This document shows, in pieces, positions 1 to 64,000 of a DNA stretch of 64,000 nucleotides (the stretch's first letter is position 1; each line of letters opens with the position of its first letter). The position numbers and the translations under genes were made by a program. Below the pieces are notes generated by a model. That model was given only the letters and a program-made list of their open reading frames with translations, ran no database searches and had not been told where the DNA came from. Source of the DNA: Candidatus Lloydbacteria bacterium RIFCSPHIGHO2_02_FULL_50_18. Its GTDB lineage: Bacteria; Patescibacteriota; Minisyncoccia; Phycocordibacterales; UBA6899. Location of the stretch: contig MHLM01000001.1 of assembly GCA_001821395.1 (NCBI GenBank), positions 32,001 through 96,000 on the forward strand. Direction: 5' to 3'.

Positions 1-384
1 ATCGTGGATGCGAAGATCGAGGAGGAATTGGGTGCGTTTGAAGGCGAAGAAAAGAAACTCTTCGCAACGGAGCTTGGGGTGAAGGGGGATGGTGTTGACG
101 AGCTTATCGTTGCGGCATACAAGCTGCTCGGTCTGATGACCTATCTCACGACAGGAGAGGATGAAACACGAGCATGGACGATTGTAGCCGGTTCGACTGC
201 GCCCGTCGCAGGAATGGCCATTCACACTGATTTCAAGGAGAAATTCATCCGTGCCGAAGTAATCAATTGGAAAGAACTTCTTGATTCAGGCTCATATGCC
301 GGTGCGCGTGAAAAGGGGCTTGTAAAAACAGTGGGGAAGGATTACATCGTGAATGACGGAGATGTCATCGAGTTTAAGATCTAA
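1..384 (+). CDS. ychF: Ribosome-binding ATPase YchF, C-terminal part (5' end lies outside the window)
   Basis: The ORF is open from the window edge. It ends in a TGS-domain C-terminus (…DGDVIEFKI) typical of YchF/Obg-family proteins. Confidence 0.75.
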   Translation: MVDAKIEEELGAFEGEEKKLFATELGVKGDGVDELIVAAYKLLGLMTYLTTGEDETRAWTIVAGSTAPVAGMAIHTDFKEKFIRAEVINWKELLDSGSYAGAREKGLVKTVGKDYIVNDGDVIEFKI

Positions 385-399
385 AAATTTCATTGCGGC

Positions 400-437
400 A
401 AAAAAATAACCCACGCTGTTGGCGTGGGTTGATTTTG
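400..437. terminator. Bidirectional rho-independent terminator between ychF (+) and the small minus-strand gene
   Basis: A GC hairpin (aacccacgc-tgttg-gcgtgggtt, 408-430) is flanked by an A-run on one side and a T-rich tract on the other. Confidence 0.7.
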
Positions 438-445
438 CGATTCGA

Positions 446-697
446 TCATTTGTCGGATGAATGATTGTCGTCGGCACAGTCCTGGCAGATAGCCCCCGAG
501 GTGAGATAGTTGGTCTTGCTATTGCAGGCGGTGCAAATTTTGTCCGGTTTGGGCGATCCCACTACGCTCATTGCCTTTTTTAGTGCACGGATTGGATTGA
601 TCCGTAACGCGACGAGCGCGAGCCCGATAACGAGCAGCGGCACGAACGCCGCGAGATTTTCCAGTGTCATGGCAGATCCTTTAAAAGTAACGAACAA
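446..697 (-). CDS. Small membrane-anchored zinc-ribbon protein (hypothetical)
   Basis: An 83-aa ORF with one N-terminal TM helix and a C-terminal CxxC…CxxC motif. A terminator lies downstream. No recognisable family. Confidence 0.4.
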   Translation of the reverse strand: MFVTFKGSAMTLENLAAFVPLLVIGLALVALRINPIRALKKAMSVVGSPKPDKICTACNSKTNYLTSGAICQDCADDNHSSDK

Positions 698-775
698 TTA
701 CAGCCTCCATTATATCACGATATCTTATTTATGTAAAGTACCATTGCCGAATAGGCCCCCCGTGGCTTATCATGT

Positions 776-3265
776 ATGTCTATGCGTGAGTATGATCATA
801 AAAAAATTGAGGAGAAATGGCGAAAAGAATGGAAGCAGTCACGTCTGTACCGGACAGAAGACGGGGGGGGCAAGCCGAAGTGTTATGTACTCGATGAATT
901 TCCTTATCCATCGGGAGAGGGTCTGCATACCGGGCACACGCGTATTTACACTGCGAGCGATATTTATGCGCGCATGAAGCGTATGCAGGGTTTTAACGTC
1001 CTGCATCCGAGTGGCTGGGATGCCTTCGGACTTCCTGCTGAACAATATGCGATCAAGAACAAGATCCATCCGTCGATCTCGGTGAAGAAGAATACTGAGC
1101 GATATAAAGAGCAAATGGATCGCGTTGGTCTGTCGTATGATTGGGATCGTGAGATCAATACCTCCGAACCGGAATTCTATCGTTGGACACAATGGATATT
1201 CTTGAAGCTTTATGAGAAAGGGCTTGCATTCGAATCGTTCGAGCCGATCAATTGGTGTCCATCGTGTCAAACAGGATTAGCCAATGAGGACCTTGAGGCC
1301 GGACTGTGTGAGCGGTGCGGTACTGCTATTGAGAAAAAGCCGATGCGGCAGTGGATCCTCAAGATCACCGACTATGCCGAACGATTACTGAATGACCTCA
1401 ATACGCTTGATTGGCCCGAGTCGATGAAGGATGCGCAGCGCAATTGGATCGGGAAAAGCGAGGGTGCCTTGATCCATTTCCGTATCAACAACTTCGACGG
1501 CCACGTGATGGTCTTCACGACTCGCCCCGACACCCTCTGTGGTGCGACATATCTTGTGGTTTCACCCGAGCACGCGCTCGTTGATGCGCTTTCCCCGCTC
1601 ATCACCAACATGAAAGATGTCATAGCGTATCGCACATTCACCGCTCAGAAAACGGAGATCGACCGCACTGCTGATGGAAAGGAGAAGACGGGGGTGCAGC
1701 TGCTTGGGGTCACTGCGATCAACCCCGCCACCAACGAAGAGATGCCGGTATTCATCGCGGATTATGTGCTTGGCCATGTCGGTGTCGGAGCGATCATGGC
1801 CGTCCCGGCGCACGACACACGTGATTATGATTTTGCAAAAAAGTTTGATCTTCCCATAAAGGCGGTCATATGGAACGGAGATACTGCCACTAAAGAGGTG
1901 GTTGCCGCATTGAAGGCAGGTCACACCTCTGTTGCTATTGAAAGTGTGATTCATGCTTATGAAGACGGGATCAAACAGCATGGTCCGTACATGGGGAGCG
2001 GGCTCCTCATCAATTCAGGCGAGTATAACGGGATGAATTCTGTTGACGTAAAAATGCGGATCATTGCTGATGTGGGTGGGCGACCAAAGGTCACGTACAA
2101 ACTTCGGGATTGGGTATTTTCTCGTCAGCGTTATTGGGGGGATCCGATACCGCTTATTCACTGTAAAAAGTGTGGTGTCGTTCCTGTTCCGGAAAATATG
2201 CTGCCGGTTCTTCTTCCAAATGTTACGTCGTATGCTCCAACTGATACCGGCGAATCTCCGCTCGCAGAGATAGCTGAGTGGGTGAATACTGTCTGTCCGA
2301 AATGCGAGGGCCCCGGAAAACGGGAGACCAATACTATGCCGCAATGGGCAGGTTCTTCTTGGTATTATTTGCGTTTTATGGATCCGCATAATACAGAAAG
2401 TCTTGTCAGTCCGGAAAAGGAAAAATACTGGGCGCCTGTTGATATATATGTTGGAGGTGCGGAGCATGTCACGAGACATCTCATTTATGCACGATTTTGG
2501 CATAAATTCCTTTTTGATATCGGCGTGGTTTCGACGAGTGAGCCATTCAAGCGACGATGTGGCGTCGGATTGGTGCTTGGAGAAGGAGGAGTAAAGATGA
2601 GCAAGCGACTCGGTAACGTGATCAATCCTGATGACGTGGTCGAGCGTTTTGGGGCGGACACGTTGCGGATCTACGAAATGTTCATGGGTCCGTTTGGGCA
2701 GGCTATTCCGTGGTCAACCGAAAATCTTATCGGTGCGCGGCGTTTTGTCGAGCGCATTTGGCGATTGCAGGAAAAGCGCAGTGATGTTGCGGTTGAAGAT
2801 AAGGCCACCCTAATCCTGCGTCATCAGACGATCAAGAAGGTTACCGCAGATATTGAAGATTTTGCGTTCAATACCGCGATCTCCCAATTGATGATCTACG
2901 CGAACCATCTCGAAAAACTTTCTTCGATCAATTCGGACACATTCAAGGAATTTGTTGTGCTATTAGCACCTTTCGCTCCTTACGTAGCTGAGGAGATTTG
3001 GCATACACTCGGGGAGTCAGACTCAGTCCACAAAGAATTGTGGCCCATCTTTGATGAAACAAAGACGCTCTCGGAGGCACTCGCTATAGCGGTTCAGGTC
3101 AATGGAAAACTGCGGGATACATTTTCCATCGCCCGAGGAGCGGGAGAGGATGAGATTGTTGCATTAGCCGGGCGGCGTGAGGGAGTACTCAAGTGGCTGG
3201 AAGGGAAAGAGATAAAAAAAGTCATATACGTGAAGGACAAACTTGTGAACATCGTACTTGGCTGA
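776..3265 (+). CDS. leuS: Leucyl-tRNA synthetase
   Basis: 829 aa with a class I HIGH-region (HTGHTRIY) and a KMSKRLGN motif. The N-terminus (YDHKKIEEKW) matches LeuS. Confidence 0.95.
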   Translation: MSMREYDHKKIEEKWRKEWKQSRLYRTEDGGGKPKCYVLDEFPYPSGEGLHTGHTRIYTASDIYARMKRMQGFNVLHPSGWDAFGLPAEQYAIKNKIHPSISVKKNTERYKEQMDRVGLSYDWDREINTSEPEFYRWTQWIFLKLYEKGLAFESFEPINWCPSCQTGLANEDLEAGLCERCGTAIEKKPMRQWILKITDYAERLLNDLNTLDWPESMKDAQRNWIGKSEGALIHFRINNFDGHVMVFTTRPDTLCGATYLVVSPEHALVDALSPLITNMKDVIAYRTFTAQKTEIDRTADGKEKTGVQLLGVTAINPATNEEMPVFIADYVLGHVGVGAIMAVPAHDTRDYDFAKKFDLPIKAVIWNGDTATKEVVAALKAGHTSVAIESVIHAYEDGIKQHGPYMGSGLLINSGEYNGMNSVDVKMRIIADVGGRPKVTYKLRDWVFSRQRYWGDPIPLIHCKKCGVVPVPENMLPVLLPNVTSYAPTDTGESPLAEIAEWVNTVCPKCEGPGKRETNTMPQWAGSSWYYLRFMDPHNTESLVSPEKEKYWAPVDIYVGGAEHVTRHLIYARFWHKFLFDIGVVSTSEPFKRRCGVGLVLGEGGVKMSKRLGNVINPDDVVERFGADTLRIYEMFMGPFGQAIPWSTENLIGARRFVERIWRLQEKRSDVAVEDKATLILRHQTIKKVTADIEDFAFNTAISQLMIYANHLEKLSSINSDTFKEFVVLLAPFAPYVAEEIWHTLGESDSVHKELWPIFDETKTLSEALAIAVQVNGKLRDTFSIARGAGEDEIVALAGRREGVLKWLEGKEIKKVIYVKDKLVNIVLG

Positions 3266-3449
3266 AAAGATTCGATACAGAACACCGAAAGTAAGCCAAT
3301 GGGCTTGAGTGATTAGGATGGGCACACGGTGCGCAGCTACCCCTTGACAAGAATCTTTGGGGTGCTAAAACTATAAACAACCGAGTATTGGAACGAAACT
3401 GTCAATACCGAAGAAGTCATTATTTTTTGTTTCATTTATTTTTTATTTT

Positions 3450-4484
3450 ATGGGCAACGTCAGCATATCGTTCAAACCAAAAGTGGTCACAAAGCATTTC
3501 CTCGGAGTGTTGCCTCGCCGTGCCCAGGACGTTATCACCAAACGCTACGGTCTTGGTGCTGAAACAAAGAAAATGACACTCGAATCTATCGGTGAGAATT
3601 ACGGCATCACTCGTGAGCGTGTTCGTCAGATCGAAAATTTTGCATTGACGACGATCCGTAAATCCGACGCATTTAAGGAGGAGATGCCAACCTTCGATGA
3701 ATTGCGCAAAACCATGCTTTCAATGGGCTCCATCGTTCCCGAATCTGATTTTTTGGCGAGCGTGTCGAGTGATAAGTCAAATCAAAATCATATTCATTTC
3801 CTCCTGGTCTTGGGTGAACTTTTCACGAAACACAAGGAAGATGATGATTTCTCTCATCGCTGGAGCACAGACCCTGAGACTGCGGTCAAGGTTCATGATT
3901 CGTTGCGCAAGCTTTATGCTTCTCTTTCTGACGATGATCTTATCGAAGAATCAAAGATGATTGAGCGTTTCTTGAGCCATCTTAAGGAGGTTTCAGAAGA
4001 GTACAAGAACGAAGAGATATTGCGCCGTTGGCTCTCGCTGTCAAAGAAGATGGGCAAGAACCCGCTTGGTGAATGGGGTATGGCTTCATCGCCGAATGTT
4101 TCGGCGCGCGGAGTTCGCGATTACGCATTTCTGGTGTTACGAAAAAATGGTTCACCGATGCATTTCACTGAAGTGGCAAAAGCGATCGGTGCGCACTTTG
4201 ATAAGCAGGCACACATCGCAACGACACACAACGAACTAATCAAAGATAAGCGTTTCGTGCTTGTCGGGCGTGGACTCTATGCACTCTCTGAGTGGGGATA
4301 CTCGACCGGTGTTGTCCGTGATGTGATCGGTGAGATCATCAAGAAGAGCGGTCCGCTCACTCGCGAAGAGGTTGTCGACAAAGTGATGCGCGAACGTTAT
4401 GTGAAGCCCAACACCATTCTCGTGAATCTGCAGAATCCGAAATATTTCAAAAAGAATAAAGAAGGGAAGTACTCGCTTGTGTAG
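3450..4484 (+). CDS. Sigma-70 region-4 HTH domain protein with a C-terminal HARE-HTH-like winged helix
   Basis: The N-terminus (TLESIGENYGITRERVRQIENFAL) matches sigma-70 region 4. The C-terminus (FTEVAKAIGAHFD…GRGLYALSEWGY) looks like a HARE-HTH. No sigma region 2 is present. Confidence 0.65.
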   Translation: MGNVSISFKPKVVTKHFLGVLPRRAQDVITKRYGLGAETKKMTLESIGENYGITRERVRQIENFALTTIRKSDAFKEEMPTFDELRKTMLSMGSIVPESDFLASVSSDKSNQNHIHFLLVLGELFTKHKEDDDFSHRWSTDPETAVKVHDSLRKLYASLSDDDLIEESKMIERFLSHLKEVSEEYKNEEILRRWLSLSKKMGKNPLGEWGMASSPNVSARGVRDYAFLVLRKNGSPMHFTEVAKAIGAHFDKQAHIATTHNELIKDKRFVLVGRGLYALSEWGYSTGVVRDVIGEIIKKSGPLTREEVVDKVMRERYVKPNTILVNLQNPKYFKKNKEGKYSLV

Positions 4485-4490
4485 TCTAAA

Positions 4491-4516
4491 TGCCGTCCGA
4501 ATGGACGGCATTTTCG
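4491..4516 (+). terminator. Rho-independent terminator
   Basis: Hairpin tgccgtcc-gaat-ggacggca followed by ttttcg. Confidence 0.7.
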
Positions 4517-4552
4517 TTCCACAAATAGCAGATTTACGATATACTCAGTCTT

Positions 4553-5779
4553 ATGTTTGATGTGATGAGCGCGTTTTTCGATAAGCCTTTTTTCCATCTC
4601 TTGGGGCAGATGTATGACATTGCTGCAGTTTTGGCATTCATATGGGGGCCGCTCGTTGCTGTTTGGCTCGCGCAAAAACTTTGGCTTGATTATGTTCGAC
4701 TGGATTTCATTCGAAAGAATTACGAATTCATTCTTCTTGAGATCAAGCTGCCGCGTACGATCGACAAAACCCCAATGGCGATGGAACTCGTACTACAGGC
4801 GCTCCATCAGGGTGGTACGTACAATTGGTACGACAAATGGTGGCTCGGAAAAGTAAGACCATGGTTTTCTCTCGAGATCGTTTCGATCGAGGGGGAAGTA
4901 AGGCTCTTGGTGCGCACACCCTCAAAATTCAAAAAATTGATCGAGAGTCATATCTATGCGCAATATCCGGATATTGAGGTCGTTGAGGTGCAGGACTACA
5001 TTTCGCTTGCACCGTATCTTCATGAAAAGAACGAGTGGAGTATGTGGGGCTGTGAGTTTGCGTTGACGAAACCCGACCCTTATCCGATAAAGACCTATGT
5101 TGATTACGGGCTCGATAAGGCCGGAACAAAAGAAGAATTTAAGAGTGATCCGATTACCTCAATGATCGAATTTCTCGGTAGCATTGGACGAGGTCAGCAG
5201 ATCTGGATGCAGATACTCGTACAGGCAAACGGTGATCGATATGCAACGCCGGGAAAATGGTTCAAGAAGCACAATTGGAAAGAGGAGGGGGGGAGACTCA
5301 TCAAGGAGTTGCAGGCAAAATATTCCGGCATCGATGGTGCGAAACCCTCAAAGTCGGAACAGGAAGCGATAGCGGCCATTGAGCGCTCACTGTCAAAGAT
5401 AGGATTCGATTGCGGAATTCGCACTATCTATATTGCGCAGAAGGAACATTTTGACCCATCAAACATTGCGGGGATTACCGGTGCATTTCGACAATATAGT
5501 TCTCCGACCTTGAATGGCTTCAGGCCGAGTAACACTCCCGGATTTAGCTATCCGTGGCAAGATATCAATGAATGGCGGGAATCGAAGCAGAAAAGAAAAT
5601 TATTCGACGCATACGTTCGTCGCTCGTACTTTTACGCTCCATACAAGAAGACGCCGTTCGTGCTCAATGCTGAGGAGCTCGCAACGATCTATCACTTCCC
5701 CGGTGGTGTCGCGGAGACACCGACATTCTCGCGCGTCGAATCAAGAAAGGGTGAACCCCCGTCTAATCTCCCTATATAA
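4553..5779 (+). CDS. Conserved hypothetical protein with an N-terminal TM segment
   Basis: 408 aa with no recognised domain. A TATACT box lies 7 nt before the ATG, so the transcript is probably leaderless. It is packed 3 bp upstream of mltG. Confidence 0.55.
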   Translation: MFDVMSAFFDKPFFHLLGQMYDIAAVLAFIWGPLVAVWLAQKLWLDYVRLDFIRKNYEFILLEIKLPRTIDKTPMAMELVLQALHQGGTYNWYDKWWLGKVRPWFSLEIVSIEGEVRLLVRTPSKFKKLIESHIYAQYPDIEVVEVQDYISLAPYLHEKNEWSMWGCEFALTKPDPYPIKTYVDYGLDKAGTKEEFKSDPITSMIEFLGSIGRGQQIWMQILVQANGDRYATPGKWFKKHNWKEEGGRLIKELQAKYSGIDGAKPSKSEQEAIAAIERSLSKIGFDCGIRTIYIAQKEHFDPSNIAGITGAFRQYSSPTLNGFRPSNTPGFSYPWQDINEWRESKQKRKLFDAYVRRSYFYAPYKKTPFVLNAEELATIYHFPGGVAETPTFSRVESRKGEPPSNLPI

Positions 5780-5782
5780 TCC

Positions 5783-6814
5783 ATGATCGTAACACTCGAA
5801 AAGAAAGAGGAATTTGAGAATGGCGGAACGGCCATTCTTCCTCATTTGCCGGAAAAACGCACGCATCGGTTGTGGAAGATGGTCGGAGTTTTCATCGTAC
5901 TCCTCTGCGTAATCACCGTTGCTGCTGCTTGGTTCCTTGCTCTTTCACCGAGCGCTGAACGTAAAACGGTCACCGTGGAAATAGCGAGTGGAAGCGGCGT
6001 GAGGGGTATCGCATCCTTGCTTCACGATGAGGGTATCATCCGGTCTCCTCTTTTGTTTACGTTCCTTGCTCGCTATACGAAGGCAGATACGATGCTTGGC
6101 TCGGGAGTCTTTCAGTTTCAAATGCCTATGGATGTGTTTTCAGTGCTGACACAGGTGCGCTTGCATCGCTATGGAATAACGCGCTCGAAAATAACGATCC
6201 CTGAAGGGACACCGCTTTCGATTATGGCCGGGCTGTTTTCAGCATCCTTGCCTAATTTTGATAAGAGTAAGTTCCTTGACGAGACCGAGGGTATGGAGGG
6301 TTATCTATTCCCCGATACCTATTTTTTCTTTGTAAATGCCACCAGTGGACCCGTCATCGCAGTATTGTCGGACAATTTTATAAAAAAAACGGCGGTATTG
6401 AAGAGCGAGGCGGAGATCACTCATGGGAATTGGAATGAGGTGATAGTCATGGCGTCGCTTATCGAAGAGGAGGCGGTTACCGACATGGACCGAAAGATCA
6501 TTTCGGGTATCCTCTGGGCCCGGATCGCTCGAGGAATGAGGCTGCAAGTTGATGCGCCGTTCGTTTATTTTCTTGGAAAAGCTTCTTCCGAGATCACCAT
6601 CGATGATCTTTCTTATGATTCACCTTGGAACACCTATCGTTACAAGGGTCTTCCTCCCACACCCATCAGCAATCCCGGTCTTCTTGCTATCGACGCTGCA
6701 CTCCATCCGACTAAGACAAATTACCTGTTCTATCTGTCCGACAAAGAGGGCGTGATGCATTATGCAAAGACTTTTGAAGAGCACAAGTTGAATAAAGCGA
6801 AGTATCTATATTAA
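5783..6814 (+). CDS. mltG: Endolytic murein transglycosylase MltG/YceG
   Basis: N-terminal TM followed by a YceG-like domain (…DAPFVYFLGK…LPPTPISNPG…). Confidence 0.85.
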   Translation: MIVTLEKKEEFENGGTAILPHLPEKRTHRLWKMVGVFIVLLCVITVAAAWFLALSPSAERKTVTVEIASGSGVRGIASLLHDEGIIRSPLLFTFLARYTKADTMLGSGVFQFQMPMDVFSVLTQVRLHRYGITRSKITIPEGTPLSIMAGLFSASLPNFDKSKFLDETEGMEGYLFPDTYFFFVNATSGPVIAVLSDNFIKKTAVLKSEAEITHGNWNEVIVMASLIEEEAVTDMDRKIISGILWARIARGMRLQVDAPFVYFLGKASSEITIDDLSYDSPWNTYRYKGLPPTPISNPGLLAIDAALHPTKTNYLFYLSDKEGVMHYAKTFEEHKLNKAKYLY

Positions 6815-6824
6815 GATAGGCCAA

Positions 6825-8189
6825 ATGAATATCAACGCAATCACAAAGGCATATTTTATCGGAGTGGGAGGGATTGGTGTTTCCGCGATCGTGAGGCTTT
6901 TTGCGGGCAGGGGAATCATCGTTGCTGGATCGGACGGAACGTTTCCCGGTGCCGGCGCTCTTCCTTCAGGGCAGTATTTCGAGGGAGCAGACAGCAGTCA
7001 TGTTCCGTTTGACGCATCGGTTGTCATCTATTCGCCGGCGGTTCCTCCGACCAATGTTGAACGCATGCGCGCGGAAGAACTGGGGATTCCCACATTGTCA
7101 TATCCTGAGGCATTGGCGCTTGTGACGTCAGGCAGCGATACGATCGCGGTATCGGGAACGCACGGCAAGTCAACCACGACCGCACTGCTTGGAAAACTTT
7201 TTGAAGAAGGCGGCATGGATGCGTCAGTGATCGTTGGTGCGGAGGTTCCCGGCTGGGATCGCAATTATCACAAAGGTCGAGGAGATATGTTCATTGTGGA
7301 GGCATGCGAATACCGAAGGAATATGATGCACCTTTCGCCTCAGGCTATTCTGCTTACGAATCTTGAGCTCGACCACCCTGATTACTATCTTGATCTTGCC
7401 GATGTAAAGAGCGCATTCCGCGACTATATTAAAAAACTTTCCGGGGAAGATCTGCTTATTGTGAATAATGATGATGCAAATATTCGCGACGTGGTAAAAG
7501 GCTCAGATGCGATCATGGTGAGTTTCGGTGTGGGTGGCGGTGCAGATCTTATAGCGAGGAACATAAGAGAAGACGCGGCTGAACAATCATTCGAACTTAT
7601 ATGGAAAGGTACTTCAATAGGTGAGTTCTCAACGCCGCTCCCCGGTCTCTACAACGTCTACAACATTCTTGCAGCGACCGCAGTGTACCTTGCCTATGGA
7701 GGAAGTCGGGATCATATTCAGCCCGTGTTGACGACGTTCGTGGGCGTCGGAAGAAGATTTGAAGTCGTTGGCGAACTTGGTGCTGCTATCATCGTGTCTG
7801 ATTATGCGCACCATCCTACTGCGCTTACGGCGGTCGTTGATGCTGCGCTTTCACGCTACAGAGGAAAGAGTATCCTTACTGTTTTCCGTCCTCACCATCG
7901 CGAGCGTACGATCAAGCTGATGGACGAGTTTGTCGAAACCATGCTCGGTATTCCGCACTGTGTGCTTATCGAGATCTATGATGTCCCCGGGCGTGAAGAA
8001 AATACTCAGGTGAGTTCTCATGACATCATTGACCGCGTCTTCGCGCACGACCCGCAAAAAGATATTGTGTATGCAAAAGACCTTTCCGAAGCGGAAGGGG
8101 TCGTGAGGGGCAAAGCATCCCTGTTTGACGTCATTCTTATCGTCGGTGCGGGAGATGCAGATCAGCTTGCGAAGCGTCTTGTGTCGTAA
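6825..8189 (+). CDS. murC: UDP-N-acetylmuramate--L-alanine ligase
   Basis: Rossmann motif GVGGIGVSAIV and Mur-ligase P-loop GTHGKSTTTA. Confidence 0.9.
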   Translation: MNINAITKAYFIGVGGIGVSAIVRLFAGRGIIVAGSDGTFPGAGALPSGQYFEGADSSHVPFDASVVIYSPAVPPTNVERMRAEELGIPTLSYPEALALVTSGSDTIAVSGTHGKSTTTALLGKLFEEGGMDASVIVGAEVPGWDRNYHKGRGDMFIVEACEYRRNMMHLSPQAILLTNLELDHPDYYLDLADVKSAFRDYIKKLSGEDLLIVNNDDANIRDVVKGSDAIMVSFGVGGGADLIARNIREDAAEQSFELIWKGTSIGEFSTPLPGLYNVYNILAATAVYLAYGGSRDHIQPVLTTFVGVGRRFEVVGELGAAIIVSDYAHHPTALTAVVDAALSRYRGKSILTVFRPHHRERTIKLMDEFVETMLGIPHCVLIEIYDVPGREENTQVSSHDIIDRVFAHDPQKDIVYAKDLSEAEGVVRGKASLFDVILIVGAGDADQLAKRLVS

Positions 8190-8207
8190 ATTCAGCTATT
8201 ACCTTGT

Positions 8208-8765
8208 ATGAAAAATGATCGTCTTGCATTTGTTGACCTTGAAATGACCGGGCTTGATCCGTTCCGCCATGAGATCATAGAGATCGGGATCATACTCGCA
8301 AAACAAAAGCAGGGGGAGGACGGAAGGCGGACATTAGAACTGATATCCGAACACAATATTCAGCTCATTCCGCTCTATATTGAACATGCCGACCCAAAGG
8401 GGCTTGAGGTGAACAAGTATCACTCGCGCGATTGGAGCCTTGCCGTTCCGCAAAAGGATGGACTGTCGCACGCTGCCGAACTCCTGGACGGTACGGTCTT
8501 CGTTGCGCAGAACGTCGCGCTCGATTGGGCATTCTTGCATTATGCGGGCGATAAGGTTGGTATCAATTTTGATAAGCTCGTACATTATCACAAGCTCGAT
8601 CTTGCTTCTATGGCATTTGGAAAATTGTACCATGACCCAAAGCTCTTTAAATTCAGCCTGCGTGAAATGACGGAATATTTTCACGTAGTCAATCAAGACG
8701 CACACACGGCGCTCGCCGATGCGCGAGCAACGTTCGAAGTGTGTAAAAAATTGCTTGCACAATGA
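8208..8765 (+). CDS. DEDDh 3'-5' exonuclease (DnaQ/epsilon-like)
   Basis: Exo I motif FVDLEMTGLDP and a C-terminal H-x4-D (HTALADARAT). Confidence 0.8.
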   Translation: MKNDRLAFVDLEMTGLDPFRHEIIEIGIILAKQKQGEDGRRTLELISEHNIQLIPLYIEHADPKGLEVNKYHSRDWSLAVPQKDGLSHAAELLDGTVFVAQNVALDWAFLHYAGDKVGINFDKLVHYHKLDLASMAFGKLYHDPKLFKFSLREMTEYFHVVNQDAHTALADARATFEVCKKLLAQ

Positions 8766-8833
8766 TCTCACCACGGTTCGCTCCCGCCGAACGTTATACT
8801 TGAACGACACGCACGGTATGTTACTGTATCGTT

Positions 8834-9922
8834 ATGGCGCAGAAGATCCGAAAAGTCTTTGTGGGGATGAGCGGAGGAGTTGATTCCTCTGTGTCTGCTG
8901 CTCTGCTGCAAAGAGAAGGTTACGAGGTCGTTGGTGTTTTTATCAAGGTATGGCAAGCGGATTTTTTGCCGTGCACATGGAGAGAAGAGCGGCGTGATGC
9001 GATGCGCGCAGCCGCGCACCTTGGTATACCTTTGCTGACACTTGATTTGGAAAAGGAATACAAAGAGGGAGTTGTTGATTACATGATAAGGGAATACGGG
9101 GAGGGTCGTGTTCCTAATCCCGACGTCATGTGTAACAAACATGTGAAGTTCGGAGCATTTCTTGATTTTGCAAAAAAGAACGGCGCAGATGCTGTTGCGA
9201 CCGGACATTACGCTCGTGTAGAGCAAGACGACGTTGGGATGTTCCGCTTGTATAAGGGGGTTGACCAAGAAAAAGATCAATCATATTTCTTATGGACGCT
9301 CGATCAGGAGCAGCTTGCTCATGTCTTGTTTCCCATAGGGCATTTGGAGAAAAGTGAAGTACGACGACGAGCTCGAGAATTCGGTCTCTTGAATGCGCAA
9401 AAGAAAGATAGTCAGGGCCTCTGTTTTATGGGTACGATCGATATGAAGGATTTTCTCAAGCACTACCTGCATGCCGCTTCCGGTGCGGTTCTCGATACGA
9501 ACGGCGAGATCATCGGTACGCATGAAGGTGCGATGCTGTACACGATCGGGCAACGGCATGGATTTTTTACGACGAAACAGAGTGCGCATGAGTCGCCGTT
9601 ATTTGTTGTGGAGAAAGACATACAAAAAAACACCATCACTGTTGCTGCTGAGATGAACGTCGACTCAACACCGAATCATAGAGGCATCATACTATTGAAA
9701 GATCATAATTGGATCCCTGTTTCTCCCGACGTAGGGACACAAGTCGCTTGCGTTGCGCGTATTCGCTACAGAGGGGCGCTTCAACCCGCGGTCGTTCAAC
9801 GGGTCTCTATCGATCGGGTTTCGGTCACTCTATCGGTAAACGATGAATTTATCGCTGCGGGTCAGTCGATGGTATTTTACGAGGAGGATAGGTGTTTGGG
9901 AGGAGGGGTCATTGAGCGGTAG
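8834..9922 (+). CDS. mnmA: tRNA-specific 2-thiouridylase
   Basis: PP-loop VGMSGGVDSSV and MnmA-like central and C-terminal regions. Confidence 0.9.
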   Translation: MAQKIRKVFVGMSGGVDSSVSAALLQREGYEVVGVFIKVWQADFLPCTWREERRDAMRAAAHLGIPLLTLDLEKEYKEGVVDYMIREYGEGRVPNPDVMCNKHVKFGAFLDFAKKNGADAVATGHYARVEQDDVGMFRLYKGVDQEKDQSYFLWTLDQEQLAHVLFPIGHLEKSEVRRRAREFGLLNAQKKDSQGLCFMGTIDMKDFLKHYLHAASGAVLDTNGEIIGTHEGAMLYTIGQRHGFFTTKQSAHESPLFVVEKDIQKNTITVAAEMNVDSTPNHRGIILLKDHNWIPVSPDVGTQVACVARIRYRGALQPAVVQRVSIDRVSVTLSVNDEFIAAGQSMVFYEEDRCLGGGVIER

Positions 9923-9962
9923 GTTCTTGCGGAAGAGGTTGCGCGTGCGGTATCATTCACCA

Positions 9963-10442
9963 ATGAACAGAACAAATATTGCTCTTTTTGCATTGCTCGG
10001 GCTTATTTTTTGCTTTGCATTTTTGATTATCAGCGATCGCGATGTGCGATCTGAAGGAGGGCAGGCGGACGATAATTTAATAGTAGCTACTGATACAACA
10101 AATATGAACACAGCGATCGAGGGATTACAGATAGACATTCTTACTCCGGGTACCGGAGCCGGAGCGGAAAGCGGGCAGACGCTGATCGTTGATTATACCG
10201 GTATGTTGACCGATGGAACTATATTTGATTCAAGTATTCCTCGGGGGCAACCGTTCCCCGTGAATCTCGGCAGAGGTGAAGTGATCAGGGGCTGGGATCT
10301 TGGTCTTGTTGGTATGAAGGTCGGTGAAAAGCGGAAACTCACCATTTCTTCCGAGCTTGCGTACGGAAAAGAAGGATTTTCCGGGGTGATACCTCCGAAT
10401 GCAACACTCGTTTTCGAAATTACACTAAAAGCGATACAATAG
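9963..10442 (+). CDS. FKBP-type peptidyl-prolyl cis-trans isomerase, membrane-anchored
   Basis: Signal/TM anchor followed by an FKBP domain (DYTGMLTDGTIFDSS…GWDLGLVGMKVGEKRKL…ATLVFEI). The ATG at 9963 was chosen over the overlapping upstream alternative start. Confidence 0.8.
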   Translation: MNRTNIALFALLGLIFCFAFLIISDRDVRSEGGQADDNLIVATDTTNMNTAIEGLQIDILTPGTGAGAESGQTLIVDYTGMLTDGTIFDSSIPRGQPFPVNLGRGEVIRGWDLGLVGMKVGEKRKLTISSELAYGKEGFSGVIPPNATLVFEITLKAIQ

Positions 10443-10447
10443 GGCAT

Positions 10448-10897
10448 ATGATGAAATGGCCATTCTTTATCGTACTTGCTATCTCCGGGGGAATTCTTTG
10501 GTATCTGTACACGAACCTCGATAATTCCGCTCTTACGTCGAACGGCACCGCTACGAGCGGAATACAGAGCGTTATCGCGGTCACACATTCGTACCAGGAC
10601 GGCGTGCATCGTTTTTCGGGAGAGATCAAGCTTTCTCATTCGTGCTATTCGATCGATACTCAGACGGTTTCGGATCCCAAGTCGGAAGATCGATTGGTCA
10701 TAAAGATCACGACGACCGATCATTTCCTTGAACGCTCTACCTGCGCGAAATTTTCAACGCGCTACGAGTTCCAGGTTATCGCAGAAGCTCCTAAGGATGT
10801 CGCTTACACGTTACAGGTCGATGGCAAAGAGCTTCCGATACGCACGAGCAACGTGGATTGGAATAATCCGAACGCATTTTTTGTGAACCCGCGCTAA
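10448..10897 (+). CDS. Hypothetical secreted or membrane-anchored protein
   Basis: 149 aa with an N-terminal hydrophobic segment and no known domain. Confidence 0.45.
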   Translation: MMKWPFFIVLAISGGILWYLYTNLDNSALTSNGTATSGIQSVIAVTHSYQDGVHRFSGEIKLSHSCYSIDTQTVSDPKSEDRLVIKITTTDHFLERSTCAKFSTRYEFQVIAEAPKDVAYTLQVDGKELPIRTSNVDWNNPNAFFVNPR

Positions 10898-10898
10898 C

Positions 10899-11750
10899 AT
10901 GTACACTCCTTCGCATCCACCAATTTCGGTCATAAAAATGACCGGAGAGCGTGAAAATTGGGATAGAACCAAGCTTGAACGCTCGCTGCGTTTTGCAAAG
11001 GCATCGGACGAACTCATCAGAGAGATCGTTCTTCATATTGAAAAAGATCTTCATGACGGCATGCGCACGGTTGATATCTATGAACATGCATTCAATCTCT
11101 TAAAAAAATATCATCGGCCTGCGGCGGCTGAGTATAGTATCAAGCGCGCGATATTGCAGCTTGGTCCGTCCGGTTTCCCGTTCGAGCGCTTTGTTGCGCA
11201 CATTCTTGAAGCACAAGGATACAGTACACGCGTCGGGGTGATGGTGAGCGGCGTGTGTGTTACGCATGAAGTCGATGTCGTCGCGGAGAAGAAAGACGAA
11301 CGCATCCTCGTTGAGGCGAAATTTCACAACTCCGCTTCCATCAAGTCCGACGTAAAGGTCGCGCTCTATGTGCATGCGCGATTTCAGGATATTCAAAAGA
11401 GACTCGACCTTGAAGAGCAAACGGAGCGTTACACGCATGCATGGCTTATCACAAATACGGAATTTACCTCTCAGGCGATCCAGTACGGCAGTTGTGTGGG
11501 GCTTGCGATGACCGGGTGGAATTATCCGAAAGGGCATACGCTTCAAGACCTTATTCAGGCGACCCAAACCCATCCTGTTACCTGTATGACCACGCTCTCC
11601 GATAAGCAAAAAATCGATCTGCTCAATCATGGCACAGTGCTGGTCCGTGAGGTCGTAGATGATTCTTCTCGTTTGGCGAAAATCGGTATCGGGAAGCAGC
11701 AGATCGCCTCCATCGTGAGCGAGGGCAAAGCATTGTTCAAAGCTGCATAG
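10899..11750 (+). CDS. ATP-cone domain fused to a Mrr-like PD-(D/E)xK restriction-endonuclease domain
   Basis: An N-terminal ATP-cone (VIKMTGERENWDRTKLERSL…) is followed by an Mrr_cat-like core (GFPFERFVAHILEAQGY…EVDVVAEKKDERILVEAKFH). Confidence 0.7.
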   Translation: MYTPSHPPISVIKMTGERENWDRTKLERSLRFAKASDELIREIVLHIEKDLHDGMRTVDIYEHAFNLLKKYHRPAAAEYSIKRAILQLGPSGFPFERFVAHILEAQGYSTRVGVMVSGVCVTHEVDVVAEKKDERILVEAKFHNSASIKSDVKVALYVHARFQDIQKRLDLEEQTERYTHAWLITNTEFTSQAIQYGSCVGLAMTGWNYPKGHTLQDLIQATQTHPVTCMTTLSDKQKIDLLNHGTVLVREVVDDSSRLAKIGIGKQQIASIVSEGKALFKAA

Positions 11751-11825
11751 CACAGACCACTTTTGTCTGCGGTGTATTTCCTGATGTGTTGTATTCATTA
11801 TGGGGAGAGGTATAATGGCAAGCAT

Positions 11826-12341
11826 ATGGAATTATTTGCAGTATCGCAGTGGGAGATCATTCTTCGCCTCACTGTTGCGGTTGTGCTTGGGCTTGCGGTG
11901 GGTGCTGAACGTTCACGCGTCGGAAAACGAGCAGGGATGCGCACCTATGCGCTCGTATGTCTTGGGGCCGCACTCTTTATTGTTATTGCGGGGATGGTTT
12001 CGTTCCAGTATGCGAATACCTTTGTGTTCGACCCGCTGCGCGTCGCTTCCCAGGTCGTCGTTGGTATCGGGTTTCTGGGTGCAGGGATCATTTATGTTCA
12101 GCGTCAGGTTCTTACCGGACTTACGACAGCGGCAGGTCTTTGGGTAGTTGCGGGAGTCGGTGCGGCATGCGGATACGGACTTTATGTTGTCGCAGCCTAC
12201 GTCACATTTCTGACATTAGTGATCTTTGAGGGTCTCTGGTATGTCGAGGAGCGTTTTATTCGTATCGCTCGAACAGATGTGGAAGAGGATTTTATTCAAA
12301 GTGCTACGCATAATCGGCCTCACCATGAAGAAGAAAGTTAG
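11826..12341 (+). CDS. MgtC/SapB family membrane protein
   Basis: MELFAVSQWEIILRLTVAVVLGLAVGAERS… is a typical MgtC N-terminus. Start set at ATG 11826. Confidence 0.75.
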   Translation: MELFAVSQWEIILRLTVAVVLGLAVGAERSRVGKRAGMRTYALVCLGAALFIVIAGMVSFQYANTFVFDPLRVASQVVVGIGFLGAGIIYVQRQVLTGLTTAAGLWVVAGVGAACGYGLYVVAAYVTFLTLVIFEGLWYVEERFIRIARTDVEEDFIQSATHNRPHHEEES

Positions 12342-13191
12342 AAAAGCGGTCATTGCGGTTGCCGGAAGCGGCACGCGTTTTCTGCCGGCGACAAAAGCTC
12401 AGCCAAAGGAGATGCTTCCTATCGTCGACAAACCGATCGTTCAATATGTTGTTGAAGAATTGGTCAGCGCGGGTATCACGGATATCATTCTTGTTACAAA
12501 GTGGGACAAAAAAACGCTTGAGGACCACTTTGATCGCTCGATCGAGCTTGAGCATTCACTTGAAGAGGCGGGAAAGTTAAAGTTGCTCCATGACATTCGC
12601 AAGATCTCATCAATGGCGAACTTCATTTATGTTCGTCAAAAAGGTCCCTATGGGAATGGTACGCCCATTCTCTCCGCCGCGAGCTTGTTGAACGATGAGC
12701 CGTTCGTATTCGCTTGGGGTGACGACCTTGTTCTGTCGAAAACTTCATTCACAAAACAGCTTATCGAAAATTATGAGATCAATGCGTGCCCCGTTATCGG
12801 AGTGCAGAAAGTTGCAAAGGATCATGTGAATCGATACGGTATCGTCAAATTGAAGAAGGGTACTCGTGAGATGGAGGATGTGATAGAAAAACCAAAGATC
12901 GAGGATGCGCCGTCCCAGTTGGCTCAGTTCGGGAGAATGATCCTTACTCCGGAGATCATACACATCTTACAAAAGACCAAACTCGGAAAAGGCGGTGAGC
13001 TATGGGTTACCGACGCCATCAGCGAATATATCAAGCAGGGGGGTAAGTTCATGGTCGAAGAGGTGAAAGATGGAAAGTGGCTTACGACCGGAGACCCGCT
13101 TAACTATCTAAAGGCCATGGTGGAGTATGCGATCGTTCGTGATGATATCGGTGATGAATTCAAGGCATTTCTGAGGGACCTTCATCTCTAG
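12325..13191 (+). CDS. galU: UTP--glucose-1-phosphate uridylyltransferase
   Basis: AVIAVAGSGTRFLPATKAQPKEMLPIVDKP motif. It overlaps the end of the MgtC gene by 17 nt. Confidence 0.85.
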   Translation: MKKKVRKAVIAVAGSGTRFLPATKAQPKEMLPIVDKPIVQYVVEELVSAGITDIILVTKWDKKTLEDHFDRSIELEHSLEEAGKLKLLHDIRKISSMANFIYVRQKGPYGNGTPILSAASLLNDEPFVFAWGDDLVLSKTSFTKQLIENYEINACPVIGVQKVAKDHVNRYGIVKLKKGTREMEDVIEKPKIEDAPSQLAQFGRMILTPEIIHILQKTKLGKGGELWVTDAISEYIKQGGKFMVEEVKDGKWLTTGDPLNYLKAMVEYAIVRDDIGDEFKAFLRDLHL

Positions 13192-13294
13192 TTTATCCTC
13201 ACCCATTCACCTTGTCACGAGCCGAACCCCCTGTCTTCGTTCCTCGGCATAACGGTGCTCGGTCAGCGCGATCCCAATCAGCTATACATTTTTT

Positions 13295-14311
13295 GTGATA
13301 ACTCATACAACAAAACCCATAGTCGGACTGCTTCCTGTCGCGCTTGCACTCATGGGAAATATTTTTGTTGCCATTATTAAATTTTTTGGTTTTACAATAT
13401 CTGGTTCTGGTGCGATGTTCTCAGAATCAGTACATAGCGTCGCGGATACAGTGAACCAATCACTTCTCCTGTTCGGAATTCGTCGCTCAAGACGTCGCCC
13501 AGATGAAGGATTTTCATACGGATATGGAAAGGAGCGTTTCTTTTGGGCGCTCATATCCGCTTGTGGAATATTTTTTCTTGGAGCCGGTGTGACCGTCTAT
13601 CATGGAATAGAACTGCTCATCACGAAGGAAATGCCCGAGCTGTCCCCGATGGTATTCATCATTCTGTTTGTCTCTTTTGTCGTTGAGTCGTTCACACTAT
13701 TCATTGCATGGCGTGAGTTAAAACGGAGTAACGTCGACCGTACATTTGCCGAGGCACTACTGCATGGTGATCCGAGTACCATTGCCGTTTTGTATGAGGA
13801 TGGAGTCGCCGTTCTTGGAGTGCTCGTTGCGCTCGTGAGTTTGACCCTGACGGTACTCACTGGCAATGCGATCTGGGATGCCGTTGGCTCCATTCTTGTT
13901 GGCTTATTGCTTGGCGTCGTGGCCATAATTCTTATTCAAAAAAATCACAAGTATCTGATCGGTATGAATATTCCCGATGAGATTAGGATGCGCATCATTG
14001 AAATACTGGAAGCGGATCCGACCATCGATCGCGTACTTGATTTCAAGTCGTCAGTGCTTGATGTTGGGATTTACCACATAAAATGTGAAATAGAATTCAA
14101 CGGGTCTGCACTCATGTACGAGGTCGCCAAGAGGGGTGAGTTACGCGATGAATATGATTCAATTCGCGATGATTATTCCGAGTTTTTAAAACTCGTTGTT
14201 GGATATTTTGGTCGGGTCCCAAGACTCATGGGTTCTCACATCGATAGGCTTGAAAAGATCGTTCAAAAAGAGATACCTGAGATCAGGCATATCGATATTG
14301 AGATCAACTAG
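13295..14311 (+). CDS. Cation diffusion facilitator family transporter
   Basis: HSVADT motif in TM2, six TM helices, and a C-terminal cytoplasmic domain. The start is uncertain (GTG at 13295 or ATG at 13352). Confidence 0.8.
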   Translation: MITHTTKPIVGLLPVALALMGNIFVAIIKFFGFTISGSGAMFSESVHSVADTVNQSLLLFGIRRSRRRPDEGFSYGYGKERFFWALISACGIFFLGAGVTVYHGIELLITKEMPELSPMVFIILFVSFVVESFTLFIAWRELKRSNVDRTFAEALLHGDPSTIAVLYEDGVAVLGVLVALVSLTLTVLTGNAIWDAVGSILVGLLLGVVAIILIQKNHKYLIGMNIPDEIRMRIIEILEADPTIDRVLDFKSSVLDVGIYHIKCEIEFNGSALMYEVAKRGELRDEYDSIRDDYSEFLKLVVGYFGRVPRLMGSHIDRLEKIVQKEIPEIRHIDIEIN

Positions 14312-14385
14312 GATGGCGACACGCGAGGGTTGCGGGGCCGAACTTTTTCGCTTTTAGTAAGATATTTTCGTATACTAACAGTGTT

Positions 14386-15855
14386 ATGACACGACTTTTT
14401 TTGGGGGCATTGAAATTCATTCTCGTCGTTATGGTATTTACCGCATCGTATCAGTGGTGGAGACCTCTACCCGATACGCTATTGCCGTTTTCGAATGAAT
14501 ACAATGTTCCGGATTCTAGCGTAAAATTTTTTGCAGACTATACCTACGTTGACAAGAATGGAGAACGAAAGACCGAACAAGAGATCTGGGATCGGGCATT
14601 TACGCTTATCGGCGGCGCCTCTCATTATATGCTGTTTGATCTTTCCCTTTTTAATGATTTCCAGTCTCAGGTGCCGGAAACAACGAGGGCTCTCTCTTAT
14701 GAACTTGCACAGAAGATAAGCGATAAGCTTTCCGTCGATCGACACATCGCCGTAGCACTCATTGCGGATCCTGTTAATACGCTGTATGGCGGAATGCTTT
14801 CGGCACAGCAAACAATATTAAGAAAGGCGGGTGTCGTGATCATTGAACCGGATCTCACCGTGTTTCGTGATCCAAACCTTTTGTTCTCATCGCTGTGGAG
14901 ACCATTCTTTTCATGGTGGGGGAATTCGACTACTGGCGGATGGCTTCCTCATCCCTACCAATCCGTGGGGAGTAAAATTACATTGCGCACCTGGCTTCAC
15001 GTACTTAACCTGAAGGCAGACGAACGCAATCTGTTTGTCGTTGATCAAACGGTGGGAAAAGGAGTGAAAACATCATCTCAAAAAATGGTCAGTTTCATAA
15101 CGTCCGCTGTTCTGGCTGACGGCGCAAGTGCCGATGGAAATGTCGCACTCGAGGTCCGTGACGGTATCTGGAAAAACGTCGTAGAAAATGAACGACGCCT
15201 CGCTCAAGTGTCCGGCAGAGCGATTGTGAGCTATGATTCTGCGTTGACACTTGATGAAACAGGCCCCGTTCGGGTTCAGCTTATCTCGGAAACTATGATC
15301 AAAGATGCGATACTACGACTGCTTGCGGGGGCAAAGCACGGTGACATGCTGCAGCTTGTGCTGCATCATTTAAGTGAGCGTGATATCATCGCGGCGATCA
15401 TCGACGCTTCCAATCGGGGGGCGATCATCCGCATCATCCTCGATCCCGGACTATCGGAAGCAAGATTTGACGTGTACGGTTTGCCTAATCGTCCCGTCGC
15501 CAAAGAGTTGGTCAACAAGTCTCTGTCGGGTATCACGATACGTTGGTGCGATACGCACCGTGAGCAGTGTCGGGCGAACTTTTTTTCCGGTCATTCCGCA
15601 TCGTCAACGTTTATGATGCTTGGTTCGGCAGATTTTACCAGAAGAGATTTGGACGGCTTCAATCTTACGACCGATATCCTCGCGTCTGCTGACGCTCCCT
15701 TCACTGCATGGAACGATGGAGCAAAATATTTTAACCGTATGTGGGACAATGAGGATGGATCATTTACGACTTCATACGATGTATATGCCGACAATACGCT
15801 CTGGAGATCTTCCGTGTATCGAATGATGGAGCGCACGGGCCTGAATACCTTTTAG
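14386..15855 (+). CDS. Membrane-anchored hypothetical protein, possibly a degenerate PLD-like fold
   Basis: N-terminal TM. The C-terminal segment HSASSTFMMLGSADFTRRDL resembles an HKD motif with K→A and N→D changes. The assignment is weak. Confidence 0.5.
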   Translation: MTRLFLGALKFILVVMVFTASYQWWRPLPDTLLPFSNEYNVPDSSVKFFADYTYVDKNGERKTEQEIWDRAFTLIGGASHYMLFDLSLFNDFQSQVPETTRALSYELAQKISDKLSVDRHIAVALIADPVNTLYGGMLSAQQTILRKAGVVIIEPDLTVFRDPNLLFSSLWRPFFSWWGNSTTGGWLPHPYQSVGSKITLRTWLHVLNLKADERNLFVVDQTVGKGVKTSSQKMVSFITSAVLADGASADGNVALEVRDGIWKNVVENERRLAQVSGRAIVSYDSALTLDETGPVRVQLISETMIKDAILRLLAGAKHGDMLQLVLHHLSERDIIAAIIDASNRGAIIRIILDPGLSEARFDVYGLPNRPVAKELVNKSLSGITIRWCDTHREQCRANFFSGHSASSTFMMLGSADFTRRDLDGFNLTTDILASADAPFTAWNDGAKYFNRMWDNEDGSFTTSYDVYADNTLWRSSVYRMMERTGLNTF

Positions 15856-15862
15856 TCACTCG

Positions 15863-15871
15863 TGCTATAAT
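15863..15871 (+). promoter_or_regulatory. Extended -10 (TGcTATAAT) upstream of pyrH
   Basis: TGcTATAAT sits 12 nt before the ATG at 15884. Confidence 0.5.
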
Positions 15872-15883
15872 CGCAACAACAAT

Positions 15884-16588
15884 ATGAAGATACTCATTAA
15901 GCTGTCCGGGGAAAGTTTGAGCGGATCAAACAAAGAAGGAGATAGGCAGTTCAGCGAACCAACGCTTGGTAGTATTGTCCTGCACATTAAGATGCTTCAG
16001 GGTGACGGGCATGAGGTAGCGCTCGTCGTCGGTGGGGGTAATCTGTTCCGCGGACATGAACTGACGGGTAAGCTCGCCATTGAACGACCGACCGCAGACT
16101 ACATTGGCATGCTCGCAACAGTGCAGAATGCGTTGATCCTTCGTGATTATTTCGAATCAAAAGGCGTTGAGACGCGGGTCTCGTCGGCCATCACAATGCC
16201 TCAGATCTGTGAGGGGTACATCCCCAAGCGCGTCGAAAGGCACATGAAAAAGGGACGCGTTGTTATTTTTGCTGCAGGTCTTGGTGCTCCATATTTTACG
16301 ACCGATTCAACGTCCGTGCAGCGCGCGCTTGAGATGAAGGCTGACATGCTTATCATGGCGAAGAACGGCGTCGACGGTCTCTATACCGCAGACCCGGATA
16401 CTGATAAATCTGCGGTATTCATAAAAGAAACTACGGCGAGTGAAGTGCTTGAGCGAGACCTAAAGGCTGCCGATCAGTCAGCTATCGCGCTTGCGAAAGA
16501 ACATGGACTTTTGATCAAGGTGATCGGAGTTCCCGATATCGCACGAGCGCTTGATCCGGAAGTCGGTTCATTGATAAGACCCATATAA
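15884..16588 (+). CDS. pyrH: Uridylate kinase
   Basis: MKILIKLSGESL…VVGGGNLFRG matches a UMP-kinase fold. Confidence 0.9.
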   Translation: MKILIKLSGESLSGSNKEGDRQFSEPTLGSIVLHIKMLQGDGHEVALVVGGGNLFRGHELTGKLAIERPTADYIGMLATVQNALILRDYFESKGVETRVSSAITMPQICEGYIPKRVERHMKKGRVVIFAAGLGAPYFTTDSTSVQRALEMKADMLIMAKNGVDGLYTADPDTDKSAVFIKETTASEVLERDLKAADQSAIALAKEHGLLIKVIGVPDIARALDPEVGSLIRPI

Positions 16589-16601
16589 ATGATTGCATCA
16601 C

Positions 16602-17153
16602 ATGGAAACAGATATTGATCAAGCAATAGCAATGATCGAGGGAGGGGGCGTAGGAGTGCTTCCAACAGACACGCTCTACGGGCTCGTCGGTTCGGCATTC
16701 AGTGCGGATGCCGTGGATCGCATTTATGACTTGAAGCAGCGCGACCCGGAGAAGCCGCTCATCGTGCTTATTTCGGATATTCTCCAACTCGAGCAATTCG
16801 GTGTCATTGTTTCTGATGCACTGATCGCGCAGCTTGAAACGTATTGGCCGGGACCATACTCGATCATACTCCCGACGGCGGATGAGCAGTTTGAATATCT
16901 TCATCGTGGAACGAATGCAATCGCATTTCGTTTGCCCGACGATGAGCAGCTTGTAGCGGTAATCACCCAAGCTGGACCGATTGTTGCCCCATCAGCGAAT
17001 GTTGAAGACATGCCTCCTTCAGGAACCATCGAAGAGGCACGCTCATATTTCGGTACAGACGTAGACTTTTATGTCGACGGTGGTGAATTACGCGGTAAAC
17101 CGTCAACGATCATTTTTTTTGACGGAGACGAGGTCGTCGTCGAGCGAGAGTAA
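16602..17153 (+). CDS. tsaC: L-threonylcarbamoyladenylate synthase (Sua5/YrdC/TsaC family)
   Basis: YrdC domain (LPTDTLYGLVGSAF…KQRDPEKPLIVLI). Start set at ATG 16602, because the tracked ORF begins at a TTG. Confidence 0.8.
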   Translation: METDIDQAIAMIEGGGVGVLPTDTLYGLVGSAFSADAVDRIYDLKQRDPEKPLIVLISDILQLEQFGVIVSDALIAQLETYWPGPYSIILPTADEQFEYLHRGTNAIAFRLPDDEQLVAVITQAGPIVAPSANVEDMPPSGTIEEARSYFGTDVDFYVDGGELRGKPSTIIFFDGDEVVVERE

Positions 17154-17203
17154 CGTTTACGGTTTTACCTATCATTTCCGGCAAAGAAAAATTGTCGGGT
17201 AAG

Positions 17204-17232
17204 TTGGCAACACGGACCAATCTGGTTATAAT
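17204..17232 (+). promoter_or_regulatory. Sigma-70-like promoter (TTGGCA-17-TATAAT) for alaS; probably leaderless
   Basis: Near-consensus -35 and -10 boxes with a 17-bp spacer. The -10 box ends 7 nt before ATG 17240. Confidence 0.65.
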
Positions 17233-17239
17233 CCTATCC

Positions 17240-19090
17240 ATGCAAACTATGCTTTCGTCATCGGAGATCCGCTCTCGGTTTCTTCATTTTTTTAAACAGC
17301 GGGGTCATGCGATCATATCGAGTGCACCGCTCGTTCCGCTCAATGATCCGTCCGTGCTTTTTAATACCGCGGGAATGCAGCCATTGGTACCATATCTTTT
17401 GGGTGAGCCGCATCCGGCTGGGGTACGCATTGTCGACTCACAGAAATGTGTACGCACGGTTGATATTGATGAGATCGGAGATAATACACACGCAACTTTT
17501 TTTGAGATGCTCGGAAATTGGTCCCTCGGTGACTACTTTAAAAAAGAAGCGATCAATTGGAGCTATGAATTTCTCACCTCAAAGGAGGATGGTTTAGGAC
17601 TTGATCCGAACAGGCTTTACGTAACCGTCTTTGGTGGTAACCAGGATGCGCCGAAGGATACGGATGCGCATGCGACCTGGACGGAGCTATTTGCACGGGC
17701 CGGAATTAAGGGTGAACGCATCTACTATATGACCGCCGATGCAAGAGGCAAGGAGCCTAACTGGTGGAGCGCCGGGGATTCTGGCCCCTGCGGGCCGGAT
17801 AGTGAGATGTTCTACGACGTGACCGGAACGTTAGATCTTGGCATGACAAAAGAAGAATATATGGCCGCCGATGATAGGCAAGACATCGTCGAGATCTGGA
17901 ACGATGTCTTCATGGAATATCTGAAAAAAGACGGGAGTGTGGTAGGGAAATTGGAAAAACAAAACGTAGATACCGGAAGCGGTCTCGAGCGCGTAACAAT
18001 GGTCGCTCAGGGAAAGAACAACATCTTTGCAACGGATATGTTTTCAGATGTGATGGAATTCCTTAACGGCAGATCTCCGGAGGGAGTCATGAGAACAAAA
18101 CGTATCGTTGCCGATCATATTCGCACCGCGGTTTTCTTGATAGGGGACGGTGTCACTCCTTCAAATACGGACCAGGGCTATATTTTGCGTCGCCTTATTC
18201 GTAGGGCGGTACGCTTTGCCGACGACCTTGGTTTGGCTCAAAAAAAAGGTGAAACGCGAAGTGATCTTTCTGCCGTTGCCGACATGTTCATCAAAAAATA
18301 TTGCGACGTATATCCTGTGCTGCTCGAACATTCGCAGGCGATATTCACGGAGTTGGAAGAAGAGGAGAAGCGATTTCGTGAAACGCTCTCACGCGGGATG
18401 CGGGAATTTGAAAAGTTGGCGACAAAGGATATTTCCGGGGATGACGCGTTCACCTTATTTTCTTCGTATGGATTTCCGTTCGAGCTGACAAAAGAACTTG
18501 CCGATGAAAAGGGTGTCGTCGTCGATGAGCTCGGTTTTTCCGAGAACATGAAAAAACACCAATCGCTCTCGCGTGCAGGTTCTGAGCAAAAATTCAAAGG
18601 AGGACTTGCCGATGACTCTGTCGCAACCATTCGACTTCATACCGCTCATCACCTGCTTCTGCGCGCACTGCAGCTTGTTTTGGGCCCCGATGTGCATCAG
18701 CGCGGGTCAAATATCACTCAGGAACGCCTACGCATTGATTTCGCACACGGAACAAAGATGACTGACGAACAAAAAAAAGCAGTTGAAGATCTCGTGAATG
18801 AGAAGATTGTTGAAAACCTGCCGGTCATCAGAACCGAAATGAATCTTGGCGACGCTGAGCTGCTCGGAGCCGAACATGAGTTCGGAGCAAAATACCCTGA
18901 TCGAGTCTCAGTGTATTCCGTAGGACCAAAAGGTGCGACGCGTGAAGATCCTCAGTTTGACAAAAGATTTTCAATAGAATTCTGCGGAGGCCCACACGTG
19001 AATCGCACCGGAGAGTTGGGGAGGTTTAAAATATTAAAGGAGGAGGCCTCAAGTCAGGGCGTACGTAGAATAAAGGCAATACTCGAATAG
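17240..19090 (+). CDS. alaS: Alanyl-tRNA synthetase, short form lacking the C-terminal DHHA1/oligomerisation domain
   Basis: Class II catalytic core (SAPLVPLNDPSVLFNTAGMQP…FFEMLGNWSLGDYFK) and an editing-domain HxxxH…C motif (HTAHHLLL…FCGGPHV). Only 617 aa. Confidence 0.9.
   Translation: MQTMLSSSEIRSRFLHFFKQRGHAIISSAPLVPLNDPSVLFNTAGMQPLVPYLLGEPHPAGVRIVDSQKCVRTVDIDEIGDNTHATFFEMLGNWSLGDYFKKEAINWSYEFLTSKEDGLGLDPNRLYVTVFGGNQDAPKDTDAHATWTELFARAGIKGERIYYMTADARGKEPNWWSAGDSGPCGPDSEMFYDVTGTLDLGMTKEEYMAADDRQDIVEIWNDVFMEYLKKDGSVVGKLEKQNVDTGSGLERVTMVAQGKNNIFATDMFSDVMEFLNGRSPEGVMRTKRIVADHIRTAVFLIGDGVTPSNTDQGYILRRLIRRAVRFADDLGLAQKKGETRSDLSAVADMFIKKYCDVYPVLLEHSQAIFTELEEEEKRFRETLSRGMREFEKLATKDISGDDAFTLFSSYGFPFELTKELADEKGVVVDELGFSENMKKHQSLSRAGSEQKFKGGLADDSVATIRLHTAHHLLLRALQLVLGPDVHQRGSNITQERLRIDFAHGTKMTDEQKKAVEDLVNEKIVENLPVIRTEMNLGDAELLGAEHEFGAKYPDRVSVYSVGPKGATREDPQFDKRFSIEFCGGPHVNRTGELGRFKILKEEASSQGVRRIKAILE
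19044..19090 (+). repeat. Copy 1 of a direct repeat, covering the last 16 alaS codons
   Basis: Pairs with 19154-19200. Confidence 0.8.
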
Positions 19091-19116
19091 AAAGTTGCGC
19101 GCGAAGCGCTTGCGTG

Positions 19117-19140
19117 AAGTTCATTCCCATGAACTTTTTG
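19117..19140 (+). terminator. Rho-independent terminator after alaS
   Basis: Hairpin aagttcat-tccc-atgaactt followed by tttgag. Confidence 0.7.
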
Positions 19141-19153
19141 AGCCAGAGAGAAG

Positions 19154-19200
19154 AGGCAAGTAGTCAGGGTGTACGCAGAATAAAGGCCATACTCGAATAA
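19154..19200 (+). repeat. Copy 2 of the direct repeat (diverged duplicate of the alaS 3' end)
   Basis: 41 of 47 nt match copy 1. All differences are synonymous, so both copies encode EEASSQGVRRIKAILE-stop. Confidence 0.8.
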
Positions 19201-19270
19201 AAGCTAGCGAACCAAAGTCGGCGCGTGAGGTAAATACCCACAGTAGTACGAGTATTCTTTGTGTCAGGCG

Positions 19271-19279
19271 TGGTATAAT
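19271..19279 (+). promoter_or_regulatory. Extended -10 (TGgTATAAT) upstream of the actin-like ATPase gene
   Basis: The box ends 6 nt before ATG 19286. Confidence 0.6.
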
Positions 19280-19285
19280 TTTCTC

Positions 19286-20482
19286 ATGTCGCTATTTCGC
19301 AGTAATAACAAAAACGGGCAGCACTTCATCATTATTTTCGACATTGGAAGCGCTTCGATTGGCGGTGCATTTGTAAGTATCGATTCGACTCGCACACCCG
19401 AGATCATTTTTTCTATACGTAAAGATATCCCATTTCAGGAAAAACTGAGTTTTGAGCGTTTTTTGGCCTCGATGATAACAACGTTAAAAGAGATGTTTGA
19501 GGTCATGCAAAAGGCTGGTGGGGGAGTAAAAGTAGATCAGGCATTCTGCATCCTTGCGTCGCCTTGGTATGCCTCTCAAACAAGACTCGTGCACTACAAT
19601 CAACCGACTCCATTCTTGGTCACCGAGAAGGGTCTCTCAAAGCTCATTCAAAAAGAGATCAGGCTGTTCAGGGACTCAAAGTTGTTTGAACACGCAAGTA
19701 TCGACAATGTGCTCCCCGAGATCATGGAATCAAAAAGTATCCAGATCAAACTTAACGGATATGAAGTGAGCGATCCCTACGGCAAGCGCGCATCGGAGCT
19801 GGAGATCGCTTTGTACATCAGCATGATCCCTTCAAATATCTTTTCATCGATCAGGGGTGCCATCACGAAATTTTGGCATTTACCCGATGTGCATTTTTCA
19901 TCATTTTCTTTGACTGCTTTTGATACCATTCGCGGCATCTTCGTCGACGAATCAAGTTTTTTGTTCATGGATATCTCAGGAGAAGTGACCGACATTTCGC
20001 TTGCGAGGGACAATGTGCTGCTCGAATCCATTTCGTTCCCCGCAGGAAAGAACATGCTTATTCGCGGGATCATCAAGGGGATGCACTCGACACCGACGGC
20101 GGCGGCTTCTGAAATGAAACTTTATTTGGAGGGAAAGTCCACACACGAGCATGCGAAGCAGATCGAGGAGATCCTCAGTGCGGAAACAAAAGAATGGAGG
20201 ATATTCTTTGAAGACGCCCTTGCTCAATTCGCATCAGAATTTCCAATTCCGAGAACAATCTTTTATACTGCTGATGATGATGTCACAAAGTGGTTCGAGG
20301 GTGCGATCCGTGAGGCAAATTTTATGCGTTTTTCACAAGAGGAAGGGCAATTCTTGGTACGTTCGCTCGGCAATGCATTCTTAAGCAAGTTCATTCAAGT
20401 GCTTGAACCTGACTTTCAAGACCCATTTTTGGCGATCGAGACGATATTTGCGAATAAGGTTACTACATTATCAAAAAAATAA
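19286..20482 (+). CDS. Actin-like ATPase (FtsA/PilM-like ASKHA fold), hypothetical
   Basis: Phosphate-1 motif (FIIIFDIGSASIGG), a second-domain motif (FMDISGEVTDISLA) and …ISFPAGKNMLIRGI. It cannot be assigned to FtsA or PilM. Confidence 0.6.
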   Translation: MSLFRSNNKNGQHFIIIFDIGSASIGGAFVSIDSTRTPEIIFSIRKDIPFQEKLSFERFLASMITTLKEMFEVMQKAGGGVKVDQAFCILASPWYASQTRLVHYNQPTPFLVTEKGLSKLIQKEIRLFRDSKLFEHASIDNVLPEIMESKSIQIKLNGYEVSDPYGKRASELEIALYISMIPSNIFSSIRGAITKFWHLPDVHFSSFSLTAFDTIRGIFVDESSFLFMDISGEVTDISLARDNVLLESISFPAGKNMLIRGIIKGMHSTPTAAASEMKLYLEGKSTHEHAKQIEEILSAETKEWRIFFEDALAQFASEFPIPRTIFYTADDDVTKWFEGAIREANFMRFSQEEGQFLVRSLGNAFLSKFIQVLEPDFQDPFLAIETIFANKVTTLSKK

Positions 20483-20491
20483 TTCATCAGT

Positions 20492-22096
20492 ATGGCGAAA
20501 TATTTAATTCAAGACATTATTCCTCCGGAAAAGCATACCCATAGAGGTGATGGCGATAATACAATTCATCACAAAGCCCCGGAGAAACCGCGTGCCCATA
20601 CGACACATAAGGCGGTCATGCATACTGCAACACATCCTGGAAAAAAGGAGGTCCATGAGTCGGTACATGAGGAGGAAATGCCAACTGAAAACCATGAGCC
20701 AGTGGTGGTCGAGGATCCAAAGGAGATGCTCATTGAGCAATTGAATTCTCCGGAAATCGAAGAAAGAGCGGTCGAAGATGAGGTTCCTCATTCGCAAAAT
20801 TATTTCTCGAGCGTGAAGGACACAGTAACCCCTGCTGCGACTTGGCCGTACGGGCAGAGCAGAGAAAGCACCGGGGCATACGTTCCGCCACGGTCTAGCG
20901 TGAATTTTGGCGGTGGAAGAGGGGGGTCTGGCGAGCGATCTTCTTGGAAGAGAGGGTGGATACCATGGATACTTGGCATCGCACTTGTTTCCGTTGTGTT
21001 TGTGCTCGGGATGAATTATTTTTCGGGTGCTACTGTTACCGTATTGCCAAAGCAGGACAGCATACCAATGGACCAGAAGATAACTATCCTCAAAAATCCG
21101 CTGAATAGCGAATTGCCGTACTCGGTCATGAAGGTCTTTCTGGAAGAGACGCGTGAAGTTCCCGCAACAGGAGAAAAAACGGTCACCGCGAAAGCTTCGG
21201 GGAAGATCATTGTGTACAATACGCAGACAGTTTCACAGCGTCTTATAAAGAATACGCGTTTTCAGAGTCCTGCAGGTAAGATCTATCGTATCAGCGATTC
21301 GATCAATGTTCCAAAGGCCGTTACGTTGAATGGAAAGACGACACCCGGCAGTTTGGAGGTCACCGTATATGCCGATGAAGCGGGCCCCGATTTCAATACC
21401 GAGCCGGTTGACTTCACTGTTCCCGGCCTCAAGGGGTCGCCGACGTTCACTAAGGTTTACGCACGCTCAAAAGGACCCATAACCGGAGGAGCATCCGGTA
21501 CGATAAAAAGTGTCTCTGATCTTGACCTTAAGCAGGCGAGCGATGATCTCCGCATCCAACTTGAGACAAAGCTGCGCACCAAAGCACGCGGCGATCTTGC
21601 GCCTAATCAGATAGGATATGATCGCGGTATGCTTGTGCAGCTCGAAGACGCAGCGCTCTCGAAGGCTCAATCTTCAAGCCCCGATAAGGCAGTTGTCTCC
21701 CAAACTGGGAACGCGTATTTCCTTGTATTTGATAGAACTGAATTAACACGAGCTATCGTTCGGTCTCTAATTCCAACATACAACAACGAGGAGGTCACGA
21801 TAGGTAATCTTGAGAGCCTCGAACTTGAATTAGCGGAAATGAGTGGCGCCGACCTCTGGAAGAGTGAAAAACTAGATATTGTCCTGCGGGGAACCCCTTC
21901 TCTCGATTGGAAGGTCGACGAGGTCGCGATCAAAACGCTAATACTGGGAAAACCAAAAGAGAATTTCAATGCGCTACTCTCTCAATTTCCGACAATAGAC
22001 CGTGCGAGCGCTACGATCCACCCTGTTTGGAAGCGTTCATTCCCAACGGATGAAAAGGATATCACGATCAAAGTAGTCACAGAAATGCCAAAATAG
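20492..22096 (+). CDS. Bitopic membrane protein of unknown function
   Basis: A roughly 150-aa His- and acidic-rich cytoplasmic N-terminus, a single TM (WIPWILGIALVSVVFVLGMNYF), and a roughly 360-aa extracytoplasmic domain with no recognised fold. Confidence 0.55.
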   Translation: MAKYLIQDIIPPEKHTHRGDGDNTIHHKAPEKPRAHTTHKAVMHTATHPGKKEVHESVHEEEMPTENHEPVVVEDPKEMLIEQLNSPEIEERAVEDEVPHSQNYFSSVKDTVTPAATWPYGQSRESTGAYVPPRSSVNFGGGRGGSGERSSWKRGWIPWILGIALVSVVFVLGMNYFSGATVTVLPKQDSIPMDQKITILKNPLNSELPYSVMKVFLEETREVPATGEKTVTAKASGKIIVYNTQTVSQRLIKNTRFQSPAGKIYRISDSINVPKAVTLNGKTTPGSLEVTVYADEAGPDFNTEPVDFTVPGLKGSPTFTKVYARSKGPITGGASGTIKSVSDLDLKQASDDLRIQLETKLRTKARGDLAPNQIGYDRGMLVQLEDAALSKAQSSSPDKAVVSQTGNAYFLVFDRTELTRAIVRSLIPTYNNEEVTIGNLESLELELAEMSGADLWKSEKLDIVLRGTPSLDWKVDEVAIKTLILGKPKENFNALLSQFPTIDRASATIHPVWKRSFPTDEKDITIKVVTEMPK

Positions 22097-22171
22097 CAGA
22101 TGAATATTTCATTAATTTCACAAAAATAGTGAAAAAGTGTCGATTATGCACAGATTAATTGAAGCATGGGC

Positions 22172-22200
22172 TTGACCGAAGTTAGCGCCTCTGCTAGTAT
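22172..22200 (+). promoter_or_regulatory. Promoter TTGACC-17-TAGTAT upstream of infA
   Basis: Good -35 and -10 boxes with a 17-bp spacer, about 20 nt before ATG 22220. Confidence 0.55.
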
Positions 22201-22219
22201 CTGGACACCCATTTTTGAC

Positions 22220-22438
22220 ATGAGTGACGACAAGCAAAAGGAGTCGACGATCATCGGTACGGTCATCGAAGCTCTCCCAAACACAATGTTTCGTGTCCAG
22301 ACAGAACCTGGACTTGAAGTGCTTGCGTACCTTTCCGGCAAAATGCGTATTCATCGCATAAAGGTTCTCGTAGGTGACAAGGTGTCACTCGAAGATAATC
22401 CTTATGGTGGGAAGTTGAGAATCGTTAAACGAATGTAA
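22220..22438 (+). CDS. infA: Translation initiation factor IF-1
   Basis: S1-like OB fold ([33 protein letters not shown]). Confidence 0.9.
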
Positions 22439-22506
22439 TTTGCATCAAAAGGACCGGTCTTGTACGACGATTATGTCGTATTGAGATTTGTTTTTATCAC
22501 AATAAT

Positions 22507-22620
22507 ATGCGCGTAAGAGCTTCAGTTAAAAAAATTTGTGCGAAATGTAAATCCGTCAAACGCCGGGGGACTATTTACGTCATCTGTGAGAATCCCCGAC
22601 ATAAGCAAAAGCAAGGCTAA
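22507..22620 (+). CDS. rpmJ: 50S ribosomal protein L36 (37 aa; below the ORF-track length cutoff)
   Basis: Translation gives [37 protein letters not shown]. It has the conserved position between infA and rpsM. Confidence 0.85.
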
Positions 22621-22632
22621 TTATTTTATTAT

Positions 22633-23013
22633 ATGCGTATCCTTGGTATCACCGTTCCGGAGAATAAACAATTGTGGGTAGGACTCACCGTCTTTTACGG
22701 TATTGGATTTATGACGGCGAAGAAAATTTTAAAAGAGGCCGGTGTTCCTGAGACAAAAAAGCCTGCGGACATATCGACAGAAGAAGAAGCAAAGATCCGT
22801 AAGCAGATTGAAGGAATGACAATCGAGGGTGATCTCAAGCGCGAGAAGGCTGCGAACATTAAGCGCCTTAAAGATATCAAATCATACAGAGGTTCACGTC
22901 ACACGCGCGGACTTCCGTCACGAGGACAGCGCACAAAGACCAATTCCCGTACCGTAAGAGGAAATGTACGAAAGACGATGGGCAGCGGTCGACGCAAGCT
23001 CGAAAAGAAATAA
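22633..23013 (+). CDS. rpsM: 30S ribosomal protein S13
   Basis: MRILGITVPENKQLWVGLTVFYGIG…. Confidence 0.95.
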   Translation: MRILGITVPENKQLWVGLTVFYGIGFMTAKKILKEAGVPETKKPADISTEEEAKIRKQIEGMTIEGDLKREKAANIKRLKDIKSYRGSRHTRGLPSRGQRTKTNSRTVRGNVRKTMGSGRRKLEKK

Positions 23014-23044
23014 TCAATGACATTAACAGCGTAAGCAACGAACA

Positions 23045-23479
23045 ATGGGTAAGAAACGAATAGTCAAAAAGGCGGGAGGCAGCGTAGATCAAGGTCTGAA
23101 AGCGCGGTCACTTTCGCGTGTGCCGAAAAAGAAGATCTCGCATGCGATCCTCAATATCCAGTCAACCTACAACAATACCATCGTCTCGCTTGCGGATTCG
23201 GAAGGAAAGGTGCTTATGTGGTCAACTTCCGGCTCACTCGGATTCAACGGGGCAAAGAAGGGGACTCCGTTCGCAGCCGCAAAGATTGGAGAGCTCCTCG
23301 CAGAAAAGGCGCAATTGATGGGACTGAAGTCTGTAGATGCGATCGTGAAGGGGGTCGGCAGTGGTCGCGAGTCTGCGATCCGCGCGTTCATCGCGAAGGG
23401 GGTTGAGATTACCTCCATCAAGGATAAGACCCCCGTGCCGCATAACGGACCCCGAGCAAAGAAACCCCGCCGCATTTAA
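23045..23479 (+). CDS. rpsK: 30S ribosomal protein S11
   Basis: …WSTSGSLGFNGAKKGTPFAAA…. Confidence 0.95.
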   Translation: MGKKRIVKKAGGSVDQGLKARSLSRVPKKKISHAILNIQSTYNNTIVSLADSEGKVLMWSTSGSLGFNGAKKGTPFAAAKIGELLAEKAQLMGLKSVDAIVKGVGSGRESAIRAFIAKGVEITSIKDKTPVPHNGPRAKKPRRI

Positions 23480-23500
23480 TCCTCACCAATCAAAGAACAT

Positions 23501-24127
23501 ATGTCTGATGCAAAATGTAAAATATGCCGACGTGCAGGAGAAAAACTTTTTTTGAAGGGTGATAAGTGCTTTACCGCAAAATGTATTTTTGAAAAACGTC
23601 CTACCCCTCCCGGAAAACCGATCAGTGAGCGCAAGCACCGCAGTATGGTGACCGAATACGGCACACAGCTGAAAGAGAAGCAGAAGATTCGCAATACCTA
23701 TGGTGTTTCGGAAAAGCAATTCCGTACCTATGTTATCAACTCGACCAGCGAGAAGGGTTCCCCGGTTGACCATTTATTTGAGAACCTAGAACGTCGTCTT
23801 GATAATGTCGTCTACCGACTTGGCTATGCCGTTAATCGTACTCAGGCCCGCCAAATGGTCTCTCACGGTCATTTCGTTATCGGAAAAAGGAAGATTACCA
23901 TCCCGTCATATCGCGTATCCACCGGAGAGGTGATCGTCGTTCGTGAGGGAAGTAGGAAATCTCCACTTTTCACTGGTGCATCCGAGAAATTATCGAAGCA
24001 TTCCGCACCCGCGTGGCTTTCAACCGATCCTGTCAAACTCACTGCTGAAGTTAAGGGTGTACCAAAGTACAGTAAAGACGCACTCAGCTTTAACGTTCAA
24101 TCCGTAATTGAGTTCTACAGTCGCTAG
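23501..24127 (+). CDS. rpsD: 30S ribosomal protein S4
   Basis: N-terminal zinc-ribbon-like KCKICRRAGEKLFLKGDKC and an S4 domain. Confidence 0.95.
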   Translation: MSDAKCKICRRAGEKLFLKGDKCFTAKCIFEKRPTPPGKPISERKHRSMVTEYGTQLKEKQKIRNTYGVSEKQFRTYVINSTSEKGSPVDHLFENLERRLDNVVYRLGYAVNRTQARQMVSHGHFVIGKRKITIPSYRVSTGEVIVVREGSRKSPLFTGASEKLSKHSAPAWLSTDPVKLTAEVKGVPKYSKDALSFNVQSVIEFYSR

Positions 24128-24209
24128 TCGTTGAAGTAGAAGTATTGTATAATGTTTTGTCGAGGATCTATCAAAAGCTATCGTTATTAAGCCATAATCG
24201 CCAATTGCC

Positions 24210-25184
24210 ATGCCTGACTACAATGTCGCGTTGCCATCGAAGCCAAAACCTATCCGCGAGGAGGGTTCTATGGGAGTGTACGAGATAGAGGGACTTTACC
24301 CGGGTTACGGTCATACGCTCGGAAACTCTCTGCGCCGTATCATCCTTTCTTCGCTTCCCGGTGCTGCGCTTACATCACTGAAGATTGATGGCGTTTTGCA
24401 CGAATTTTCCACGATCGAAGGGATCAAGGAGGACGTCATAACGTTGATCCTTAATCTGAAAAAAGTACGCATCAAGATGCTTACCGATGAGCCCCAGACC
24501 ATCACGCTTTCGCTCAAGGGCGCAAAGAAGGTGACCGCCGGAGATATCACGATCAACGGTCAGGTGGAGATATTGAATCCTGAGCAATACATCTGTGAAA
24601 TGACCGATAAGAATGCGGTTGTGAATGCAGAGATGAAAGTTGAAAAAGGACTCGGCTATCTTGCAAAGGAGTCGATTCAGAAGGAGAAGGTTGAGATCGG
24701 AACGATCGCGCTTGATGCGGCATTTACCCCTATTCGACGAGTCAATTACGAAGTGGAGACGATGCGTGTTGGAGATCGCACTGATTACAATCGTCTGAAG
24801 ATCACAATCGAGACCGATGGAACACTCACTCCGCGCTCGGCTGTTGAGAACGCTATTGAGATCATGATTCATCAGTTGAAAGCGATCATCGGATTCAAGG
24901 AAGAGGAACTGATCAAGGAAGAGGTTCACGAGGTCACGGAGGAGTCCCATGAATCGACGGAGGGTGAGGGTGGAGTGGATACGGAGTTCTTGAAAACTCG
25001 CATCGACTCGCTTGATCTTTCTGCCCGAACCCAGAACGCACTCACCGGAGCAAATATCCGTACCGTAGGAGGGCTTGTTCGTAAAAAGGAAGAGGATCTC
25101 ATGGACCTCGACGGACTCGGAGAGAAAGGAGTCCAGGAGATCAAGCGCGCCCTATCGAACTTCGGCGTCACCCTAAAACAATAA
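24210..25184 (+). CDS. rpoA: DNA-directed RNA polymerase alpha subunit
   Basis: Alpha N-terminal domain and C-terminal domain, joined by an acidic linker. Confidence 0.95.
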   Translation: MPDYNVALPSKPKPIREEGSMGVYEIEGLYPGYGHTLGNSLRRIILSSLPGAALTSLKIDGVLHEFSTIEGIKEDVITLILNLKKVRIKMLTDEPQTITLSLKGAKKVTAGDITINGQVEILNPEQYICEMTDKNAVVNAEMKVEKGLGYLAKESIQKEKVEIGTIALDAAFTPIRRVNYEVETMRVGDRTDYNRLKITIETDGTLTPRSAVENAIEIMIHQLKAIIGFKEEELIKEEVHEVTEESHESTEGEGGVDTEFLKTRIDSLDLSARTQNALTGANIRTVGGLVRKKEEDLMDLDGLGEKGVQEIKRALSNFGVTLKQ

Positions 25185-25219
25185 TAGCGATTAACCAGTA
25201 GTCATTACCAAACACGCGT

Positions 25220-25579
25220 ATGAGACATCACAACAAAAACAAGAAATTCGGACGACAGGCAGGAGTACGTGAGGCACTCATGCGCTCTTTGGTGCTTTCG
25301 CTCTTGACGCATGAGAAGATAATGACTTCAGAGGCAAAGGCTAAGGCGCTTCGACCAATGGTTGAAAAGATGATCACCAAGGCTCGTGAGGGCGGAATAC
25401 CGGTGGTTCGTCTCATCAAGTCACGTCTGTACAACAACACCGATATCACCAACAAGCTCGTGAAGGAGATCGCCCCAAGATACAAAGACCGAAAGGGAGG
25501 ATATACGCGTATCACGAAGATCGGTTCACGAAGCGGCCGTGGTGATGCAAGTCCGCTTGCGACGATCGAACTTATTTAA
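25220..25579 (+). CDS. rplQ: 50S ribosomal protein L17
   Basis: MRHHNKNKKFGRQAGVREALMRSL…. Confidence 0.95.
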   Translation: MRHHNKNKKFGRQAGVREALMRSLVLSLLTHEKIMTSEAKAKALRPMVEKMITKAREGGIPVVRLIKSRLYNNTDITNKLVKEIAPRYKDRKGGYTRITKIGSRSGRGDASPLATIELI

Positions 25580-25604
25580 TATTTCTTACCAAAAGAACAC
25601 CATC

Positions 25605-25949
25605 ATGGAACATGTCATAGACGCAACAGGAAGAGCTCTCGGACGAGTCGCAAGTGAAGCGGCGTCGGTACTTTTGGCTAAGAACACCACTTCTGGCGCG
25701 AAGAACGTCGTTGCAAACGTCACCGTGCGAGTGAAGAACGCAAGCGCGCTCTCGATCTCAGACAAAAAGATGAAGCAAAAGACCTATCATAGCCATAGTG
25801 GCTACCTTGGTAGTGATCGGGCACTTACGCTTAGTCATATCATTGAAAAAAAGGGTCACGGAGAAGCGATCATTCGCGCAGTGAAAGGAATGCTCCCAAC
25901 AAATACACTACGGGACAAGAGGCTTAAACATTTAATTATTGAAGACTAA
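25605..25949 (+). CDS. rplM: 50S ribosomal protein L13
   Basis: MEHVIDATGRALGRVASEAASVL…. Start set at ATG 25605. Confidence 0.9.
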   Translation: MEHVIDATGRALGRVASEAASVLLAKNTTSGAKNVVANVTVRVKNASALSISDKKMKQKTYHSHSGYLGSDRALTLSHIIEKKGHGEAIIRAVKGMLPTNTLRDKRLKHLIIED

Positions 25950-25953
25950 ACGT

Positions 25954-26415
25954 ATGCCAACAGCAGCAACACCAAAACCAAAGGCAGCAGCAAAGCCCGC
26001 AACGAAGGCGGCTGCGAAGGGTACCGCAAGATACATTGAAGCAGTGGGTCGCCGAAAGACCGCTATCGCTCGTGTTCGGGCAACGGAATCTTCAAAGAAC
26101 TCATTCAAGATCAATGACCGTACTCTTGAGAGCTATTTTGGCACAATGGAACTTCAGTCAATTGTGAACGCGCCGCTTGATCGCGAAGGATTCGTCGTGA
26201 AGTATGCGGTGACCGTCAAGGTCGTCGGAGGGGGAACACACGCTCAGGCAGAGGCAATCCGCCACGGTCTTTCCCGTATCATCGTTATGGAGGATGCGGA
26301 ACAGAAGGCAGAGCTCAAGAAACTCGGATTCATCAGACGCGACCCTCGTAAGGCAGAGCGCAAGCATTTCGGGCTCAAGAAGGCTCGCAAGGCGTCACAG
26401 TGGAGTAAGCGTTAA
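25954..26415 (+). CDS. rpsI: 30S ribosomal protein S9 with a Lys/Ala/Pro-rich N-terminal extension
   Basis: …GGGTHAQAEAIRHGLSRII…RRDPRKAERKHFGLKKARKASQWSKR. Start set at ATG 25954. Confidence 0.9.
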   Translation: MPTAATPKPKAAAKPATKAAAKGTARYIEAVGRRKTAIARVRATESSKNSFKINDRTLESYFGTMELQSIVNAPLDREGFVVKYAVTVKVVGGGTHAQAEAIRHGLSRIIVMEDAEQKAELKKLGFIRRDPRKAERKHFGLKKARKASQWSKR

Positions 26416-26437
26416 TACACAGCGTATTTTATCGAAG

Positions 26438-26465
26438 AACTCCTCAAAAAGGAGTTTTTTGATTT
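26438..26465 (+). terminator. Rho-independent terminator after the ribosomal-protein cluster
   Basis: Hairpin aactcct-caaaa-aggagtt followed by ttttttgatttt. Confidence 0.8.
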
Positions 26466-26496
26466 TCATTATTTTTTTTGCTACACTCAACACATT

Positions 26497-27135
26497 ATGG
26501 ACGATAAACAACAAACTGGTTCTGACGACCGCACGACGCAAGACTTTCCATTAGGTGGAGGGGTAGATATCGTCGGAAGCGATGACGTTGCCGACGATGT
26601 ACAGATAGAATCATACAATGACGACGTAGACGGAGGCGGAGAAATGACTCCTCGTGATCACATCAAGCTGTTGCGCGAGAAACTGCGCGAGTCGAACGCG
26701 TTAAAACAAGAGTACCTCGACGGATGGCAGCGGCTAAAAGCGGACTGCGTCAATTACAAAAAGCGTGAAGAAGAGGGGAAGGGAGAATTCCTCAAATTCG
26801 CCCGCGAAGGAATCATTACCGACCTGCTTCCGGTGTTAGAGAGTTTTCATATGGCATTTTCGAACAAGGAAGCATGGGGTAAAGTTGACCCCTCCTGGAG
26901 GACTGGCGTTGAGTACATTCACACCCAATTGCTGCAAGTGCTTGCGGGGCACGGCCTCACTCAAGTGGACCCTATCGGTGCCGTATTTGACCCAAATGAG
27001 CATACTTCTATCGGAACGGTGCCGACAGATGATTCGTCGCTTGATCACAAGGTGGCGGAGGTAGCACAGTTGGGGTACCGACTTTCCGGCAAGCTGATCC
27101 GATCTCCAAGAGTGAAAATTTATACCCAAGGATAA
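26497..27135 (+). CDS. grpE: Nucleotide exchange factor GrpE
   Basis: GrpE coiled-coil and beta domain (DYLDGWQRLKADCVNYKKR…ITDLLPVLESF). Confidence 0.9.
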   Translation: MDDKQQTGSDDRTTQDFPLGGGVDIVGSDDVADDVQIESYNDDVDGGGEMTPRDHIKLLREKLRESNALKQEYLDGWQRLKADCVNYKKREEEGKGEFLKFAREGIITDLLPVLESFHMAFSNKEAWGKVDPSWRTGVEYIHTQLLQVLAGHGLTQVDPIGAVFDPNEHTSIGTVPTDDSSLDHKVAEVAQLGYRLSGKLIRSPRVKIYTQG

Positions 27136-27237
27136 CATCATGCAACCTTTTGGAGAAAGCGCAAGTAACAGTGTGTACTCAACGTAATGTTCAAGTTTAT
27201 TTAGCAATACTATTCATAAGCTCACATTCAAACATAT

Positions 27238-29127
27238 ATGGCAAAAGTACTCGGAATTGACTTAGGAACGACAAATTCAGCAATGGCGATCGTCGAAGCG
27301 GGAGAGCCGAAGATCGTCGAAAATATCGAAGGTGTACGAACGACGCCGTCTATTGTCGCACTCTCGAAAACAGGGGAGCGCTTGGTCGGTTTGACCGCAA
27401 AACGTCAGGCGGTAACAAATCCTGAGAACACGCTTTATGAGATAAAGCGCTTGATCGGACATAGCTTCGAAGAGGAGTCTGTGCAGCGTGATCAAAAAGT
27501 AGTCCCGTTCAAGATCGAACAGGGAGACAACAATGGTGTAAAGGTAAAGATGGGCGACAAGTCTTTCCGCCCTGAAGAGATCTCTGCAATGGTGCTTTCG
27601 AAATTGAAGGCTGACGCGGAAGCAAAGCTCGGCGAAACGATCACCGATGCCGTCATTACTGTTCCGGCATACTTCAACGATGCACAGCGTCAGGCGACCA
27701 AAGATGCCGGTACGATTGCGGGCTTCAATGTCCTTCGTATCATCAATGAACCCACTGCGGCGGCACTTGCATACGGCTTTGATAAGAAAAAGAACGAGAA
27801 GATCGTTGTGTACGATTTTGGCGGCGGAACGTTCGACGTTTCGGTACTTGAGGTTGGTGACGATGTGATCGAGGTCAAATCGACCGACGGTGATAGTCAC
27901 ATGGGTGGAGGTGATATCGACCAAAAGATCATGGCGTGGATCGTTTCAGAGTTTAAGAAGGAATCCGGGATCGACGTATCAAAAGACATGCTTGCGACAC
28001 AGCGCCTGAAGGAGGCTGCGGAGAAGACGAAACACGAGCTATCAAATATTCCGGAATCAGAGATCAATATCCCGTTCATTACCTCAAACGCCGACGGGCC
28101 AAAGCATTTGTTGCTGAAGATGTCGCGTGCCAAACTCGAAGAACTCGCGATGGAGTATGTCGATCGATCGATCGAGATCACCAAGCGTGCGCTTGATGCG
28201 TCCGGACTCAAGGTGGGGGACATCAATGAGATACTTCTTGTCGGTGGACAGACGCGCATGCCGCTCATGATCGCACGAGTAAAGGAGCTCTTCGGAAAGG
28301 AGCCAAATCGTACGATCAATCCGGACGAAGTCGTCGCTGTTGGCGCAGCGATCCAAGGAGGGATATTGAAGGGTGACGTGAAAGATATACTTTTGCTTGA
28401 TGTCATTCCACTTTCATTCGGAATCGAAACCATGGGTGGCATTGCTACGAAGCTGATCGAACGAAACACAACGATTCCCGCGTCGCGCTCTCAGATATTT
28501 TCAACGGCAGCAGATAATCAAACTTCAGTCGAAGTGCACGTCTACCAAGGTGAGCGCGGAATGGCCGCAGACAATAAGTCGCTTGGCCGGTTCATTCTTG
28601 ATGGTATTCCACCCGCACCGCGCGGAATGCCTCAGGTTGAGGTGACCTTTGACGTGGACGTTAACGGAATTCTCTCAGTGAAGGCTAAAGATAAAACATC
28701 AGGAAAGGAACAATCGATCCGTATCGAAGCACGCTCATCATTGTCCAAAGATGATATCGAACGCATGAAGAAAGAAGCTGAGGTTCATGCTGATGATGAC
28801 AAAAAGAAACAGGAGGCGGTTGAAGTAAAAAATATCGCTGAGACCCTCGTCTACACTGCAGAAAAAGCACTCAAAGATAACGGGGATAAAATTCCCGCTG
28901 ACATTAAGGCTGACGTCGAGGTAAAGATCGCTGAAGTCAAAAATGTCAAAGATGGTACCGATGTGGAGGCGACAAAGAAGGCAACCGAAGAGCTTTCCTC
29001 GCATATGCAGAAGATCGGCGAAGCAATGGCAAAACAAGCCAGTACCACGGAAGGTGCACCGCAGACACCACCGGAGGGCGGCGAGGCGGCGGGAACTGCA
29101 CCCGAAGGCACCGTGCACGACGTCTAG
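27238..29127 (+). CDS. dnaK: Chaperone DnaK (Hsp70)
   Basis: [15 protein letters not shown]…[14 protein letters not shown]… across the full length. Confidence 0.97.
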
Positions 29128-29225
29128 GAGGAAGGAACGGTTAGGGAATAATATCCCTGAAAAGAAAAGTCGGACGCATGTCCGGCTTTTTGTGCTACAA
29201 AAAACGTCAGCATGAATAATATAGC

Positions 29226-29254
29226 TTGTCAAACATCGTCGATATCTGTATAAT
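29226..29254 (+). promoter_or_regulatory. Promoter TTGTCA-17-TATAAT for dnaJ and the downstream operon; near-leaderless
   Basis: The -10 box ends 8 nt before ATG 29263. A weak hairpin plus T-run follows dnaK at about 29170-29195. Confidence 0.65.
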
Positions 29255-29262
29255 GCTCCCGT

Positions 29263-30339
29263 ATGGCAAAAGACTATTACGAAATATTGGGTGTAGGGAA
29301 GACCGCCACGAAGGAAGAGCTGAAAAAGGCTTTTCACAAACTCGCGCATAAATATCATCCCGATAAAGCCGGTGGCAATGAAGCAAAGTTCAAAGAAATG
29401 AACGAGGCATATCAAGTGCTCTCCGACGAGTCAAAACGCAGTCAGTACGATCAGTATGGGAGCGCATCTTTCGATGGCGGAGGCCCACCTCCAGGAAGCG
29501 GATTTAGCGGGCAAGGGTACGGAGGCGGCGGATTCGAGGGGGTTGATCTCGGTGATATCTTCAATGACTTCTTCGGTGCGGGGTTCAACGGAGGTAGCGG
29601 GCAGCGCGTCGAACGCGGTCGGGATATTTCTGTTGATATAGAGATCTCATTTGAAGAAAGTATTTTTGGCACTAAACGCAAAGTGCTTCTCGGTAAAACC
29701 TCAACATGCGACATGTGCCATGGATCGGGCGCAAAACCAGGTACGAAGCTTAAGAAATGCGTAACGTGCAGCGGAAAAGGACGCGTCAATGAATTGCGAA
29801 AATCATTTCTTGGTACGTTCTCTACCGTAACAACCTGCAATGTCTGTAAAGGTATTGGAGAGATTCCCGAGGAGAAGTGTAAGTCATGCTCCGGATTGGG
29901 CGTGGTAAAAAAACAGGAAGAGATCGAGATCAATGTCCCCGTCGGTATCAATGCCGGCGAAATGCTTCGCATGAGCGGAAAGGGTGAGGCGGTCTCACGT
30001 GGAATTGCCGGGGACCTCTACATCAAAGTACACGTGAAGCCGCATGCACTCTATCATCGTGAAGGGAATAATTTGGTGATGGATCTTGATGTGAAACTCT
30101 CGGATGCACTTCTTGGTGCAACATACAAGATCACGGCGCTTGACGGGAAGCAGCTTGATGTGAAAATTCCGGAGGGCGTGAAATTCGGTGACACACTTCG
30201 GCTTAAGGAAAAAGGGATAGCGAATTCCGGCCGCGGCAGAACGGGCGATATTCTCATTCACGTGAACATCAAGACCCCCACCCGCCTTTCAAGTAAAGCA
30301 AAGAAACTCATTGAAGAATTGAAACAAGAGGGGGTATAA
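29263..30339 (+). CDS. dnaJ: Chaperone DnaJ
   Basis: J-domain with HPD, a G/F-rich linker, and four CxxCxGxG zinc-finger repeats. Confidence 0.95.
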   Translation: MAKDYYEILGVGKTATKEELKKAFHKLAHKYHPDKAGGNEAKFKEMNEAYQVLSDESKRSQYDQYGSASFDGGGPPPGSGFSGQGYGGGGFEGVDLGDIFNDFFGAGFNGGSGQRVERGRDISVDIEISFEESIFGTKRKVLLGKTSTCDMCHGSGAKPGTKLKKCVTCSGKGRVNELRKSFLGTFSTVTTCNVCKGIGEIPEEKCKSCSGLGVVKKQEEIEINVPVGINAGEMLRMSGKGEAVSRGIAGDLYIKVHVKPHALYHREGNNLVMDLDVKLSDALLGATYKITALDGKQLDVKIPEGVKFGDTLRLKEKGIANSGRGRTGDILIHVNIKTPTRLSSKAKKLIEELKQEGV

Positions 30340-30357
30340 TTGGTGTCTCTCAGTTGC

Positions 30358-31434
30358 ATGCCCAGAAAGATCATGACTACAAATATTCAAATCCTTCGCG
30401 ACGAAAATCTATCGGTATATCCTGAGTTCGATCAACATCGAAGAGTGGTCCGTTTTGAAGATTCGACATCCGGTCTTGTGGGATTCATTGCTATTCATCG
30501 CGAGCGTGGACCGCTTTCGACGGGCGGAACGCGATATGTGTCATATCCGAATGAGGCAGATGCGATCCGTGATGCCTTACGCCTCTCTCGTGCGATGACC
30601 GCAAAATGTGTCGTATCGGGATTACCCTATGGGGGTGCAAAGGGGGTGATCATGGCAAGACAGGGTGGAATACAGAAATCCAAAGAGCTCCTTGCTGCAT
30701 ACGCCGGCGTCGTTGAATCCTTAGGCGGAGCATTTCGTACGGGTGAAGATGTGGGAATGACCGAGCAAGACGTACAGATCCTGCTTTCCCATTCGAATTT
30801 TTTCAATGGAAAAAGCGATATCGCCGGAGACCCGTCTCCGTTTGCAGCTGAAAGCGTCGCCCTTGTGATGGATCGTATCTCCCAACTGCATCTCGGCGTA
30901 TCGCCCGAAAAGCTTCGCATAGCGGTGAAAGGGATCGGTAAGGTCGGCGGGGCGCTCGTGAAGATTCTTGCCGCTCAGGGTGCGAATGTCAGCATTGCCG
31001 ATGTGAACAAGGATGCGCTAGAGCAGGTCCGAGGTCTCTATCCCGCTATTGCTGAGATCTCTCCGGAAGAGATTGCGTTCACTGATTCAGATATTTATGC
31101 GCCGTGCGCGCTCGGAAATGAGGTGAATGAAGGAACCATCGATCGTTTTCAAGCGAAGATGCTCTGTGGCGGAGCGAATAATCAGCTGGCCGATCCGCGA
31201 TTCGCAAAGATCCTTGAGTCACACAACATCCTATATGTTCCCGATTATCTTGCAAATGCCGGCGGGCTGATCAACGTTTCGGACGAGCTTGAGCCTGACG
31301 GCTATCATCGCAACCGCGTTACGGAACGTATAAACGCGATCGGCACACTCGCCGAAAAGCTCTATCTCTCTTCTCGTAACAATACGCGGACATTCCTCGA
31401 AGAGGTTGAAGAATATGTACGCGCAAATGTATAA
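30358..31434 (+). CDS. Glu/Leu/Phe/Val dehydrogenase-family amino-acid dehydrogenase (leucine/phenylalanine dehydrogenase-like)
   Basis: Catalytic-lysine motif GLPYGGAKGVI and an N-terminal substrate domain (GFIAIHRERGPLSTGGTRYVSY). About 358 aa, like LeuDH/PheDH. It starts 16 nt after the dnaJ stop. Confidence 0.8.
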   Translation: MPRKIMTTNIQILRDENLSVYPEFDQHRRVVRFEDSTSGLVGFIAIHRERGPLSTGGTRYVSYPNEADAIRDALRLSRAMTAKCVVSGLPYGGAKGVIMARQGGIQKSKELLAAYAGVVESLGGAFRTGEDVGMTEQDVQILLSHSNFFNGKSDIAGDPSPFAAESVALVMDRISQLHLGVSPEKLRIAVKGIGKVGGALVKILAAQGANVSIADVNKDALEQVRGLYPAIAEISPEEIAFTDSDIYAPCALGNEVNEGTIDRFQAKMLCGGANNQLADPRFAKILESHNILYVPDYLANAGGLINVSDELEPDGYHRNRVTERINAIGTLAEKLYLSSRNNTRTFLEEVEEYVRANV

Positions 31435-31437
31435 GAG

Positions 31438-32463
31438 ATGAATTTTCATATGGCACAAAAGATGAACACCGCGGAATTCCCCGATCTCGGCACATTGGAA
31501 GAGCAGGTACTGTTTGCATCGCATTATGCCGTTCGCGCTCCATCGACTCACAATTCGCAACCCTGGCTTTTCCGGATCGGGGCTAATACCGTCGAGGTCC
31601 ACGCAGACTGGGCAAAGAAATTACCCTATGGCGACAAGGACGGCAGAGATATGTGCATCAGCGTCGGCGCATGCATTGAACATACAAGGGTGGCATTCTC
31701 ATATTTTGGGATGCTTGAGGGTCTTGTCGTAAATGAAGCGGTCGTGCTTTCGGATAAAAAGCCGATCGCGATATTCATGGTCCATCGCTCGACGGGGACA
31801 GACGAGACATTGCTTCAGACCATATGTGCGATCGAAGGTCGCTTCAACGCACGAGGACCATTCCTCAAAAAAGAGATCCCCCACGCATTGTTACGCGGCA
31901 TTGAGGAGGCGAGCGAGCCGGGTATATCTTTTGCGATACTTACCGAACATGCGGACATAATGAGATTCGCAGACCTTACTGGAGAGGGAATGCGGGTGGC
32001 ACATCGTGTGCCTGAGTTTCGGGGCGAGATCGCAAAGTGGATGATCAATAATTACTCAAAGAAAAAGGAGGGTATACCCGGGTATACGATGCTTGCCCCG
32101 GGACTGCTATCGCTTATTCTTCCCTCACTCATCGGGAGATTCAACCTCGGGGGAGTTCTCTCAAAGCTCAACCATCTTTCCATTGCTTCTTCGTCAGGAG
32201 TGATCATATTTTCCTCTAAAGACTCACCAAGCAGCTGGGTGCATGTGGGGATGCTATTTGCGAGAATGTCGCTTTCACTCAACGTCGAAAACATTCGCAC
32301 CTCGGTCTATGTTGCCTCGATCGAAATGCCCGACATACGCAGTCGGTTAAAGGAGCTCTTGCCGACCGATGAAATGCCACAATTTGCTTGTGCGTTCGGT
32401 TATCCGAAAGTTACCCTGCGCCAATCTCCTCGCCATGAACCTAAGGATCGTATGATACAATAG
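31438..32463 (+). CDS. Nitroreductase-superfamily protein, probably of the Acg-like 340-aa type (putative FMN-dependent oxidoreductase)
   Basis: RAPSTHNSQPWLF motif and a conserved C-terminal region (…FACAFGYPK). It lies 3 nt after the dehydrogenase gene. Confidence 0.7.
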   Translation: MNFHMAQKMNTAEFPDLGTLEEQVLFASHYAVRAPSTHNSQPWLFRIGANTVEVHADWAKKLPYGDKDGRDMCISVGACIEHTRVAFSYFGMLEGLVVNEAVVLSDKKPIAIFMVHRSTGTDETLLQTICAIEGRFNARGPFLKKEIPHALLRGIEEASEPGISFAILTEHADIMRFADLTGEGMRVAHRVPEFRGEIAKWMINNYSKKKEGIPGYTMLAPGLLSLILPSLIGRFNLGGVLSKLNHLSIASSSGVIIFSSKDSPSSWVHVGMLFARMSLSLNVENIRTSVYVASIEMPDIRSRLKELLPTDEMPQFACAFGYPKVTLRQSPRHEPKDRMIQ

Positions 32464-32468
32464 TTACG

Positions 32469-33542
32469 ATGAATTCACTCTCATTCGACAACCGGACATA
32501 TACGCCGATCATCTTTTCAGGCATTGATGCAGGATCTGAATTTTTGCTGTTTCGCACGCAATGGGAAAAGGCGAATGGCGCCCTTATCATCGTTGATGAT
32601 GAAAAAGAACAAGCAAAAGAATACGGATTGCTGAGAGATCCCTCACTACTTAAATCCGGCACCGAGCCGGAGAGCGACTCTACGCTCGAATTTATTTGGA
32701 TCGTCATTCCTTGGAGAAAAACAGCAGTTCGGACACTCGCCAAAGATGCCTACCGATCACTTCGCTCCTCACGCAATCACGATCTGCTCACAAAGGATGA
32801 GGCGAGTATTCTCTCAAAAAAAAGAATAGGCATTGCAGGACTCAACGTCGGCAACCCCGCGGCAATATGCCTTGCACAGGAGGGCATCGGTTCATATTTA
32901 CGCATGGCGGACAATGACACACTTTCTCTTTCGAATCTTAATCGTTTTCGCGCGAGTATCGCAGATCTTGGTGTGAATAAGGCCGTACTTTCAGCTCGTC
33001 AGGCATACGAGATAGATCCTTTTCTCGAGATCGATGTTTGGGAGAACGGCGTAAGTCCTGAGAGCTTGTCCGAGTTCGTTAAGGGCATTGACCTCCTCAT
33101 TGAGGAGATGGACGCACCACCACTGAAGTTGGCGATACGGGAGGAAGCAAAGAGGCAACACGTCCCCACCATTATGATAACCGGCAATGGGCATGATATC
33201 ATCCTCGACATAGAACGTTTTGATACAGATCACGATCTACCACTTCTCTCGGGGAAGCTTACGAACGAAGTAAAGAGGCAGATAGCGCAGGGTCCAAAGA
33301 ACTTCAAAGAAAAGGTTGCGCTCGCTCAAGATTTTATGGGCAAAGAATATCTTTGCGAACGACTGAACTCCTCATTCCAGGAAGTAGGGGAGACGCTCAT
33401 CGGTATTCCCCAACTTGCGGAGGCTTCATTCCTACGCGGTGCCGTTCTCGCTCACGCATGTCGAGGCATCTTGCTCGGTGAGGAGGTCAAGAGCGGGAGG
33501 TATGCGTTCGGTTTGAGCGACCTTTATAATAAGCCCGTGTAA
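32469..33542 (+). CDS. ThiF/MoeB/HesA-family E1-like adenylyltransferase with a roughly 115-aa N-terminal extension
   Basis: Rossmann segment IGIAGLNVGNPAAICLAQEGIG…MADNDTLSLSNLNR. There is no C-terminal CxxC zinc motif. Confidence 0.75.
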   Translation: MNSLSFDNRTYTPIIFSGIDAGSEFLLFRTQWEKANGALIIVDDEKEQAKEYGLLRDPSLLKSGTEPESDSTLEFIWIVIPWRKTAVRTLAKDAYRSLRSSRNHDLLTKDEASILSKKRIGIAGLNVGNPAAICLAQEGIGSYLRMADNDTLSLSNLNRFRASIADLGVNKAVLSARQAYEIDPFLEIDVWENGVSPESLSEFVKGIDLLIEEMDAPPLKLAIREEAKRQHVPTIMITGNGHDIILDIERFDTDHDLPLLSGKLTNEVKRQIAQGPKNFKEKVALAQDFMGKEYLCERLNSSFQEVGETLIGIPQLAEASFLRGAVLAHACRGILLGEEVKSGRYAFGLSDLYNKPV

Positions 33543-33544
33543 AT

Positions 33545-35035
33545 ATGTCTGATTCTTTCAAGGATACTCTCTGTGCGCTTCATAATAGACCCGAGACTGA
33601 GTGGCAGCGACGTGGTGATGCGTTCATGCTGAAACTCTTTCGCGATACCGCAAAGAACGTTCCGGCATATAAAGCATTCTTACGATCACACGGCGTAACC
33701 CCTGGCTCCATCCGAGACATCGCCACATTCAAAAAAGAGATACCGCTCGTAAGTAAGGAGAATTATTTAAAGGTCTACCCGCTCAATGAACTGCTTCCCG
33801 CCGGCGATATCGCAGGTGCACAGATGATATCAACGAGTTCAGGGTCGTCCGGCATACCATTCTATTGGCCGCGCAGCACGCACAACATCGACGAGGCGGC
33901 GCTCATTCACGAACTATTTCTTGTCGACATATTTCACATCAACAAAAAGCGCACGCTTCTTGTGAACACCTTCGCGATGGGCATGTGGGTTGCCGGAACA
34001 ACGACATTTGAATCAGTTTCGCGCATTGCAGATAAATACCGCATAACCATGGTGACGCCGGGCATCGATATGGAGCAGATACTCACTACGATCAATGCAT
34101 TGGGAAAATATTACGAGCAGATCATCATTGCGGGCTATCCTCCCTTTGTAAAAGATATCATTGATATCGGCAAAGAACGCGGGATCAAATGGCAGAAACT
34201 TAATGTACGATTTCTTTTTGCCGCAGAATCATTTAGCGAAGATTGGCGCGAGCATATGCATAAACTGGTCGGCTGCAAGGATCCGTTATCGGGATCGATC
34301 AATATTTACGGCACCGCAGATGCTCTTTTGGTGGCGCACGAAACGCCGCTTTCAATACTCATTCGCAAGCTCGCAACAAAGAGCGGGCGTCTTCACAAGA
34401 AACTCTTCGGCCCCGATCTGCGTATTCCTACATTGGCGCAATGGAATCCCTCGATGCGCTATTTTGAAGAACTTCCGGACGCAAAGATCATTTTCTCCGC
34501 AAACAGCGGTATACCGCTCATTCGTTATGACATTGGGGATACAGGAAATATTCTACACATCAAGGAAACAGCTGACCTTCTTCGATCAGAAGGTGTCGAC
34601 TTAAAACACGAGGCGAAAGTTCACAATATTTCAAGGACGTTGTGGAATTTACCCATATTGACGATCTATGGTCGTGATCGCATGACCGCATCACTCTACG
34701 GTCTCAAAATCTATCCCGAGCACGTGCGTGGTGCACTCGAAGGCAAGACCGGAAGCAAGTATGCAACGGGGCGGTTCGTGATGACCACAAAACTTGATGC
34801 TGACCGGAACCAATACCTTGAGATACATATTGAGCTTCATTCAAAGATACAAAGCAATAAGAAGATCATCGAACATTTGCAGATGATCATGTTGAAACAA
34901 TTACGAGCCGTCAATAGCGAGTTTAAGCGGCTACACGAATCACTTGGTGAGCGTGCAGTACCCAAGATAGTCCTGCATCAAAATCAGACATCATCATTAT
35001 TCAGCCGCAAAGGGAAGCAGGTTTGGAAAGGCTAA
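33545..35035 (+). CDS. PaaK / coenzyme F390 synthetase / CapK-like adenylate-forming enzyme (ANL superfamily)
   Basis: N-terminal PaaK-like region (VPAYKAFLRSHGVTPGSIRDIATFKKEIPLVSKENYLKVYP…ISTSSGSSGIPFYWPRS, a P-loop analogue of SSGTTGKP). 496 aa. Confidence 0.7.
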   Translation: MSDSFKDTLCALHNRPETEWQRRGDAFMLKLFRDTAKNVPAYKAFLRSHGVTPGSIRDIATFKKEIPLVSKENYLKVYPLNELLPAGDIAGAQMISTSSGSSGIPFYWPRSTHNIDEAALIHELFLVDIFHINKKRTLLVNTFAMGMWVAGTTTFESVSRIADKYRITMVTPGIDMEQILTTINALGKYYEQIIIAGYPPFVKDIIDIGKERGIKWQKLNVRFLFAAESFSEDWREHMHKLVGCKDPLSGSINIYGTADALLVAHETPLSILIRKLATKSGRLHKKLFGPDLRIPTLAQWNPSMRYFEELPDAKIIFSANSGIPLIRYDIGDTGNILHIKETADLLRSEGVDLKHEAKVHNISRTLWNLPILTIYGRDRMTASLYGLKIYPEHVRGALEGKTGSKYATGRFVMTTKLDADRNQYLEIHIELHSKIQSNKKIIEHLQMIMLKQLRAVNSEFKRLHESLGERAVPKIVLHQNQTSSLFSRKGKQVWKG

Positions 35036-35044
35036 CGGCAATAC

Positions 35045-36670
35045 ATGTTATCTCTTACCATTGCCATCATCATATTGAACCTTTCTCTCGGACTAGCAAT
35101 TCTCGTCCAATCTAAGAGGGGTGTCGACGCGGGTGTTTTCTTTTTGATCACGCTGGCATTTTCCGCACTTACTATCGCAAATTATCTCTCACTTACCACC
35201 GATCCCAACGTCGCACTGTATTGGGTTCGCGCGGAGATGTTTATCGCCGCATGGCATACGTTCCTCTTCTTTGTCTTTGTCCACGCATTTGCAAAAAGTC
35301 ACTTTGAATATTCTCTCAAACACAGCCTCATCTTTACGGTACCATTCATCATCATCCTGGTGATCTCTGTCTCGCCCTACCTCTTTTCAGCCGTTGCCCT
35401 CAATAAGAACGGGCTCGTAGAGACGATCCCGGGGAATCTTTTCCCCGTCTTTGCCCTCTGGCTTCTGGGAACAATGTTCCTTTCAATGCGGCGTGTCGTC
35501 ATAAATTTCCGGTCAAGTACTGGTACATTGCGCTCGCAGTGGAAATATCTGCTCATTGGTTCGTGCTCGACCTACCTCTTGCTTATTATTTTCAACTTCA
35601 TTTTGGGGGGTTTTCTGCAAAACACAAGATTCCTTGCATACACTCCGATATTCTCCTTGCCTATTCTCTTTGCGACGGCATACGCGATCGTCAAACATAA
35701 CCTTTTTGATATTAAGGTTCTTGCGACTCAGGCATTCGTCACGATCATTTCGATCTTTTACCTCGTGAGAATCGTCGTTGCAACAACAATGACCGATCGC
35801 GTGATCGGCGGAGTGATCTTTGTCACAACGGTATTCTTTGGCTTCCTGCTCATTCGGAGTGTCAAAGAAGAGATTCGAGCGCGTGAAAAGATTGCACTTA
35901 TGGCGAAGAGCCTCACTGATACAAATTGGGAGTTGGCAAAATCGAACGAGCAGCTTCGCATCATCGACAAGCGCAAGAGCGAGTTTGTTTCCATCGTCTC
36001 ACATCAGTTGCGCACCCCGATCACTGCCATGAAGGGCTACTCATCGCTCCTTCTTGAGGATTCCTACGGACCCATCACCGATGCAGTTCGCGCTCCGATA
36101 GAAAAAATATTCGTGTCGTCAAAACGTCTCGCAGAGATGGTGACCGACTTCTTGAACATCTCGAAGATCGAACAAGGAACAATGACCTACACGTTGACCC
36201 CGGTTGATGTTGGTACAATGATCACGGATCTCACCGAAGAATTTATCCCCGTGGCGCGTCTCAAGAACATTAGACTGCAGGCTGATGTTCCGACCAGTGA
36301 GAAGTTCATCGTGAATGCTGACGATGGAAAACTTCGCCAAGTACTGTCAAATCTTATTGATAATTCGATCAAATATACACCGCAAGGCGGAGTAGACATT
36401 TCTGTTGAAACGTTGCTCGAGCGCGACCTTATCCTCATTAAGATCAAAGACACGGGTATCGGGCTTTCCCAAGAGGACATCCACCATCTCTTCGGTAAAT
36501 TTACCCGCGGTTCGGAAGGACAGCGGCACAACACTGATGGATCAGGGCTCGGTCTCTATGTAGCAAAGAAAATGCTCGAAGCACAAGGAGGAAATGTCTG
36601 GGTGGATTCAGAAGGCCCCGGCAAAGGTTCAACGTTCATCATTGAACTCCACAAGGAAGGAGAAAATTAA
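35045..36670 (+). CDS. Sensor histidine kinase with a multi-TM (7TMR-like) N-terminal sensor; no response regulator is adjacent
   Basis: Six to seven TM helices, HisKA (FVSIVSHQLRTPITAMKGY) and HATPase_c (IKDTGIGLS…GSGLGLYVAKK) motifs. Confidence 0.85.
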   Translation: MLSLTIAIIILNLSLGLAILVQSKRGVDAGVFFLITLAFSALTIANYLSLTTDPNVALYWVRAEMFIAAWHTFLFFVFVHAFAKSHFEYSLKHSLIFTVPFIIILVISVSPYLFSAVALNKNGLVETIPGNLFPVFALWLLGTMFLSMRRVVINFRSSTGTLRSQWKYLLIGSCSTYLLLIIFNFILGGFLQNTRFLAYTPIFSLPILFATAYAIVKHNLFDIKVLATQAFVTIISIFYLVRIVVATTMTDRVIGGVIFVTTVFFGFLLIRSVKEEIRAREKIALMAKSLTDTNWELAKSNEQLRIIDKRKSEFVSIVSHQLRTPITAMKGYSSLLLEDSYGPITDAVRAPIEKIFVSSKRLAEMVTDFLNISKIEQGTMTYTLTPVDVGTMITDLTEEFIPVARLKNIRLQADVPTSEKFIVNADDGKLRQVLSNLIDNSIKYTPQGGVDISVETLLERDLILIKIKDTGIGLSQEDIHHLFGKFTRGSEGQRHNTDGSGLGLYVAKKMLEAQGGNVWVDSEGPGKGSTFIIELHKEGEN

Positions 36671-36715
36671 TATGGGCTATTCCTATGCCTCTATTTCTGC
36701 TAAAATTGCCCCAAT

Positions 36716-37759
36716 ATGAGAAATACTGAGGATCGAGTACTGACGGGGGATAGACCGACCGGAAAGCTTCATTTGGGGCATTTTGCGGGCTCGATACAAA
36801 ATCGACTAAAGATCCAGAACGGTGAGCTCAAGTTCAAAAATCCAATTGAGCAAATTTTCTATATGGTGGCGGACGTGCAGGCACTCACTGACAATGCAGA
36901 CAACCCAGAAAAGGTGCGCTCATCGGTTCTTGAAGTGGCGCTCGACAATCTCGCATGCGGGATGAACCCCAAAAAAACAACGATGTTTATCCAGTCGCAG
37001 GTACCCGAGATTGCCGAACTCACTATTTTTTTTCTCAACCTAGTAACAGTATCTCGCCTCAAGCAAAATCCAACCGTAAAGACAGAGATCAAACAGAAGG
37101 GTTTTGGTGAGAACGTTCCGGCGGGATTTCTTGCATACCCAGTCTCTCAGGCGGCTGATATTCTTACCTTTAAAGCGAATCTCATCCCGGTAGGAGAAGA
37201 TCAGAAGCCAGTCATCGAGCAGGCTAATGAATTGGGTGCTAAATTTAACTCAATGTATGGAGAAACATTTTCTTATATCACCCCGCTGCTACCTCCAAAG
37301 AATTCACCGGAATCTCGCATGCCAGGGATCGATGGCAAGGCAAAGATGTCAAAATCATTGGGGAATGCGATCTTTCTCGCTGATTCGGAAAAAGAGATCG
37401 AACAGAAGGTCATGCAAATGTATACCGACCCGAGCCATATCCATCTCGCAGATCCGGGTGAGGTCAAAGGAAATGTTGTCTTCACCTATCTTGATGTATT
37501 CGATCCAAAGAAAAAGGAGGTTGCGGAGTTAAAAAAACAGTATAAAAAAGGAGGGCTTGGCGACGTCGTGCTGAAAAAACGCCTTGCGGCCGTACTGAAC
37601 GAGATGCTCATGCCCATCCGAGAACGACGTGAGGAGCTTGCACGCAATCCAAAGCATATTATGGACATCCTTGAGGCGGGAACAAAAGAAGCACGTCATA
37701 CCGCAAAAGCTACTCTCGCCGAAGTTCGCGAACATATGAAGATCGATTATTTCGGGTAG
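36716..37759 (+). CDS. trpS: Tryptophanyl-tRNA synthetase
   Basis: HIGH-like motif (GDRPTGKLHLGHFAGS) and KMSKSLGN. 347 aa. Confidence 0.9.
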   Translation: MRNTEDRVLTGDRPTGKLHLGHFAGSIQNRLKIQNGELKFKNPIEQIFYMVADVQALTDNADNPEKVRSSVLEVALDNLACGMNPKKTTMFIQSQVPEIAELTIFFLNLVTVSRLKQNPTVKTEIKQKGFGENVPAGFLAYPVSQAADILTFKANLIPVGEDQKPVIEQANELGAKFNSMYGETFSYITPLLPPKNSPESRMPGIDGKAKMSKSLGNAIFLADSEKEIEQKVMQMYTDPSHIHLADPGEVKGNVVFTYLDVFDPKKKEVAELKKQYKKGGLGDVVLKKRLAAVLNEMLMPIRERREELARNPKHIMDILEAGTKEARHTAKATLAEVREHMKIDYFG

Positions 37760-37789
37760 CCGAAAATGATCTTGTTCAAAAATATAAAA

Positions 37790-37812
37790 CCCCACATTGT
37801 GTGGAGATTTTT
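37790..37812 (+). terminator. Probable terminator after trpS
   Basis: Short hairpin ccaca-ttg-tgtgg followed by agattttt. Confidence 0.5.
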
Positions 37813-37939
37813 CGATTCATTTCGACAGATTTATCTGAAAAAATGCTACCATTGCGAATAGCAGTCATCCATGGGGTACCTGAGACGAATATCTGTGATG
37901 ACTTTGCATATAACCGATAATTCGCTACTATAGAACATT

Positions 37940-39334
37940 ATGACCACACGAACACTGATAGAAAATTTAAAGGATTCCATCGGGGAAACCGTCACCATTG
38001 CGGGATGGGTCGACATACGACGCGATCATGGCAAGCTCATTTTTATCGATATGCGCGATGCAACGGGAAAGGTGCAGGCAGTAGCGCTTCCGAACCATAT
38101 CGAGGCACATGAAGCTGCGAACATGCTTCGTCCCGAATGGGTAGTCGAGATAGAGGGAAAGGTGAATGCGCGACCTGAAAAAATGGTCAAAAAGGACGAA
38201 CTAAACGGAATGCTTGAAATCGAGATAGTTTCGGTCAAAGTGCTCAATAAGTCTGAGACACCGCCGATCGACGTACGCGGGGACGGCCGCGATATCGGAG
38301 AAGAGGTGCGACTCAAATATCGTTATCTCGACCTTCGTCGCCCCAGGCTCCAGCAGAATTTACGTTTGCGACACAAGATCGTACTGTTCATCCGAAATTT
38401 TCTTTCGAACAATGGATTCATTGAGATTGAAACCCCGCTTCTTTCTAAATCAACGCCGGAAGGATCACGCGACTTTCTTGTTCCCTCACGACTCGAGCAG
38501 GGGAAGTTTTACGCGTTACCCCAGTCACCGCAGCAATACAAGCAGCTCCTTATGGTTGCGGGATTTGAGAGGTATTTCCAATTTGCGCGTTGTATGCGCG
38601 ATGAAGATACACGAGGAGACCGCCAACCCGAATTTACTCAACTCGATATGGAGTTGAGCTTCGTCGATCGTGAGGATGTCATGGCCTTGAACGAACAACT
38701 ACTTATCGAGCTCGTGCAAAAGACTGCCCCCCACAAGAAGATCCAGCAGATCCCATTTCCTCGTATGACCTACGCCGAGGCGATGAAGAACTATGGGAAC
38801 GACAAGCCGGATATCCGTACCGACAAAAATGACCCCGACCTGCTCGCATTCTGTTGGGTAATTGATTTTCCTTTCTTCGAAAAAGCCGATAAGGGAGGAT
38901 GGACGTTCACACACAATCCATTCTCAGCCGCAAAAGAAGAACATCGCGAATGGTTAATGAACAAAGAACATATCGAGGAGATCTTAACGACGCAGTATGA
39001 TGTTGCCCTAAACGGTTTTGAGATCGGCGGAGGCAGTATCCGCAATCATGACCCCAAGGCGCTTAGTTGTGTATTTGAGATCATGGGGCATAAAGAAGAG
39101 GACATTAAAGCAAATTTCGGGCACATGCTTGACGCTTTTTCCTACGGAGCACCCCCACACGGCGGTATCGCATGGGGACTCGACCGTCTCATGGCAATCC
39201 TCCAGAATGAACCGAACATTCGCGAGGTGATCGCATTTGCCAAGACCGGAGAAGGGAAGGACCTCATGATGGCCGCACCGTCAGACGTTTCACCCGAACA
39301 GCTTGTCGAGTTAGGTATACATATTGTGAAGTGA
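37940..39334 (+). CDS. aspS: Aspartyl-tRNA synthetase lacking the GAD insertion domain
   Basis: Bacterial-type motif 2 (LPQSPQQYKQLLMVAGFERYFQFARCMRDEDTRGDRQPEFTQLD). …KPDIRTD… runs directly into FCWVIDFPFFE with no GAD insert. 464 aa. Confidence 0.9.
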   Translation: MTTRTLIENLKDSIGETVTIAGWVDIRRDHGKLIFIDMRDATGKVQAVALPNHIEAHEAANMLRPEWVVEIEGKVNARPEKMVKKDELNGMLEIEIVSVKVLNKSETPPIDVRGDGRDIGEEVRLKYRYLDLRRPRLQQNLRLRHKIVLFIRNFLSNNGFIEIETPLLSKSTPEGSRDFLVPSRLEQGKFYALPQSPQQYKQLLMVAGFERYFQFARCMRDEDTRGDRQPEFTQLDMELSFVDREDVMALNEQLLIELVQKTAPHKKIQQIPFPRMTYAEAMKNYGNDKPDIRTDKNDPDLLAFCWVIDFPFFEKADKGGWTFTHNPFSAAKEEHREWLMNKEHIEEILTTQYDVALNGFEIGGGSIRNHDPKALSCVFEIMGHKEEDIKANFGHMLDAFSYGAPPHGGIAWGLDRLMAILQNEPNIREVIAFAKTGEGKDLMMAAPSDVSPEQLVELGIHIVK

Positions 39335-39394
39335 TCAAGTTTGATCTTTCGGGAAACCCGAGAAAAATCTACTTGATTCGACCGCTAAAAGAAT

Positions 39395-39426
39395 TAAAAA
39401 ACACCTCATAATGTGAGGTGTTTTTA
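39395..39426. terminator. Bidirectional rho-independent terminator between aspS (+) and the DUF805 gene (-)
   Basis: Hairpin aacacctca-taatg-tgaggtgtt flanked by an A-run and a T-run. Confidence 0.8.
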
Positions 39427-39442
39427 ATGCTCGATCATGCTT

Positions 39443-39895
39443 TTACGTATTAAGGATCGCATGGAACATTTCCCGTTTGGGGTCGGGAATAGGTCCATAA
39501 CCATTGGCGGACGTGTCTCCCAATTTCCAGCACAGATAGATGACCTCCAAAACCCCTACGAATGGGATGAGGAGCAAAAGAGACGCCCAGCCGGTTTGAT
39601 TAATGTCATGAAGACGACGTACGGTCATACCAAATTCGAGAAGTAAAAGCACGATGGCGACGAGCATTCCGATGAATGGGATGAACGCAAGTAGTAATGC
39701 GAGAGCGATAGACCCGACTGCCCCATAGAGATAGTTCTGTCGATCAATCCGTCCGTAAAAAAGACGTTTCCAGTGAAGATCTTTTGCCGCATTTTTGGCA
39801 TTCGCAAAAAGTCTATTAAGCTCATCTTGCACAGATTGCTCGGTGGTAGAAGTATTCTTTAAAACTTCGGGTACTTGTATTTGTGTATCGTTCAT
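39443..39895 (-). CDS. DUF805-family inner-membrane protein (YhaH-like)
   Basis: …RRLHDINQTGWASLLLLIPFVG…GDTSANGYGPIP matches the DUF805 signature. Confidence 0.7.
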   Translation of the reverse strand: MNDTQIQVPEVLKNTSTTEQSVQDELNRLFANAKNAAKDLHWKRLFYGRIDRQNYLYGAVGSIALALLLAFIPFIGMLVAIVLLLLEFGMTVRRLHDINQTGWASLLLLIPFVGVLEVIYLCWKLGDTSANGYGPIPDPKREMFHAILNT

Positions 39896-39980
39896 ATGTT
39901 CATTAATTCTACCGAACAGTAAAAATATGACAACGTGTCGCAGTTCGCACGATAGTACACTGGGTCAGTAATGACATTTG

Positions 39981-39989
39981 TGCTAATAT
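39981..39989 (+). promoter_or_regulatory. Extended -10 (TGcTAATAT) upstream of scpA
   Basis: The -10 box ends 6 nt before ATG 39996. Confidence 0.5.
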
Positions 39990-39995
39990 CGTTGA

Positions 39996-40775
39996 ATGGA
40001 TGAAGCGCAGGCAGTGCTGGGCGAGTACAAGGTTGGCTATCACGTGAAAACGGAGCATTTTGAGGGTCCGCTTGATCTTTTGCTGACATTGATCGAAAAA
40101 CGAAAGCTTTTTATCAGTGATTTTTCGCTCTCCAAGGTTGCCGATGACTATATCGAACATATTCGCAGCTTCGAGACATTCCCGATGAATGACGTTGCAA
40201 ATTTTCTTCTTGTCGCATCGACACTCGTGCTCATCAAATCAAAGGCGCTCCTCCCAGACCTTGATCTCACCAAAGAGGAAGAAAGTGATATTGATGACCT
40301 GAAGCGCCGCTTGGCGATGTATGAACTTTTTCGGAATCTTTCGCTTCATATTAAATCCAACTTTGGAAAACGGCTGATCTTTGAGCGAAGCGGGCGACCG
40401 GGTGTACAGGTTGTGTTTGCTCCGGACGTGCATATTTCTGCAGCAGAAGTCGGACAGTCAATAAAGAATGTAGTCAATGCACTGCCAAAGAAGGTGACCA
40501 TCCCAAAGGCAACAGTAAAAAAGGTCATTTCATTAGAAGAGATGATGTCCAGGCTTTCGGACAGAGTCACGACGGCGCTGAAAACGAGTTTTACTCAATT
40601 TTCTCGATATAAAAAAGGGGAAGTCATGGAAAAAGAACATCGCGTCCTCATCATCGTATCTTTTCTGGCGATGCTTGAGCTTGTTAAGCAGGGCGTTGTA
40701 CACGTTACTCAACATGAAGAGTATGGAGACATCGACATCGAAACACATTCATTTCAAACACCGAATTATGAGTAG
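39996..40775 (+). CDS. scpA: Segregation and condensation protein A
   Basis: …EHFEGPLDLLLTLIEKRKLFISDFSLSKVADDY…. Confidence 0.85.
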   Translation: MDEAQAVLGEYKVGYHVKTEHFEGPLDLLLTLIEKRKLFISDFSLSKVADDYIEHIRSFETFPMNDVANFLLVASTLVLIKSKALLPDLDLTKEEESDIDDLKRRLAMYELFRNLSLHIKSNFGKRLIFERSGRPGVQVVFAPDVHISAAEVGQSIKNVVNALPKKVTIPKATVKKVISLEEMMSRLSDRVTTALKTSFTQFSRYKKGEVMEKEHRVLIIVSFLAMLELVKQGVVHVTQHEEYGDIDIETHSFQTPNYE

Positions 40776-40840
40776 CAGTATGCGGTGCGTGAGGCGGGCT
40801 TTCTTAAACGCCAATTTTTGTTAGACTATCAAACAACACC

Positions 40841-41578
40841 ATGGAACTCGCAAAAGCCATATCTGCCTTATTGTTTTATCAAGCTGAGCCGATCACGGTA
40901 AAAAGGCTTTCCGGACTGCTCAAGCGGTCAGAAGAAGAAATTCGTGATGCCATAGCATCTCTTCCGGAGCGATTTAAGGATACCGGTATCATGCTCGTCC
41001 AAAATGGGGATGAAATCACACTCGGTACTGCATCTGAAGCAAGTTCGCTCATTGAGAGCATCACGAAGGAAGAACTATCGAAGGACCTATCAAAATCGGC
41101 ACTTGAGACGCTTGCGATCGTGCTGTACAAAGGTCCAATCACGAGAAGTGAGATCGACTATATTCGCGGAGTGAATTCAACATTTATTCTTCGAAACCTG
41201 CTTATCCGTGGCCTCGTCGAAAAAGTAGACAATCCGAATGACCAGCGCAGCTTTCTGTATAAACCGACATTCCAGCTCCTTGAGTACATGGGTGTTCCTG
41301 ACGTCAAAGACTTGCCCGACTATCATGATACACTCGTACAACTTGGATCATTTGTTGCCATAAAACAAGAAGAGGAAAAAACAGAAGGAACGGCGGTTAG
41401 TGCACCTCTCGCGATCGTTCCAGATGATAGCACCGATATCGCAGATACCGCTCGTGCTATGGAATTGAGTGATGAGGAACTTATCGAGGAGGCGGATATT
41501 GCCGAGGAAGACGAGGCGGGCGGGGGGTACGATGACCCTGAACTTCGCGCACACACTGACGCCGATCGACCCGAGTAA
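40841..41578 (+). CDS. scpB: Segregation and condensation protein B with an acidic C-terminal tail
   Basis: Tandem winged helices (…ALETLAIVLYKGPITRSEIDYIRGVNSTFILRNLLIRGLV…). Confidence 0.85.
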   Translation: MELAKAISALLFYQAEPITVKRLSGLLKRSEEEIRDAIASLPERFKDTGIMLVQNGDEITLGTASEASSLIESITKEELSKDLSKSALETLAIVLYKGPITRSEIDYIRGVNSTFILRNLLIRGLVEKVDNPNDQRSFLYKPTFQLLEYMGVPDVKDLPDYHDTLVQLGSFVAIKQEEEKTEGTAVSAPLAIVPDDSTDIADTARAMELSDEELIEEADIAEEDEAGGGYDDPELRAHTDADRPE

Positions 41579-41583
41579 CCATT

Positions 41584-42588
41584 ATGACCACCGCACAGAA
41601 ACTCCAGATCTTCCTCCTTGTACTTATCCTCGGCTTCCTCACGGGACCTCGAGTGATGCTCGCATTGTCTCGCCTCACACCGAACGATAAGATCACTTCT
41701 CCCGACATCGCACAGGTGGACACAGCAAGTGAGGCCATCAATGTGGCCTCCGCGACCTCAACTGCAACGACCTCTCCGTACGTCAAACTTGATCTTGTCG
41801 GAAAAGGTATCTATGTCTGGGATATTTCTGCGGGAAAGAAACTCTATTCCAAAAATGAACATAACCAGATGCCGCTCGCTTCGGTGACCAAGATGATGAT
41901 GGCAGTTGTAGCAAAAGAATTGCTTCCGGATAACACAAAGATTGCTATCCGCCCCATCGACATTCTCACTGAGGGCAATGACGGATTGTTTGTCGGCGAA
42001 ACATGGAGCTTTGATAAGCTGCTGAACTTTACGCTCATCGCATCGTCTAATGACGGTGCAAGCGCAATCGCCGGAGTCGCAGGAGCAACACTGCCGCACG
42101 CATCCTCAACTGACCCCCTCACGAATAAGCGGCTTTTCATTGAGAAAATGAACGAGAAGGCGCAATCGCTCGGTCTCGGAAATACTCATTTTCGCAACGA
42201 GAGCGGGCTGGATATGGCAAGCCTCACGTCGGGAGCATACGGTTCTGCACGTGACATGGCAATGCTTTTCGAATATGTTTTCCGAAAACACCCGGAACTT
42301 TTCGCACCGACCACCTACGCGCACCTAGATCTCACTTCAGAGAACGACATCGTGCATCATGTCACCAATACCAATCAAGACGTATCACGCATTACCGGGA
42401 TCATAGGCTCAAAAACGGGGTATACCGATCTTGCCGGGGGGAATCTCGTTATCGTCGTTGATATCGGGATCGACCATCCGGTCGTGATTGCAGTACTCGG
42501 TTCAACCGTTGACGGTCGATTCACTGACGTTGAACAATTGATCGACGCAACGGTAACGGAAATAACAGGAAAAACGATTACCAGGTAG
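41584..42588 (+). CDS. D-alanyl-D-alanine carboxypeptidase (S11, PBP5-like)
   Basis: SxxK (ASVTKMM), SxN (SSND) and KTG (SKTGYT) motifs, plus an N-terminal signal/TM. Confidence 0.85.
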   Translation: MTTAQKLQIFLLVLILGFLTGPRVMLALSRLTPNDKITSPDIAQVDTASEAINVASATSTATTSPYVKLDLVGKGIYVWDISAGKKLYSKNEHNQMPLASVTKMMMAVVAKELLPDNTKIAIRPIDILTEGNDGLFVGETWSFDKLLNFTLIASSNDGASAIAGVAGATLPHASSTDPLTNKRLFIEKMNEKAQSLGLGNTHFRNESGLDMASLTSGAYGSARDMAMLFEYVFRKHPELFAPTTYAHLDLTSENDIVHHVTNTNQDVSRITGIIGSKTGYTDLAGGNLVIVVDIGIDHPVVIAVLGSTVDGRFTDVEQLIDATVTEITGKTITR

Positions 42589-42726
42589 GCATTGATTCGG
42601 TATTGAAATTTCGCATCGCTGTTTGTCAAAAAACATGAAATCCAAAGTGAATATTATGGGAATTAATCAGAATATCGCACAGCATTTTTGTATTACAATA
42701 AAGCAGTGTGAAATTCTACTATCGGC

Positions 42727-43779
42727 ATGATCACCGACGTCATTAAAATACTCGTTCCTGCAGCGCTCGCCTTTTTTATCGGCATCATCATGACGCCGTT
42801 TCTCGCAAATTTTTTATATAAGAACAAGATGTGGAAAAAATCGAGTGTGAAAAACACGATCGACGGCGCAGCTGCCACTATTACGGGAAAATTGCATAAT
42901 GATGAAGCGCGTAAAACTCCGCGCATGGGAGGAATCCTTATCTGGGGAAGTGTCGGTGTTACGATCGGAATACTCTGGCTCCTTTCTGTGTTTTTTCCAA
43001 ATGACATAACCGGGAAATTAAATTTCTTTTCCCGCAATCAAACATGGTTGCCTGTTTTTACGTTGATTGCTGGCGCACTCTGCGGCCTCATCGACGATTA
43101 TCTTGTTTGCCGTGATGCCGGGTCGTACAAAGGCGGGGGATTATCACTGAAAGCGCGATTATTCTTTGTTTTTCTGCTCGGTGTACTCGGTGCATGGTGG
43201 TTCTACTACAAACTCGATGTGAGCAGTATCTTTATTCCATTCTGGGGAGACCTGCACGTCGGTATATTGCTCATCCCGATATTCATCATTTTTACCATCG
43301 GCATGTACTCCGGTGGCATCATCGACGGTATCGACGGATTGGCCGGCGGAGTCTTTGCGTCGATCTATGCAGCTTACGCCGTCATTGCGTTCGCGAACGG
43401 ACAAGTCGACATCGCCGCTTATGCGTCTGTCGTCGTCGGAGGACTCTTGGCGTTTCTCTGGTTCAATATTCCTCCTGCGCGCTTTTTTTGCTCTGAAACG
43501 GGAACGATGGCGCTCACGACGTCACTCGTCGTCGTAGCATTTCTCACCAATGCAGTCGTCGTGCTGCTGATCATCGGGTTTTTGCTCGTAGCAACGAGTG
43601 CATCGAGCGTCATACAGATAGTGTCAAAAAAATATCGCGGTAAAAAAGTGTTCATCGTTGCGCCGTTGCACAATCATTTTCAAGCTCTTGGTTGGCCACA
43701 TTACAAGGTCACCATGCGTTACTGGGTCATCAGTTTGATACTCGCGGTCATCGGTGTCATCATTCAATTGATCGGATGA
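42727..43779 (+). CDS. mraY: Phospho-N-acetylmuramoyl-pentapeptide transferase
   Basis: Ten TM helices, GIIDGIDGLAGG, and C-terminal HNHFQALGW. Confidence 0.9.
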   Translation: MITDVIKILVPAALAFFIGIIMTPFLANFLYKNKMWKKSSVKNTIDGAAATITGKLHNDEARKTPRMGGILIWGSVGVTIGILWLLSVFFPNDITGKLNFFSRNQTWLPVFTLIAGALCGLIDDYLVCRDAGSYKGGGLSLKARLFFVFLLGVLGAWWFYYKLDVSSIFIPFWGDLHVGILLIPIFIIFTIGMYSGGIIDGIDGLAGGVFASIYAAYAVIAFANGQVDIAAYASVVVGGLLAFLWFNIPPARFFCSETGTMALTTSLVVVAFLTNAVVVLLIIGFLLVATSASSVIQIVSKKYRGKKVFIVAPLHNHFQALGWPHYKVTMRYWVISLILAVIGVIIQLIG

Positions 43780-43861
43780 ACGTGATCTTTGGAGATCACA
43801 ACCCCTACTTCGACGGCAACTTGTGGACAAGCGAATCGGCGGCGTGCTGTATAATGATGTA

Positions 43862-44959
43862 ATGCAGCAACATCGAGATGTCGATAAAATTTTTCTCGCG
43901 ATCGTGATCGTGCTCATTGGTCTTGGCTTCCTGATCTTTGTATCTGCTTCACTAGGCATATGGGCACAGAACGAGGTTAAATTCAGCAATGGCCTTCTGT
44001 CGCAGACGGTCTTCGGGCTGTGTGGAGGGGCTCTGTCTATGTATCTCGCGTCGAGGATCAGATATCAGGTCATTCGCAAACATGCATTTTGGATATTCAT
44101 TGCTGTTGTCATTCTGTCTATACTCGTATTCGTTCCCGGGCTCGGCATGGAACACGGGGGAGCGAAACGGTGGATCAATTTGGGCATCACCACATTTCAG
44201 CCCGGTGAATTATTGAAACTTGGAGTTATCGTCTATTTGGCGGCCTGGCTTACGCTTTTTAAACGAAAGATCCATTCGCCGCTTTTTGGGATCTACCCGT
44301 TACTCACGGTCTTGGGTATCGCATGCTTCATCTTCATGGCTCAAAGGGATACGGGGAGTTTCCTTGTCGCAGCTTTTGCCGGAACGGCAATGTACATTGC
44401 TGCAGGGGCGCGACTTCGTGACCTGGTCTTTCTCTTTTTGATCGCGATCGTTGGACTCGGACTTCTCGCTGTATGGCGTCCGTACGTACTCGATCGATTT
44501 ACCACACTCTGGCATCATGATGACTTTCAAGGCTCGGGGTACCAGCTTCGTCAATCGCTTATTGCGATCGGATCCGGCGGGCTTGTCGGTAAGGGGTTTG
44601 GGCAAAGTGTTCAAAAATTCAACTATCTACCTGAGGCGGACGGAGATTCTATTTTTGCAGTTGCGGGCGAAGAATTCGGTTTTGTCGGCACGACGCTACT
44701 GGTCATTCTCTATGTTCTTTTCGCACTGCGGGGACTTTGGATAGCCGCACACGCACCGGATGTCTTCAGTGGACTCTTTGCCGTTGGGCTTGTTATACTC
44801 ATTACATCGCAGTCATTCATTAATATCGCTTCCATGCTCGCGATAGCCCCGCTGACGGGAGTACCGCTCGTGTTCATCAGTCACGGCGGAACGGCACTAT
44901 TGGTTGCGATGGCTGAAGTTGGAATTCTCCTGAACATCTCTCGATATAGAAGTGCTTGA
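43862..44959 (+). CDS. ftsW: SEDS-family peptidoglycan glycosyltransferase FtsW/RodA
   Basis: …GAKRWINLGITTFQPGELLKLGVIVYLAAWL…. Start set at ATG 43862, 6 nt after TGTATAAT (43848-43855). The tracked ORF begins at GTG 43823. Confidence 0.8.
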   Translation: MQQHRDVDKIFLAIVIVLIGLGFLIFVSASLGIWAQNEVKFSNGLLSQTVFGLCGGALSMYLASRIRYQVIRKHAFWIFIAVVILSILVFVPGLGMEHGGAKRWINLGITTFQPGELLKLGVIVYLAAWLTLFKRKIHSPLFGIYPLLTVLGIACFIFMAQRDTGSFLVAAFAGTAMYIAAGARLRDLVFLFLIAIVGLGLLAVWRPYVLDRFTTLWHHDDFQGSGYQLRQSLIAIGSGGLVGKGFGQSVQKFNYLPEADGDSIFAVAGEEFGFVGTTLLVILYVLFALRGLWIAAHAPDVFSGLFAVGLVILITSQSFINIASMLAIAPLTGVPLVFISHGGTALLVAMAEVGILLNISRYRSA

Positions 44960-45013
44960 ATGTGCGTTATTATTCGTATCATTGCCCGATGAATTAACCC
45001 GTAAGTTCACAAC

Positions 45014-46141
45014 ATGAGAATACTTTTTGCAGGAGGAGGTACCGGCGGACATTTTTTCCCCATCATAGCGGTTGCTGAGGCGGTGAATGAACTCACGACT
45101 AAACAGCACCTTCTTGATATCGATCTTGTCTACATGTCCGATACGCCATTCGACCGCGACATGCTACAGAGGACGCATATGACATTCGTCGAGGTAATGG
45201 CCGGCAAGCGACGTAACTATTTTTCGATCAAAAACTTTGTCGATGTCTTCAAAACGGCGTTCGGCTGCACCGTTGCGGTGTTCAAGCTTTTTTCCCTTTA
45301 CCCTGACGTGGTCTTCGGAAAAGGAGGTTATGCAAGCTTTCCGGCGATGTTTGCCGCAAGATTATTGCATATTCCTGTCGTTATCCACGAATCAGATATC
45401 GTACCGGGAAAGGTCAATCGATGGATCGGGAATTACGCGTCCTATGTTGCGATCTCTTACCCTGAAGCATCGAAATACTTCAAAAACAAAGATCGTATCG
45501 CTTTGACCGGTCAACCAATCAGAAAAGGCATACTTGACGTTCCGGATGAAGATGCGTTTGCGGTGCTTGGTCTTGATCCTGCAATACCGGTGATTCTGGT
45601 CATTGGGGGCTCAATGGGTGCAGAGCGTATTAACGAGAATATCATCGATATACTTCCTCAACTTGTCACTAAATATCAGATCATCCATCAGACCGGTGAG
45701 AATAACATTGAATGGATGAAAAAACGTGCCGAGGGGATCCTTCCGAATGATCCGAATGCCCCTCATTATCATCCTTTTGCCTTTCTTTCGTCCCAACAGC
45801 TGCGTCTTGCGGCAAAGGCGGCAACACTGGTCATTTCACGCGCGGGCTCAGCTATTTTTGAGATTGCGACTTGGCAAAAACCGTCGATCCTTATTCCGCT
45901 TCCGCTTGCGCGGGACGATCATCAACGCGAAAATGCATTTAGTTATGCGCGAGCCGGTGCATGTACGGTCATCGAAGAAGCAAATCTCAGACCTCAGATC
46001 TTTCTTTCGGTGATCGAATCGATCTTTAATGACAAAAGTATGCAAGAGAAAATGATCGAGGGCAGCAAGGCGTTCACAAAGCCGGACGCTGCGGAAAAGA
46101 TCGCGCAGGCCTTGCTTTCGATCGCGACAAAACACACATAA
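45014..46141 (+). CDS. murG: Undecaprenyldiphospho-muramoylpentapeptide beta-N-acetylglucosaminyltransferase
   Basis: MRILFAGGGTGGHFFPIIAVAE…. Confidence 0.9.
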   Translation: MRILFAGGGTGGHFFPIIAVAEAVNELTTKQHLLDIDLVYMSDTPFDRDMLQRTHMTFVEVMAGKRRNYFSIKNFVDVFKTAFGCTVAVFKLFSLYPDVVFGKGGYASFPAMFAARLLHIPVVIHESDIVPGKVNRWIGNYASYVAISYPEASKYFKNKDRIALTGQPIRKGILDVPDEDAFAVLGLDPAIPVILVIGGSMGAERINENIIDILPQLVTKYQIIHQTGENNIEWMKKRAEGILPNDPNAPHYHPFAFLSSQQLRLAAKAATLVISRAGSAIFEIATWQKPSILIPLPLARDDHQRENAFSYARAGACTVIEEANLRPQIFLSVIESIFNDKSMQEKMIEGSKAFTKPDAAEKIAQALLSIATKHT

Positions 46142-46151
46142 GCATCTTCAT

Positions 46152-47525
46152 ATGTCTGAACAAACATTATCTACAAAAAAAGTTGTCACGCGTTTTGCGC
46201 CAAGCCCGACGGGCAAATTTCATGTCGGCGGATTGCGCTCGGCACTCTATAATTATCTTTATGCGCGAAAGCATGGCGGTACGTATATTCTTCGCTGTGA
46301 AGACACTGACCCAATTCGATCAAAGAAGGAATATGAAGACTATTTTCTTGAGCTCTTCAAATGGCTTGGAATAGAGCACGATGCCTACTATCGCCAATCA
46401 GAGCGCACCGAGATATATCGTTCATATCTCAATAAAATGATCGCGGAAGGGCATGCTTATGTTTCAAAAGAACAGCCCAAAGAAGAGGGCGGGAGAACGG
46501 AGGTTATTCGCTTCAAGAATCCGAACGGCGTCGTCACATTCCATGATGACGTACTCGGCAATATCTCCTTCAACACGGCAGAGCTCGGCGATTTCATTAT
46601 TGCGCGAGATTTTGACAGTCCGCTCTACCATCTCACGGTCGTCATAGACGATTTTGAAATGGGCGTGACCCACATCATTCGCGGACAAGAACATGTGTCG
46701 AATACGCCAAGACAGATACTCATCCAGGAGGCGATCGGTGCCCCTCGCCCTACTTATGCCCACGCATCGATCATTTTGAATAATGAACGCGCGAAGCTTT
46801 CAAAGCGCGACCCACTTGTACGTCCGGCACTTGAATACCGCGATGAGGGTTATGTCCCGGAAGCATTGCTCAACTTTATGGCACTGCTTGGCTGGAATCC
46901 CGGCACAGAGCAAGAAATATTTTCGATGCCGGAACTCATTCAAGCATTCTCGATTGAGCGCATGCAAAAGCAAGGAGCGGTTTTCAATCCGGAAAAACTA
47001 GAGTGGATCAACAAAGAATACATAAAGAAGATGCACCCCAAAAGACAAATGGCCATGCTCGATGAGTTTATGCCGGAAGCAATCAGGACGCTTCCCGATT
47101 ACAAAGAAAAACGTGAACATCTTGCACCGATACTGCTCGAGCGCATCGGTCATTTTGGCGAGATAAAAGAGATGGTAGCGCAAGGCGAACTCGCGTACTA
47201 TTTCATCCAGCCGGAATATGAAAAGGAAAAACTTTTTTGGAAAGACGAAAGAGACAGCGCAAAATTGATTGAACGACTGGTGCGAGTGAGCGACACACTC
47301 TCCGCCCTCCCTTCTGAAGTGTTTACCCGAGAAGGGATAAAGGAAGCACTGTGGCCGTATGCTGAAAGTGAGGGGAGGGGACAGATACTCTGGCCGATGC
47401 GCTATGCGCTTTCCGGAAGGGACAAATCACCGGATCCGTTTCAGTTGGCATCATTACTTGGAAAAAAAGAGACCCTTGAACGCTTAGCATTTGCGATTGC
47501 GCTCTATCATGATCAGCATGAGTAG
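46152..47525 (+). CDS. gltX: Glutamyl-tRNA synthetase
   Basis: FAPSPTGKFHVGGLRSAL… and KLSKR. Confidence 0.9.
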   Translation: MSEQTLSTKKVVTRFAPSPTGKFHVGGLRSALYNYLYARKHGGTYILRCEDTDPIRSKKEYEDYFLELFKWLGIEHDAYYRQSERTEIYRSYLNKMIAEGHAYVSKEQPKEEGGRTEVIRFKNPNGVVTFHDDVLGNISFNTAELGDFIIARDFDSPLYHLTVVIDDFEMGVTHIIRGQEHVSNTPRQILIQEAIGAPRPTYAHASIILNNERAKLSKRDPLVRPALEYRDEGYVPEALLNFMALLGWNPGTEQEIFSMPELIQAFSIERMQKQGAVFNPEKLEWINKEYIKKMHPKRQMAMLDEFMPEAIRTLPDYKEKREHLAPILLERIGHFGEIKEMVAQGELAYYFIQPEYEKEKLFWKDERDSAKLIERLVRVSDTLSALPSEVFTREGIKEALWPYAESEGRGQILWPMRYALSGRDKSPDPFQLASLLGKKETLERLAFAIALYHDQHE

Positions 47526-48810
47526 TTACTTACGAGGATCGCTACTTTTCTCCGTCGCGCTATCGCTCATTATCGTCGCCTCGACGATAACCTTCTCCAC
47601 CGCACTCGCTCAAACGACGCACCTCGACGAACTCAAACAAAATATCTCAACGCGCGAGGATACCATCAAGCAGCTCGAGCAAGAAATCGCTGACTTTAAA
47701 CAGCGATTATCCAATGTTGATAGTCAGAAAAAAACGCTTCAAGGAGCATTGCAGACGCTCGATCTTTCACGTGCAAAACTGAGCAAAGATATCAGACTGA
47801 CGCAGATGAAGATCGAGAGAACAAATGATCTTATCTCCGAACTGAACGGAAGCATCTCTCAGAAGCAACTCAAGATCGAAAAAAATAAGACGGCGATATC
47901 GGATATTATTATAAAGATCGACAGAATTGATGCGAATACGCTCGTTGAGGCGCTCTTGTCGAACGATACTATCTCTTCTTTTCTTGAAGATGTCGACAAT
48001 ATGGAGAAACTCCAAGCCTCTATTCGGGATAACATCAAGAGTTTGGAACGCCTAAAATCAGAACTTGGCGGAACAAAGACATCCTACCAGTCGGAACGAA
48101 AGAAATTAACCGGACTCAGCGCGCAACTTTCAGACCAGAAGGAGATATCAGACAGTGAACGCAAGCAACAGTCTGCGCTTCTTCTTGTGACGAAGAATCA
48201 GGAATCAAACTACAAAAAACTTCTGGCAGACCGTGAAGCCCGAAAAAAGCAATTTGAACAGGAGATCAACGACTTTGAAGCGCAGCTACGCGCAGAGATC
48301 GATCCAAATAGTTTTCCCACACCCGGCACAAAGGTCTTCGCATATCCGCTCGATGAACATTTCATCACACAAAAATTCGGGAAAACAGTCGACGCGCAAC
48401 GACTATATGTATCCGGAACGCACAATGGAACCGACTTTCGTGCAACGCCGGGTACGATCATTAAGTCAGTCGCAAACGGAACGGTGACGGCGACCGGGGA
48501 TACGGATAAAACGTGCCCAAATGCATCATACGGCCGCTGGGTGCTCATAAAGCACCGAAATGGCCTTTCGACCCTTTATGGGCATTTAGAGCTCATTAAG
48601 GTTCGTGCAGGACAGGAATTGGAGCAAGGAGATACGATCGGCTACAGTGGAAATACGGGGTATTCTACCGGGCCACACCTACACCTCACTGTCTATGTCT
48701 CAAGCGCTGTCCAGGTCACCCAACTTCCGAGCAAATCATGCAGGGGCGCGATCTTTACTATCCCGGTTGCCCCTCAAAATGCATATCTTGACCCACTGGC
48801 ATATCTTTAA
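47509..48810 (+). CDS. M23-family peptidase (EnvC-like murein endopeptidase with an N-terminal coiled coil)
   Basis: Signal anchor, a long coiled coil, and a C-terminal M23 domain (HNGTDF…GHLELIKVRAGQ…GNTGYSTGPHLHL). It overlaps the end of gltX. Confidence 0.8.
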   Translation: MISMSSYLRGSLLFSVALSLIIVASTITFSTALAQTTHLDELKQNISTREDTIKQLEQEIADFKQRLSNVDSQKKTLQGALQTLDLSRAKLSKDIRLTQMKIERTNDLISELNGSISQKQLKIEKNKTAISDIIIKIDRIDANTLVEALLSNDTISSFLEDVDNMEKLQASIRDNIKSLERLKSELGGTKTSYQSERKKLTGLSAQLSDQKEISDSERKQQSALLLVTKNQESNYKKLLADREARKKQFEQEINDFEAQLRAEIDPNSFPTPGTKVFAYPLDEHFITQKFGKTVDAQRLYVSGTHNGTDFRATPGTIIKSVANGTVTATGDTDKTCPNASYGRWVLIKHRNGLSTLYGHLELIKVRAGQELEQGDTIGYSGNTGYSTGPHLHLTVYVSSAVQVTQLPSKSCRGAIFTIPVAPQNAYLDPLAYL

Positions 48811-48838
48811 TCATTTCGAGCGAATATAATATAAGCAT

Positions 48839-48997
48839 ATGATAAAGCTCTTAATCACATTCGTCATTTTTGCAGGAGTGATCTATTACTTTAATTTAGA
48901 CCTTATCGCACTCGTTAACCGTAGCGGAATACCGGTTTGGCTCGTAGAGCATGGCTATAGCATTCATAAAGAGGTGGCGACGAGCACATTGCCGTAA
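48839..48997 (+). CDS. Possible 52-aa small membrane protein
   Basis: Translation gives MIKLLITFVIFAGVIYYFNLDLIALVNRSGIPVWLVEHGYSIHKEVATSTLP. A TATAAT box lies 9 nt upstream. There is no homology support. Confidence 0.3.
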   Translation: MIKLLITFVIFAGVIYYFNLDLIALVNRSGIPVWLVEHGYSIHKEVATSTLP

Positions 48998-49353
48998 TTT
49001 CGCCTCTAAAGGTAATTTTGAGCTCGATAAATAAGCCTTAAATATTGTGCGACACGAAGAGTTGAAAAAATACCTGTGAATATTCTCGGTATAGATATCT
49101 TTGAATGGACCCGTGACTATGCGGCGGGTGATGACACCGTCTCCGGTTCAAGATAACAGTTGTATAATGGTGGGATTGTTTCTTTCAAGAGAATTTGAAG
49201 GATGAATATGAAGGCACGGGATATCAAAGGTAATCGAGACGAAACCTGTGGCCGTACCGAGCCGTTCTCAATACAGCATTACGTCGCAAAAGATATATTG
49301 TGCGACGTGATGGCGTAAACAGGAAGAACCCAAGAGACGCCCACTTTCCACTC

Positions 49354-49397
49354 ACCTTCTTTATGTGGGTCTCTGACCTTCTTTATGTGGGTCTCTG
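49354..49397. repeat. Perfect 22-bp tandem duplication (accttctttatgtgggtctctg ×2) spanning the NUDIX stop codon
   Basis: Read directly. Copy 2 (49376-49397) encodes the last six codons plus the stop. Copy 1 (49354-49375) lies just downstream of the gene. Confidence 0.9.
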
Positions 49398-49880
49398 TTT
49401 GTTCCGCAAATAAAGTGTCTCTACTTCAACAATTTTCTGTTCGAGCACAATGTCGTCTTTTCCGAAGAGAAATGCTGCTTTGAATTTTTTACGACCCAGT
49501 AAAAGCGGGAACCAGTAGATATCGTCCGGCCACATATCAGCAAAAGGGATCGCATCGACGTGAAACCATTCCGGTAGCATCTCCTCGCTTTCTTCAGGCT
49601 CGCCAACAAAATTATCAGTACGATACACATGCACCTCAAGGAGAACGGGGTCTCCCTCAAATGCAAAATCGATGATCCCAACTTTCTCAAGATCTTTAAC
49701 GAGGATTCCCGCCTCTTCACGCATTTCTCGTATGGCACCTTCCTCGATAGTTTCTCCGGGTTCAACCTTTCCGCCAAACCCATTCCATCTCCCCTTTCCG
49801 AATCCCCGCTTTTTCATTCCTAGCAACACACGCGGATGCTGATGGAGAATGCATAGCGTTAATACTTTTTTTTGATCCAT
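49383..49880 (-). CDS. NUDIX hydrolase
   Basis: Nudix box GKVEPGETIEEGAIREMREEAGI. Confidence 0.8.
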   Translation of the reverse strand: MDQKKVLTLCILHQHPRVLLGMKKRGFGKGRWNGFGGKVEPGETIEEGAIREMREEAGILVKDLEKVGIIDFAFEGDPVLLEVHVYRTDNFVGEPEESEEMLPEWFHVDAIPFADMWPDDIYWFPLLLGRKKFKAAFLFGKDDIVLEQKIVEVETLYLRNKQRPT

Positions 49881-49882
49881 TG

Positions 49883-49953
49883 TCGGGCTAGGCAGAATCG
49901 AACTGCCGCCACATGCACCCCATGCATGTAGACTACCACTATCCGATAGCCCG
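49883..49953 (-). tRNA. tRNA-Pro (anticodon GGG)
   Basis: I folded it by hand on the minus strand. Acceptor cgggcta/tagcccg pairs 7 of 7. The D-arm ggat-agtggta-gtct has G·U at both ends. Anticodon arm catgc-atGGGgt-gcatg. A 4-nt variable loop. T-arm ggcag-TTCGATT-ctgcc. Discriminator A. CCA is not encoded. Its 3' end is 2 nt from the NUDIX ATG. Confidence 0.65.
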
Positions 49954-50397
49954 ATTATTTACTTGTTATTGTACACTGAAATCTCAAACTGGTGCATGCA
50001 CACTATCCCGATATTGCATGTAGACGAGCACTGATACAATAGCCCGAAACTTATTACGTTATTTTACACTCATCACGAACCTCGTGCATGCACACTATCC
50101 CGATATTGCATGTAGACGAGCACTGATACAATAGCCCGATGTTTACTCTTCTACTTCAATTCTCCACTTGATGCACCCCATGCATGTAAGCATCCTCGCG
50201 CAAAGCCGCGAGACCATGGGATGCTTTCTCGATACAGAACGAGCCACCGGCTCGCGCTCTGCACAACTCGCTTTCTCCGCAAAGCCTCCGAAATCGATCT
50301 CGAGTAGACGAGCACTGATACGATAGCCCGAACTTACTTTGTTATTTTACACTCATCGCGAACCTCGTTGCGTGCACACTCTATCCCAAAATGCACT
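49954..50397. repeat. Tandem array of roughly 93-bp units (three or more, diverged), each holding a partial copy of the tRNA-Pro 5' half plus a roughly 60-bp tail
   Basis: The 57-bp core gtgcatgcacactatcccgatattgcatgtagacgagcactgatacaatagcccga occurs exactly at about 49993 and 50084. Degenerate copies sit at 50302-50397 and within the tRNA itself. The inter-core segments are homologous to one another. Confidence 0.8.
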
Positions 50398-50493
50398 AAA
50401 AATCAAAACTCATTCGGCAAACCGAATGAGTTTTGAGTATATCAGAATTGAAGAAATTTGCGACGGACACGAACGAATGTCGATCTCCACACA

Positions 50494-50823
50494 TCAGGCA
50501 TTCTTTTTTGTAAACGATGCTCCCCAATTGTGCATCACCTTGAGTATGGGCTCGAGTGATCGTCCGAGCGCAGTAAGCTTATATTCAACTCGAGGTGGAA
50601 TTTCCGGATATACCTTTCGGTCAACTATCCCATTTTTCTCGAGGTTTCCCAGTCTCATGGAAAGAGTTCTGGGAGAAATACCAATAAGTGACCGTTCAAG
50701 CTCACTAAAGCGCCGAACACTGCCAACAAGTTCACGTAAAACAAGAACCGTCCATTTACTTCCAATGACCTGAAGCGTTGCTTCTACCGGGGAATGCACT
50801 ACTTTTTTTGAGTATTTTTTCAA
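50494..50823 (-). CDS. HxlR-family transcriptional regulator
   Basis: Winged HTH (SPVEATLQVIGSKWTVLVLRELVGSVRRFSELERSL…RKVYPEIPPRVEYKLT). It probably starts at TTG or GTG. Confidence 0.8.
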   Translation of the reverse strand: MKKYSKKVVHSPVEATLQVIGSKWTVLVLRELVGSVRRFSELERSLIGISPRTLSMRLGNLEKNGIVDRKVYPEIPPRVEYKLTALGRSLEPILKVMHNWGASFTKKNA

Positions 50824-50970
50824 GTTGAATTTCGAGAACTTCTCTTATGAAATTTTATAATATGGGAAGCATATGACTTAACGCTTTCGGTGTCAAGAAA
50901 ACCCATCTTTTTTGAGTTTCGATGTAATCCTTATTACGCAAATGTAAAAAGCAGTATGAAGGAGAAGGAG

Positions 50971-51189
50971 TCACTCTACTCCATGGTTCGACTGTTCAAT
51001 CACGCTTTCGGTGTCTGCCCCAGTAAAGACCTGTATTTTCCCGCATTTTCTACATTTTACCTCTACACGACTCGCTGCATCAGTAAGTATCCCCTTTCCA
51101 AGAAGCTTATTACAGACAGTACATTTCAAATCATTAAGACATTTATCATCCATGGAACCAAATTTATTGTTTTGAACAAAAAAACTCAC
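50971..51189 (-). CDS. Mu Com-like zinc-ribbon protein
   Basis: LKCTVCNKLLGKG…VEVKCRKCGKI matches the Com-family pattern C-x2-C-N-K-L-L…[IV]-K-C-x-[RK]-C. GTG start. Confidence 0.55.
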   Translation of the reverse strand: MSFFVQNNKFGSMDDKCLNDLKCTVCNKLLGKGILTDAASRVEVKCRKCGKIQVFTGADTESVIEQSNHGVE

Positions 51190-51235
51190 TCGCGTGAGCC
51201 TCTTGGGCTTCCTTGATATTTACCCGCCAATGGTT

Positions 51236-51463
51236 TTAGCAAATAGTTATCCACGATGTGCTTCGGCCGCACCCTTTGTTGACGCTTTGGTCTTCATAAG
51301 ACTCTCGATCTGAGAACTTATTTCTGAGTTCAGATAAATCGAGCTTTGTGCGGTACATACAATCTTCGATAAATCTTACCACTAATGATACGACCTTAGG
51401 GGCATACCTGTCAATCAATTCAATAGATGCACCCCTCAAACTTCCCACCTCGCGCCCAATCAT
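51236..51463 (-). CDS. Possible small protein (75 aa), unknown function
   Basis: The ORF has an ATG start and fills the gap between the Com-like gene and the membrane-protein gene. There is no homology evidence. Confidence 0.25.
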   Translation of the reverse strand: MIGREVGSLRGASIELIDRYAPKVVSLVVRFIEDCMYRTKLDLSELRNKFSDRESYEDQSVNKGCGRSTSWITIC

Positions 51464-51477
51464 TCGATAAAGCGGGG

Positions 51478-51927
51478 TCAGATCCCCTTGCAGCCGATCG
51501 AAGGTTTATAGCCCCTCGCCAGTGCATCGTCTTTTGATGAGAACCAGATCTTATTTTCTTCCTTGATCCGTTTAACCCCGGCGCACCAAGGGAGATAGTA
51601 GGTCTTTCCAGACCTTGAACCGACGTACATTCCGAAGCTATTTGACTCACCACCTCCCAGAGACAACGCACTATTCTGGGATAGCGAAAGAGGTTCCCTC
51701 GTAGATGAATTATCTACAGTGTCAAAATTTGCAATCGCCGCAGCTTTTCCTGTGGTATCAATGATCCGCAGGCCCTCTGCCTTCGTTGCGCCAATCATGG
51801 AAGAGCGGCCGATGGAAAAAGACCCGATCGCGACCAATATAAGCAGCAAGAACACAAAGGTGTCCTTTGTGAGATCGGGATAATGCTTGATTTTTTGAAT
51901 GGTTTCTGTTAGTCTCATGACACACAA
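51478..51927 (-). CDS. Membrane-anchored protein with a small C-terminal Ada-like/'YxxPxC…GYxP' domain
   Basis: N-terminal TM. The C-terminus (GKTYYLPWCAGVKRIKEENKIWFSSKDDALARGYKPSIGCKG) resembles the Ada metal-binding fold but has only 2 Cys. Confidence 0.5.
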   Translation of the reverse strand: MCVMRLTETIQKIKHYPDLTKDTFVFLLLILVAIGSFSIGRSSMIGATKAEGLRIIDTTGKAAAIANFDTVDNSSTREPLSLSQNSALSLGGGESNSFGMYVGSRSGKTYYLPWCAGVKRIKEENKIWFSSKDDALARGYKPSIGCKGI

Positions 51928-51957
51928 TTAATCAGATATTAGGCAGAAGACCTCACT

Positions 51958-52230
51958 ATGTCAACCAAAAAATCAGGCGGTTCAAGTAAAAATCTCCGCG
52001 ACTCAAACCCGAAGTACCTCGGCATGAAGCTTCACGATGGGCAGGTCGCTGCGGTGGGAAATATTCTCGTTCGTCAGCGCGGTACGCGCGTGGTTCCGGG
52101 AAAGAATGTGAAGGTTGGCAAAGATCACACACTCTACTCAATGGTAGGAGGAAAGGTAACCTACAAAACGGTTCGAAAGACTCGCTTTGACGGCAAGATA
52201 TTGTCAAAGAAGATGGTTTCCGTTAATTAG
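51958..52230 (+). CDS. rpmA: 50S ribosomal protein L27
   Basis: …[43 protein letters not shown]…. Confidence 0.95.
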
Positions 52231-52243
52231 CAAACAGCAGAAC

Positions 52244-52271
52244 AAAAAACCTCGCAAATGCGAGGTTTTTT
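52244..52271. terminator. Bidirectional rho-independent terminator between rpmA (+) and rplI (-)
   Basis: aaaaaa-cctcgc-aaat-gcgagg-tttttt. Confidence 0.85.
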
Positions 52272-52299
52272 GTTGCACGATGTTCTTTTTTATTCTGCC

Positions 52300-52758
52300 T
52301 TATTCTGCTTCTGCTGTTAGCGCTTCGATCTTAAGAGCAAATTCAGCCTTCTTAGCCCCAACGATAACGACGATTGTATGCTCTCCGACATCCTTGATCG
52401 GCTTCTCAAGCTCAATATTATCCGCTGTATATGCAACGTTCACGAGCTTACCGAGCTCAAATGCAAGCTCTTCTTTGGTAACCCCGGCATAAAGGTGTCC
52501 TTCCTCATTCGCATTGCGAGCAAGTGTCATCACGACGCCCTTCAATGATGCAAGCGACTTATCAAGATGGTCATCCTGCTTCTTCTTCTCAACTTCACGC
52601 TTCTTGGTGAGCTCGGCAACGCGCTTACCGTTCGTACGAGTCACCGCCTCTGCGAGTCCACGCGCCAAAAGAAAGTTGCGTGCGTATCCCGGCGCAACTT
52701 CAACGATCGCGTACTTTTTACCGACCTTAGGCACATCCGACAATAAGATAACTTTCAT
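52300..52758 (-). CDS. rplI: 50S ribosomal protein L9
   Basis: MKVILLSDVPKVGKKYAIVEVAPGYARNFLL…. Confidence 0.9.
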   Translation of the reverse strand: MKVILLSDVPKVGKKYAIVEVAPGYARNFLLARGLAEAVTRTNGKRVAELTKKREVEKKKQDDHLDKSLASLKGVVMTLARNANEEGHLYAGVTKEELAFELGKLVNVAYTADNIELEKPIKDVGEHTIVVIVGAKKAEFALKIEALTAEAE

Positions 52759-52879
52759 ATAAATACGTATTTAGTTCGTATAAGACATCCTCGCGAACGA
52801 AGGGTTCACGACAGGTTAAAAGATGTGATGCTGATTATACGTTTCTTTCACTCAATTGCAAGCATTCACTCACGCCTGC

Positions 52880-54271
52880 TTACTTCGTGGTATTTCCTCG
52901 CACAATCTCGATCGCCTTATCTAATTGAGGGTCTTCGCCTTTTTCCGCCTGCTCTTTTGTGAACTCCACCTTCACGTCGGGATCGATCCCCCCCGCAGAG
53001 AGATTAGTCCCGTCTGGAGTGACCCAGCGAGCGATCGTTATCTTGAGTGATGTTTCGGGAGTGATGGGAATAAGCTCTTGAACCGACCCCTTTCCAAATG
53101 AGGTTGTGCCCACCAGCGTCGCAACGCCCTGCTGAGAGAGTGCACCGGCAAGAATTTCAGCGGCTGATGCGGAACCTCCGTCGATCAAGATGACAAAATG
53201 GAATTTATCTCCGAATACATTGTACCCCCTACTGCGATAGACCTGTCCCGCTCCGCCCTTTTCTTCCTCACGCACAACGACCTTTCCTTCAGGAAGGAAC
53301 CAGCTTGCCATATCAACCGCAACCTCAAGATAGCCCCCCGGATTTCCGCGGAGGTCGAGTACGAGTTTGTCCGCACCGGAATCAGCGAATTCTTTCAGTG
53401 CTTTCCTGAACAGATCGGCACCGGTAGCAGGAAAACTGTAGAGACGAATGATGAAGACATCGCCGCGCTTCTCGGTATCGATAGTAGGAACCTGAATGAC
53501 CTGTCGCACGATGCTGATCTCAATCGGGTCCTCCACGCCCGATCGCAAGAGTGTAAGCGAAACGGCTTTGCCTATTTCACCGCGAATGAGGTATAGCGCC
53601 TTGTCTATGGTCATCTCCGTTGTCGTTGCAGTGTCGATGCGATAGACCTTATCACCCTTTAATACCCCCGCGGCTTCAGCCGGTGAACCTTTCAGCGGCG
53701 CGATCACGGTGACAAGACCGTCTTTCATACCTATTTGCATACCCACTCCGCCAAAGGAACCCGAGACGTCCTGCTCAAAGAGTGTTTTTTCTTGCGGAGG
53801 TAAAAAGTATGTATACGGGTCACCGAGTGAATTTGCCAAGCCGGCGATTGCTCCCCATACTTTATCCTGATTTGATACCGCCGCATGCTTTGTTGGAACA
53901 TATTTCTCGTTGATCACATTCCACACTTTCCAAAATTGCGAGAAATCCGCGGGGAGATCACTTTTGGTCGATATTTCAGTCCGATCAATGAGACATGGGA
54001 CCTCGGCACCCTTTGCATCAATGCACATTTTGACCTCCGCCAATGCAGGAGAATTTGATGCATCAGCCGGCAAGGGTTCCGCCACATTGATGACCCCTGC
54101 GACGAGCCCGTCAAATGATGATGCCGTCTTGTGAGTCCCAAGCATATACCCCCCCGCAAAAAGTAATGTTCCCAGAATTACCGAAATTCCAATGCGCGCA
54201 TAACGATGAGTAGGTTGTAACATGGCTGTCATTATCCCAGAGACGACGCTCGTGGTCAAACACGTCCTCAC
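52880..54271 (-). CDS. Carboxyl-terminal processing protease (S41, CtpA/Prc-like)
   Basis: PDZ domain (GGVGMQIGMKDGLVTVIAPLKGSPAEAAGVLKGDKV) and S41 core (VILIDGGSASAAEILAG). Confidence 0.85.
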   Translation of the reverse strand: MRTCLTTSVVSGIMTAMLQPTHRYARIGISVILGTLLFAGGYMLGTHKTASSFDGLVAGVINVAEPLPADASNSPALAEVKMCIDAKGAEVPCLIDRTEISTKSDLPADFSQFWKVWNVINEKYVPTKHAAVSNQDKVWGAIAGLANSLGDPYTYFLPPQEKTLFEQDVSGSFGGVGMQIGMKDGLVTVIAPLKGSPAEAAGVLKGDKVYRIDTATTTEMTIDKALYLIRGEIGKAVSLTLLRSGVEDPIEISIVRQVIQVPTIDTEKRGDVFIIRLYSFPATGADLFRKALKEFADSGADKLVLDLRGNPGGYLEVAVDMASWFLPEGKVVVREEEKGGAGQVYRSRGYNVFGDKFHFVILIDGGSASAAEILAGALSQQGVATLVGTTSFGKGSVQELIPITPETSLKITIARWVTPDGTNLSAGGIDPDVKVEFTKEQAEKGEDPQLDKAIEIVRGNTTK

Positions 54272-54316
54272 CTATTGAACATCACACACTTGGTCAAAAA
54301 AAGTGTGTCACGTATA

Positions 54317-55237
54317 ATGAAACGCATGATATCGAGATACAAATACCACACGCTCACATGGATCGACATGGAGTCGCCGACCAATGAAGAAGTTCGCGAG
54401 ATAATGGAAGAGTTTGATATTCACCCCATTGCCGCCGACGAACTGCTCGGGCCTTCACTTCGACCCAAAGTCGATCACTATGCGAATTTTATTTACCTCA
54501 TCCTCCACTTCCCTGCGATCCGCCACTCTCATCAGACAAAGTCTCAGGAAGTCGACTTCATCATTGGGAAGAAGTTCCTCATCACCGTACGGTATGAGCT
54601 GCTCGACCCACTGCATAAATTCTCCAAAGTATTTGAAGTAAATTCAATTCTCGACAAAAGCGACATCGGAGACCATGCCGGATACTTATTCTTTTATATG
54701 ATCCGCAAGATCTATGCGTCGCTCGGTCACGAACTTTCAATCATTGGTGACACACTGAAGTCGGTTGAGGATAGGATCTTTCATGGGGAAGAACGGGAAA
54801 TGGTCGCCGAGCTTTCGGTCATCCATCGCGATCTTCTTGAATTTCATCGCGCACTGCGTATGCATCGCGGGGTACTCCAGTCCCTTTCCGTCGCTTCTGA
54901 AGAATTCTTTGGCAAAGAGTTCGTTCATTACACCGAGAACATCATTGGTGAATTTTTGAAAGTGGAAGAAATGTTGCAAGACCAGAAAGAAGTGCTCAAT
55001 GACCTCAGGGCGACCAACGATTCTCTGCTCACAACAAAAACCAACGAGATCATGAAATTGCTTACTGCGACGACATTCTTGATGCTCCCTGCAAACTTGA
55101 TCGGAGCGCTCTTTGGAATGAACACCCACGATACCCCGATCATAGGGCGGGATTACGATTTCTGGATCGTCGCAGGAATCATGTTTGCCGTTGCTTTCAC
55201 AACGTTCATTTTCTTCAAATTTAAAAAGTGGATCTGA
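54317..55237 (+). CDS. corA: Magnesium/cobalt transporter CorA
   Basis: C-terminal two TM helices with the GMN motif (LFGMNTHDTPII). TATAAT at 54313-54318 overlaps the first ATG, so a leaderless start at ATG 54326 is possible. Confidence 0.85.
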   Translation: MKRMISRYKYHTLTWIDMESPTNEEVREIMEEFDIHPIAADELLGPSLRPKVDHYANFIYLILHFPAIRHSHQTKSQEVDFIIGKKFLITVRYELLDPLHKFSKVFEVNSILDKSDIGDHAGYLFFYMIRKIYASLGHELSIIGDTLKSVEDRIFHGEEREMVAELSVIHRDLLEFHRALRMHRGVLQSLSVASEEFFGKEFVHYTENIIGEFLKVEEMLQDQKEVLNDLRATNDSLLTTKTNEIMKLLTATTFLMLPANLIGALFGMNTHDTPIIGRDYDFWIVAGIMFAVAFTTFIFFKFKKWI

Positions 55238-55239
55238 TC

Positions 55240-56640
55240 ATGGGACTGCATCTTTACAATACCGCCACGCGAACACTTGAGGAGTTCTCTCCGCTGCATC
55301 CTCCGCAGGTTACCATGTATAATTGCGGCCCCACGGTCTACAATTATCAGCACATAGGCAATATGCGCTCATTTGTATTTGCGGACATTCTCAGGCGTAC
55401 GCTCGAATGGAATACGTACCAAGTGATGCAGATTGTGAACATCACCGATGTCGGACATTTGGTTTCCGATGGTGATGAAGGCGAGGACAAGATGACCATT
55501 GGTGCACGACGTGATAATAAAAGTGTCGAAGAAATCATCACGAAATACTCTGACGCGTTCCTCGCTGACCTTGAAGTACTCAATATAAAAAGGGCTGCAA
55601 GTTATCCTCGTGCGACAAAATATATTGACGAGCAAAAACAACTTATAACGATGCTTGCCAAAAAAGAATATACCTACGTCACCACAGACGGCATTTATTT
55701 TGACACAAGCAAATTCCCTCGCTATCCCGACTTTGCAAAACTTGATGTAAAAGGACTGGAAGCGGGCACGCGCGTCTCTCTTGGCGAGAAAAAAAATATC
55801 ACTGACTTCGCACTTTGGAAATTCTCTCCGAAAGACGGAGCGCAACGTGAGCAAGAATGGGATTCCCCTCTTGGTTATGAGCAAAGGGGTTTCCCGGGGT
55901 GGCATCTCGAATGCTCGGCAATCGCAATGAAATTTCTTGGTAATACACTTGATATTCACACCGGTGGCGTTGACCATATTCCTGTACATCATACGAATGA
56001 GATCGCACAAAGCGAGAGCGCGACGGGAGAAACCTTCGCACGATACTGGCTTCACAATGCGCACGTCCTTATTGATGGAGAAAAAATGTCAAAATCGCTC
56101 GGAAACACATATCGACTTGTTGACCTACATGAGCGTGGTATTCCACCGCTAGCCTACCGTTATTGGCTGCTCACTGCGCACTATCGTACGCAGGTCAATT
56201 TCACTTGGGAGGCACTTGCGGGCGCACAATCCGCATACAATAGACTGACAAATTACGTACTCAGTCTCAACATAAGCTTGGAGGGAATTCCAATCACCGC
56301 GTATATCAATAAATTTACCACTTTCATCAACGACGACCTCAACACCGCGGGCGCGATTGCCCTCATCTGGAAACTCACCAAAGACACGAGTGCATCCGAT
56401 GCGGACAAACTCGCGACGATCTTGAAGATCGACGAAGTACTTGGTCTCGGCCTTTCAGTGATTCAAACACATGCGGAACAAGAAAAGATCCCTAAAGCCG
56501 TCACGGAACTTCTCAGCAAACGCAAAATAGTGAGAGAGCAAAAAAACTTTGCTGAATCCGACCGCCTCCGTGATGAAATAAAAAAACATGGCTACGAAGT
56601 CAAAGACACTTCGGATGGACAAAAACTCGAACAAATTTAA
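55240..56640 (+). CDS. cysS: Cysteinyl-tRNA synthetase
   Basis: …NCGPTVYNYQHIGNMRSFVF… and KMSKSLGN. Confidence 0.9.
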   Translation: MGLHLYNTATRTLEEFSPLHPPQVTMYNCGPTVYNYQHIGNMRSFVFADILRRTLEWNTYQVMQIVNITDVGHLVSDGDEGEDKMTIGARRDNKSVEEIITKYSDAFLADLEVLNIKRAASYPRATKYIDEQKQLITMLAKKEYTYVTTDGIYFDTSKFPRYPDFAKLDVKGLEAGTRVSLGEKKNITDFALWKFSPKDGAQREQEWDSPLGYEQRGFPGWHLECSAIAMKFLGNTLDIHTGGVDHIPVHHTNEIAQSESATGETFARYWLHNAHVLIDGEKMSKSLGNTYRLVDLHERGIPPLAYRYWLLTAHYRTQVNFTWEALAGAQSAYNRLTNYVLSLNISLEGIPITAYINKFTTFINDDLNTAGAIALIWKLTKDTSASDADKLATILKIDEVLGLGLSVIQTHAEQEKIPKAVTELLSKRKIVREQKNFAESDRLRDEIKKHGYEVKDTSDGQKLEQI

Positions 56641-56723
56641 TGCGATGGTATTTCCTCTCAAGCGAGGGTTTTCTCAGTCTAAAAAAGCCCAGCGAGATCT
56701 GCCCGCCAACCTGAGAGTGAGGT

Positions 56724-56810
56724 ATTGCTTTTTGAGGGGCTACGGAGCTCGACGGAGCGGAGTCTGAGCAAAAATTCAGCAGAATTTTATGCGTGCCCTC
56801 AAAAAGCAAT
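56724..56810. repeat. Long-range inverted repeat (15-bp arms attgctttttgaggg / ccctcaaaaagcaat, 57-nt loop) between cysS and marR
   Basis: Read directly from the sequence. Confidence 0.8.
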
Positions 56811-56823
56811 GCCGAACGGATGC

Positions 56824-56853
56824 TTGACATCACAACACTTGTCATGCTAAGTT
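56824..56853 (+). promoter_or_regulatory. Promoter TTGACA-18-TAAGTT upstream of marR
   Basis: Consensus -35 box. The -10 box ends 9 nt before ATG 56863. The same TAAGTT-6nt-ATG arrangement appears before murG (45002-45007). Confidence 0.55.
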
Positions 56854-56862
56854 TCCACCAAT

Positions 56863-57315
56863 ATGAAAACAACATGCCCCGACTTGGACTGGTCGAAGAG
56901 CTTCATGTATTCAATTCACCGGACCTATTTTTTGATCGAAAAACGTCTTGAGCATAAATTGCACGAATCAAAAGGTATCTCATTTTCACAATTCCTCATT
57001 CTCCTGGCACTACACTGCAATGAACGGACCTCACAAAGTGCCATTGCGGATTTTCTCCACATTACGGAAGCAACCGTCTCACGCCACATTGCGCAACTCG
57101 AAAAAGCAAAATACCTGACACACAAAGAAGACCCGATCAACCGCCGAAAACATATTCTTACAATGACTGCACTCGGTACTCGTGCCTTCACAAATGCACA
57201 TACGATCATCGAACGAGAGCTGAAAGACGTCTTTGAAGTCATCCCCGTCGCAGATCGATCACTCATCACAAAAGCATTTGATGGTGTCATCGCCAAATTA
57301 CACGATCGTTCCTGA
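56863..57315 (+). CDS. MarR-family transcriptional regulator
   Basis: Winged HTH (…SQSAIADFLHITEATVSRHIAQLEKAKYLTHKEDPINRRKHIL…). Confidence 0.8.
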   Translation: MKTTCPDLDWSKSFMYSIHRTYFLIEKRLEHKLHESKGISFSQFLILLALHCNERTSQSAIADFLHITEATVSRHIAQLEKAKYLTHKEDPINRRKHILTMTALGTRAFTNAHTIIERELKDVFEVIPVADRSLITKAFDGVIAKLHDRS

Positions 57316-57324
57316 TCTATTCAT

Positions 57325-58920
57325 ATGAAAATTCTCATCCAGACAATCGGAAAGCACATAAAGAAATACGCGGAAGGATTTTGGGCGTTATCGAAGACCA
57401 TGCGTACGATCATTCTTGTCGTAATCGTTCTTGCGTGCGCGTTCTCCATTCGATTCCTCGGGCAAAAAGAAGTCGTGAATGATACCGCCTTTCTCGGTCG
57501 TACGGTTTCCGTTGCACGCGTTCTAGACCTTTCGGTAAACGCCATCCCCCTTCCCCTTCTTGGTACGGTCACCTCACGAAGCGAGGCGACGATCCGTGCC
57601 GAAATCGGAGGAAAGATCATCGCGGTATACCAAAAACTTGGCGACTATGTAGGGGCTGGAACGGTCATCGCTGAATTCGAGAATGCCGGAGAGCGCGCTT
57701 CTGTGCTTCAGGCAGAAGGAGCATATGAGGCTGCGAATGCGGGGAAAGCCATCGCCGAGATCAGCAGAGGATCGTCAGACAACTCTCTCGATGAAGCAAA
57801 GACCCAAGCGCAGAACGTCATTGCTTCGACCTATACAGTGCTTGATGACGCGATACGCACAAAAACGGATACCGCATGGAAGAATCCACAAACCCGCGAA
57901 GCAAAACTGCCCGTTACTATTCCGGATGCAAAACTTGTCATCGAGATTGAAAATGAACGAATCACTATTGAAACGATGTTGCGTACTCGGGATGAAAAAA
58001 ATAAACTCCTCACCTCAAACAGTGACCTCATCAAAGAACTCGATCTTGTAGAAGCGGAAGCAAATATCGTCAAAGATTACCTTGATGATCTTTCGTTCGC
58101 CTTCAATCATGCGCTTCCCGACGGAAACGCATCACAGGCGGCGATCGACGGATTTAAGGCGGTCACCGGCGGTGCGCGCACAAGCGTCAATGGAGCACTG
58201 TCAACGATTGCAAACACAAGAAACACACTGAACGGAAGCCTTGCGGCAAGCAGGATCGCGGAACAAAATTCTTCAACAAGCGGTGTGGACTCCGGTAGCT
58301 CGTCAGATGCGCAGGTCAAATCGGCGCTTGGAAATCTTCGTGCCGCACAGGCACGTCTGGAGAAAACGATCATTCGCAGCCCCATCAGCGGAACGATCAA
58401 CTCGATTTCGATCAATACAGGAGATTTCATCTCACCGTACACCGAGGTTGCCGTAGTCTCAAATAACGGTGCATTAGAGGTGGTGGCGTACGTCACCGAG
58501 GATGACGCGAGAGAACTCGTTATCGGCGGAAGTACCACGATAGAAGGTGGCGGAATGGGAACGATCACACGTATCGCCCCCGCGCTCGATCCAAACACAA
58601 AAAAGATCGAAGTACGTATCGGGATAACCAGGGGTATCGAGACACTTATGAACGGTGCTTCCGTTCGCCTCGAGGCAAAGCGCACAACCAAGAAAATCGT
58701 GGGCACTGATCTCAAAATACCTCTTGCTGCGCTCAAAATCACCCCGGAGGGCGCCATTGTATTCTCAGTATCCGCATCAAGCTCGCTCGTAGCACACGAG
58801 GTCTCGATGGGGACGCTTATGGGAGACCAGGTCGTCATTCCCGTCGGACTGACGCCTGACATGGTCATTGTCACTGATGCCAGAGGACTTCAGGGTGGCA
58901 TGCCGGTATCGCTTAAATAA
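57325..58920 (+). CDS. Efflux-pump periplasmic adaptor (membrane fusion protein, HlyD/AcrA-like)
   Basis: N-terminal TM, a coiled-coil hairpin, and a beta-barrel with the RSPISGTI motif. Confidence 0.8.
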   Translation: MKILIQTIGKHIKKYAEGFWALSKTMRTIILVVIVLACAFSIRFLGQKEVVNDTAFLGRTVSVARVLDLSVNAIPLPLLGTVTSRSEATIRAEIGGKIIAVYQKLGDYVGAGTVIAEFENAGERASVLQAEGAYEAANAGKAIAEISRGSSDNSLDEAKTQAQNVIASTYTVLDDAIRTKTDTAWKNPQTREAKLPVTIPDAKLVIEIENERITIETMLRTRDEKNKLLTSNSDLIKELDLVEAEANIVKDYLDDLSFAFNHALPDGNASQAAIDGFKAVTGGARTSVNGALSTIANTRNTLNGSLAASRIAEQNSSTSGVDSGSSSDAQVKSALGNLRAAQARLEKTIIRSPISGTINSISINTGDFISPYTEVAVVSNNGALEVVAYVTEDDARELVIGGSTTIEGGGMGTITRIAPALDPNTKKIEVRIGITRGIETLMNGASVRLEAKRTTKKIVGTDLKIPLAALKITPEGAIVFSVSASSSLVAHEVSMGTLMGDQVVIPVGLTPDMVIVTDARGLQGGMPVSLK

Positions 58921-58923
58921 CAT

Positions 58924-61900
58924 ATGCATAATCTTTGGATATTTTTTTTAAAAAAGCGCGCTTTCACTTACATGCTGATGGCTGCACTTACAATAGGCGG
59001 GGTCTTCTCGCTTTCCGCGATACCGAAGGAATCAGCGCCTGAAGTCGTTATCCCGATTGGGATCGTCTCCACCACACTTCGCGGTGCGAGTGCGGAAGAT
59101 ATGGAAAAACTCGTCACAAACAAACTCGAAGATGAGATCGCAAATATAGAGAATATCGATACGGTCACCTCTTCATCGCGCGAAGGACTTTCGATCGTCA
59201 CCGCACAATTCAACGCAAAGGCTGATCTCGACAAATCGATCCAAGACCTCAAGGATGCCGTTGAGCGTGCAAAAACAGCCCTGCCAAACGATGCGGATAC
59301 ACCATCGGTTACCAGGGTGAATTTTTCAGACCAACCGATCCTTATCGTTTCAGCATCGACCGACATTCCTCAAATGGCGCTCACGCAGCTTGCACTTGAT
59401 CTGAAAAGTGAGCTGAAAAAGATCGGCGGCGTCTCAAAGGTCGAGATCTCAGGAACACGAAAACGAGAGGTCGGCATAGTGCTCCGGAAGCAACTGCTTG
59501 AAAAATACAACGTCAGCATCGATCAGGTCATGGGGGCGATCGGAGGCGCAAATGCGTCATTTCCCATCGGAAATATCACCGTCGCGGACATAGACTACCC
59601 CGTGAAATTCGCCGGATCGATCAATGAACCGAATGAGCTTCCCGATATCACCATCGCTTCGAAGAATGGGGTCCCCGTCTATCTCCGCGACATTGCATTC
59701 ATCGCAGACGGATTGGAGTCTCCGAAAACATTTTCCAGAGCTTCTGTCGGAGACGCTCCGTCCTCACAAGCGATCACGCTCTCTGTGTATAAAAAATCCG
59801 GAGGTGACGTAACGGTGATCGCGAGGGACGTGAACGCAAGGATACAAGAACTAAGCAAAACAATGCTTGAGGGCGCAGAGGTTGTTGTGTCGTTCGACCG
59901 AGGTGCACTTGTCCAAAAAGATCTTCGCGAGCTGACGCGCGTCGGGCTTGAAACCGTATCACTGGTGATGCTCATGCTCTTTCTCACGATCGGATGGCGT
60001 GAATCCATCGTTGCGGCACTTTCGATTCCGCTCTCTTTCGTGATCGGTTTTATCGGTCTGTATATATCGGGAAATACGATCAATTTTCTTTCACTATTCT
60101 CACTGATCCTTGCGATCGGTATCCTTGTTGACTCCGGTATCGTCATTACCGAGGCAATTCATACAAGATATAAACGCTATACAACTCCCGAGGAGGCTGC
60201 GATCGCATCGATCAAAGAATACGCATGGCCGCTCATCGCAGGTACGATGGCGACAGTGGCATTCTTTGCTCCGCTTTTTTTCCTGTCGGGCATTGTCGGT
60301 AAGTTCATCGCCTCGATCCCCTTCACGCTCATCTTTGTGCTCATTGCGTCACTCGCTGTCGCACTCGGCATGGTTCCGCTTTTAGCGATGGCGATAACGC
60401 GAGAACATAAAAATGCATTCGAGCAAGCGCAGGAAGAGTACTCGGCCAAGATCCAGGACTGGTACAAATCATTCCTTGGCCGCATCCTTGATGACCGTAA
60501 ACTGCAAGATCGCTTTCTATTCCTGATGGGTATCCTTTTTTTCATATCCATCTCACTTCCGATCATTGGGATAGTGAAAGTCTCATTTTTTCCCCAAGAT
60601 GATCAGGACTTCATCTATGTATCGATAGAAAAACCTCAGGGTACCCCGCTTACCGTTACCGATCTTTCAGCACGAGAGGTTGAAGAGTTTCTCTATGATT
60701 ATCCCTATGCCGAATCGTTCGTCACCACGGTCGGCGCAGGCTCTACTTTCAGCGGAAGCGGAGGAGGAAATACAACAAAACTCGCGAATATTACCGTGCT
60801 GCTTAAAAAAGATCGTACAAAGAATTCGACGGAAATAGTTGATGACCTGCGAATCAGACTTGCTCCAATCTCGAGCGCGGACGTTAAGGTCGAGCAGGGT
60901 AAGAACGGTCCTCCGTCAGGCAATCCCGTCGTAATAAAATTTCGCGGTGATGACCTGAATGCACTTACCATGGCTGCCACAAAAGCGGAAAAACAGCTCA
61001 GTGAAACACCGGGGGCGCTCGACGTGGAGACATCACTTCGAGACGACGGTACCCAGTTCACCATCACAATCGACCGCACAAAGGCCGCAGAGGTCGGGCT
61101 CACCGCCGCACGCATCGCTCAAATACTTCGCACTGCAGTATCAGGTGTAACTGCAACCACGATCACAAAACAAGAGAACGATATCAGCGTGCTCGTAAAA
61201 CTCGATCTCAATAGTGCCTTTGTTAATCCAGAGGACACCAATAAGACAACCGTCGACAGCATCAGACAGATACCAATTTCGACACCGAGGGGTACGGTGA
61301 TCATGGGATCATTGATCTCGATCAATGTCGAACAAAGTCATGCGGTCATCAGTCACGACGGGAGAAAACGCATTGTAACGGTTTCTGCTAATCTTAAAAC
61401 GGGAGCAACGGCACTTGAGGTCACGAGCGCCTTCGGTAAAAAGATGGATTTACTGGAGTTGCCAAAGGGGGTTGCGGTCGATTTCGGAGGTGAAAATGCT
61501 GACGTCAATAAAACATTCAAGGAAATGGGGTTCGCACTTCTTGCGGGGATACTGCTCGCACTGGCGATCCTCGTGCTTGAATTCAATTCATTCCGCTTTA
61601 CGCTTTACCTGATTCTGATCATCCCCCTTTCATTCATCGGCGTCCTCCTTGGTTTGGCGCTCTCCCAACAAGCACTATCGTTCTCTTCGATGCTCGGTGT
61701 GATCGCGCTTGCGGGAGTGATCATCAACCATGCGATCATTCTGCTCGATTCGGTGCTGCAGACACTAAGGGGAGAAAAAGGGCTTTCTCTGCGTGAAGCG
61801 GTCGTTACCGCTTCTGCGGTTCGCTTGCGACCCATCTTTCTGACTACGGTCACAACGGTCATTGGGATGATTCCACTCACTGCAGCGTCCGCACTATGGG

Positions 61901-62016
61901 GACCGCTCGCGTTCACCATCATGTTCGGTCTTGCATTTGCGATGGTCCTCACGCTCGTCTTCATTCCCGTCCTCTTCTATCGCTGGCCCGGAAACGAATT
62001 CTCACCGAAAAAGTAA
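58924..62016 (+). CDS. RND-family efflux transporter permease (AcrB-like)
   Basis: 1030 aa with 12 TM helices and two large periplasmic loops. It is co-linear with the MFP and MarR genes. Confidence 0.9.
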   Translation: MHNLWIFFLKKRAFTYMLMAALTIGGVFSLSAIPKESAPEVVIPIGIVSTTLRGASAEDMEKLVTNKLEDEIANIENIDTVTSSSREGLSIVTAQFNAKADLDKSIQDLKDAVERAKTALPNDADTPSVTRVNFSDQPILIVSASTDIPQMALTQLALDLKSELKKIGGVSKVEISGTRKREVGIVLRKQLLEKYNVSIDQVMGAIGGANASFPIGNITVADIDYPVKFAGSINEPNELPDITIASKNGVPVYLRDIAFIADGLESPKTFSRASVGDAPSSQAITLSVYKKSGGDVTVIARDVNARIQELSKTMLEGAEVVVSFDRGALVQKDLRELTRVGLETVSLVMLMLFLTIGWRESIVAALSIPLSFVIGFIGLYISGNTINFLSLFSLILAIGILVDSGIVITEAIHTRYKRYTTPEEAAIASIKEYAWPLIAGTMATVAFFAPLFFLSGIVGKFIASIPFTLIFVLIASLAVALGMVPLLAMAITREHKNAFEQAQEEYSAKIQDWYKSFLGRILDDRKLQDRFLFLMGILFFISISLPIIGIVKVSFFPQDDQDFIYVSIEKPQGTPLTVTDLSAREVEEFLYDYPYAESFVTTVGAGSTFSGSGGGNTTKLANITVLLKKDRTKNSTEIVDDLRIRLAPISSADVKVEQGKNGPPSGNPVVIKFRGDDLNALTMAATKAEKQLSETPGALDVETSLRDDGTQFTITIDRTKAAEVGLTAARIAQILRTAVSGVTATTITKQENDISVLVKLDLNSAFVNPEDTNKTTVDSIRQIPISTPRGTVIMGSLISINVEQSHAVISHDGRKRIVTVSANLKTGATALEVTSAFGKKMDLLELPKGVAVDFGGENADVNKTFKEMGFALLAGILLALAILVLEFNSFRFTLYLILIIPLSFIGVLLGLALSQQALSFSSMLGVIALAGVIINHAIILLDSVLQTLRGEKGLSLREAVVTASAVRLRPIFLTTVTTVIGMIPLTAASALWGPLAFTIMFGLAFAMVLTLVFIPVLFYRWPGNEFSPKK

Positions 62017-62130
62017 ACAACAAAAATGCAAAATGATGCATGCGGAAACTTAAACCAAATGCAGCACGACTGATGACGAAAGTGATCATCCACTACTGAT
62101 GAAAGTAATTTGATCATTCAATCATCGAAA

Positions 62131-62178
62131 TTTCAATTATGTAAATTGTATCGATAGCTTAAAATTACATAATTGAAA
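62131..62178. repeat. AT-rich inverted repeat (tttcaattatgtaaatt … aaaattacataattgaaa)
   Basis: About 17-bp arms around a 13-nt loop that contains ATCGAT. Confidence 0.7.
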
Positions 62179-62186
62179 TAATAAAA

Positions 62187-62207
62187 AACCGATGCGATGC
62201 ATCGGTT
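62187..62207 (-). terminator. Rho-independent terminator for the minus-strand small membrane-protein gene
   Basis: Hairpin ccgatgc-gat-gcatcgg with a U-run on the minus strand. Confidence 0.75.
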
Positions 62208-62215
62208 CGTTCGTT

Positions 62216-62551
62216 CTACTTCTTCGGTCGCTTGAACAAATTGTCCATTTGTTCGGGAGTGGCAGCTTCCCCGGGCAAGTGGAGCGGTCTGTTCGTAATT
62301 TCAGGCAGACCAGCTTCCTGCTTACGCACAAGTGCTTCGAGCAGACGGATTACGTATAAAAATAATGCAAGAACGACCCCAGCAAATTGAAGCAATACCG
62401 CTACGGTCATCGCTTCCGGAAACATTGGCAACACAAACATAAACATCACGATAGCAGCGACTAACAGCCAAGTCACAAATCTTGGTAGGATAACTGAACG
62501 CGATTTCTTTGTATCCACAAATTTCTCCTTAAACAAAACTTCCACCTCCAT
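62216..62551 (-). CDS. Small hypothetical membrane protein
   Basis: Start set at ATG 62551 (MEVEVLFKEKF…). Two TM helices. The tracked ORF extends further upstream without support. Confidence 0.45.
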   Translation of the reverse strand: MEVEVLFKEKFVDTKKSRSVILPRFVTWLLVAAIVMFMFVLPMFPEAMTVAVLLQFAGVVLALFLYVIRLLEALVRKQEAGLPEITNRPLHLPGEAATPEQMDNLFKRPKK

Positions 62552-62599
62552 CACGCTACCCCATAAATCGCATAAGTCAAGAAAACACCCTTTGCGCCA

Positions 62600-62630
62600 T
62601 TTTTTGTCAAGGTTAAACCTTGACAAAAAA
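62600..62630. promoter_or_regulatory. Perfect palindrome ttttttgtcaagg-ttaaa-ccttgacaaaaaa carrying TTGACA on both strands
   Basis: Read directly. It lies between two minus-strand genes, so it may be an operator or a bidirectional -35 element. Confidence 0.5.
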
Positions 62631-62761
62631 CATCGAAAATATGGCTTATTACCGTAAACACACTCGAGCCGGCCGTACTTCATTAGCTTTATCCGCCGTA
62701 TTTAATTAGCCTTGTAAATTATCAAATGACAATATTTCATTGCTTCTTATGAGCGGTCCTA

Positions 62762-63949
62762 CTAGCCTTCCGAGTGTAACCCTGCGGTGATCTTCGCAAG
62801 CAGTTCTTGTTTCTCTTCGTCAGTGATGTATTGCTCGGGGCCACCGGGGGGCATTCCTTCATCGAGCCATTGCGCATAGCGTTCGGATGCCTTGAGCCCC
62901 AAATTCACCAGTACGATGTCGTTGACCGGTCTTTTGATATACTTCTTTGCATCTTCATCCTTAAGCCTGTCGCGCGCAATTTTAAGCTGACCTTCTTTCT
63001 TGTCGAGAATATAACGCGCATTGCTGATGGTGAACTGAACGCCAACGCTTCTTTTTCCTGCCACGTACTCCTCGCGCTCCATACCTTCGGGGACGGTCGC
63101 GACTCCACGCGTCACCGTAGGCAGTACTATCTTGAAATCATATTTCAGCTCCGCGTCTTCACGGGCATTTGAATTTTCTATCTTAAAGTTTTCACCTGAA
63201 TCCTGTCGCCCTAACGCATAAAGAGTGTTCTTTGCCATTCGCTCTCCGATGATCCCGGCAATGCTCCCATTCGTGGGATTAAAGTGCTCAGCGAGCCACT
63301 CTCCGCTGATCGATGTGGTGGGCAAACTCAAACCCTCAACGCTGGCAATTTCGCGATTGATCACCTCGTCAATGTCACGTCGAGCTTCCGCGATATCCAT
63401 GTGTTTGCGGATACTTCTCCAGAGATGCTTAGGCACATCCGGAGAGGGTCGATACATCACCCCCCAATCGATATCGGTCGCAGGATTATCGAGGTGAAAC
63501 GGATGTACGGTGCCGTCTTCACCCACCGTATACAACGAGTCCCTCTCGGCATCATACGAAACAGTAGAGCGATGCGATTGCTCAGCCTCAGGATAGTCGA
63601 TACGCTGATCGATCTCGGCGAGACGTGAGGAGAACTTACGCATGATGCTTGTACGTTCCTCCAGAAATCGATCTGACTCAAGCTGCTCCTGTGCTTTTTT
63701 TTGGATCAACACGTTGCGATTCGCACGCGTCATGCGTGACTTCCCGGGAATATCTTCAATGTCTTCCCTCAGCCGTTCCTCCCAATAGTCCAGCCATCCT
63801 CTTCGCGTTGTCGGATGACCGAGATCTTCCGCAACATCTTCGGGGAGATCATATGTCGCCTCGCGATGAGATTCATCGCGCTCGACGGCCTCATACGACC
63901 TAACAAGGTCGATCGTTTGCTCATCTTCTCCGACATCAAATTTTTCCAT
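62762..63949 (-). CDS. Hypothetical acidic protein (395 aa), no recognisable domain
   Basis: A long ORF with an ATG start (MEKFDVGEDEQ…). It is Glu/Asp/Arg-rich. Confidence 0.5.
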   Translation of the reverse strand: MEKFDVGEDEQTIDLVRSYEAVERDESHREATYDLPEDVAEDLGHPTTRRGWLDYWEERLREDIEDIPGKSRMTRANRNVLIQKKAQEQLESDRFLEERTSIMRKFSSRLAEIDQRIDYPEAEQSHRSTVSYDAERDSLYTVGEDGTVHPFHLDNPATDIDWGVMYRPSPDVPKHLWRSIRKHMDIAEARRDIDEVINREIASVEGLSLPTTSISGEWLAEHFNPTNGSIAGIIGERMAKNTLYALGRQDSGENFKIENSNAREDAELKYDFKIVLPTVTRGVATVPEGMEREEYVAGKRSVGVQFTISNARYILDKKEGQLKIARDRLKDEDAKKYIKRPVNDIVLVNLGLKASERYAQWLDEGMPPGGPEQYITDEEKQELLAKITAGLHSEG

Positions 63950-64000
63950 AATGTAAATTCTATCTTAAAAAATACTTTTGCGCTCGAATGAGATCATCCG

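Follow-up and report, generated by a model that had tools for sequence, protein, structure and literature searches.

Five genes that follow dnaJ in the tiny genome of a Candidatus Lloydbacteria (Patescibacteria/CPR) recur together in dozens of other genomes across the Patescibacteria. We propose, with a probability of about 0.5, that the four enzymes among them (g1-g4) form a single small-molecule pathway around a split pair of the oxazolone-synthetase type, with the product made by the steps outlined below. Oxazolone synthetases, characterized between 2021 and 2025, combine ATP-dependent cyclization with O2-dependent desaturation of N-acyl amino acids. The initial annotation was not aware of the gene set as a described system; the pairing of a ThiF-like and a nitroreductase-fold protein is already known from OxzB, TyzBC and TrzS, and what appears to be undescribed in the literature we searched is the wider combination of a dehydrogenase or aminotransferase, a PaaK-like ligase, the ThiF/FDO pair and a 7TM kinase.

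The window, the whole 64 kb stretch of DNA analyzed, carries all of these genes on the forward (+) strand. The context gene dnaJ (29263..30339), possibly the first in the transcript, scores 389.5 bits against TIGR02349 (cut-off 377.2), and a profile search finds DnaJ, DnaJ_CXXCXGXG and DnaJ_C domains in its product. It is followed by g1 (30340..31434, from a TTG start, with alternative starts at GTG 30343 and ATG 30358), a Leu/Phe/Trp-type NAD(P) amino-acid dehydrogenase of the ELFV family; g2 (31438..32463), an Acg-type flavin oxidase (FDO) with a nitroreductase fold; g3 (32469..33542), a ThiF-like enzyme and candidate ATP-dependent cyclase; g4 (33545..35035), a PaaK-fold adenylate-forming enzyme of a small, distinct family; and g5 (35045..36670), a HisKA_7TM sensor histidine kinase (HisKA_7TM 1.6e-9, with HisKA and HATPase_c). 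Profile, PDB and fold searches confirmed all of the families originally assigned to dnaJ and g1-g5, and the close packing of five genes behind dnaJ was borne out, with gaps from dnaJ through to g5 of 0 (18 if g1 starts from ATG 30358), 3, 5, 2 and 9 nt.

A promoter-like site 5' of dnaJ (TTGTCA-17-TATAAT, 29226..29254, + strand, 11 of 12 consensus matches), at whose first base the region delimited by the initial annotation also begins, is a candidate operon promoter. It lies downstream of a hairpin and T-run at ~29161-29195, after dnaK, and no terminator-like site was found between dnaJ and trpS, which starts at 36716, after g5. A second consensus match (TTGAAG-18-TATAAT, 30311..30340, + strand) overlaps the 3' end of dnaJ, and a Shine-Dalgarno-like run, GAGGGGG, lies at 30327-30334, 5' of the g1 start. 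Since transcription of the module could begin separately at this second site, we rate expression from the dnaJ promoter as plausible.

The center of the proposal is g3 together with g2. g3 is homologous end to end with the N-terminal half of Rv1355c/TrzS: it scores 271 bits against PRK07877, the Rv1355c family (model positions 33-337), and is 34% identical over its full length, N-terminal extension included, to an annotated Rv1355c-family protein. Its ThiF domain (residues 106-235) does follow an N-terminal extension, of ~105 aa (roughly 115 aa as first annotated), and the adenylation Asp215 (EEMD) and an NLNR motif are invariant. g2 lies collinear with g3 on the family model, covering positions 381-552, and scores 189.5 bits against the Acg-family FMN oxidoreductase model NF047509, just under its cut-off of 199. 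Its APSTHNSQPW, RFNAR, R186, R195 and SPR are also kept by genuine members of the Rv1355c family in their FDO domains, and candidate Arg residues are among these conserved motifs. Judged by sequence, g3 and g2 correspond to the ThiF-FDO fusion Rv1355c/TrzS divided into two genes. Rv1355c is TrzS, which converts N-acyl-Trp to tryptazolone with ATP and O2; TyzB/TyzC is the unfused form and OxzB another fusion (PMC12856293; PMC10404671; bioRxiv 10.1101/2020.06.11.147165). The Patescibacteria clade has both TyzB/TyzC-like split and TrzS/OxzB-like fused forms, the latter collinear with PRK07877 at 377-382 bits, below the NCBIfam Rv1355c equivalog cut-off of 476. Since these fusions and g2 score under the family cut-offs, the clade could use a different substrate class.

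The same enzyme types (a ligase working by adenylation, a carboxylate activator of the ThiF type and a desaturase of the NTR family) would also suit a cyclodipeptide route, in which g4 makes a dipeptide from an amino acid supplied by the dehydrogenase or aminotransferase, g3 activates its C-terminus, attack by its free N-terminal amine then yields a 2,5-diketopiperazine and g2 acts like AlbA to yield a dehydro-diketopiperazine; the OxzB paper cites AlbA, a cyclic dipeptide oxidase, as an NTR-family amino-acid desaturase. We consider this route unlikely, as g2 falls in the Acg/FDO subgroup and not in the AlbA-like family, g3 is nearest to the oxazolone cyclase domain (at most 68 bits for other ThiF families) and no AlbB-like partner was seen.

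Sequence matches of g4 are weak (TIGR02155, 1e-8; PDB 4r1l, 1.8e-5), with no Pfam match, and its AF2 model (pLDDT 88.6) has a predicted fold that is clearly of the PaaK type. The best Foldseek matches of this model are PaaK1/2, BT_0428, HCL and ClxA, and the amide bond synthetase McbA is also among its structural neighbors. g4 shares the predicted fold and adenylation motifs of these PaaK-type ANL enzymes (SSGSSG, YGTAD, RYDIGD and a C-terminal GKQVWKG); it is only 14-18% identical to the solved structures, is ~60 aa longer, and belongs to a distinct family with 554 representatives at E <= 1e-30. In ClxA and McbA, judging partly from PDB titles, the same fold supports CoA-free coupling of an acyl-adenylate with a nucleophile. 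We propose that g4 is an ATP-dependent acyl-adenylate/amide ligase, which by analogy would form its amide independently of CoA. The nearest solved structures, phenylacetate-CoA and 2-hydroxyisobutyryl-CoA ligases, point as well to a catabolic or salvage route, in which deamination of an amino acid would give an aryl or oxo acid, to be activated by g4 as a CoA ligase like PaaK, the ThiF and FDO proteins being unrelated or accessory; it is normal in catabolism for an aryl-acid ligase to act after a dehydrogenase or aminotransferase. This is improbable, however, given that g4 reaches just 34 bits against the PaaK equivalog model (cut-off 646), that recurrent neighbors include no further paa or beta-oxidation genes, and that fusions of g4-type proteins to ThiF in several genomes tie g4 to the cyclase and not to a CoA pathway.

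A neighborhood census, suggested with the initial annotation, covered 80 genomic loci encoding a PaaK-like (g4-type) protein. A ThiF gene is present at 63 of them, hereafter module loci, and is directly adjacent on the same strand at 54. FDO is found at 56 module loci and undetected at the other 7, some loci being incomplete. Enzyme genes in module loci are separated by a median gap of 1.5 nt, and the fusions observed are ThiF-FDO, DH-FDO, ThiF-hydrolase, FDO-hydrolase, PaaK-ThiF, ThiF-PaaK, DH-PaaK and DH-PaaK-ThiF, so that g1 homologues elsewhere are fused to PaaK-like, ThiF or FDO proteins. Loci in relatives often add an alpha/beta-hydrolase resembling enol-lactonases. The recurrence in dozens of genomes, the short gaps and the gene fusions make the grouping more than chance, and conserved gene order, close packing in the operon and Rosetta-stone fusions place g1-g4 in one dedicated, non-housekeeping pathway, as had been suggested from the letters of the window. 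The linkage to dnaJ is specific to a few lineages, with grpE-dnaK-dnaJ upstream of the module in the window and at only 3 of the 63 module loci; the stress-coupled expression earlier read from this heat-shock linkage is therefore weakly grounded.

g1 matches the PDB LeuDH 8hpe at E = 1.5e-60 and scores 240 bits against the ScyB TrpDH model (cut-off 600), with equivalents of the catalytic K68, K80, D115 and N262 all present. LeuDH A113 and V291 correspond to Gly135 and Leu310 in g1, and module dehydrogenases have Gly (21/21) and Leu (17/23) at these positions. We take this Gly/Leu pair to be the typical PheDH signature, and the residues hint at a PheDH-like substrate pocket in g1. Among the 80 PaaK-like loci, a g1-type dehydrogenase occurs in 23 and a class I aminotransferase in 20, both together in none, and in one lineage a class IV aminotransferase takes their place. 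Because the dehydrogenase and the aminotransferase are mutually exclusive, the amino acid / 2-oxo acid step is intrinsic to the pathway; neither enzyme was detected at 20 of the 63 module loci, some of which are incomplete.

As one model, the initial annotation had put forward chemistry resembling that of MccB or McbBC, and modification of a peptide (RiPP) or peptidyl-nucleotide along these lines, or as by PaaA, is a further reading, an E1-like enzyme with an FMN dehydrogenase being reminiscent of azole-forming systems. Its logic of heterocyclization and oxidation without a YcaO came close, whereas its peptide or nucleotide substrates found no support; the substrates of OxzB, TyzBC and TrzS are small N-acyl amino acids rather than peptides or nucleotides. 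We give this model very little credence, as the cluster has neither intergenic space for a precursor nor a conserved small ORF, YcaO and an RRE protein are both absent, and the g3 extension is common to small-molecule TrzS-type cyclases and does not superpose with the MccB/PaaA peptide clamp. TcdA (the tRNA t6A cyclodehydratase) and MccB/PaaA share with g3 a ThiF core and ATP-dependent carboxylate activation followed by intramolecular cyclization, but they act on macromolecules, and g3 lacks their accessory domains and context. That the ThiF-like protein activates a sulfur carrier (ThiS/MoaD) or carries out ct6A-type tRNA modification, and that the other genes have no part in this, is less probable still: TcdA and ThiF are the top PDB sequence matches of g3, yet g3 falls far under the family cut-offs (TcdA 33 vs 304, ThiF 62 vs 159, MoeB 38 vs 266 bits) and lacks a CxxC zinc motif, a search for small GG-terminal, ThiS/MoaD-like ORFs gave no credible candidate within the window, and the fusions to FDO, PaaK-like enzyme, dehydrogenase and hydrolase favor small-molecule chemistry.

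The closest systems are OxzAB (Pseudoalteromonas rubra), TyzACB and TrzAS (Rv1356c/Rv1355c; Mycobacterium tuberculosis and relatives), which likewise pair or fuse a ThiF-like ATP-dependent cyclase with an Acg-type FMN oxidase of the nitroreductase superfamily. Known oxazolone systems have Actinomycetota or Pseudomonadota as hosts, and the module differs from them in its PaaK-fold ligase, dehydrogenase or aminotransferase, frequent alpha/beta-hydrolase and co-operonic 7TM kinase. The identical type of ThiF/nitroreductase pair occurs with N-acyl amino acid synthases (NAS) in the clusters for stieleriacines, thalassotalic acids and kyonggic acids, where the isolated end product is the ring-opened N-acyl dehydroamino acid; these N-acyl dehydrotyrosine clusters need NasY-type synthases and fatty acyl donors (PMC12479983). 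By analogy, the module could plausibly end in an N-acyl dehydroamino acid, above all at loci with a fused hydrolase. Neither the window nor the recurrent neighbor families yielded an N-acyl amino acid synthase, and the PaaK-like ligase with the dehydrogenase or aminotransferase probably stands in for the absent acyl-CoA N-acyltransferase. To our knowledge, Patescibacteria generally lack fatty-acid metabolism and hence an acyl-CoA pool.

For the oxazolone-type pathway we infer substrates, an amide-forming role for g4, an order of steps, a product and a kinase ligand as follows. The dehydrogenase, or elsewhere the aminotransferase, would interconvert an amino acid with a bulky or aromatic side chain and the corresponding 2-oxo acid. 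The PaaK-fold enzyme would adenylate a carboxylic acid, most simply an amino-acid-derived oxo or aryl acid, and form an N-acyl amino acid by linking it to an amino acid, with no acyl-CoA N-acyltransferase involved; the FMN oxidase would carry out C-alpha/C-beta desaturation using O2. In relatives, the alpha/beta-hydrolase may open or transfer the azlactone to give the N-acyl dehydroamino acid. Two observations run against such a pathway: the N-acyltransferase, the usual and defining partner in known oxazolone clusters, is missing here, and the desaturation requires O2, whereas many Patescibacteria inhabit anoxic groundwater.

The 7TM kinase, the conserved last gene, lies within 7 kb at 57 of the 63 module loci; at 53 it is downstream in an uninterrupted same-strand run of genes (median gap 4.5 nt). 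The 64 kb window holds no response regulator gene, so g5 is locally an orphan, as first annotated; it is not an incidental neighbor, being the most conserved non-enzyme partner of the module. It would either sense the hydrophobic product or control the pathway, and the link could be regulatory rather than sensory. LuxM/LuxN and CqsA/CqsS are pairs of a signal synthase and a membrane histidine-kinase receptor, and the module resembles them in that the genes for a hydrophobic small molecule derived from an amino acid or acyl group, in the module a predicted one, adjoin the gene for a polytopic membrane histidine kinase. The likeness is one of gene arrangement, the sequences being unrelated, and the module differs in that the cognate response regulator is often far from or missing at the module locus. 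With a split relative of the oxazolone synthetases at its core, the operon probably allows these minimal bacteria to produce a small molecule derived from an amino acid, and perhaps to sense it as well.

The five genes that follow dnaJ (29263-30339) lie on the same, forward strand of the window and encode an amino-acid dehydrogenase (g1, 30340-31434), an Acg-type FMN oxidase of nitroreductase fold, hereafter FDO (g2, 31438-32463), a ThiF-like enzyme (g3, 32469-33542), a PaaK-like enzyme (g4, 33545-35035) and a 7TM histidine kinase (g5, 35045-36670), followed by trpS (36716-37759, +) and aspS (37940-39334, +). The intergenic gaps from dnaJ to g5 are 0 (or 18), 3, 5, 2 and 9 nt. Pfam, NCBIfam and PDB matches upheld all of the family assignments that the initial annotation had proposed for the cluster.

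To establish how widely this gene set is shared, we fetched 80 loci (L numbers) from species-representative genomes by way of an alignment of g4 relatives and annotated them by BLAST, HMMs built on the loci themselves, Pfam and NCBIfam. A ThiF homologue was found in 63 of the 80 loci, which we call module loci; it is the direct same-strand neighbour of the PaaK-like gene in 54 of them, and an FDO gene is present in 56. The median gap is 1.5 nt between enzyme genes and 4.5 nt to the kinase gene. Since gene order differs among lineages, the linkage appears to be under selection rather than inherited as synteny. Packed modules of 5 to 7 genes occur in records titled Saccharibacteria, Paceibacterota/Parcubacteria, Magasanikbacteria, Gottesmanbacteria, Roizmanbacteria, Doudnabacteria and others. 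Among the 17 loci lacking ThiF, 14 have titles unlike those of Patescibacteria (actinomycetes, Chloroflexia, Methylococcaceae, Sorangium and others), and in these an FDO lies beside the PaaK-like gene in none and a kinase in one (L077). The remaining three are Patescibacteria-like, two of them short contigs (L004 and L052) and the third with ThiF just beyond the 7 kb span (L055).

Gene fusions tie the enzymes together further. ThiF-FDO fusions with the arrangement of the oxazolone synthetase TrzS were found in L009, L017 and L032, a dehydrogenase-FDO fusion in L016, and fusions to an alpha/beta-hydrolase in L008 and L016 (with ThiF) and in L021, L027 and L054 (with FDO). Fourteen loci have this hydrolase, either free-standing or fused to ThiF or FDO; it resembles enol-lactonases and meta-cleavage-product hydrolases. 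When 1.84 billion representative proteins were searched exhaustively, 554 g4 relatives emerged at E <= 1e-30, including four further fusions: PaaK-ThiF (P0251), ThiF-PaaK (P0279), dehydrogenase-PaaK (P0339) and dehydrogenase-PaaK-ThiF (P0330). Each module enzyme is thus fused to another one in some genome. We consider it highly probable (about 0.9) that g1-g4 work in one pathway. The combination of synteny and fusions excludes a set of unrelated housekeeping genes.

Some loci carry additional or unexpected features. A family of about 305 aa, which we call c16 and which has at most a faint methyltransferase match, lies between FDO and kinase in 7 loci (L030:13662-14576, with equivalents in L034, L041, L047, L049, L061 and L070), never alongside the alpha/beta-hydrolase. 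A search of the window found no class I or class IV aminotransferase, alpha/beta-hydrolase or c16 family member. Eight MAG records titled 'uncultured Gammaproteobacteria bacterium' (L006, L009, L019, L028, L029, L032, L059 and L064) have a Patescibacteria-type module with CPR-like neighbours, and one record so titled (OZ246401.1) is a 938 kb 'chromosome'; these titles are probably taxonomic mislabels.

The position behind dnaJ had been taken to suggest stress-coupled expression from the heat-shock operon. Apart from the window, grpE-dnaK-dnaJ is upstream of the module in 3 of the 80 loci, all three being module loci: a close relative (L005), 'Patescibacteria group bacterium UBA3533' (L063) and a Taylorbacteria genome (L075). 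With dnaJ upstream in just 3 of 63 module loci and the window, we rejected it as a conserved member of the module; the heat-shock association is a local feature, outside the conserved system. Small ORFs without Pfam hits lie between dnaJ and the PaaK-like gene in two of these loci, where the dehydrogenase would be (L063:9168-9701, 177 aa; L075:9246-9908, 98 and 118 aa).

Within the window, grpE (26497-27135, +) and dnaK (27238-29127, +) are followed by a hairpin with a T-run at about 29161-29195 and then by a near-consensus promoter-like site, TTGTCA-17-TATAAT (29226-29254), whose first base is the start coordinate that the initial annotation gave to the cluster. This arrangement, in 29128-29262, suggests that dnaJ is uncoupled in transcription from grpE-dnaK and linked to the module behind it. 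No terminator-like site was found between dnaJ and trpS, yet a second promoter-like site lies within the 3' end of dnaJ (30311-30340), so that a single transcript of dnaJ and the module is likely and a separate start for the module is also possible. Ahead of the g1 start lies GAGGGGG (30327-30334), a strong Shine-Dalgarno-like run. On a larger scale, GC skew in 2 kb bins across the whole window stays positive as far as about 32 kb, is near zero from there until about 48 kb and is negative thereafter; the cumulative maximum falls inside the window and may point to a replication landmark.

Among relatives of the g3/g2 pair, biochemical characterisation is confined to enzymes that make oxazolones from N-acyl amino acids. 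Rv1355c, a ThiF-FDO fusion since renamed TrzS, converts N-acyl-tryptophan to an oxazolone by ATP-dependent cyclisation and O2-dependent desaturation; TyzB/TyzC are an unfused version of it, and the earliest example of this type of enzyme is OxzB, from Pseudoalteromonas rubra. Both g3 and g2 fall on a single NCBIfam model, PRK07877 ('Rv1355c family protein', 722 positions), with g3 residues 36-351 aligning to positions 33-337 at 271 bits (68 bits for the next-best ThiF family) and g2 aligning to positions 381-552. Using bona fide Rv1355c-family proteins from Mycobacterium and Rhodococcus plasmids as comparison sequences, we found g3 to be 34% identical to an annotated family member over its full length, including the extension of about 105 residues that precedes the ThiF domain (residues 106-235). 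The adenylation aspartate, which is Asp215 in g3 and part of LIEEMD, does not vary among the mycobacterial, Rhodococcus, Streptomyces and Patescibacteria sequences compared and, judging by the alignment, would be the counterpart of TrzS D217; the D217A variant of the M. smegmatis enzyme, TrzS-Msmeg, is cyclase-dead. As an Acg-type FMN oxidoreductase, g2 scores 189.5 bits against NF047509, just under the cut-off of 199, and keeps the FDO motifs APSxxNxQPW, RxxxR, R186/R195 and SPR. Its conserved arginines are candidate FMN-site residues, with uncertain assignment to R540. The full-length ThiF-FDO fusions of Patescibacteria in L017 and L009 score 377 and 382 bits and do not reach the Rv1355c equivalog cut-off of 476. 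A Streptomyces plasmid (L083:3878-5652) shows an Rv1355c-like ThiF half whose immediate downstream neighbour is a GNAT-family gene; no FDO is annotated in the vicinity, and the arrangement may represent a saturated-oxazolone or other variant.

Other kinds of ThiF chemistry fit g3 less well, including the peptidyl-nucleotide (MccB-type) chemistry raised in the initial annotation. The closest solved folds are AclA of Tenacibaculum discolor (9egb, the nearest), MoeB, PaaA, TcdA and MccB. These cover the ThiF core alone, and the extension is therefore not the peptide clamp of MccB or PaaA; we found no peptide-clamp domain, and no free small ORF in the cluster for a precursor. In contrast to the sulfur-carrier adenylyltransferases ThiF and MoeB, g3 scores far under the cut-offs of their families, and it lacks the CxxC zinc motif. 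A search of the window for ThiS/MoaD-like GG-terminal ORFs returned three implausible ORFs only, in alternative frames or overlapping other genes.

The PaaK-like protein g4 has no Pfam hits and scores 33.8 bits against TIGR02155 (cut-off 646). Its AlphaFold2 model (pLDDT 88.6) adopts the PaaK-type two-domain ANL fold, matching PaaK1 in Foldseek at E = 1e-21, with TM-scores of up to 0.65 (query-normalised) and 0.73 (target-normalised). The top Foldseek matches are PaaK1/2, BT_0428, 2-hydroxyisobutyryl-CoA ligase and ClxA, followed by McbA, an amide bond synthetase; the adenylation motifs are retained. ClxA and McbA, which are related ANL enzymes, form an amide directly from the adenylated carboxylate. 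CoA ligases are prominent among these matches, and no paa genes were found near the PaaK-like gene in the window or among the neighbours in the loci; we regard a catabolic CoA-ligase route as quite improbable. In sequence, g4 matches a protein of Candidatus Lloydbacteria bacterium RIFCSPHIGHO2_01_FULL at 100% identity, which places the window in a Patescibacteria (CPR) genome. Among the best 120 relatives found for a PaaK-like protein of Saccharimonadales, none bears the name of a cultivated strain, and the sources, where named, are metagenomic or MAG. PaaK-like homologues in actinomycete MAGs (L025, L037, L042 and L060) lack ThiF, FDO and kinase neighbours and are flanked instead by a PNPOx-like and a beta-lactamase-family gene, another conserved setting in which this ligase family occurs.

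The dehydrogenase g1 is an ELFV dehydrogenase with both domains and the catalytic Lys/Asp/Asn present; in the PDB it matches leucine dehydrogenase best (E = 1.5e-60). Against the ScyB tryptophan dehydrogenase model it scores 240 bits, under the cut-off of 600, and we therefore left its substrate specificity unassigned. At the position of LeuDH Ala113, Gly is found in 21 of 21 module dehydrogenases, and at that of Val291, Leu is found in 17 of 23, a Gly/Leu pair which we take to separate phenylalanine from leucine dehydrogenases. These residues hint that the substrate is aromatic or bulky, which would agree with the known tyr-, phen- and tryptazolones. A dehydrogenase is present in 23 of the 63 module loci and a class I aminotransferase in 20, and the two never co-occur; in a Yanofskybacteria lineage their place is taken by a class IV aminotransferase, whose gene overlaps that of the FDO. 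The class I enzyme is AspAT-like, and its NCBIfam placement with aspartate/aromatic aminotransferases rejects a CqsA-like alpha-oxoamine synthase. This exchange is a non-orthologous displacement of amino acid/2-oxo acid interconversion, and because the enzymes displace one another, that step is part of the pathway.

Known oxazolone systems are defined by an N-acyl amino acid synthase (NAS), and the cluster differs from them in lacking one. We found no NAS in the window, the 80 loci or the recurrent neighbour families, with the unannotated c16 family as a caveat, and no similarity in the window or the 80 loci to the candidate TrzA, the acyltransferase partner of TrzS, or to the GNAT beside actinomycete homologues. 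As a rule, Patescibacteria are known to lack both fatty-acid synthesis and beta-oxidation, and hence an acyl-CoA pool. Most simply, the front end of an oxazolone-type pathway would have been replaced. We infer that the dehydrogenase or aminotransferase would convert an amino acid to a 2-oxo or aryl acid, or supply the amino acid; the PaaK-fold enzyme would adenylate a carboxylate and then form the amide directly, by analogy to McbA and ClxA; and the hydrolase, in loci having one, might open or transfer the azlactone ring, giving N-acyl dehydroamino acids. Such products have been isolated from other clusters combining NAS, ThiF and nitroreductase (PMC12479983). That the same enzymes would instead lead to a dehydro-diketopiperazine seems to us quite improbable.

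The most conserved non-enzymatic partner is the kinase. The g5 protein is a HisKA_7TM histidine kinase, with an N-terminal 7TM region followed by HisKA and HATPase_c, and kinases of this type lie within 7 kb in 57 of the 63 module loci, in 53 of them downstream on the same strand in a contiguous run. A short form resembles g5 and a longer form combines the same 7TM domain with a GAF domain; similarity to g5 spans the 7TM region in 38 of the 67 kinase matches in the loci. The pairing suggests either sensing of the product, as a synthase-receptor pair, or regulation of the operon. Single-domain receivers occur near the module in 23 loci, and the window contains neither a response regulator nor a single-domain receiver. 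About 2.7 kb downstream of the module kinase in Yanofskybacteria (L084/L003), a single-domain receiver is followed by a fusion of a receiver to a T2SSE/PilB-type ATPase, which hints that two-component signalling near the module could feed into type IV pilus function. A bolder and rather unlikely proposal is that the module is a self-contained chemical signalling system widespread in Patescibacteria, in which four to five enzymes would make an amino-acid-derived azlactone or N-acyl dehydroamino acid without lipid or acyl-CoA input and the co-operonic 7TM kinase would be the receptor. If true, it would provide an autoinducer-like or symbiont-host signal for ultra-small, host-dependent bacteria.

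The ThiF and FDO pair is already known from work of 2021-2025. In the literature searched, we found no link between this pair and Patescibacteria, a PaaK-like ligase, a dehydrogenase or aminotransferase, or a 7TM kinase, and public annotations call the module proteins 'hypothetical', 'ThiF family adenylyltransferase' or 'phenylacetate-CoA ligase'. The genomes of Patescibacteria (CPR) are tiny, and these bacteria are considered almost devoid of biosynthetic and signalling capacity; as far as is known, the majority of the conserved genes specific to their lineages lack a functional assignment. The analysis ties one recurrent module of these organisms to a biochemically characterised type of reaction, oxazolone/azlactone formation, which would extend this chemistry to a new phylum-level group and give it an alternative front end independent of acyl-CoA. 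The module also offers, in organisms that are difficult to cultivate, a tangible candidate that can be expressed, both for a small-molecule product and for its possible sensor. The conserved pairing of synthase and kinase makes the signalling idea directly testable.

Follow-up and report, generated by a model that had tools for sequence, protein, structure and literature searches.

A predicted oxazolone synthetase cyclase in a conserved Patescibacterial cassette with a PaaK-like enzyme and a sensor kinase

The gene at 32469-33542 on the + strand of the window (the whole 64-kb stretch of DNA analysed here) probably specifies one subunit, the ATP-dependent cyclodehydratase, of a split oxazolone synthetase akin to OxzB, TyzB-TyzC and TrzS. 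On the grounds of homology and architecture, its 357-aa ThiF/E1-like product is assigned to the TrzS/TyzB/OxzB clade, as a TyzB-like subunit or split N-terminal half of TrzS. The assignment would correct the annotations 'hypothetical protein', 'ThiF family adenylyltransferase' and 'molybdopterin/thiamine biosynthesis'. The gene belongs to a cassette with a flavin-dependent oxidase (FDO), a PaaK-like enzyme and a 7TM histidine kinase, which is previously undescribed within the literature searched; no paper combining oxazolone or tyrazolone with Patescibacteria or CPR bacteria was found there.

The first report of small-molecule oxazolones made by enzymes dates from 2020-21 (OxzB); Mycobacterium tuberculosis followed in 2023-25, and what the products do physiologically is still open (PMC12856293). 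OxzB, TyzB/TyzC and TrzS all perform ATP-dependent cyclisation and O2-dependent desaturation of N-acyl Tyr, Phe or Trp (bioRxiv 10.1101/2020.06.11.147165; PMC10404671; PMC12856293). Rv1355c was characterised in 2025 as TrzS, which turns N-acyl-tryptophan into N-acyl tryptazolone in two steps, an ATP-dependent cyclisation and then an O2-dependent desaturation; the D217A mutant has no cyclase activity and R540A loses desaturation (PMC12856293).

Family and architecture of the ThiF-like protein

A ThiF domain (aa 106-235) is the sole Pfam match of the protein. Among NCBIfam models, the top match is NF005901, 'Rv1355c family' (E 1.8e-80, 271.1 bits), which aligns aa 36-351 with positions 33-337 of a model whose 722 positions span both halves of a fusion; the runner-up ThiF-type model reaches 68 bits. 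The protein stays below the NF005901 equivalog cutoff of 476 bits, as a match to one half of a fusion model would be expected to, and hence it is no equivalog by NCBI's rule; the sum still falls short of 476 when the 54.2 bits that the neighbouring oxidase gains at model positions 381-552 are added. Its identity to a bona fide Rv1355c-family fusion that passes the cutoff is 38% over 282 aa. Searched against 1.84 billion cluster representatives, the family profile hit 1115 clusters (E <= 1e-30). Proteins of 715-790 aa are numerous among them, aligned at profile positions ~5-355, and the full-length matches of ~750 aa run into hundreds. Seven proteins of ~715-1060 aa were scanned with NF005901; six pass the cutoff and the seventh, P0259, lies just below it (452 vs 476).

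The sequence-only reading had described an open reading frame at these positions and a ThiF-family core with GxGxxG, DxD and SNLNR motifs. The reading frame is confirmed and the last two motifs are present (D148-N-D150, S155-N-L-N-R159), but the glycine loop, A123-G-L-N-V-G-N129, is non-canonical and, in the alignment, one residue short of the TcdA/ThiF loop. These nucleotide-binding motifs (32835..32951, +), the AGLNVGN loop, DND and S155-NLNRFR161 with its Arg finger, are invariant among 40 family members and align with the ATP-site motifs of TcdA. The GLNVG of the CPR family, invariant in those 40 members, is replaced by GLSVG in TrzS-type fusions. The adenylation motif E212-E-M-D215 (33102..33113, +), with the Mg/ATP-binding Asp, is also invariant among the 40 members, and TrzS-family fusions show no variation at these positions either (E228 and D230 in P0318). 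D215 aligns with a conserved Asp of TcdA and is presumably, by a residue-to-residue mapping that we infer, the counterpart of D217 in TrzS(Msmeg).

The core is flanked by two further regions. The C-terminal subdomain (33219..33539, +) is mostly helical according to DSSP of the structural model, and its conserved columns comprise the invariant motifs DFMG, GIPQ, RG and SGRY, of which GIPQ corresponds to WPQ in TrzS-type fusions. The family-specific N-terminal domain (aa 1-91; 32469..32741, +) has a beta-alpha-beta-alpha-alpha-beta-beta order, with E51 and W82 invariant and D43 and P58 near-invariant. The sequence-only reading had put the non-E1 sequence at about 115 aa; this is shortened to ~90 aa, because the lead-in helix of the E1 core begins near residue 92. 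Residues 92-118 (LRSSRN...) form this helical lead-in and are part of the core, the ThiF and AclA matches begin at positions 92-96 of the family profile, and NF005901 aligns from residue 36.

When the N-terminal profile was compared by hhalign with the N-terminus of 18 Rv1355c-type ThiF-FDO fusions, the match reached a probability of 99.5% (E 3.8e-23, 88 columns); six of these fusions were scanned with NF005901, and those pass its cutoff. Both groups have the signature P-x-IF ... D ... EQ-x-x-EL ... P ... G-x-W-V-Y-Y-P-W. The N-terminal ~90 aa are thus a conserved module of the oxazolone-synthetase clade and not an MccB-type clamp.

The AlphaFold2 model of the protein, built with 40 homologues, has a pLDDT of 91.9. 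Foldseek against the PDB returned AclA (9egb), ThiF, PaaA, MoeB and TcdA, with MccB at rank 25, and all alignments span ~260 columns, which represent the E1 core. AclA is the best match of the whole model (E 1.5e-14, TMt 0.81, 22-24% identity). By profile, the closest solved relative is TcdA (2e-8 with the single sequence, 1.6e-13 with the profile).

The cassette and its conservation

The presumed desaturase partner of the ThiF-like protein is encoded at 31438..32463 (+) and ends 5 bp upstream of it. This FDO is a monomeric double-domain nitroreductase of the Acg/TyzC type (NF047509 Acg-family, 1e-55, 189.5 bits; PDB match 2ymv, Acg) and has an APSTHNSQPW motif in common with the FDO halves of the fusions. 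Compared pairwise with the FDO half of a single fusion of the TrzS type, it matches weakly (E 2e-5 over 66 aa), and the assignment was kept because both match the same Acg/FDO subfamily model. As judged by these matches, the window appears to carry as two genes what Rv1355c carries as one.

Downstream lies a 496-aa PaaK-like adenylate-forming enzyme (33545..35035, +; NCBIfam PaaK 1.3e-8; family profile vs PDB PaaK 5.8e-13), with intact SSGSSG, YGTAD, RYDIGD and C-terminal GK motifs. The last cassette gene (35045..36670, +) encodes a 7TM sensor histidine kinase with HisKA_7TM, HisKA and HATPase_c Pfam domains. The variable first position, 'slot 1', is occupied by a hydrophobic-amino-acid dehydrogenase of the Leu/Trp/Phe-DH group (30340..31434, +; Pfam ELFV_dehydrog; NCBIfam ScyB-like 2.8e-71), which matches LeuDH (1.5e-60), TrpDH (2.1e-51) and PheDH (2e-40) in the PDB. 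Tryptophan, considered as its substrate from the ScyB-like match, was not upheld, since LeuDH structures outscore TrpDH. A tryptophanyl-tRNA synthetase (TrpRS) follows the kinase (36716..37759, +; TIGR00233, 252.8 bits vs a cutoff of 176.75); it is a frequent neighbour in related loci and its link to the cassette is uncertain. A promoter and terminator scan between 26.4 and 40 kb gave counts at chance level (20 vs 17.0 expected and 15 vs 13.4).

A database protein 100% identical to the ThiF-like protein bears the name Candidatus Lloydbacteria, a Patescibacteria/CPR lineage. Four relatives at 46-51% identity have the same neighbours as the window. When one genome per GTDB species was scanned, 234 genomes encoded a relative of the ThiF-like protein, and the best 80 of these were fetched. 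They are mostly labelled as Patescibacteria/CPR lineages, and the names of the others are automatic or say little, for example 'bacterium isolate' or 'uncultured Gammaproteobacteria'. Neighbours within 6 kb were counted from ORF-level profile labels at the 50 loci flanked by 5 kb or more on both sides. The FDO is found near the ThiF-like gene at 49 of the 50 loci, the PaaK-like enzyme at 48, and the 7TM histidine kinase, nearly always in last place, also at 48. Less frequent are TrpRS (14/50, in several different arrangements) and a single-domain response regulator (13/50). The cassette genes occur in 22 different orders across the 50 loci.

A deaminating slot-1 enzyme is present at 27 of the 50 loci, as an ELFV dehydrogenase (15), a HisC-like aminotransferase (7), a TAL-like aromatic lyase (3) or an IlvE-type aminotransferase (2); at the remaining 23, no recognisable deaminating enzyme was found within 6 kb. 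FlxA is the nearest match of the cassette lyases, and FlxY a weak match of one cassette ligase; FlxA and FlxY work together in flexirubin biosynthesis, as lyase and ligase. Gene fusions also link the components. A 1242-aa Patescibacterial protein (P0351) joins dehydrogenase, PaaK-like and ThiF-like parts, and a 924-aa protein (P0256) joins a ThiF-like part to an aromatic amino-acid lyase; both loci have the same cassette, with FDO and 7TM kinase again present. In a member of the Doudnabacteria, a ThiF-FDO fusion lies within an otherwise typical cassette.

Predicted chemistry and alternative readings

In the mechanism that we propose, the cyclase and oxidase steps follow the characterised homologues, the acyl supply follows gene context, and the signalling part is speculative. 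ATP-Mg would be bound by the AGLNVGN loop, D148/D150, R159 and D215 of the ThiF-like protein, whose substrate, an N-acylated amino acid, would be adenylated on its free carboxylate. An oxazol-5(4H)-one ring would then form by attack of the amide oxygen on the acyl-adenylate, with no thioester on the way; such a direct cyclisation is favoured by the lack of any Cys conserved throughout the clade, CPR family and TrzS-type fusions taken together. The flavin oxidase would then desaturate the C-alpha/C-beta bond, giving a conjugated 4-alkylidene oxazolone. The N-terminal domain and the helical C-terminal subdomain probably shape a small-molecule pocket or the interface with the oxidase. The sequence-only reading had pointed to E1-like enzymes that adenylate peptide C-termini; we assign the protein to those in which an adenylated carboxylate goes on to react intramolecularly. 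The mention, in that reading, of enzymes working with dehydrogenases in azole-forming systems came close, although the predicted partner is a nitroreductase-superfamily flavin oxidase and the predicted ring an oxazolone.

The supply of the acyl group is where the cassette departs from the described clusters. An adjacent N-acyl amino-acid synthase or N-acyltransferase has been called the 'hallmark protein' of oxazolone clusters (PMC12479983), and every described oxazolone or N-acyl-dehydrotyrosine cluster has such a protein (PMC12856293, PMC10404671, PMC12479983). None was found in the window cassette, and 250 unlabelled ORFs from 80 cassettes and their surroundings yielded no recurrent acyltransferase candidate. 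A hidden TyzA-like acyltransferase was also sought, and the unannotated cassette ORFs match no model; TyzA-type proteins have no Pfam domain, and this search was made without a reference sequence. An acyl-CoA-dependent N-acyl amino-acid synthase, for which no candidate recurs, is therefore an improbable source of the Patescibacterial N-acyl amino acid. From gene context, it is more likely that the PaaK-like enzyme activates a carboxylic acid and supplies or attaches the acyl group. This acid would often be made on the spot by amino-acid deamination, by the dehydrogenase here and by an aminotransferase or ammonia-lyase elsewhere; whichever of the interchangeable slot-1 enzymes is present, the amino acid ends up as a carboxylic acid, either a 2-oxo acid or an aryl-acrylate, and this acid is hence the likely acyl donor. 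PaaK-family enzymes are mostly CoA ligases, and that the one in the window forms the amide is a conjecture.

With the hallmark synthase missing, something other than an N-acyl amino acid might also be what the enzymes act on. The ThiF-like/oxidase pair would then belong to the same clade and do other chemistry; its substrate could be, for example, a dipeptide, an amino acid bearing an N-(2-oxoacyl) or cinnamoyl group, or an acyl-adenylate delivered by the PaaK-like enzyme, and the product would be a different heterocycle, or a dehydro-amino-acid processed by an M19 dipeptidase or alpha/beta hydrolase. Both of these hydrolytic enzymes recur in some cassettes, one hydrolase being fused to the oxidase. 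The constancy of the PaaK-like enzyme beside interchangeable deaminating enzymes would fit this possibility, as would the differences between the CPR clade and TrzS-type fusions in the glycine loop and several motifs. However, those motifs are not known specificity determinants, there is no positive sign of another ring type, and the three clade members characterised so far have their cyclisation and desaturation in common. We therefore regard other chemistry as quite unlikely.

A role as TcdA-like tRNA ct6A dehydratase, or as another nucleic-acid-modifying cyclodehydratase, is very unlikely. TcdA is the best solved sequence relative, and JGI labels one homologue accordingly. However, the TcdA equivalog model NF011696 scores 33 bits against a cutoff of 304, and a protein of 357 aa with an extra domain departs from the ~270-aa architecture of that family. 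The TcdA alignments cover only aa ~107-252, and thus neither the N-terminal domain nor the C-terminal helical motifs, and tRNA modification offers no rationale for a gene linked so strictly to those of the oxidase, PaaK-like enzyme and kinase.

An ordinary sulfur-carrier E1 (ThiF, MoeB or MoeZ), acting in thiamin, molybdopterin or thiocarboxylate chemistry, is less probable still. In structure the core does match ThiF and MoeB well, and several homologues are labelled 'molybdopterin/thiamine biosynthesis adenylyltransferase' by JGI, but TyzB ('MoeW') and Rv1355c ('MoeY') bore the same misannotation before they were characterised (PMC10404671). Across the ThiF, MoeB and TcdA NCBIfam models, the protein scores 26-62 bits, far under their cutoffs, which for ThiF and MoeB are 152-647. 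It has three Cys in all (134, 296 and 331) and no CxxC, in agreement with the claim that the C-terminal CxxC...CxxC zinc site is missing, and there is no rhodanese domain. The earlier view that this is not a sulfur-carrier E1 holds on these grounds, with a best family other than ThiF/MoeB and no ThiS/MoaD partner in the window. There, the only three GG-ending ORFs of 40-130 aa (23218-23406, 34135-34302 and 63457-63681) are shadow ORFs, overlapping or antisense to real genes, and the relatives' cassettes have no credible small GG-ending ORF either.

The remaining rival is an MccB/PaaA-like RiPP enzyme, in which the N-terminal domain would clamp a ribosomal peptide for adenylation by the E1 core, at the C-terminus or on a side chain; it is suggested by the extra domain before the core, the absent zinc site and the presence of PaaA and MccB among whole-chain Foldseek matches, and it is as improbable as the sulfur-carrier E1. 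The N-terminal domain, which the sequence-only reading had called MccB-like, matches the N-terminus of Rv1355c-type fusions, and a search in it for an RRE (winged-helix, PqqD-like) peptide clamp found a different fold and no detectable similarity. The small peptides ending in Asn or Gly-Gly that the same reading had suggested looking for did not materialise, with no plausible small ORF in the cassette and none called in related loci. With gaps of 0, 3, 5, 2 and 9 bp between the genes from 30340 to 36670, a precursor peptide would have no space there.

Under the oxazolone synthetase reading, a further and more speculative step concerns the adjacent 7TM histidine kinase, whose position suggests, on purely positional grounds, a signalling role for the product. 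The oxazolone, or its hydrolysed N-acyl-dehydroamino-acid form, might be a signal sensed by the kinase, or the kinase might control its synthesis. Taken further, the cassette would be a widely conserved and self-contained Patescibacterial small-molecule signalling module, in which the PaaK-like ligase, in many cases supplied by a deaminating enzyme, builds an unusual N-acyl amino acid with neither acyl-CoA nor an N-acyl amino-acid synthase, the cyclase and oxidase turn it into an oxazolone or dehydro-amino-acid signal, and the 7TM kinase is the receptor. We put this module forward tentatively, as an unlikely possibility; it would resemble LuxM/LuxN, an autoinducer-synthase/receptor pair. A 7TMR-DISM kinase also follows a fused ThiF-like homologue in a 5.4-Mb non-CPR genome, so that the idea may generalise.

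The predicted cyclase/oxidase pair is conserved in the genomes of at least 234 species (most of the 80 examined being labelled Patescibacteria), in hosts of minimal biosynthetic capacity. In its cassette, PaaK-like adenylating and deaminating enzymes take the place of the hallmark N-acyltransferase, and the whole is physically tied to a 7TM sensor kinase. This acyl-donor logic is predicted to be new and may lead to new oxazolone structures. The cassette also offers a testable handle on whether oxazolones act as signals and how CPR bacteria sense or talk to their hosts. If true, the signalling-module proposal would give bacterial oxazolones a physiological role, in ultra-small epibiotic bacteria.

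Comparison with known systems

Among E1-like proteins of known structure, AclA of Tenacibaculum discolor (PDB 9egb/9egc, released in 2025) has 250-265 aa and consists of the core only, without the N-terminal domain; nothing on its function was found in the literature searched. MccB and PaaA (PDB 3h5a, 5ff5) likewise combine an E1-like core with an extra N-terminal domain and perform intramolecular chemistry after adenylation. However, that domain is an RRE peptide clamp, whereas the window protein has a different fold in this position and a cassette without a precursor peptide. TcdA/CsdL, the tRNA ct6A cyclodehydratase (PDB 4d7a, 4rdh), is also a ThiF-like protein without a zinc site that cyclises an adenylated carboxylate intramolecularly; it differs in having no N-terminal domain, another C-terminal subdomain, a tRNA substrate and no oxidase partner.

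The described oxazolone clusters (oxzAB, tyzACB, trzAS and NasY) are closer, although the window cassette lacks their N-acyltransferase. OxzB of Pseudoalteromonas rubra likewise pairs ThiF with nitroreductase, acts on a small-molecule substrate and forms an oxazolone with ATP (bioRxiv 10.1101/2020.06.11.147165; review PMC12596934). It is a proteobacterial fusion that works with OxzA, an N-acyltransferase using beta-oxidation acyl-CoAs, whereas the window has a split pair. TyzB/TyzC of M. tuberculosis (Rv2338c/Rv2337c) are likewise split, into a standalone ThiF-like cyclase of 318 aa and a monomeric FDO of ~340-370 aa, and TyzB, formerly 'MoeW', was also misannotated as a molybdopterin enzyme (PMC10404671); the likeness of TyzB to the window protein drawn here is one of architecture and former annotation. 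The Tyz cluster has the acyltransferase TyzA, which uses lauroyl-CoA, and, as described, neither a PaaK-like enzyme nor a kinase.

TrzS (Rv1355c, formerly 'MoeY'), from Mycobacterium and Rhodococcus, is a single ThiF-FDO fusion of ~720 aa paired with the N-acyltransferase TrzA, whereas the window has two genes in the reverse order, with the oxidase first, and no counterpart of TrzA. The loop is GLSVG in the TrzS type and GLNVG in the CPR family, and the host here is a Patescibacterium. Nevertheless, the ThiF-like protein of the window has in common with TrzS the N-terminal domain, the E1 core motifs, the predicted catalytic Asp and the C-terminal helical subdomain, and both are partnered with a flavin oxidase of the Acg/TyzC type. 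Signalling genes adjoin in both cases, as c-di-GMP turnover genes in M. tuberculosis (PMC12856293) and as a histidine kinase in the window.

Genomic frame and a candidate promoter

Housekeeping genes enclose the cassette in the window: upstream (22166-30339) lie ribosomal proteins with rpoA and rplQ, followed by grpE-dnaK-dnaJ, and downstream lie trpS-aspS. The same dnaK-dnaJ / trpS-aspS frame is present in the related loci L007/L013, where the gene order inside the cassette is different. A promoter-like site (30311-30340; TTGAAG-18 nt-TATAAT, 10/12) is located at the extreme end of dnaJ, directly ahead of the TTG that is annotated as the dehydrogenase's start codon. If this site is real, the cassette would have its own promoter and the dehydrogenase would start at a downstream ATG; the promoter scan of the window region as a whole was at chance level.

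Fusions and additional enzymes within cassettes

Two relatives of the ThiF-like protein are Rosetta-stone fusions. P0351 (L088:6001-9729, 1242 aa), from a Patescibacteria MAG (MBU0546338.1), joins dehydrogenase, PaaK-like and ThiF-like domains, while P0256 (L089:153-2927, 924 aa) joins a ThiF-like domain to an aromatic amino-acid lyase/aminomutase. Both are followed 3' by a flavin oxidase and/or a 7TM kinase.

Some cassettes also contain hydrolases. A membrane dipeptidase (Peptidase_M19) is found in L035 (12603-13544) and in L005/L020 (L020:11141-12076, minus strand). ORFs of M19-like size (~304-310 aa), whose M19 identity was not confirmed, occur in the cassettes of L041 (11028-11957, with no NCBIfam match), L050 (8453-9385) and L056 (3948-4862). 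Other cassettes carry an alpha/beta hydrolase (L088:9732-10607; L084:10924-12825), which in one instance forms a single protein with the flavin oxidase. The M19 dipeptidase or alpha/beta hydrolase could act on the oxazolone or an N-acyl-dehydroamino acid, opening or degrading it. Moreover, the proteins at L073:13670-14614 (with ~310-aa homologues in three other loci) and L079:10179-11291, and the N-terminal 260 aa of the relative P0371, have no Pfam/NCBIfam match. These sequences, which lie within cassettes or share a chain with the ThiF-like domain, may represent hidden tailoring enzymes or acyltransferases.

The 7TM kinase linkage

The linkage between oxazolone synthetase and 7TM kinase reaches beyond CPR, since in a 5.4-Mb non-CPR genome (L090:5001-11549; ERZ25074297 contig_1) a 732-aa ThiF-FDO fusion, scoring above the TrzS-family cutoff, precedes a 230-aa protein with no family match, a histidine kinase of the 7TMR-DISM type, a hybrid kinase and response regulators. 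The 7TM kinase of some cassettes (L074:6061-8301; L031:9842-12106) has an extra domain between its membrane part and HisKA: GAF, a module that binds small molecules.

Structural relatives and tryptophan

The solved structure nearest to the E1 core is AclA of Tenacibaculum discolor (PDB 9egb/9egc), released in 2025 and solved 'in complex with substrate'. The searchable literature yielded no function for it; the substrate, once known, could inform the pocket of the ThiF-like family.

A genuine tryptophanyl-tRNA synthetase (TrpRS) lies ≤6 kb from the cassette in 14 of the 50 loci, as in the window (36716-37759), L020 (5255-6265), L013, L010, L047 and L052. Its placement follows at least three arrangements: immediately 3' of the kinase, immediately 5' of the dehydrogenase with overlapping stop and start, or upstream on the opposite strand. 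This proximity may be synteny common to CPR genomes. A product derived from tryptophan may nevertheless be hinted at by the TrpRS neighbour, because TrzS, the nearest characterised enzyme to the ThiF-like protein, is Trp-specific.

Follow-up and report, generated by a model that had tools for sequence, protein, structure and literature searches.

The repetitive tRNA-Pro/tRNA-His cluster of Photobacterium phosphoreum consists of tandem tRNA genes and pseudogenes, and partial tRNA duplications lie at rearrangement hot spots of chloroplast and mitochondrial genomes, where they are attributed to slippage. To our knowledge, no conserved promoter context has been described for these organellar repeats. 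The archaeal split and tri-split tRNA genes of Nanoarchaeum and Caldivirga have complementary leaders and bulge-helix-bulge motifs, involve a splicing endonuclease, and occur without an intact copy. Partial tRNAs accumulate at integration hot spots, and in the tandem islands and tycheposons of Prochlorococcus, att copies that usually represent the 3′ part and lie downstream flank foreign DNA with an integrase (10.1101/2020.12.28.424599). The group I introns in tRNAs of Patescibacteria are located in the anticodon loop, match Rfam RF00028, and self-splice (PMC13011429).

Here, a stretch of 64,000 nucleotides (the window) was analyzed, in which an intact tRNA-Pro(GGG) gene is preceded by an array of partial copies of its own 5′ part, arranged as a partial unit P0 and the units U1, U2, and U3. 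The proteins encoded at this locus (OGZ05155.1 and others) belong to Rifle-aquifer MAGs of Candidatus Lloydbacteria. Like the Photobacterium phosphoreum cluster, the array has head-to-tail repeats derived from tRNA-Pro, non-functional copies, and signs of unequal recombination; however, the repeats of that cluster are whole genes or pseudogenes, whereas here a tRNA origin can be demonstrated only for positions 1-32 (or 1-41). With the organellar repeats it shares short tandem repeats containing tRNA fragments and a lineage-variable copy number, and with the archaeal split tRNAs it shares separate 5′ tRNA pieces with promoter-like sequence before each. A split tRNA gene was ruled out, since an intact tRNA is present, the 92-nt-type units end before the anticodon, and the organism is bacterial. 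As in Prochlorococcus, several partial tRNA copies lie beside the intact gene at one locus, but in this array it is the 5′ part that has been duplicated, on the upstream side and with native upstream sequence in between, and no integrase was found in the scanned ORFs (10.1101/2020.12.28.424599). An insert in U1 resembles the Patescibacteria introns in being an intervening sequence within a tRNA-like sequence (PMC13011429). Unlike those introns, it is 115 nt long, is located at position 27/28 of a pseudo-copy without a 3′ half, and matches no Rfam family, and a group I intron was therefore rejected. What is new is that such tandem partial tRNA duplications are conserved and variable in copy number across Lloydbacteria-related genomes; in addition, the array is part of what is presumably the tRNA leader, and a conserved insert is present in one copy.

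Results

The tRNA-Pro(GGG) gene and its neighbors

The HxlR stop codon, a promoter-like site, a hairpin, P0, U1, U2, U3, and the tRNA follow one another in this order on the minus strand (Table 1). The tRNA-Pro(GGG) was the sole tRNA called by ARAGORN in the 64-kb window, scored 53.9 bits (E 3e-10) against the Rfam tRNA model, and is 100% identical between the window and L004, the nearest different species. Its discriminator A73 is followed by the two nucleotides CA and then by the ATG of the NUDIX gene at 49880. A preliminary description of this DNA had placed a well-formed tRNA 2 nt before the NUDIX start codon, which was confirmed by ARAGORN, by Rfam, and by the position of the ORF; the tRNA-finder run that it proposed returned tRNA-Pro(GGG) at the claimed site on the minus strand.

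Table 1. Features of the tRNA-Pro(GGG) locus in the 64-kb window. Units and their parts are given in tRNA orientation (minus strand, from high to low coordinates).
Feature	Position	Strand	Evidence or remarks
HxlR-family gene, stop codon	50494		Upstream of the array
Candidate promoter of the whole array	50464-50436	-	GTCGCA 50464-50459, 17-nt spacer, extended -10 TGATATACT 50444-50436; consensus match
Terminator-like 15-bp hairpin + T run	50403..50436	-	Downstream of the HxlR-family gene; kept in L004
P0, 67-nt partial unit	50397-50331	-	No 5′ part; degenerate palindrome motif; TAAAAT tail
U1, 192 nt	50330-50139	-	27-nt 5′ part + 115-nt insert + 17-nt copy + 33-nt tail
U1, 5′ part, 27 nt	50330-50304	-	
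U1, G+C-rich insert, 115 nt	50189..50303	-	TAC repeated at both flanks
U1, 17-nt copy	50188-50172	-	Exact copy of tRNA positions 25-41, true anticodon loop included
U1, tail, 33 nt	50171-50139	-	Palindrome motif absent; decayed -10 TAGAAG (TAGAAT in L004)
U2, 92 nt	50138-50047	-	nhmmer E 2e-19; palindrome motif 50112-50084; TAAAAT tail
U3, 93 nt	50046-49954	-	nhmmer E 9e-18; palindrome motif 50020-49992; TACAAT tail
Internal -10-like hexamers	50349-50344; 50066-50061; 49973-49968	-	TAAAAT; TAAAAT; TACAAT; from sequence
Functional tRNA-Pro(GGG), 71 nt	49883..49953	-	ARAGORN (49882-49953) and Rfam RF00005
NUDIX hydrolase gene	49383..49880	-	Pfam PF00293, 4e-16; directly downstream of the tRNA

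The distance from the tRNA 3′ end to the next start codon is 2-5 nt in the window, L004, L037, and L039 (junctions at 49878-49885, 2190-2200, ~7140-7150, and ~7686-7700, respectively). In these four genomes, such a short gap points to a tRNA-mRNA co-transcript and to a nearly leaderless mRNA after tRNA 3′ processing; thus, the NUDIX gene and tRNA-Pro(GGG) are presumably co-transcribed. Several smaller differences were seen around this junction. The CCA is encoded in the tRNA gene of L004 but not in that of the window, and an additional NUDIX paralogue lies in L004 (2196-2606) between the tRNA and the orthologue of the window NUDIX gene. The window lacks this paralogue, and its remaining NUDIX gene, which encodes a shorter N-terminus, has its start at the equivalent position. 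The 3′ end of the NUDIX gene is overlapped by two perfect 22-nt tandem copies of ACCTTCTTTATGTGGGTCTCTG (49354-49397).

Organization of the repeat units

The units U2 and U3 are each composed of three pieces. The first, CGGGCTATTGTATCAGTGCTCGTCTACATGCA, differs from tRNA positions 1-32 by four substitutions and one extra base (84% identical). The second is an anticodon-stem-like palindrome with a foreign loop, CATGCA-ATATCGGGATAGTG-TGCATGCAC, and the third is a tail with GTGTAAAAT or GTGTACAAT located 13-14 nt before the next CGGGC. The first 56 nt of U2 and U3 are 100% identical, while their tails have diverged, and the tail of U3 is the sequence directly upstream of the functional tRNA. The tails of U2 and U3 are paralogues of the window P0 (z = 15 and 10.5) and of the P0 of L004. 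Two exact occurrences of the 32-nt 5′ part were found against 0.00 expected in shuffles, and nothing similar to the 5′ part was present elsewhere in the 64-kb window. Tandem Repeats Finder did not report the array.

Neither ARAGORN nor the Rfam tRNA model called a tRNA in the upstream units. Both the T arm and the 3′ acceptor strand are missing from these units, and the last copy is the sole tRNA. The possibility that they are whole decayed tRNA copies was rejected: a hint of T-arm similarity (GGTTCG) was seen in MAFFT and nhmmer alignments, but the similarity of the unit tails to the tRNA 3′ half was no better than that of shuffles. Judged on the sequence, the demonstrably tRNA-derived portion of the 92-nt units is therefore limited to positions 1-32 and the GTGCATGC strand. 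At E <= 10, the Rfam search of 49000-51500 returned the tRNA and one chance lncRNA match, and nothing more.

The preliminary description had reported three or more units of about 93 bp. The repeats are real, but only two have the 93-nt period and the third is interrupted by the insert; the description was right about the array and missed the U1 insert, the palindrome motif, and the conservation across related genomes. Its statement that the locus is not a CRISPR array holds, because the spacers (the tails) are homologous to each other and to P0 (z = 15-17) rather than unique and unrelated.

The D-arm part of U1-U3 shows changes that are common to these three units and specific to the window (GGATAGTGGTAG to GTATCAGTGCTCG). 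On the opposite (+) strand, they give rise to sites resembling an extended -10, TGATACAAT or TGATACGAT, at 50033-50041, 50124-50132, and 50316-50324, and on the sense strand they allow CGGGC to pair with GCTCG in a hairpin. These sites and this hairpin may be a coincidence.

Arrays in related genomes

The 1451 nt from HxlR to NUDIX are 100% identical in L001 and L003, which are independent ENA and JGI assemblies, and the ENA contig L016 has the same array with the same copy number, by reading. Since independent assemblies agree, the array and its copy number are reproducible and no assembly artefact. The contigs L002, L014, L015, L012, and L013 end inside the array or inside the tRNA; with several independent short-read contigs breaking there, the repeat evidently fragments assemblies of these genomes.

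The same kind of array, with one to three 5′-part copies, precedes the same tRNA in five other related genomes, so that at least one unit is retained in all six genomes having this tRNA type. In L004, the M23 peptidase and NUDIX proteins are 92% identical to those of the window and the DNA is ~86% identical. The other loci were found via the neighboring M23 peptidase gene: Lloydbacteria RIFCSPLOWO2_02_FULL_54_12 (L019; M23 57% identical), with one unit; Parcubacteria GW2011_GWA2_47_7 (L037/L038; 69%), with three; GCA_043737875 (L039; 69%), with two units and a partial one; and L041 (63%), with two units that read as identical and whose 5′ parts match the true tRNA. L004 has the terminator, P0, and U1 with its insert as in the window, followed directly by the tRNA without U2 and U3. 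Its only copy is thus of the U1 type, with the boundary after position 41, and the 5′ part of this copy matches the true tRNA without a difference.

With a profile made from eight units, all copies of the window, L004, L019, L037, and L039 were recovered and nothing else in the loci searched; L041 was outside the profile search, and reading of its sequence identified the units there. Full units of the window, L019, L037, L039, and L041 begin with CGGGC and leave the tRNA after CATGC(A), and they then resume with GTGCATGC, the 3′ strand of the tRNA anticodon stem; the loop between the two strands is partly conserved. The resulting motif, TCGGGATAG-N-GTGCATGCAC or TCGGGATAG-N-GTGCATGCACGA, is identical at 21 of 22 positions between the window and L019, compared with ~67% for coding DNA. 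The CGGGC at the unit start is invariant across genomes, while the D-arm part decays. Units within a genome are more alike than units of different genomes, and tails are genome-specific. The array is therefore head-to-tail, with the same boundaries and a variable copy number, as in a tandem repeat with unequal recombination.

Other candidate loci did not extend this set. The tRNA-Pro(GGG) of L018 differs in sequence, and no clear units were seen there. In L017, which is the closest species representative among the genome contigs, synteny is lost beside the locus and no tRNA is found there, and L005 and L008 (NUDIX ~70% identity) are not syntenic and have no tRNA in the locus.

Inserts were also observed at other places in the relatives. 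The middle unit of L037 has a different insert of ~118 nt in its D-arm region (7378-7495, minus strand), and the fold of this unit B, insert included, is somewhat better than that of shuffles (z = -2.4). On the downstream side of the tRNA, L012 (61-184; the contig starts inside the tRNA and shows the downstream side only) and L041 (7700-7951, minus strand) have inserts of ~125 and ~250 nt, which are bounded by direct repeats of the tRNA 3′ end (TCTGCCTAGCCCGAC and following bases) and contain inverted T-arm fragments.

Promoter-like elements and the array as a probable leader

The site TGnTATAYT is located upstream of the array in 6/6 genomes, 105-482 nt before the true tRNA, and in four of them GTCGCA precedes it at a distance of 17 nt. 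Extended -10 sites of this kind precede other genes of the window. The extended -10 of the window adjoins the 5′ arm of the terminator-like hairpin, so a transcript from there would begin inside the hairpin. In L019 and L039 the terminator comes first and the promoter follows it, and L037 is without the hairpin.

No terminators were predicted inside the array. With a conserved promoter-like site before it, the tRNA after it, and no internal terminator, the array is probably transcribed as a leader. From these consensus matches, we infer that the array is most likely transcribed as a long 5′ leader of 100-480 nt, which RNase P would remove from the tRNA. The preliminary description had noted a conserved tail with a -10-like TAAAAT/TACAAT element, and such hexamers are indeed present in P0, U2, and U3. 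In the window, L004, and L037, their distance to the following CGGGC is 13-14 nt, and they may act there as extra starts; the units of L039 have no well-placed -10.

The insert in U1

The U1 insert is 96.5% identical to that of L004, with 4 differences over 116 aligned positions. In the comparison of the window with L004, this places it in the top 4% of 118-nt windows, where it ranks with the best-conserved coding segments, against ~86% for the surrounding genome and ~70-75% for P0 and the tails. It is known in these two sequences only. The insert is non-coding: a 1-nt indel between the window and L004 breaks the conservation of the candidate ORFs, and a small ORF in U1 was rejected on this ground. 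The search against Rfam at E <= 10 gave no match to the insert, and the predicted fold of the insert region was no better than that of shuffled sequence (z = -0.67).

No further copies of the insert were present in the 64-kb window, and its exact 20-23-mers had 0 occurrences in genome contigs and 0 in viral contigs. The lone metagenome-contig match was attributed to chance, the contig being high in GC on reading. No terminal inverted repeats are visible at the insert. A MITE or IS element was rejected, since the insert is single-copy in the 64-kb window, none was seen in the contig scans, and the inserts of other loci are unrelated. The inserts of the window, L037, L012, and L041 are mutually unrelated. 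Homology of the L037 insert to that of the window was not accepted: the match is marginal, with 16 of 1000 shuffles reaching its score (p about 0.016), and blastn found nothing.

Discussion

We consider it probable that the array consists of tandem partial duplications whose copy number is driven by recombination, and that it is transcribed as a leader and then removed by RNase P. The two break points, after position 32 and after position 41, are both within the anticodon stem, which in this tRNA contains overlapping palindromes and direct repeats (ACATGCATGGGGTGCATGT), making slipped-strand or template-switch events likely there. We infer that such events at the anticodon-stem hairpin would have generated the initial partial duplications, which fall into two types. 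Type 1 would comprise ~60 nt of upstream DNA and tRNA positions 1-32, giving the 92-nt period of U2, U3, and the relatives' units, and type 2 would comprise tRNA positions 1-41 and ~33 nt of upstream DNA, giving U1. Unequal homologous recombination and gene conversion between the 5′ parts would then change the copy number and homogenize the units within a genome. The preliminary description had suggested duplication of a promoter plus the tRNA 5′ half, which agrees with units made of the upstream region and the tRNA 5′ part and separated by native upstream sequence. Its suggestion of slippage, taken here together with unequal recombination, fits the copy number of one to three, the same boundary after CATGCA, and the likeness of units within a genome. 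As for the difference from L004, U2 and U3 were either gained in the lineage of the window or lost in L004, and either fits.

The same description had offered serial integration and excision of an element targeting this tRNA as another origin. Spelled out for this locus, the units would be scars left by an element that targets the anticodon-stem region and replaces the tRNA 5′ part, with the U1 insert as a remnant. The palindromic anticodon stem-loop is of the type used by tyrosine recombinases, and is said to have been described by Williams in 2002 as their classic core site. The accumulation of partial tRNAs at integration hot spots has a precedent (10.1101/2020.12.28.424599), the U1 insert is flanked by a repeated TAC, and the 125-250-nt inserts downstream of the tRNA in relatives are bounded by att-like repeats of its 3′ end. 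The att-like scars in L012 and L041 make an element targeting this tRNA reasonable for the 3′ side. However, the sequence between the 5′ parts of U2 and U3 is homologous to the native upstream region, and integration scars would need an identical 60-nt "remnant" to be left every time. When the long ORFs between 33.5 and 64 kb, ~14-16 kb either side of the array, were scanned with Pfam, no integrase or transposase appeared among the housekeeping genes and a few ORFs without a match; those identified included a histidine kinase, several aminoacyl-tRNA synthetases, ScpA, ScpB, cell-wall genes, ribosomal proteins L27 and L9, a Peptidase_S41/PDZ protease, CorA, MarR, and RND efflux genes. The check for a nearby integrase was likewise negative among the called genes of the relatives' loci. 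No attP or element match was obtained in viral, phage, and plasmid collections: blastn against phages and plasmids gave no match to the array, and the palindrome motif had 0 occurrences in viral contigs. Four viral-contig matches to the anticodon stem-loop were set aside, one being a tRNA-Pro(GGG) with otherwise unrelated sequence and the others one non-tRNA sequence in three contigs. Given that the inserts of the different loci are also unrelated to one another, serial integration was dropped as the origin of the 5′-side array; we judge it highly improbable, and element targeting is not supported for the 5′ array.

Tandem partial duplication leaves some observations unexplained. The persistence of the array and the conservation of the motif, the CGGGC, and the U1 insert suggest some constraint. 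A neutral relic should be lost easily, because direct repeats of 27-33 nt recombine, and yet 6/6 genomes retain a copy. The units may instead form a functional cis-acting leader, in which selection maintains the 5′-part mimics as well as the anticodon-stem-like hairpin and its conserved loop. The mimics might compete for the 3′ acceptor or anticodon-stem strands of the tRNA during folding, or the quasi-palindrome (CATGCA-TATCGGGATAGAG-TGCATG) might bind a protein, which would tune the maturation of tRNA-Pro(GGG) and the expression of the co-transcribed NUDIX gene. In favor of this, genomes whose M23 peptidases are 57-92% identical share the motif and the CGGGC start, a spacing of 19-20 nt separates the palindrome end from the -10-like hexamer downstream of it in the window, L004, and L037, and the tails of the three L037 units are more alike than their 5′ parts. 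On the other hand, copy number and tails vary freely, and in P0 of both the window and L004 the motif has degenerated, with greater divergence of the motif in L039 and L041. The stem of the hairpin shows no variation and has the sequence of the anticodon stem of the tRNA, which gene conversion or common descent could explain, and it is thus uninformative on RNA structure. Folding of the units, as the preliminary description had proposed, gave a weak consensus fold (-6.7 kcal/mol) with no informative covariation, so that RNA structure is not supported. We therefore regard a selected cis-acting leader as rather unlikely. It is very unlikely that each unit is a small-RNA gene with its own promoter releasing tRNA-half-like RNAs, and that U1 yields a structured RNA of ~190 nt including the insert. 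The -10-like hexamers before CGGGC in three genomes, the conservation of the non-coding insert, the compatibility of all four L004 differences with its predicted fold, and the presence in it of GCATCCCATG, which is complementary to the anticodon loop region, are consistent with such genes. However, there is no terminator or defined 3′ end inside the array, the units of L039 lack usable -10 elements, the insert region folds no better than shuffles, and the insert occurs in only two sequences, with no Rfam family match and no convincing homologue in L037. A combined form appears quite unlikely, namely a selected lineage-specific RNA leader whose mimics and hairpin would either control folding, processing, or level of tRNA-Pro(GGG) and of the near-leaderless NUDIX mRNA on the same transcript or be released as tRNA-half-like sRNAs, with the insert as an undescribed structured RNA in one mimic.

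In practice, the array breaks short-read assemblies and could mislead the annotation of genomic islands or tRNAs. The usual interpretation of partial tRNA copies is that integrating elements left them behind; the tandem partial duplication favored here proposes a different origin, in which a palindromic anticodon stem would seed duplications on the 5′ side. Across a family-level group of reduced genomes with little spare DNA, the array has been kept while its copy number changed. If the motif or the insert is functional, the locus would exemplify a cis-regulatory leader derived from a tRNA in Patescibacteria.
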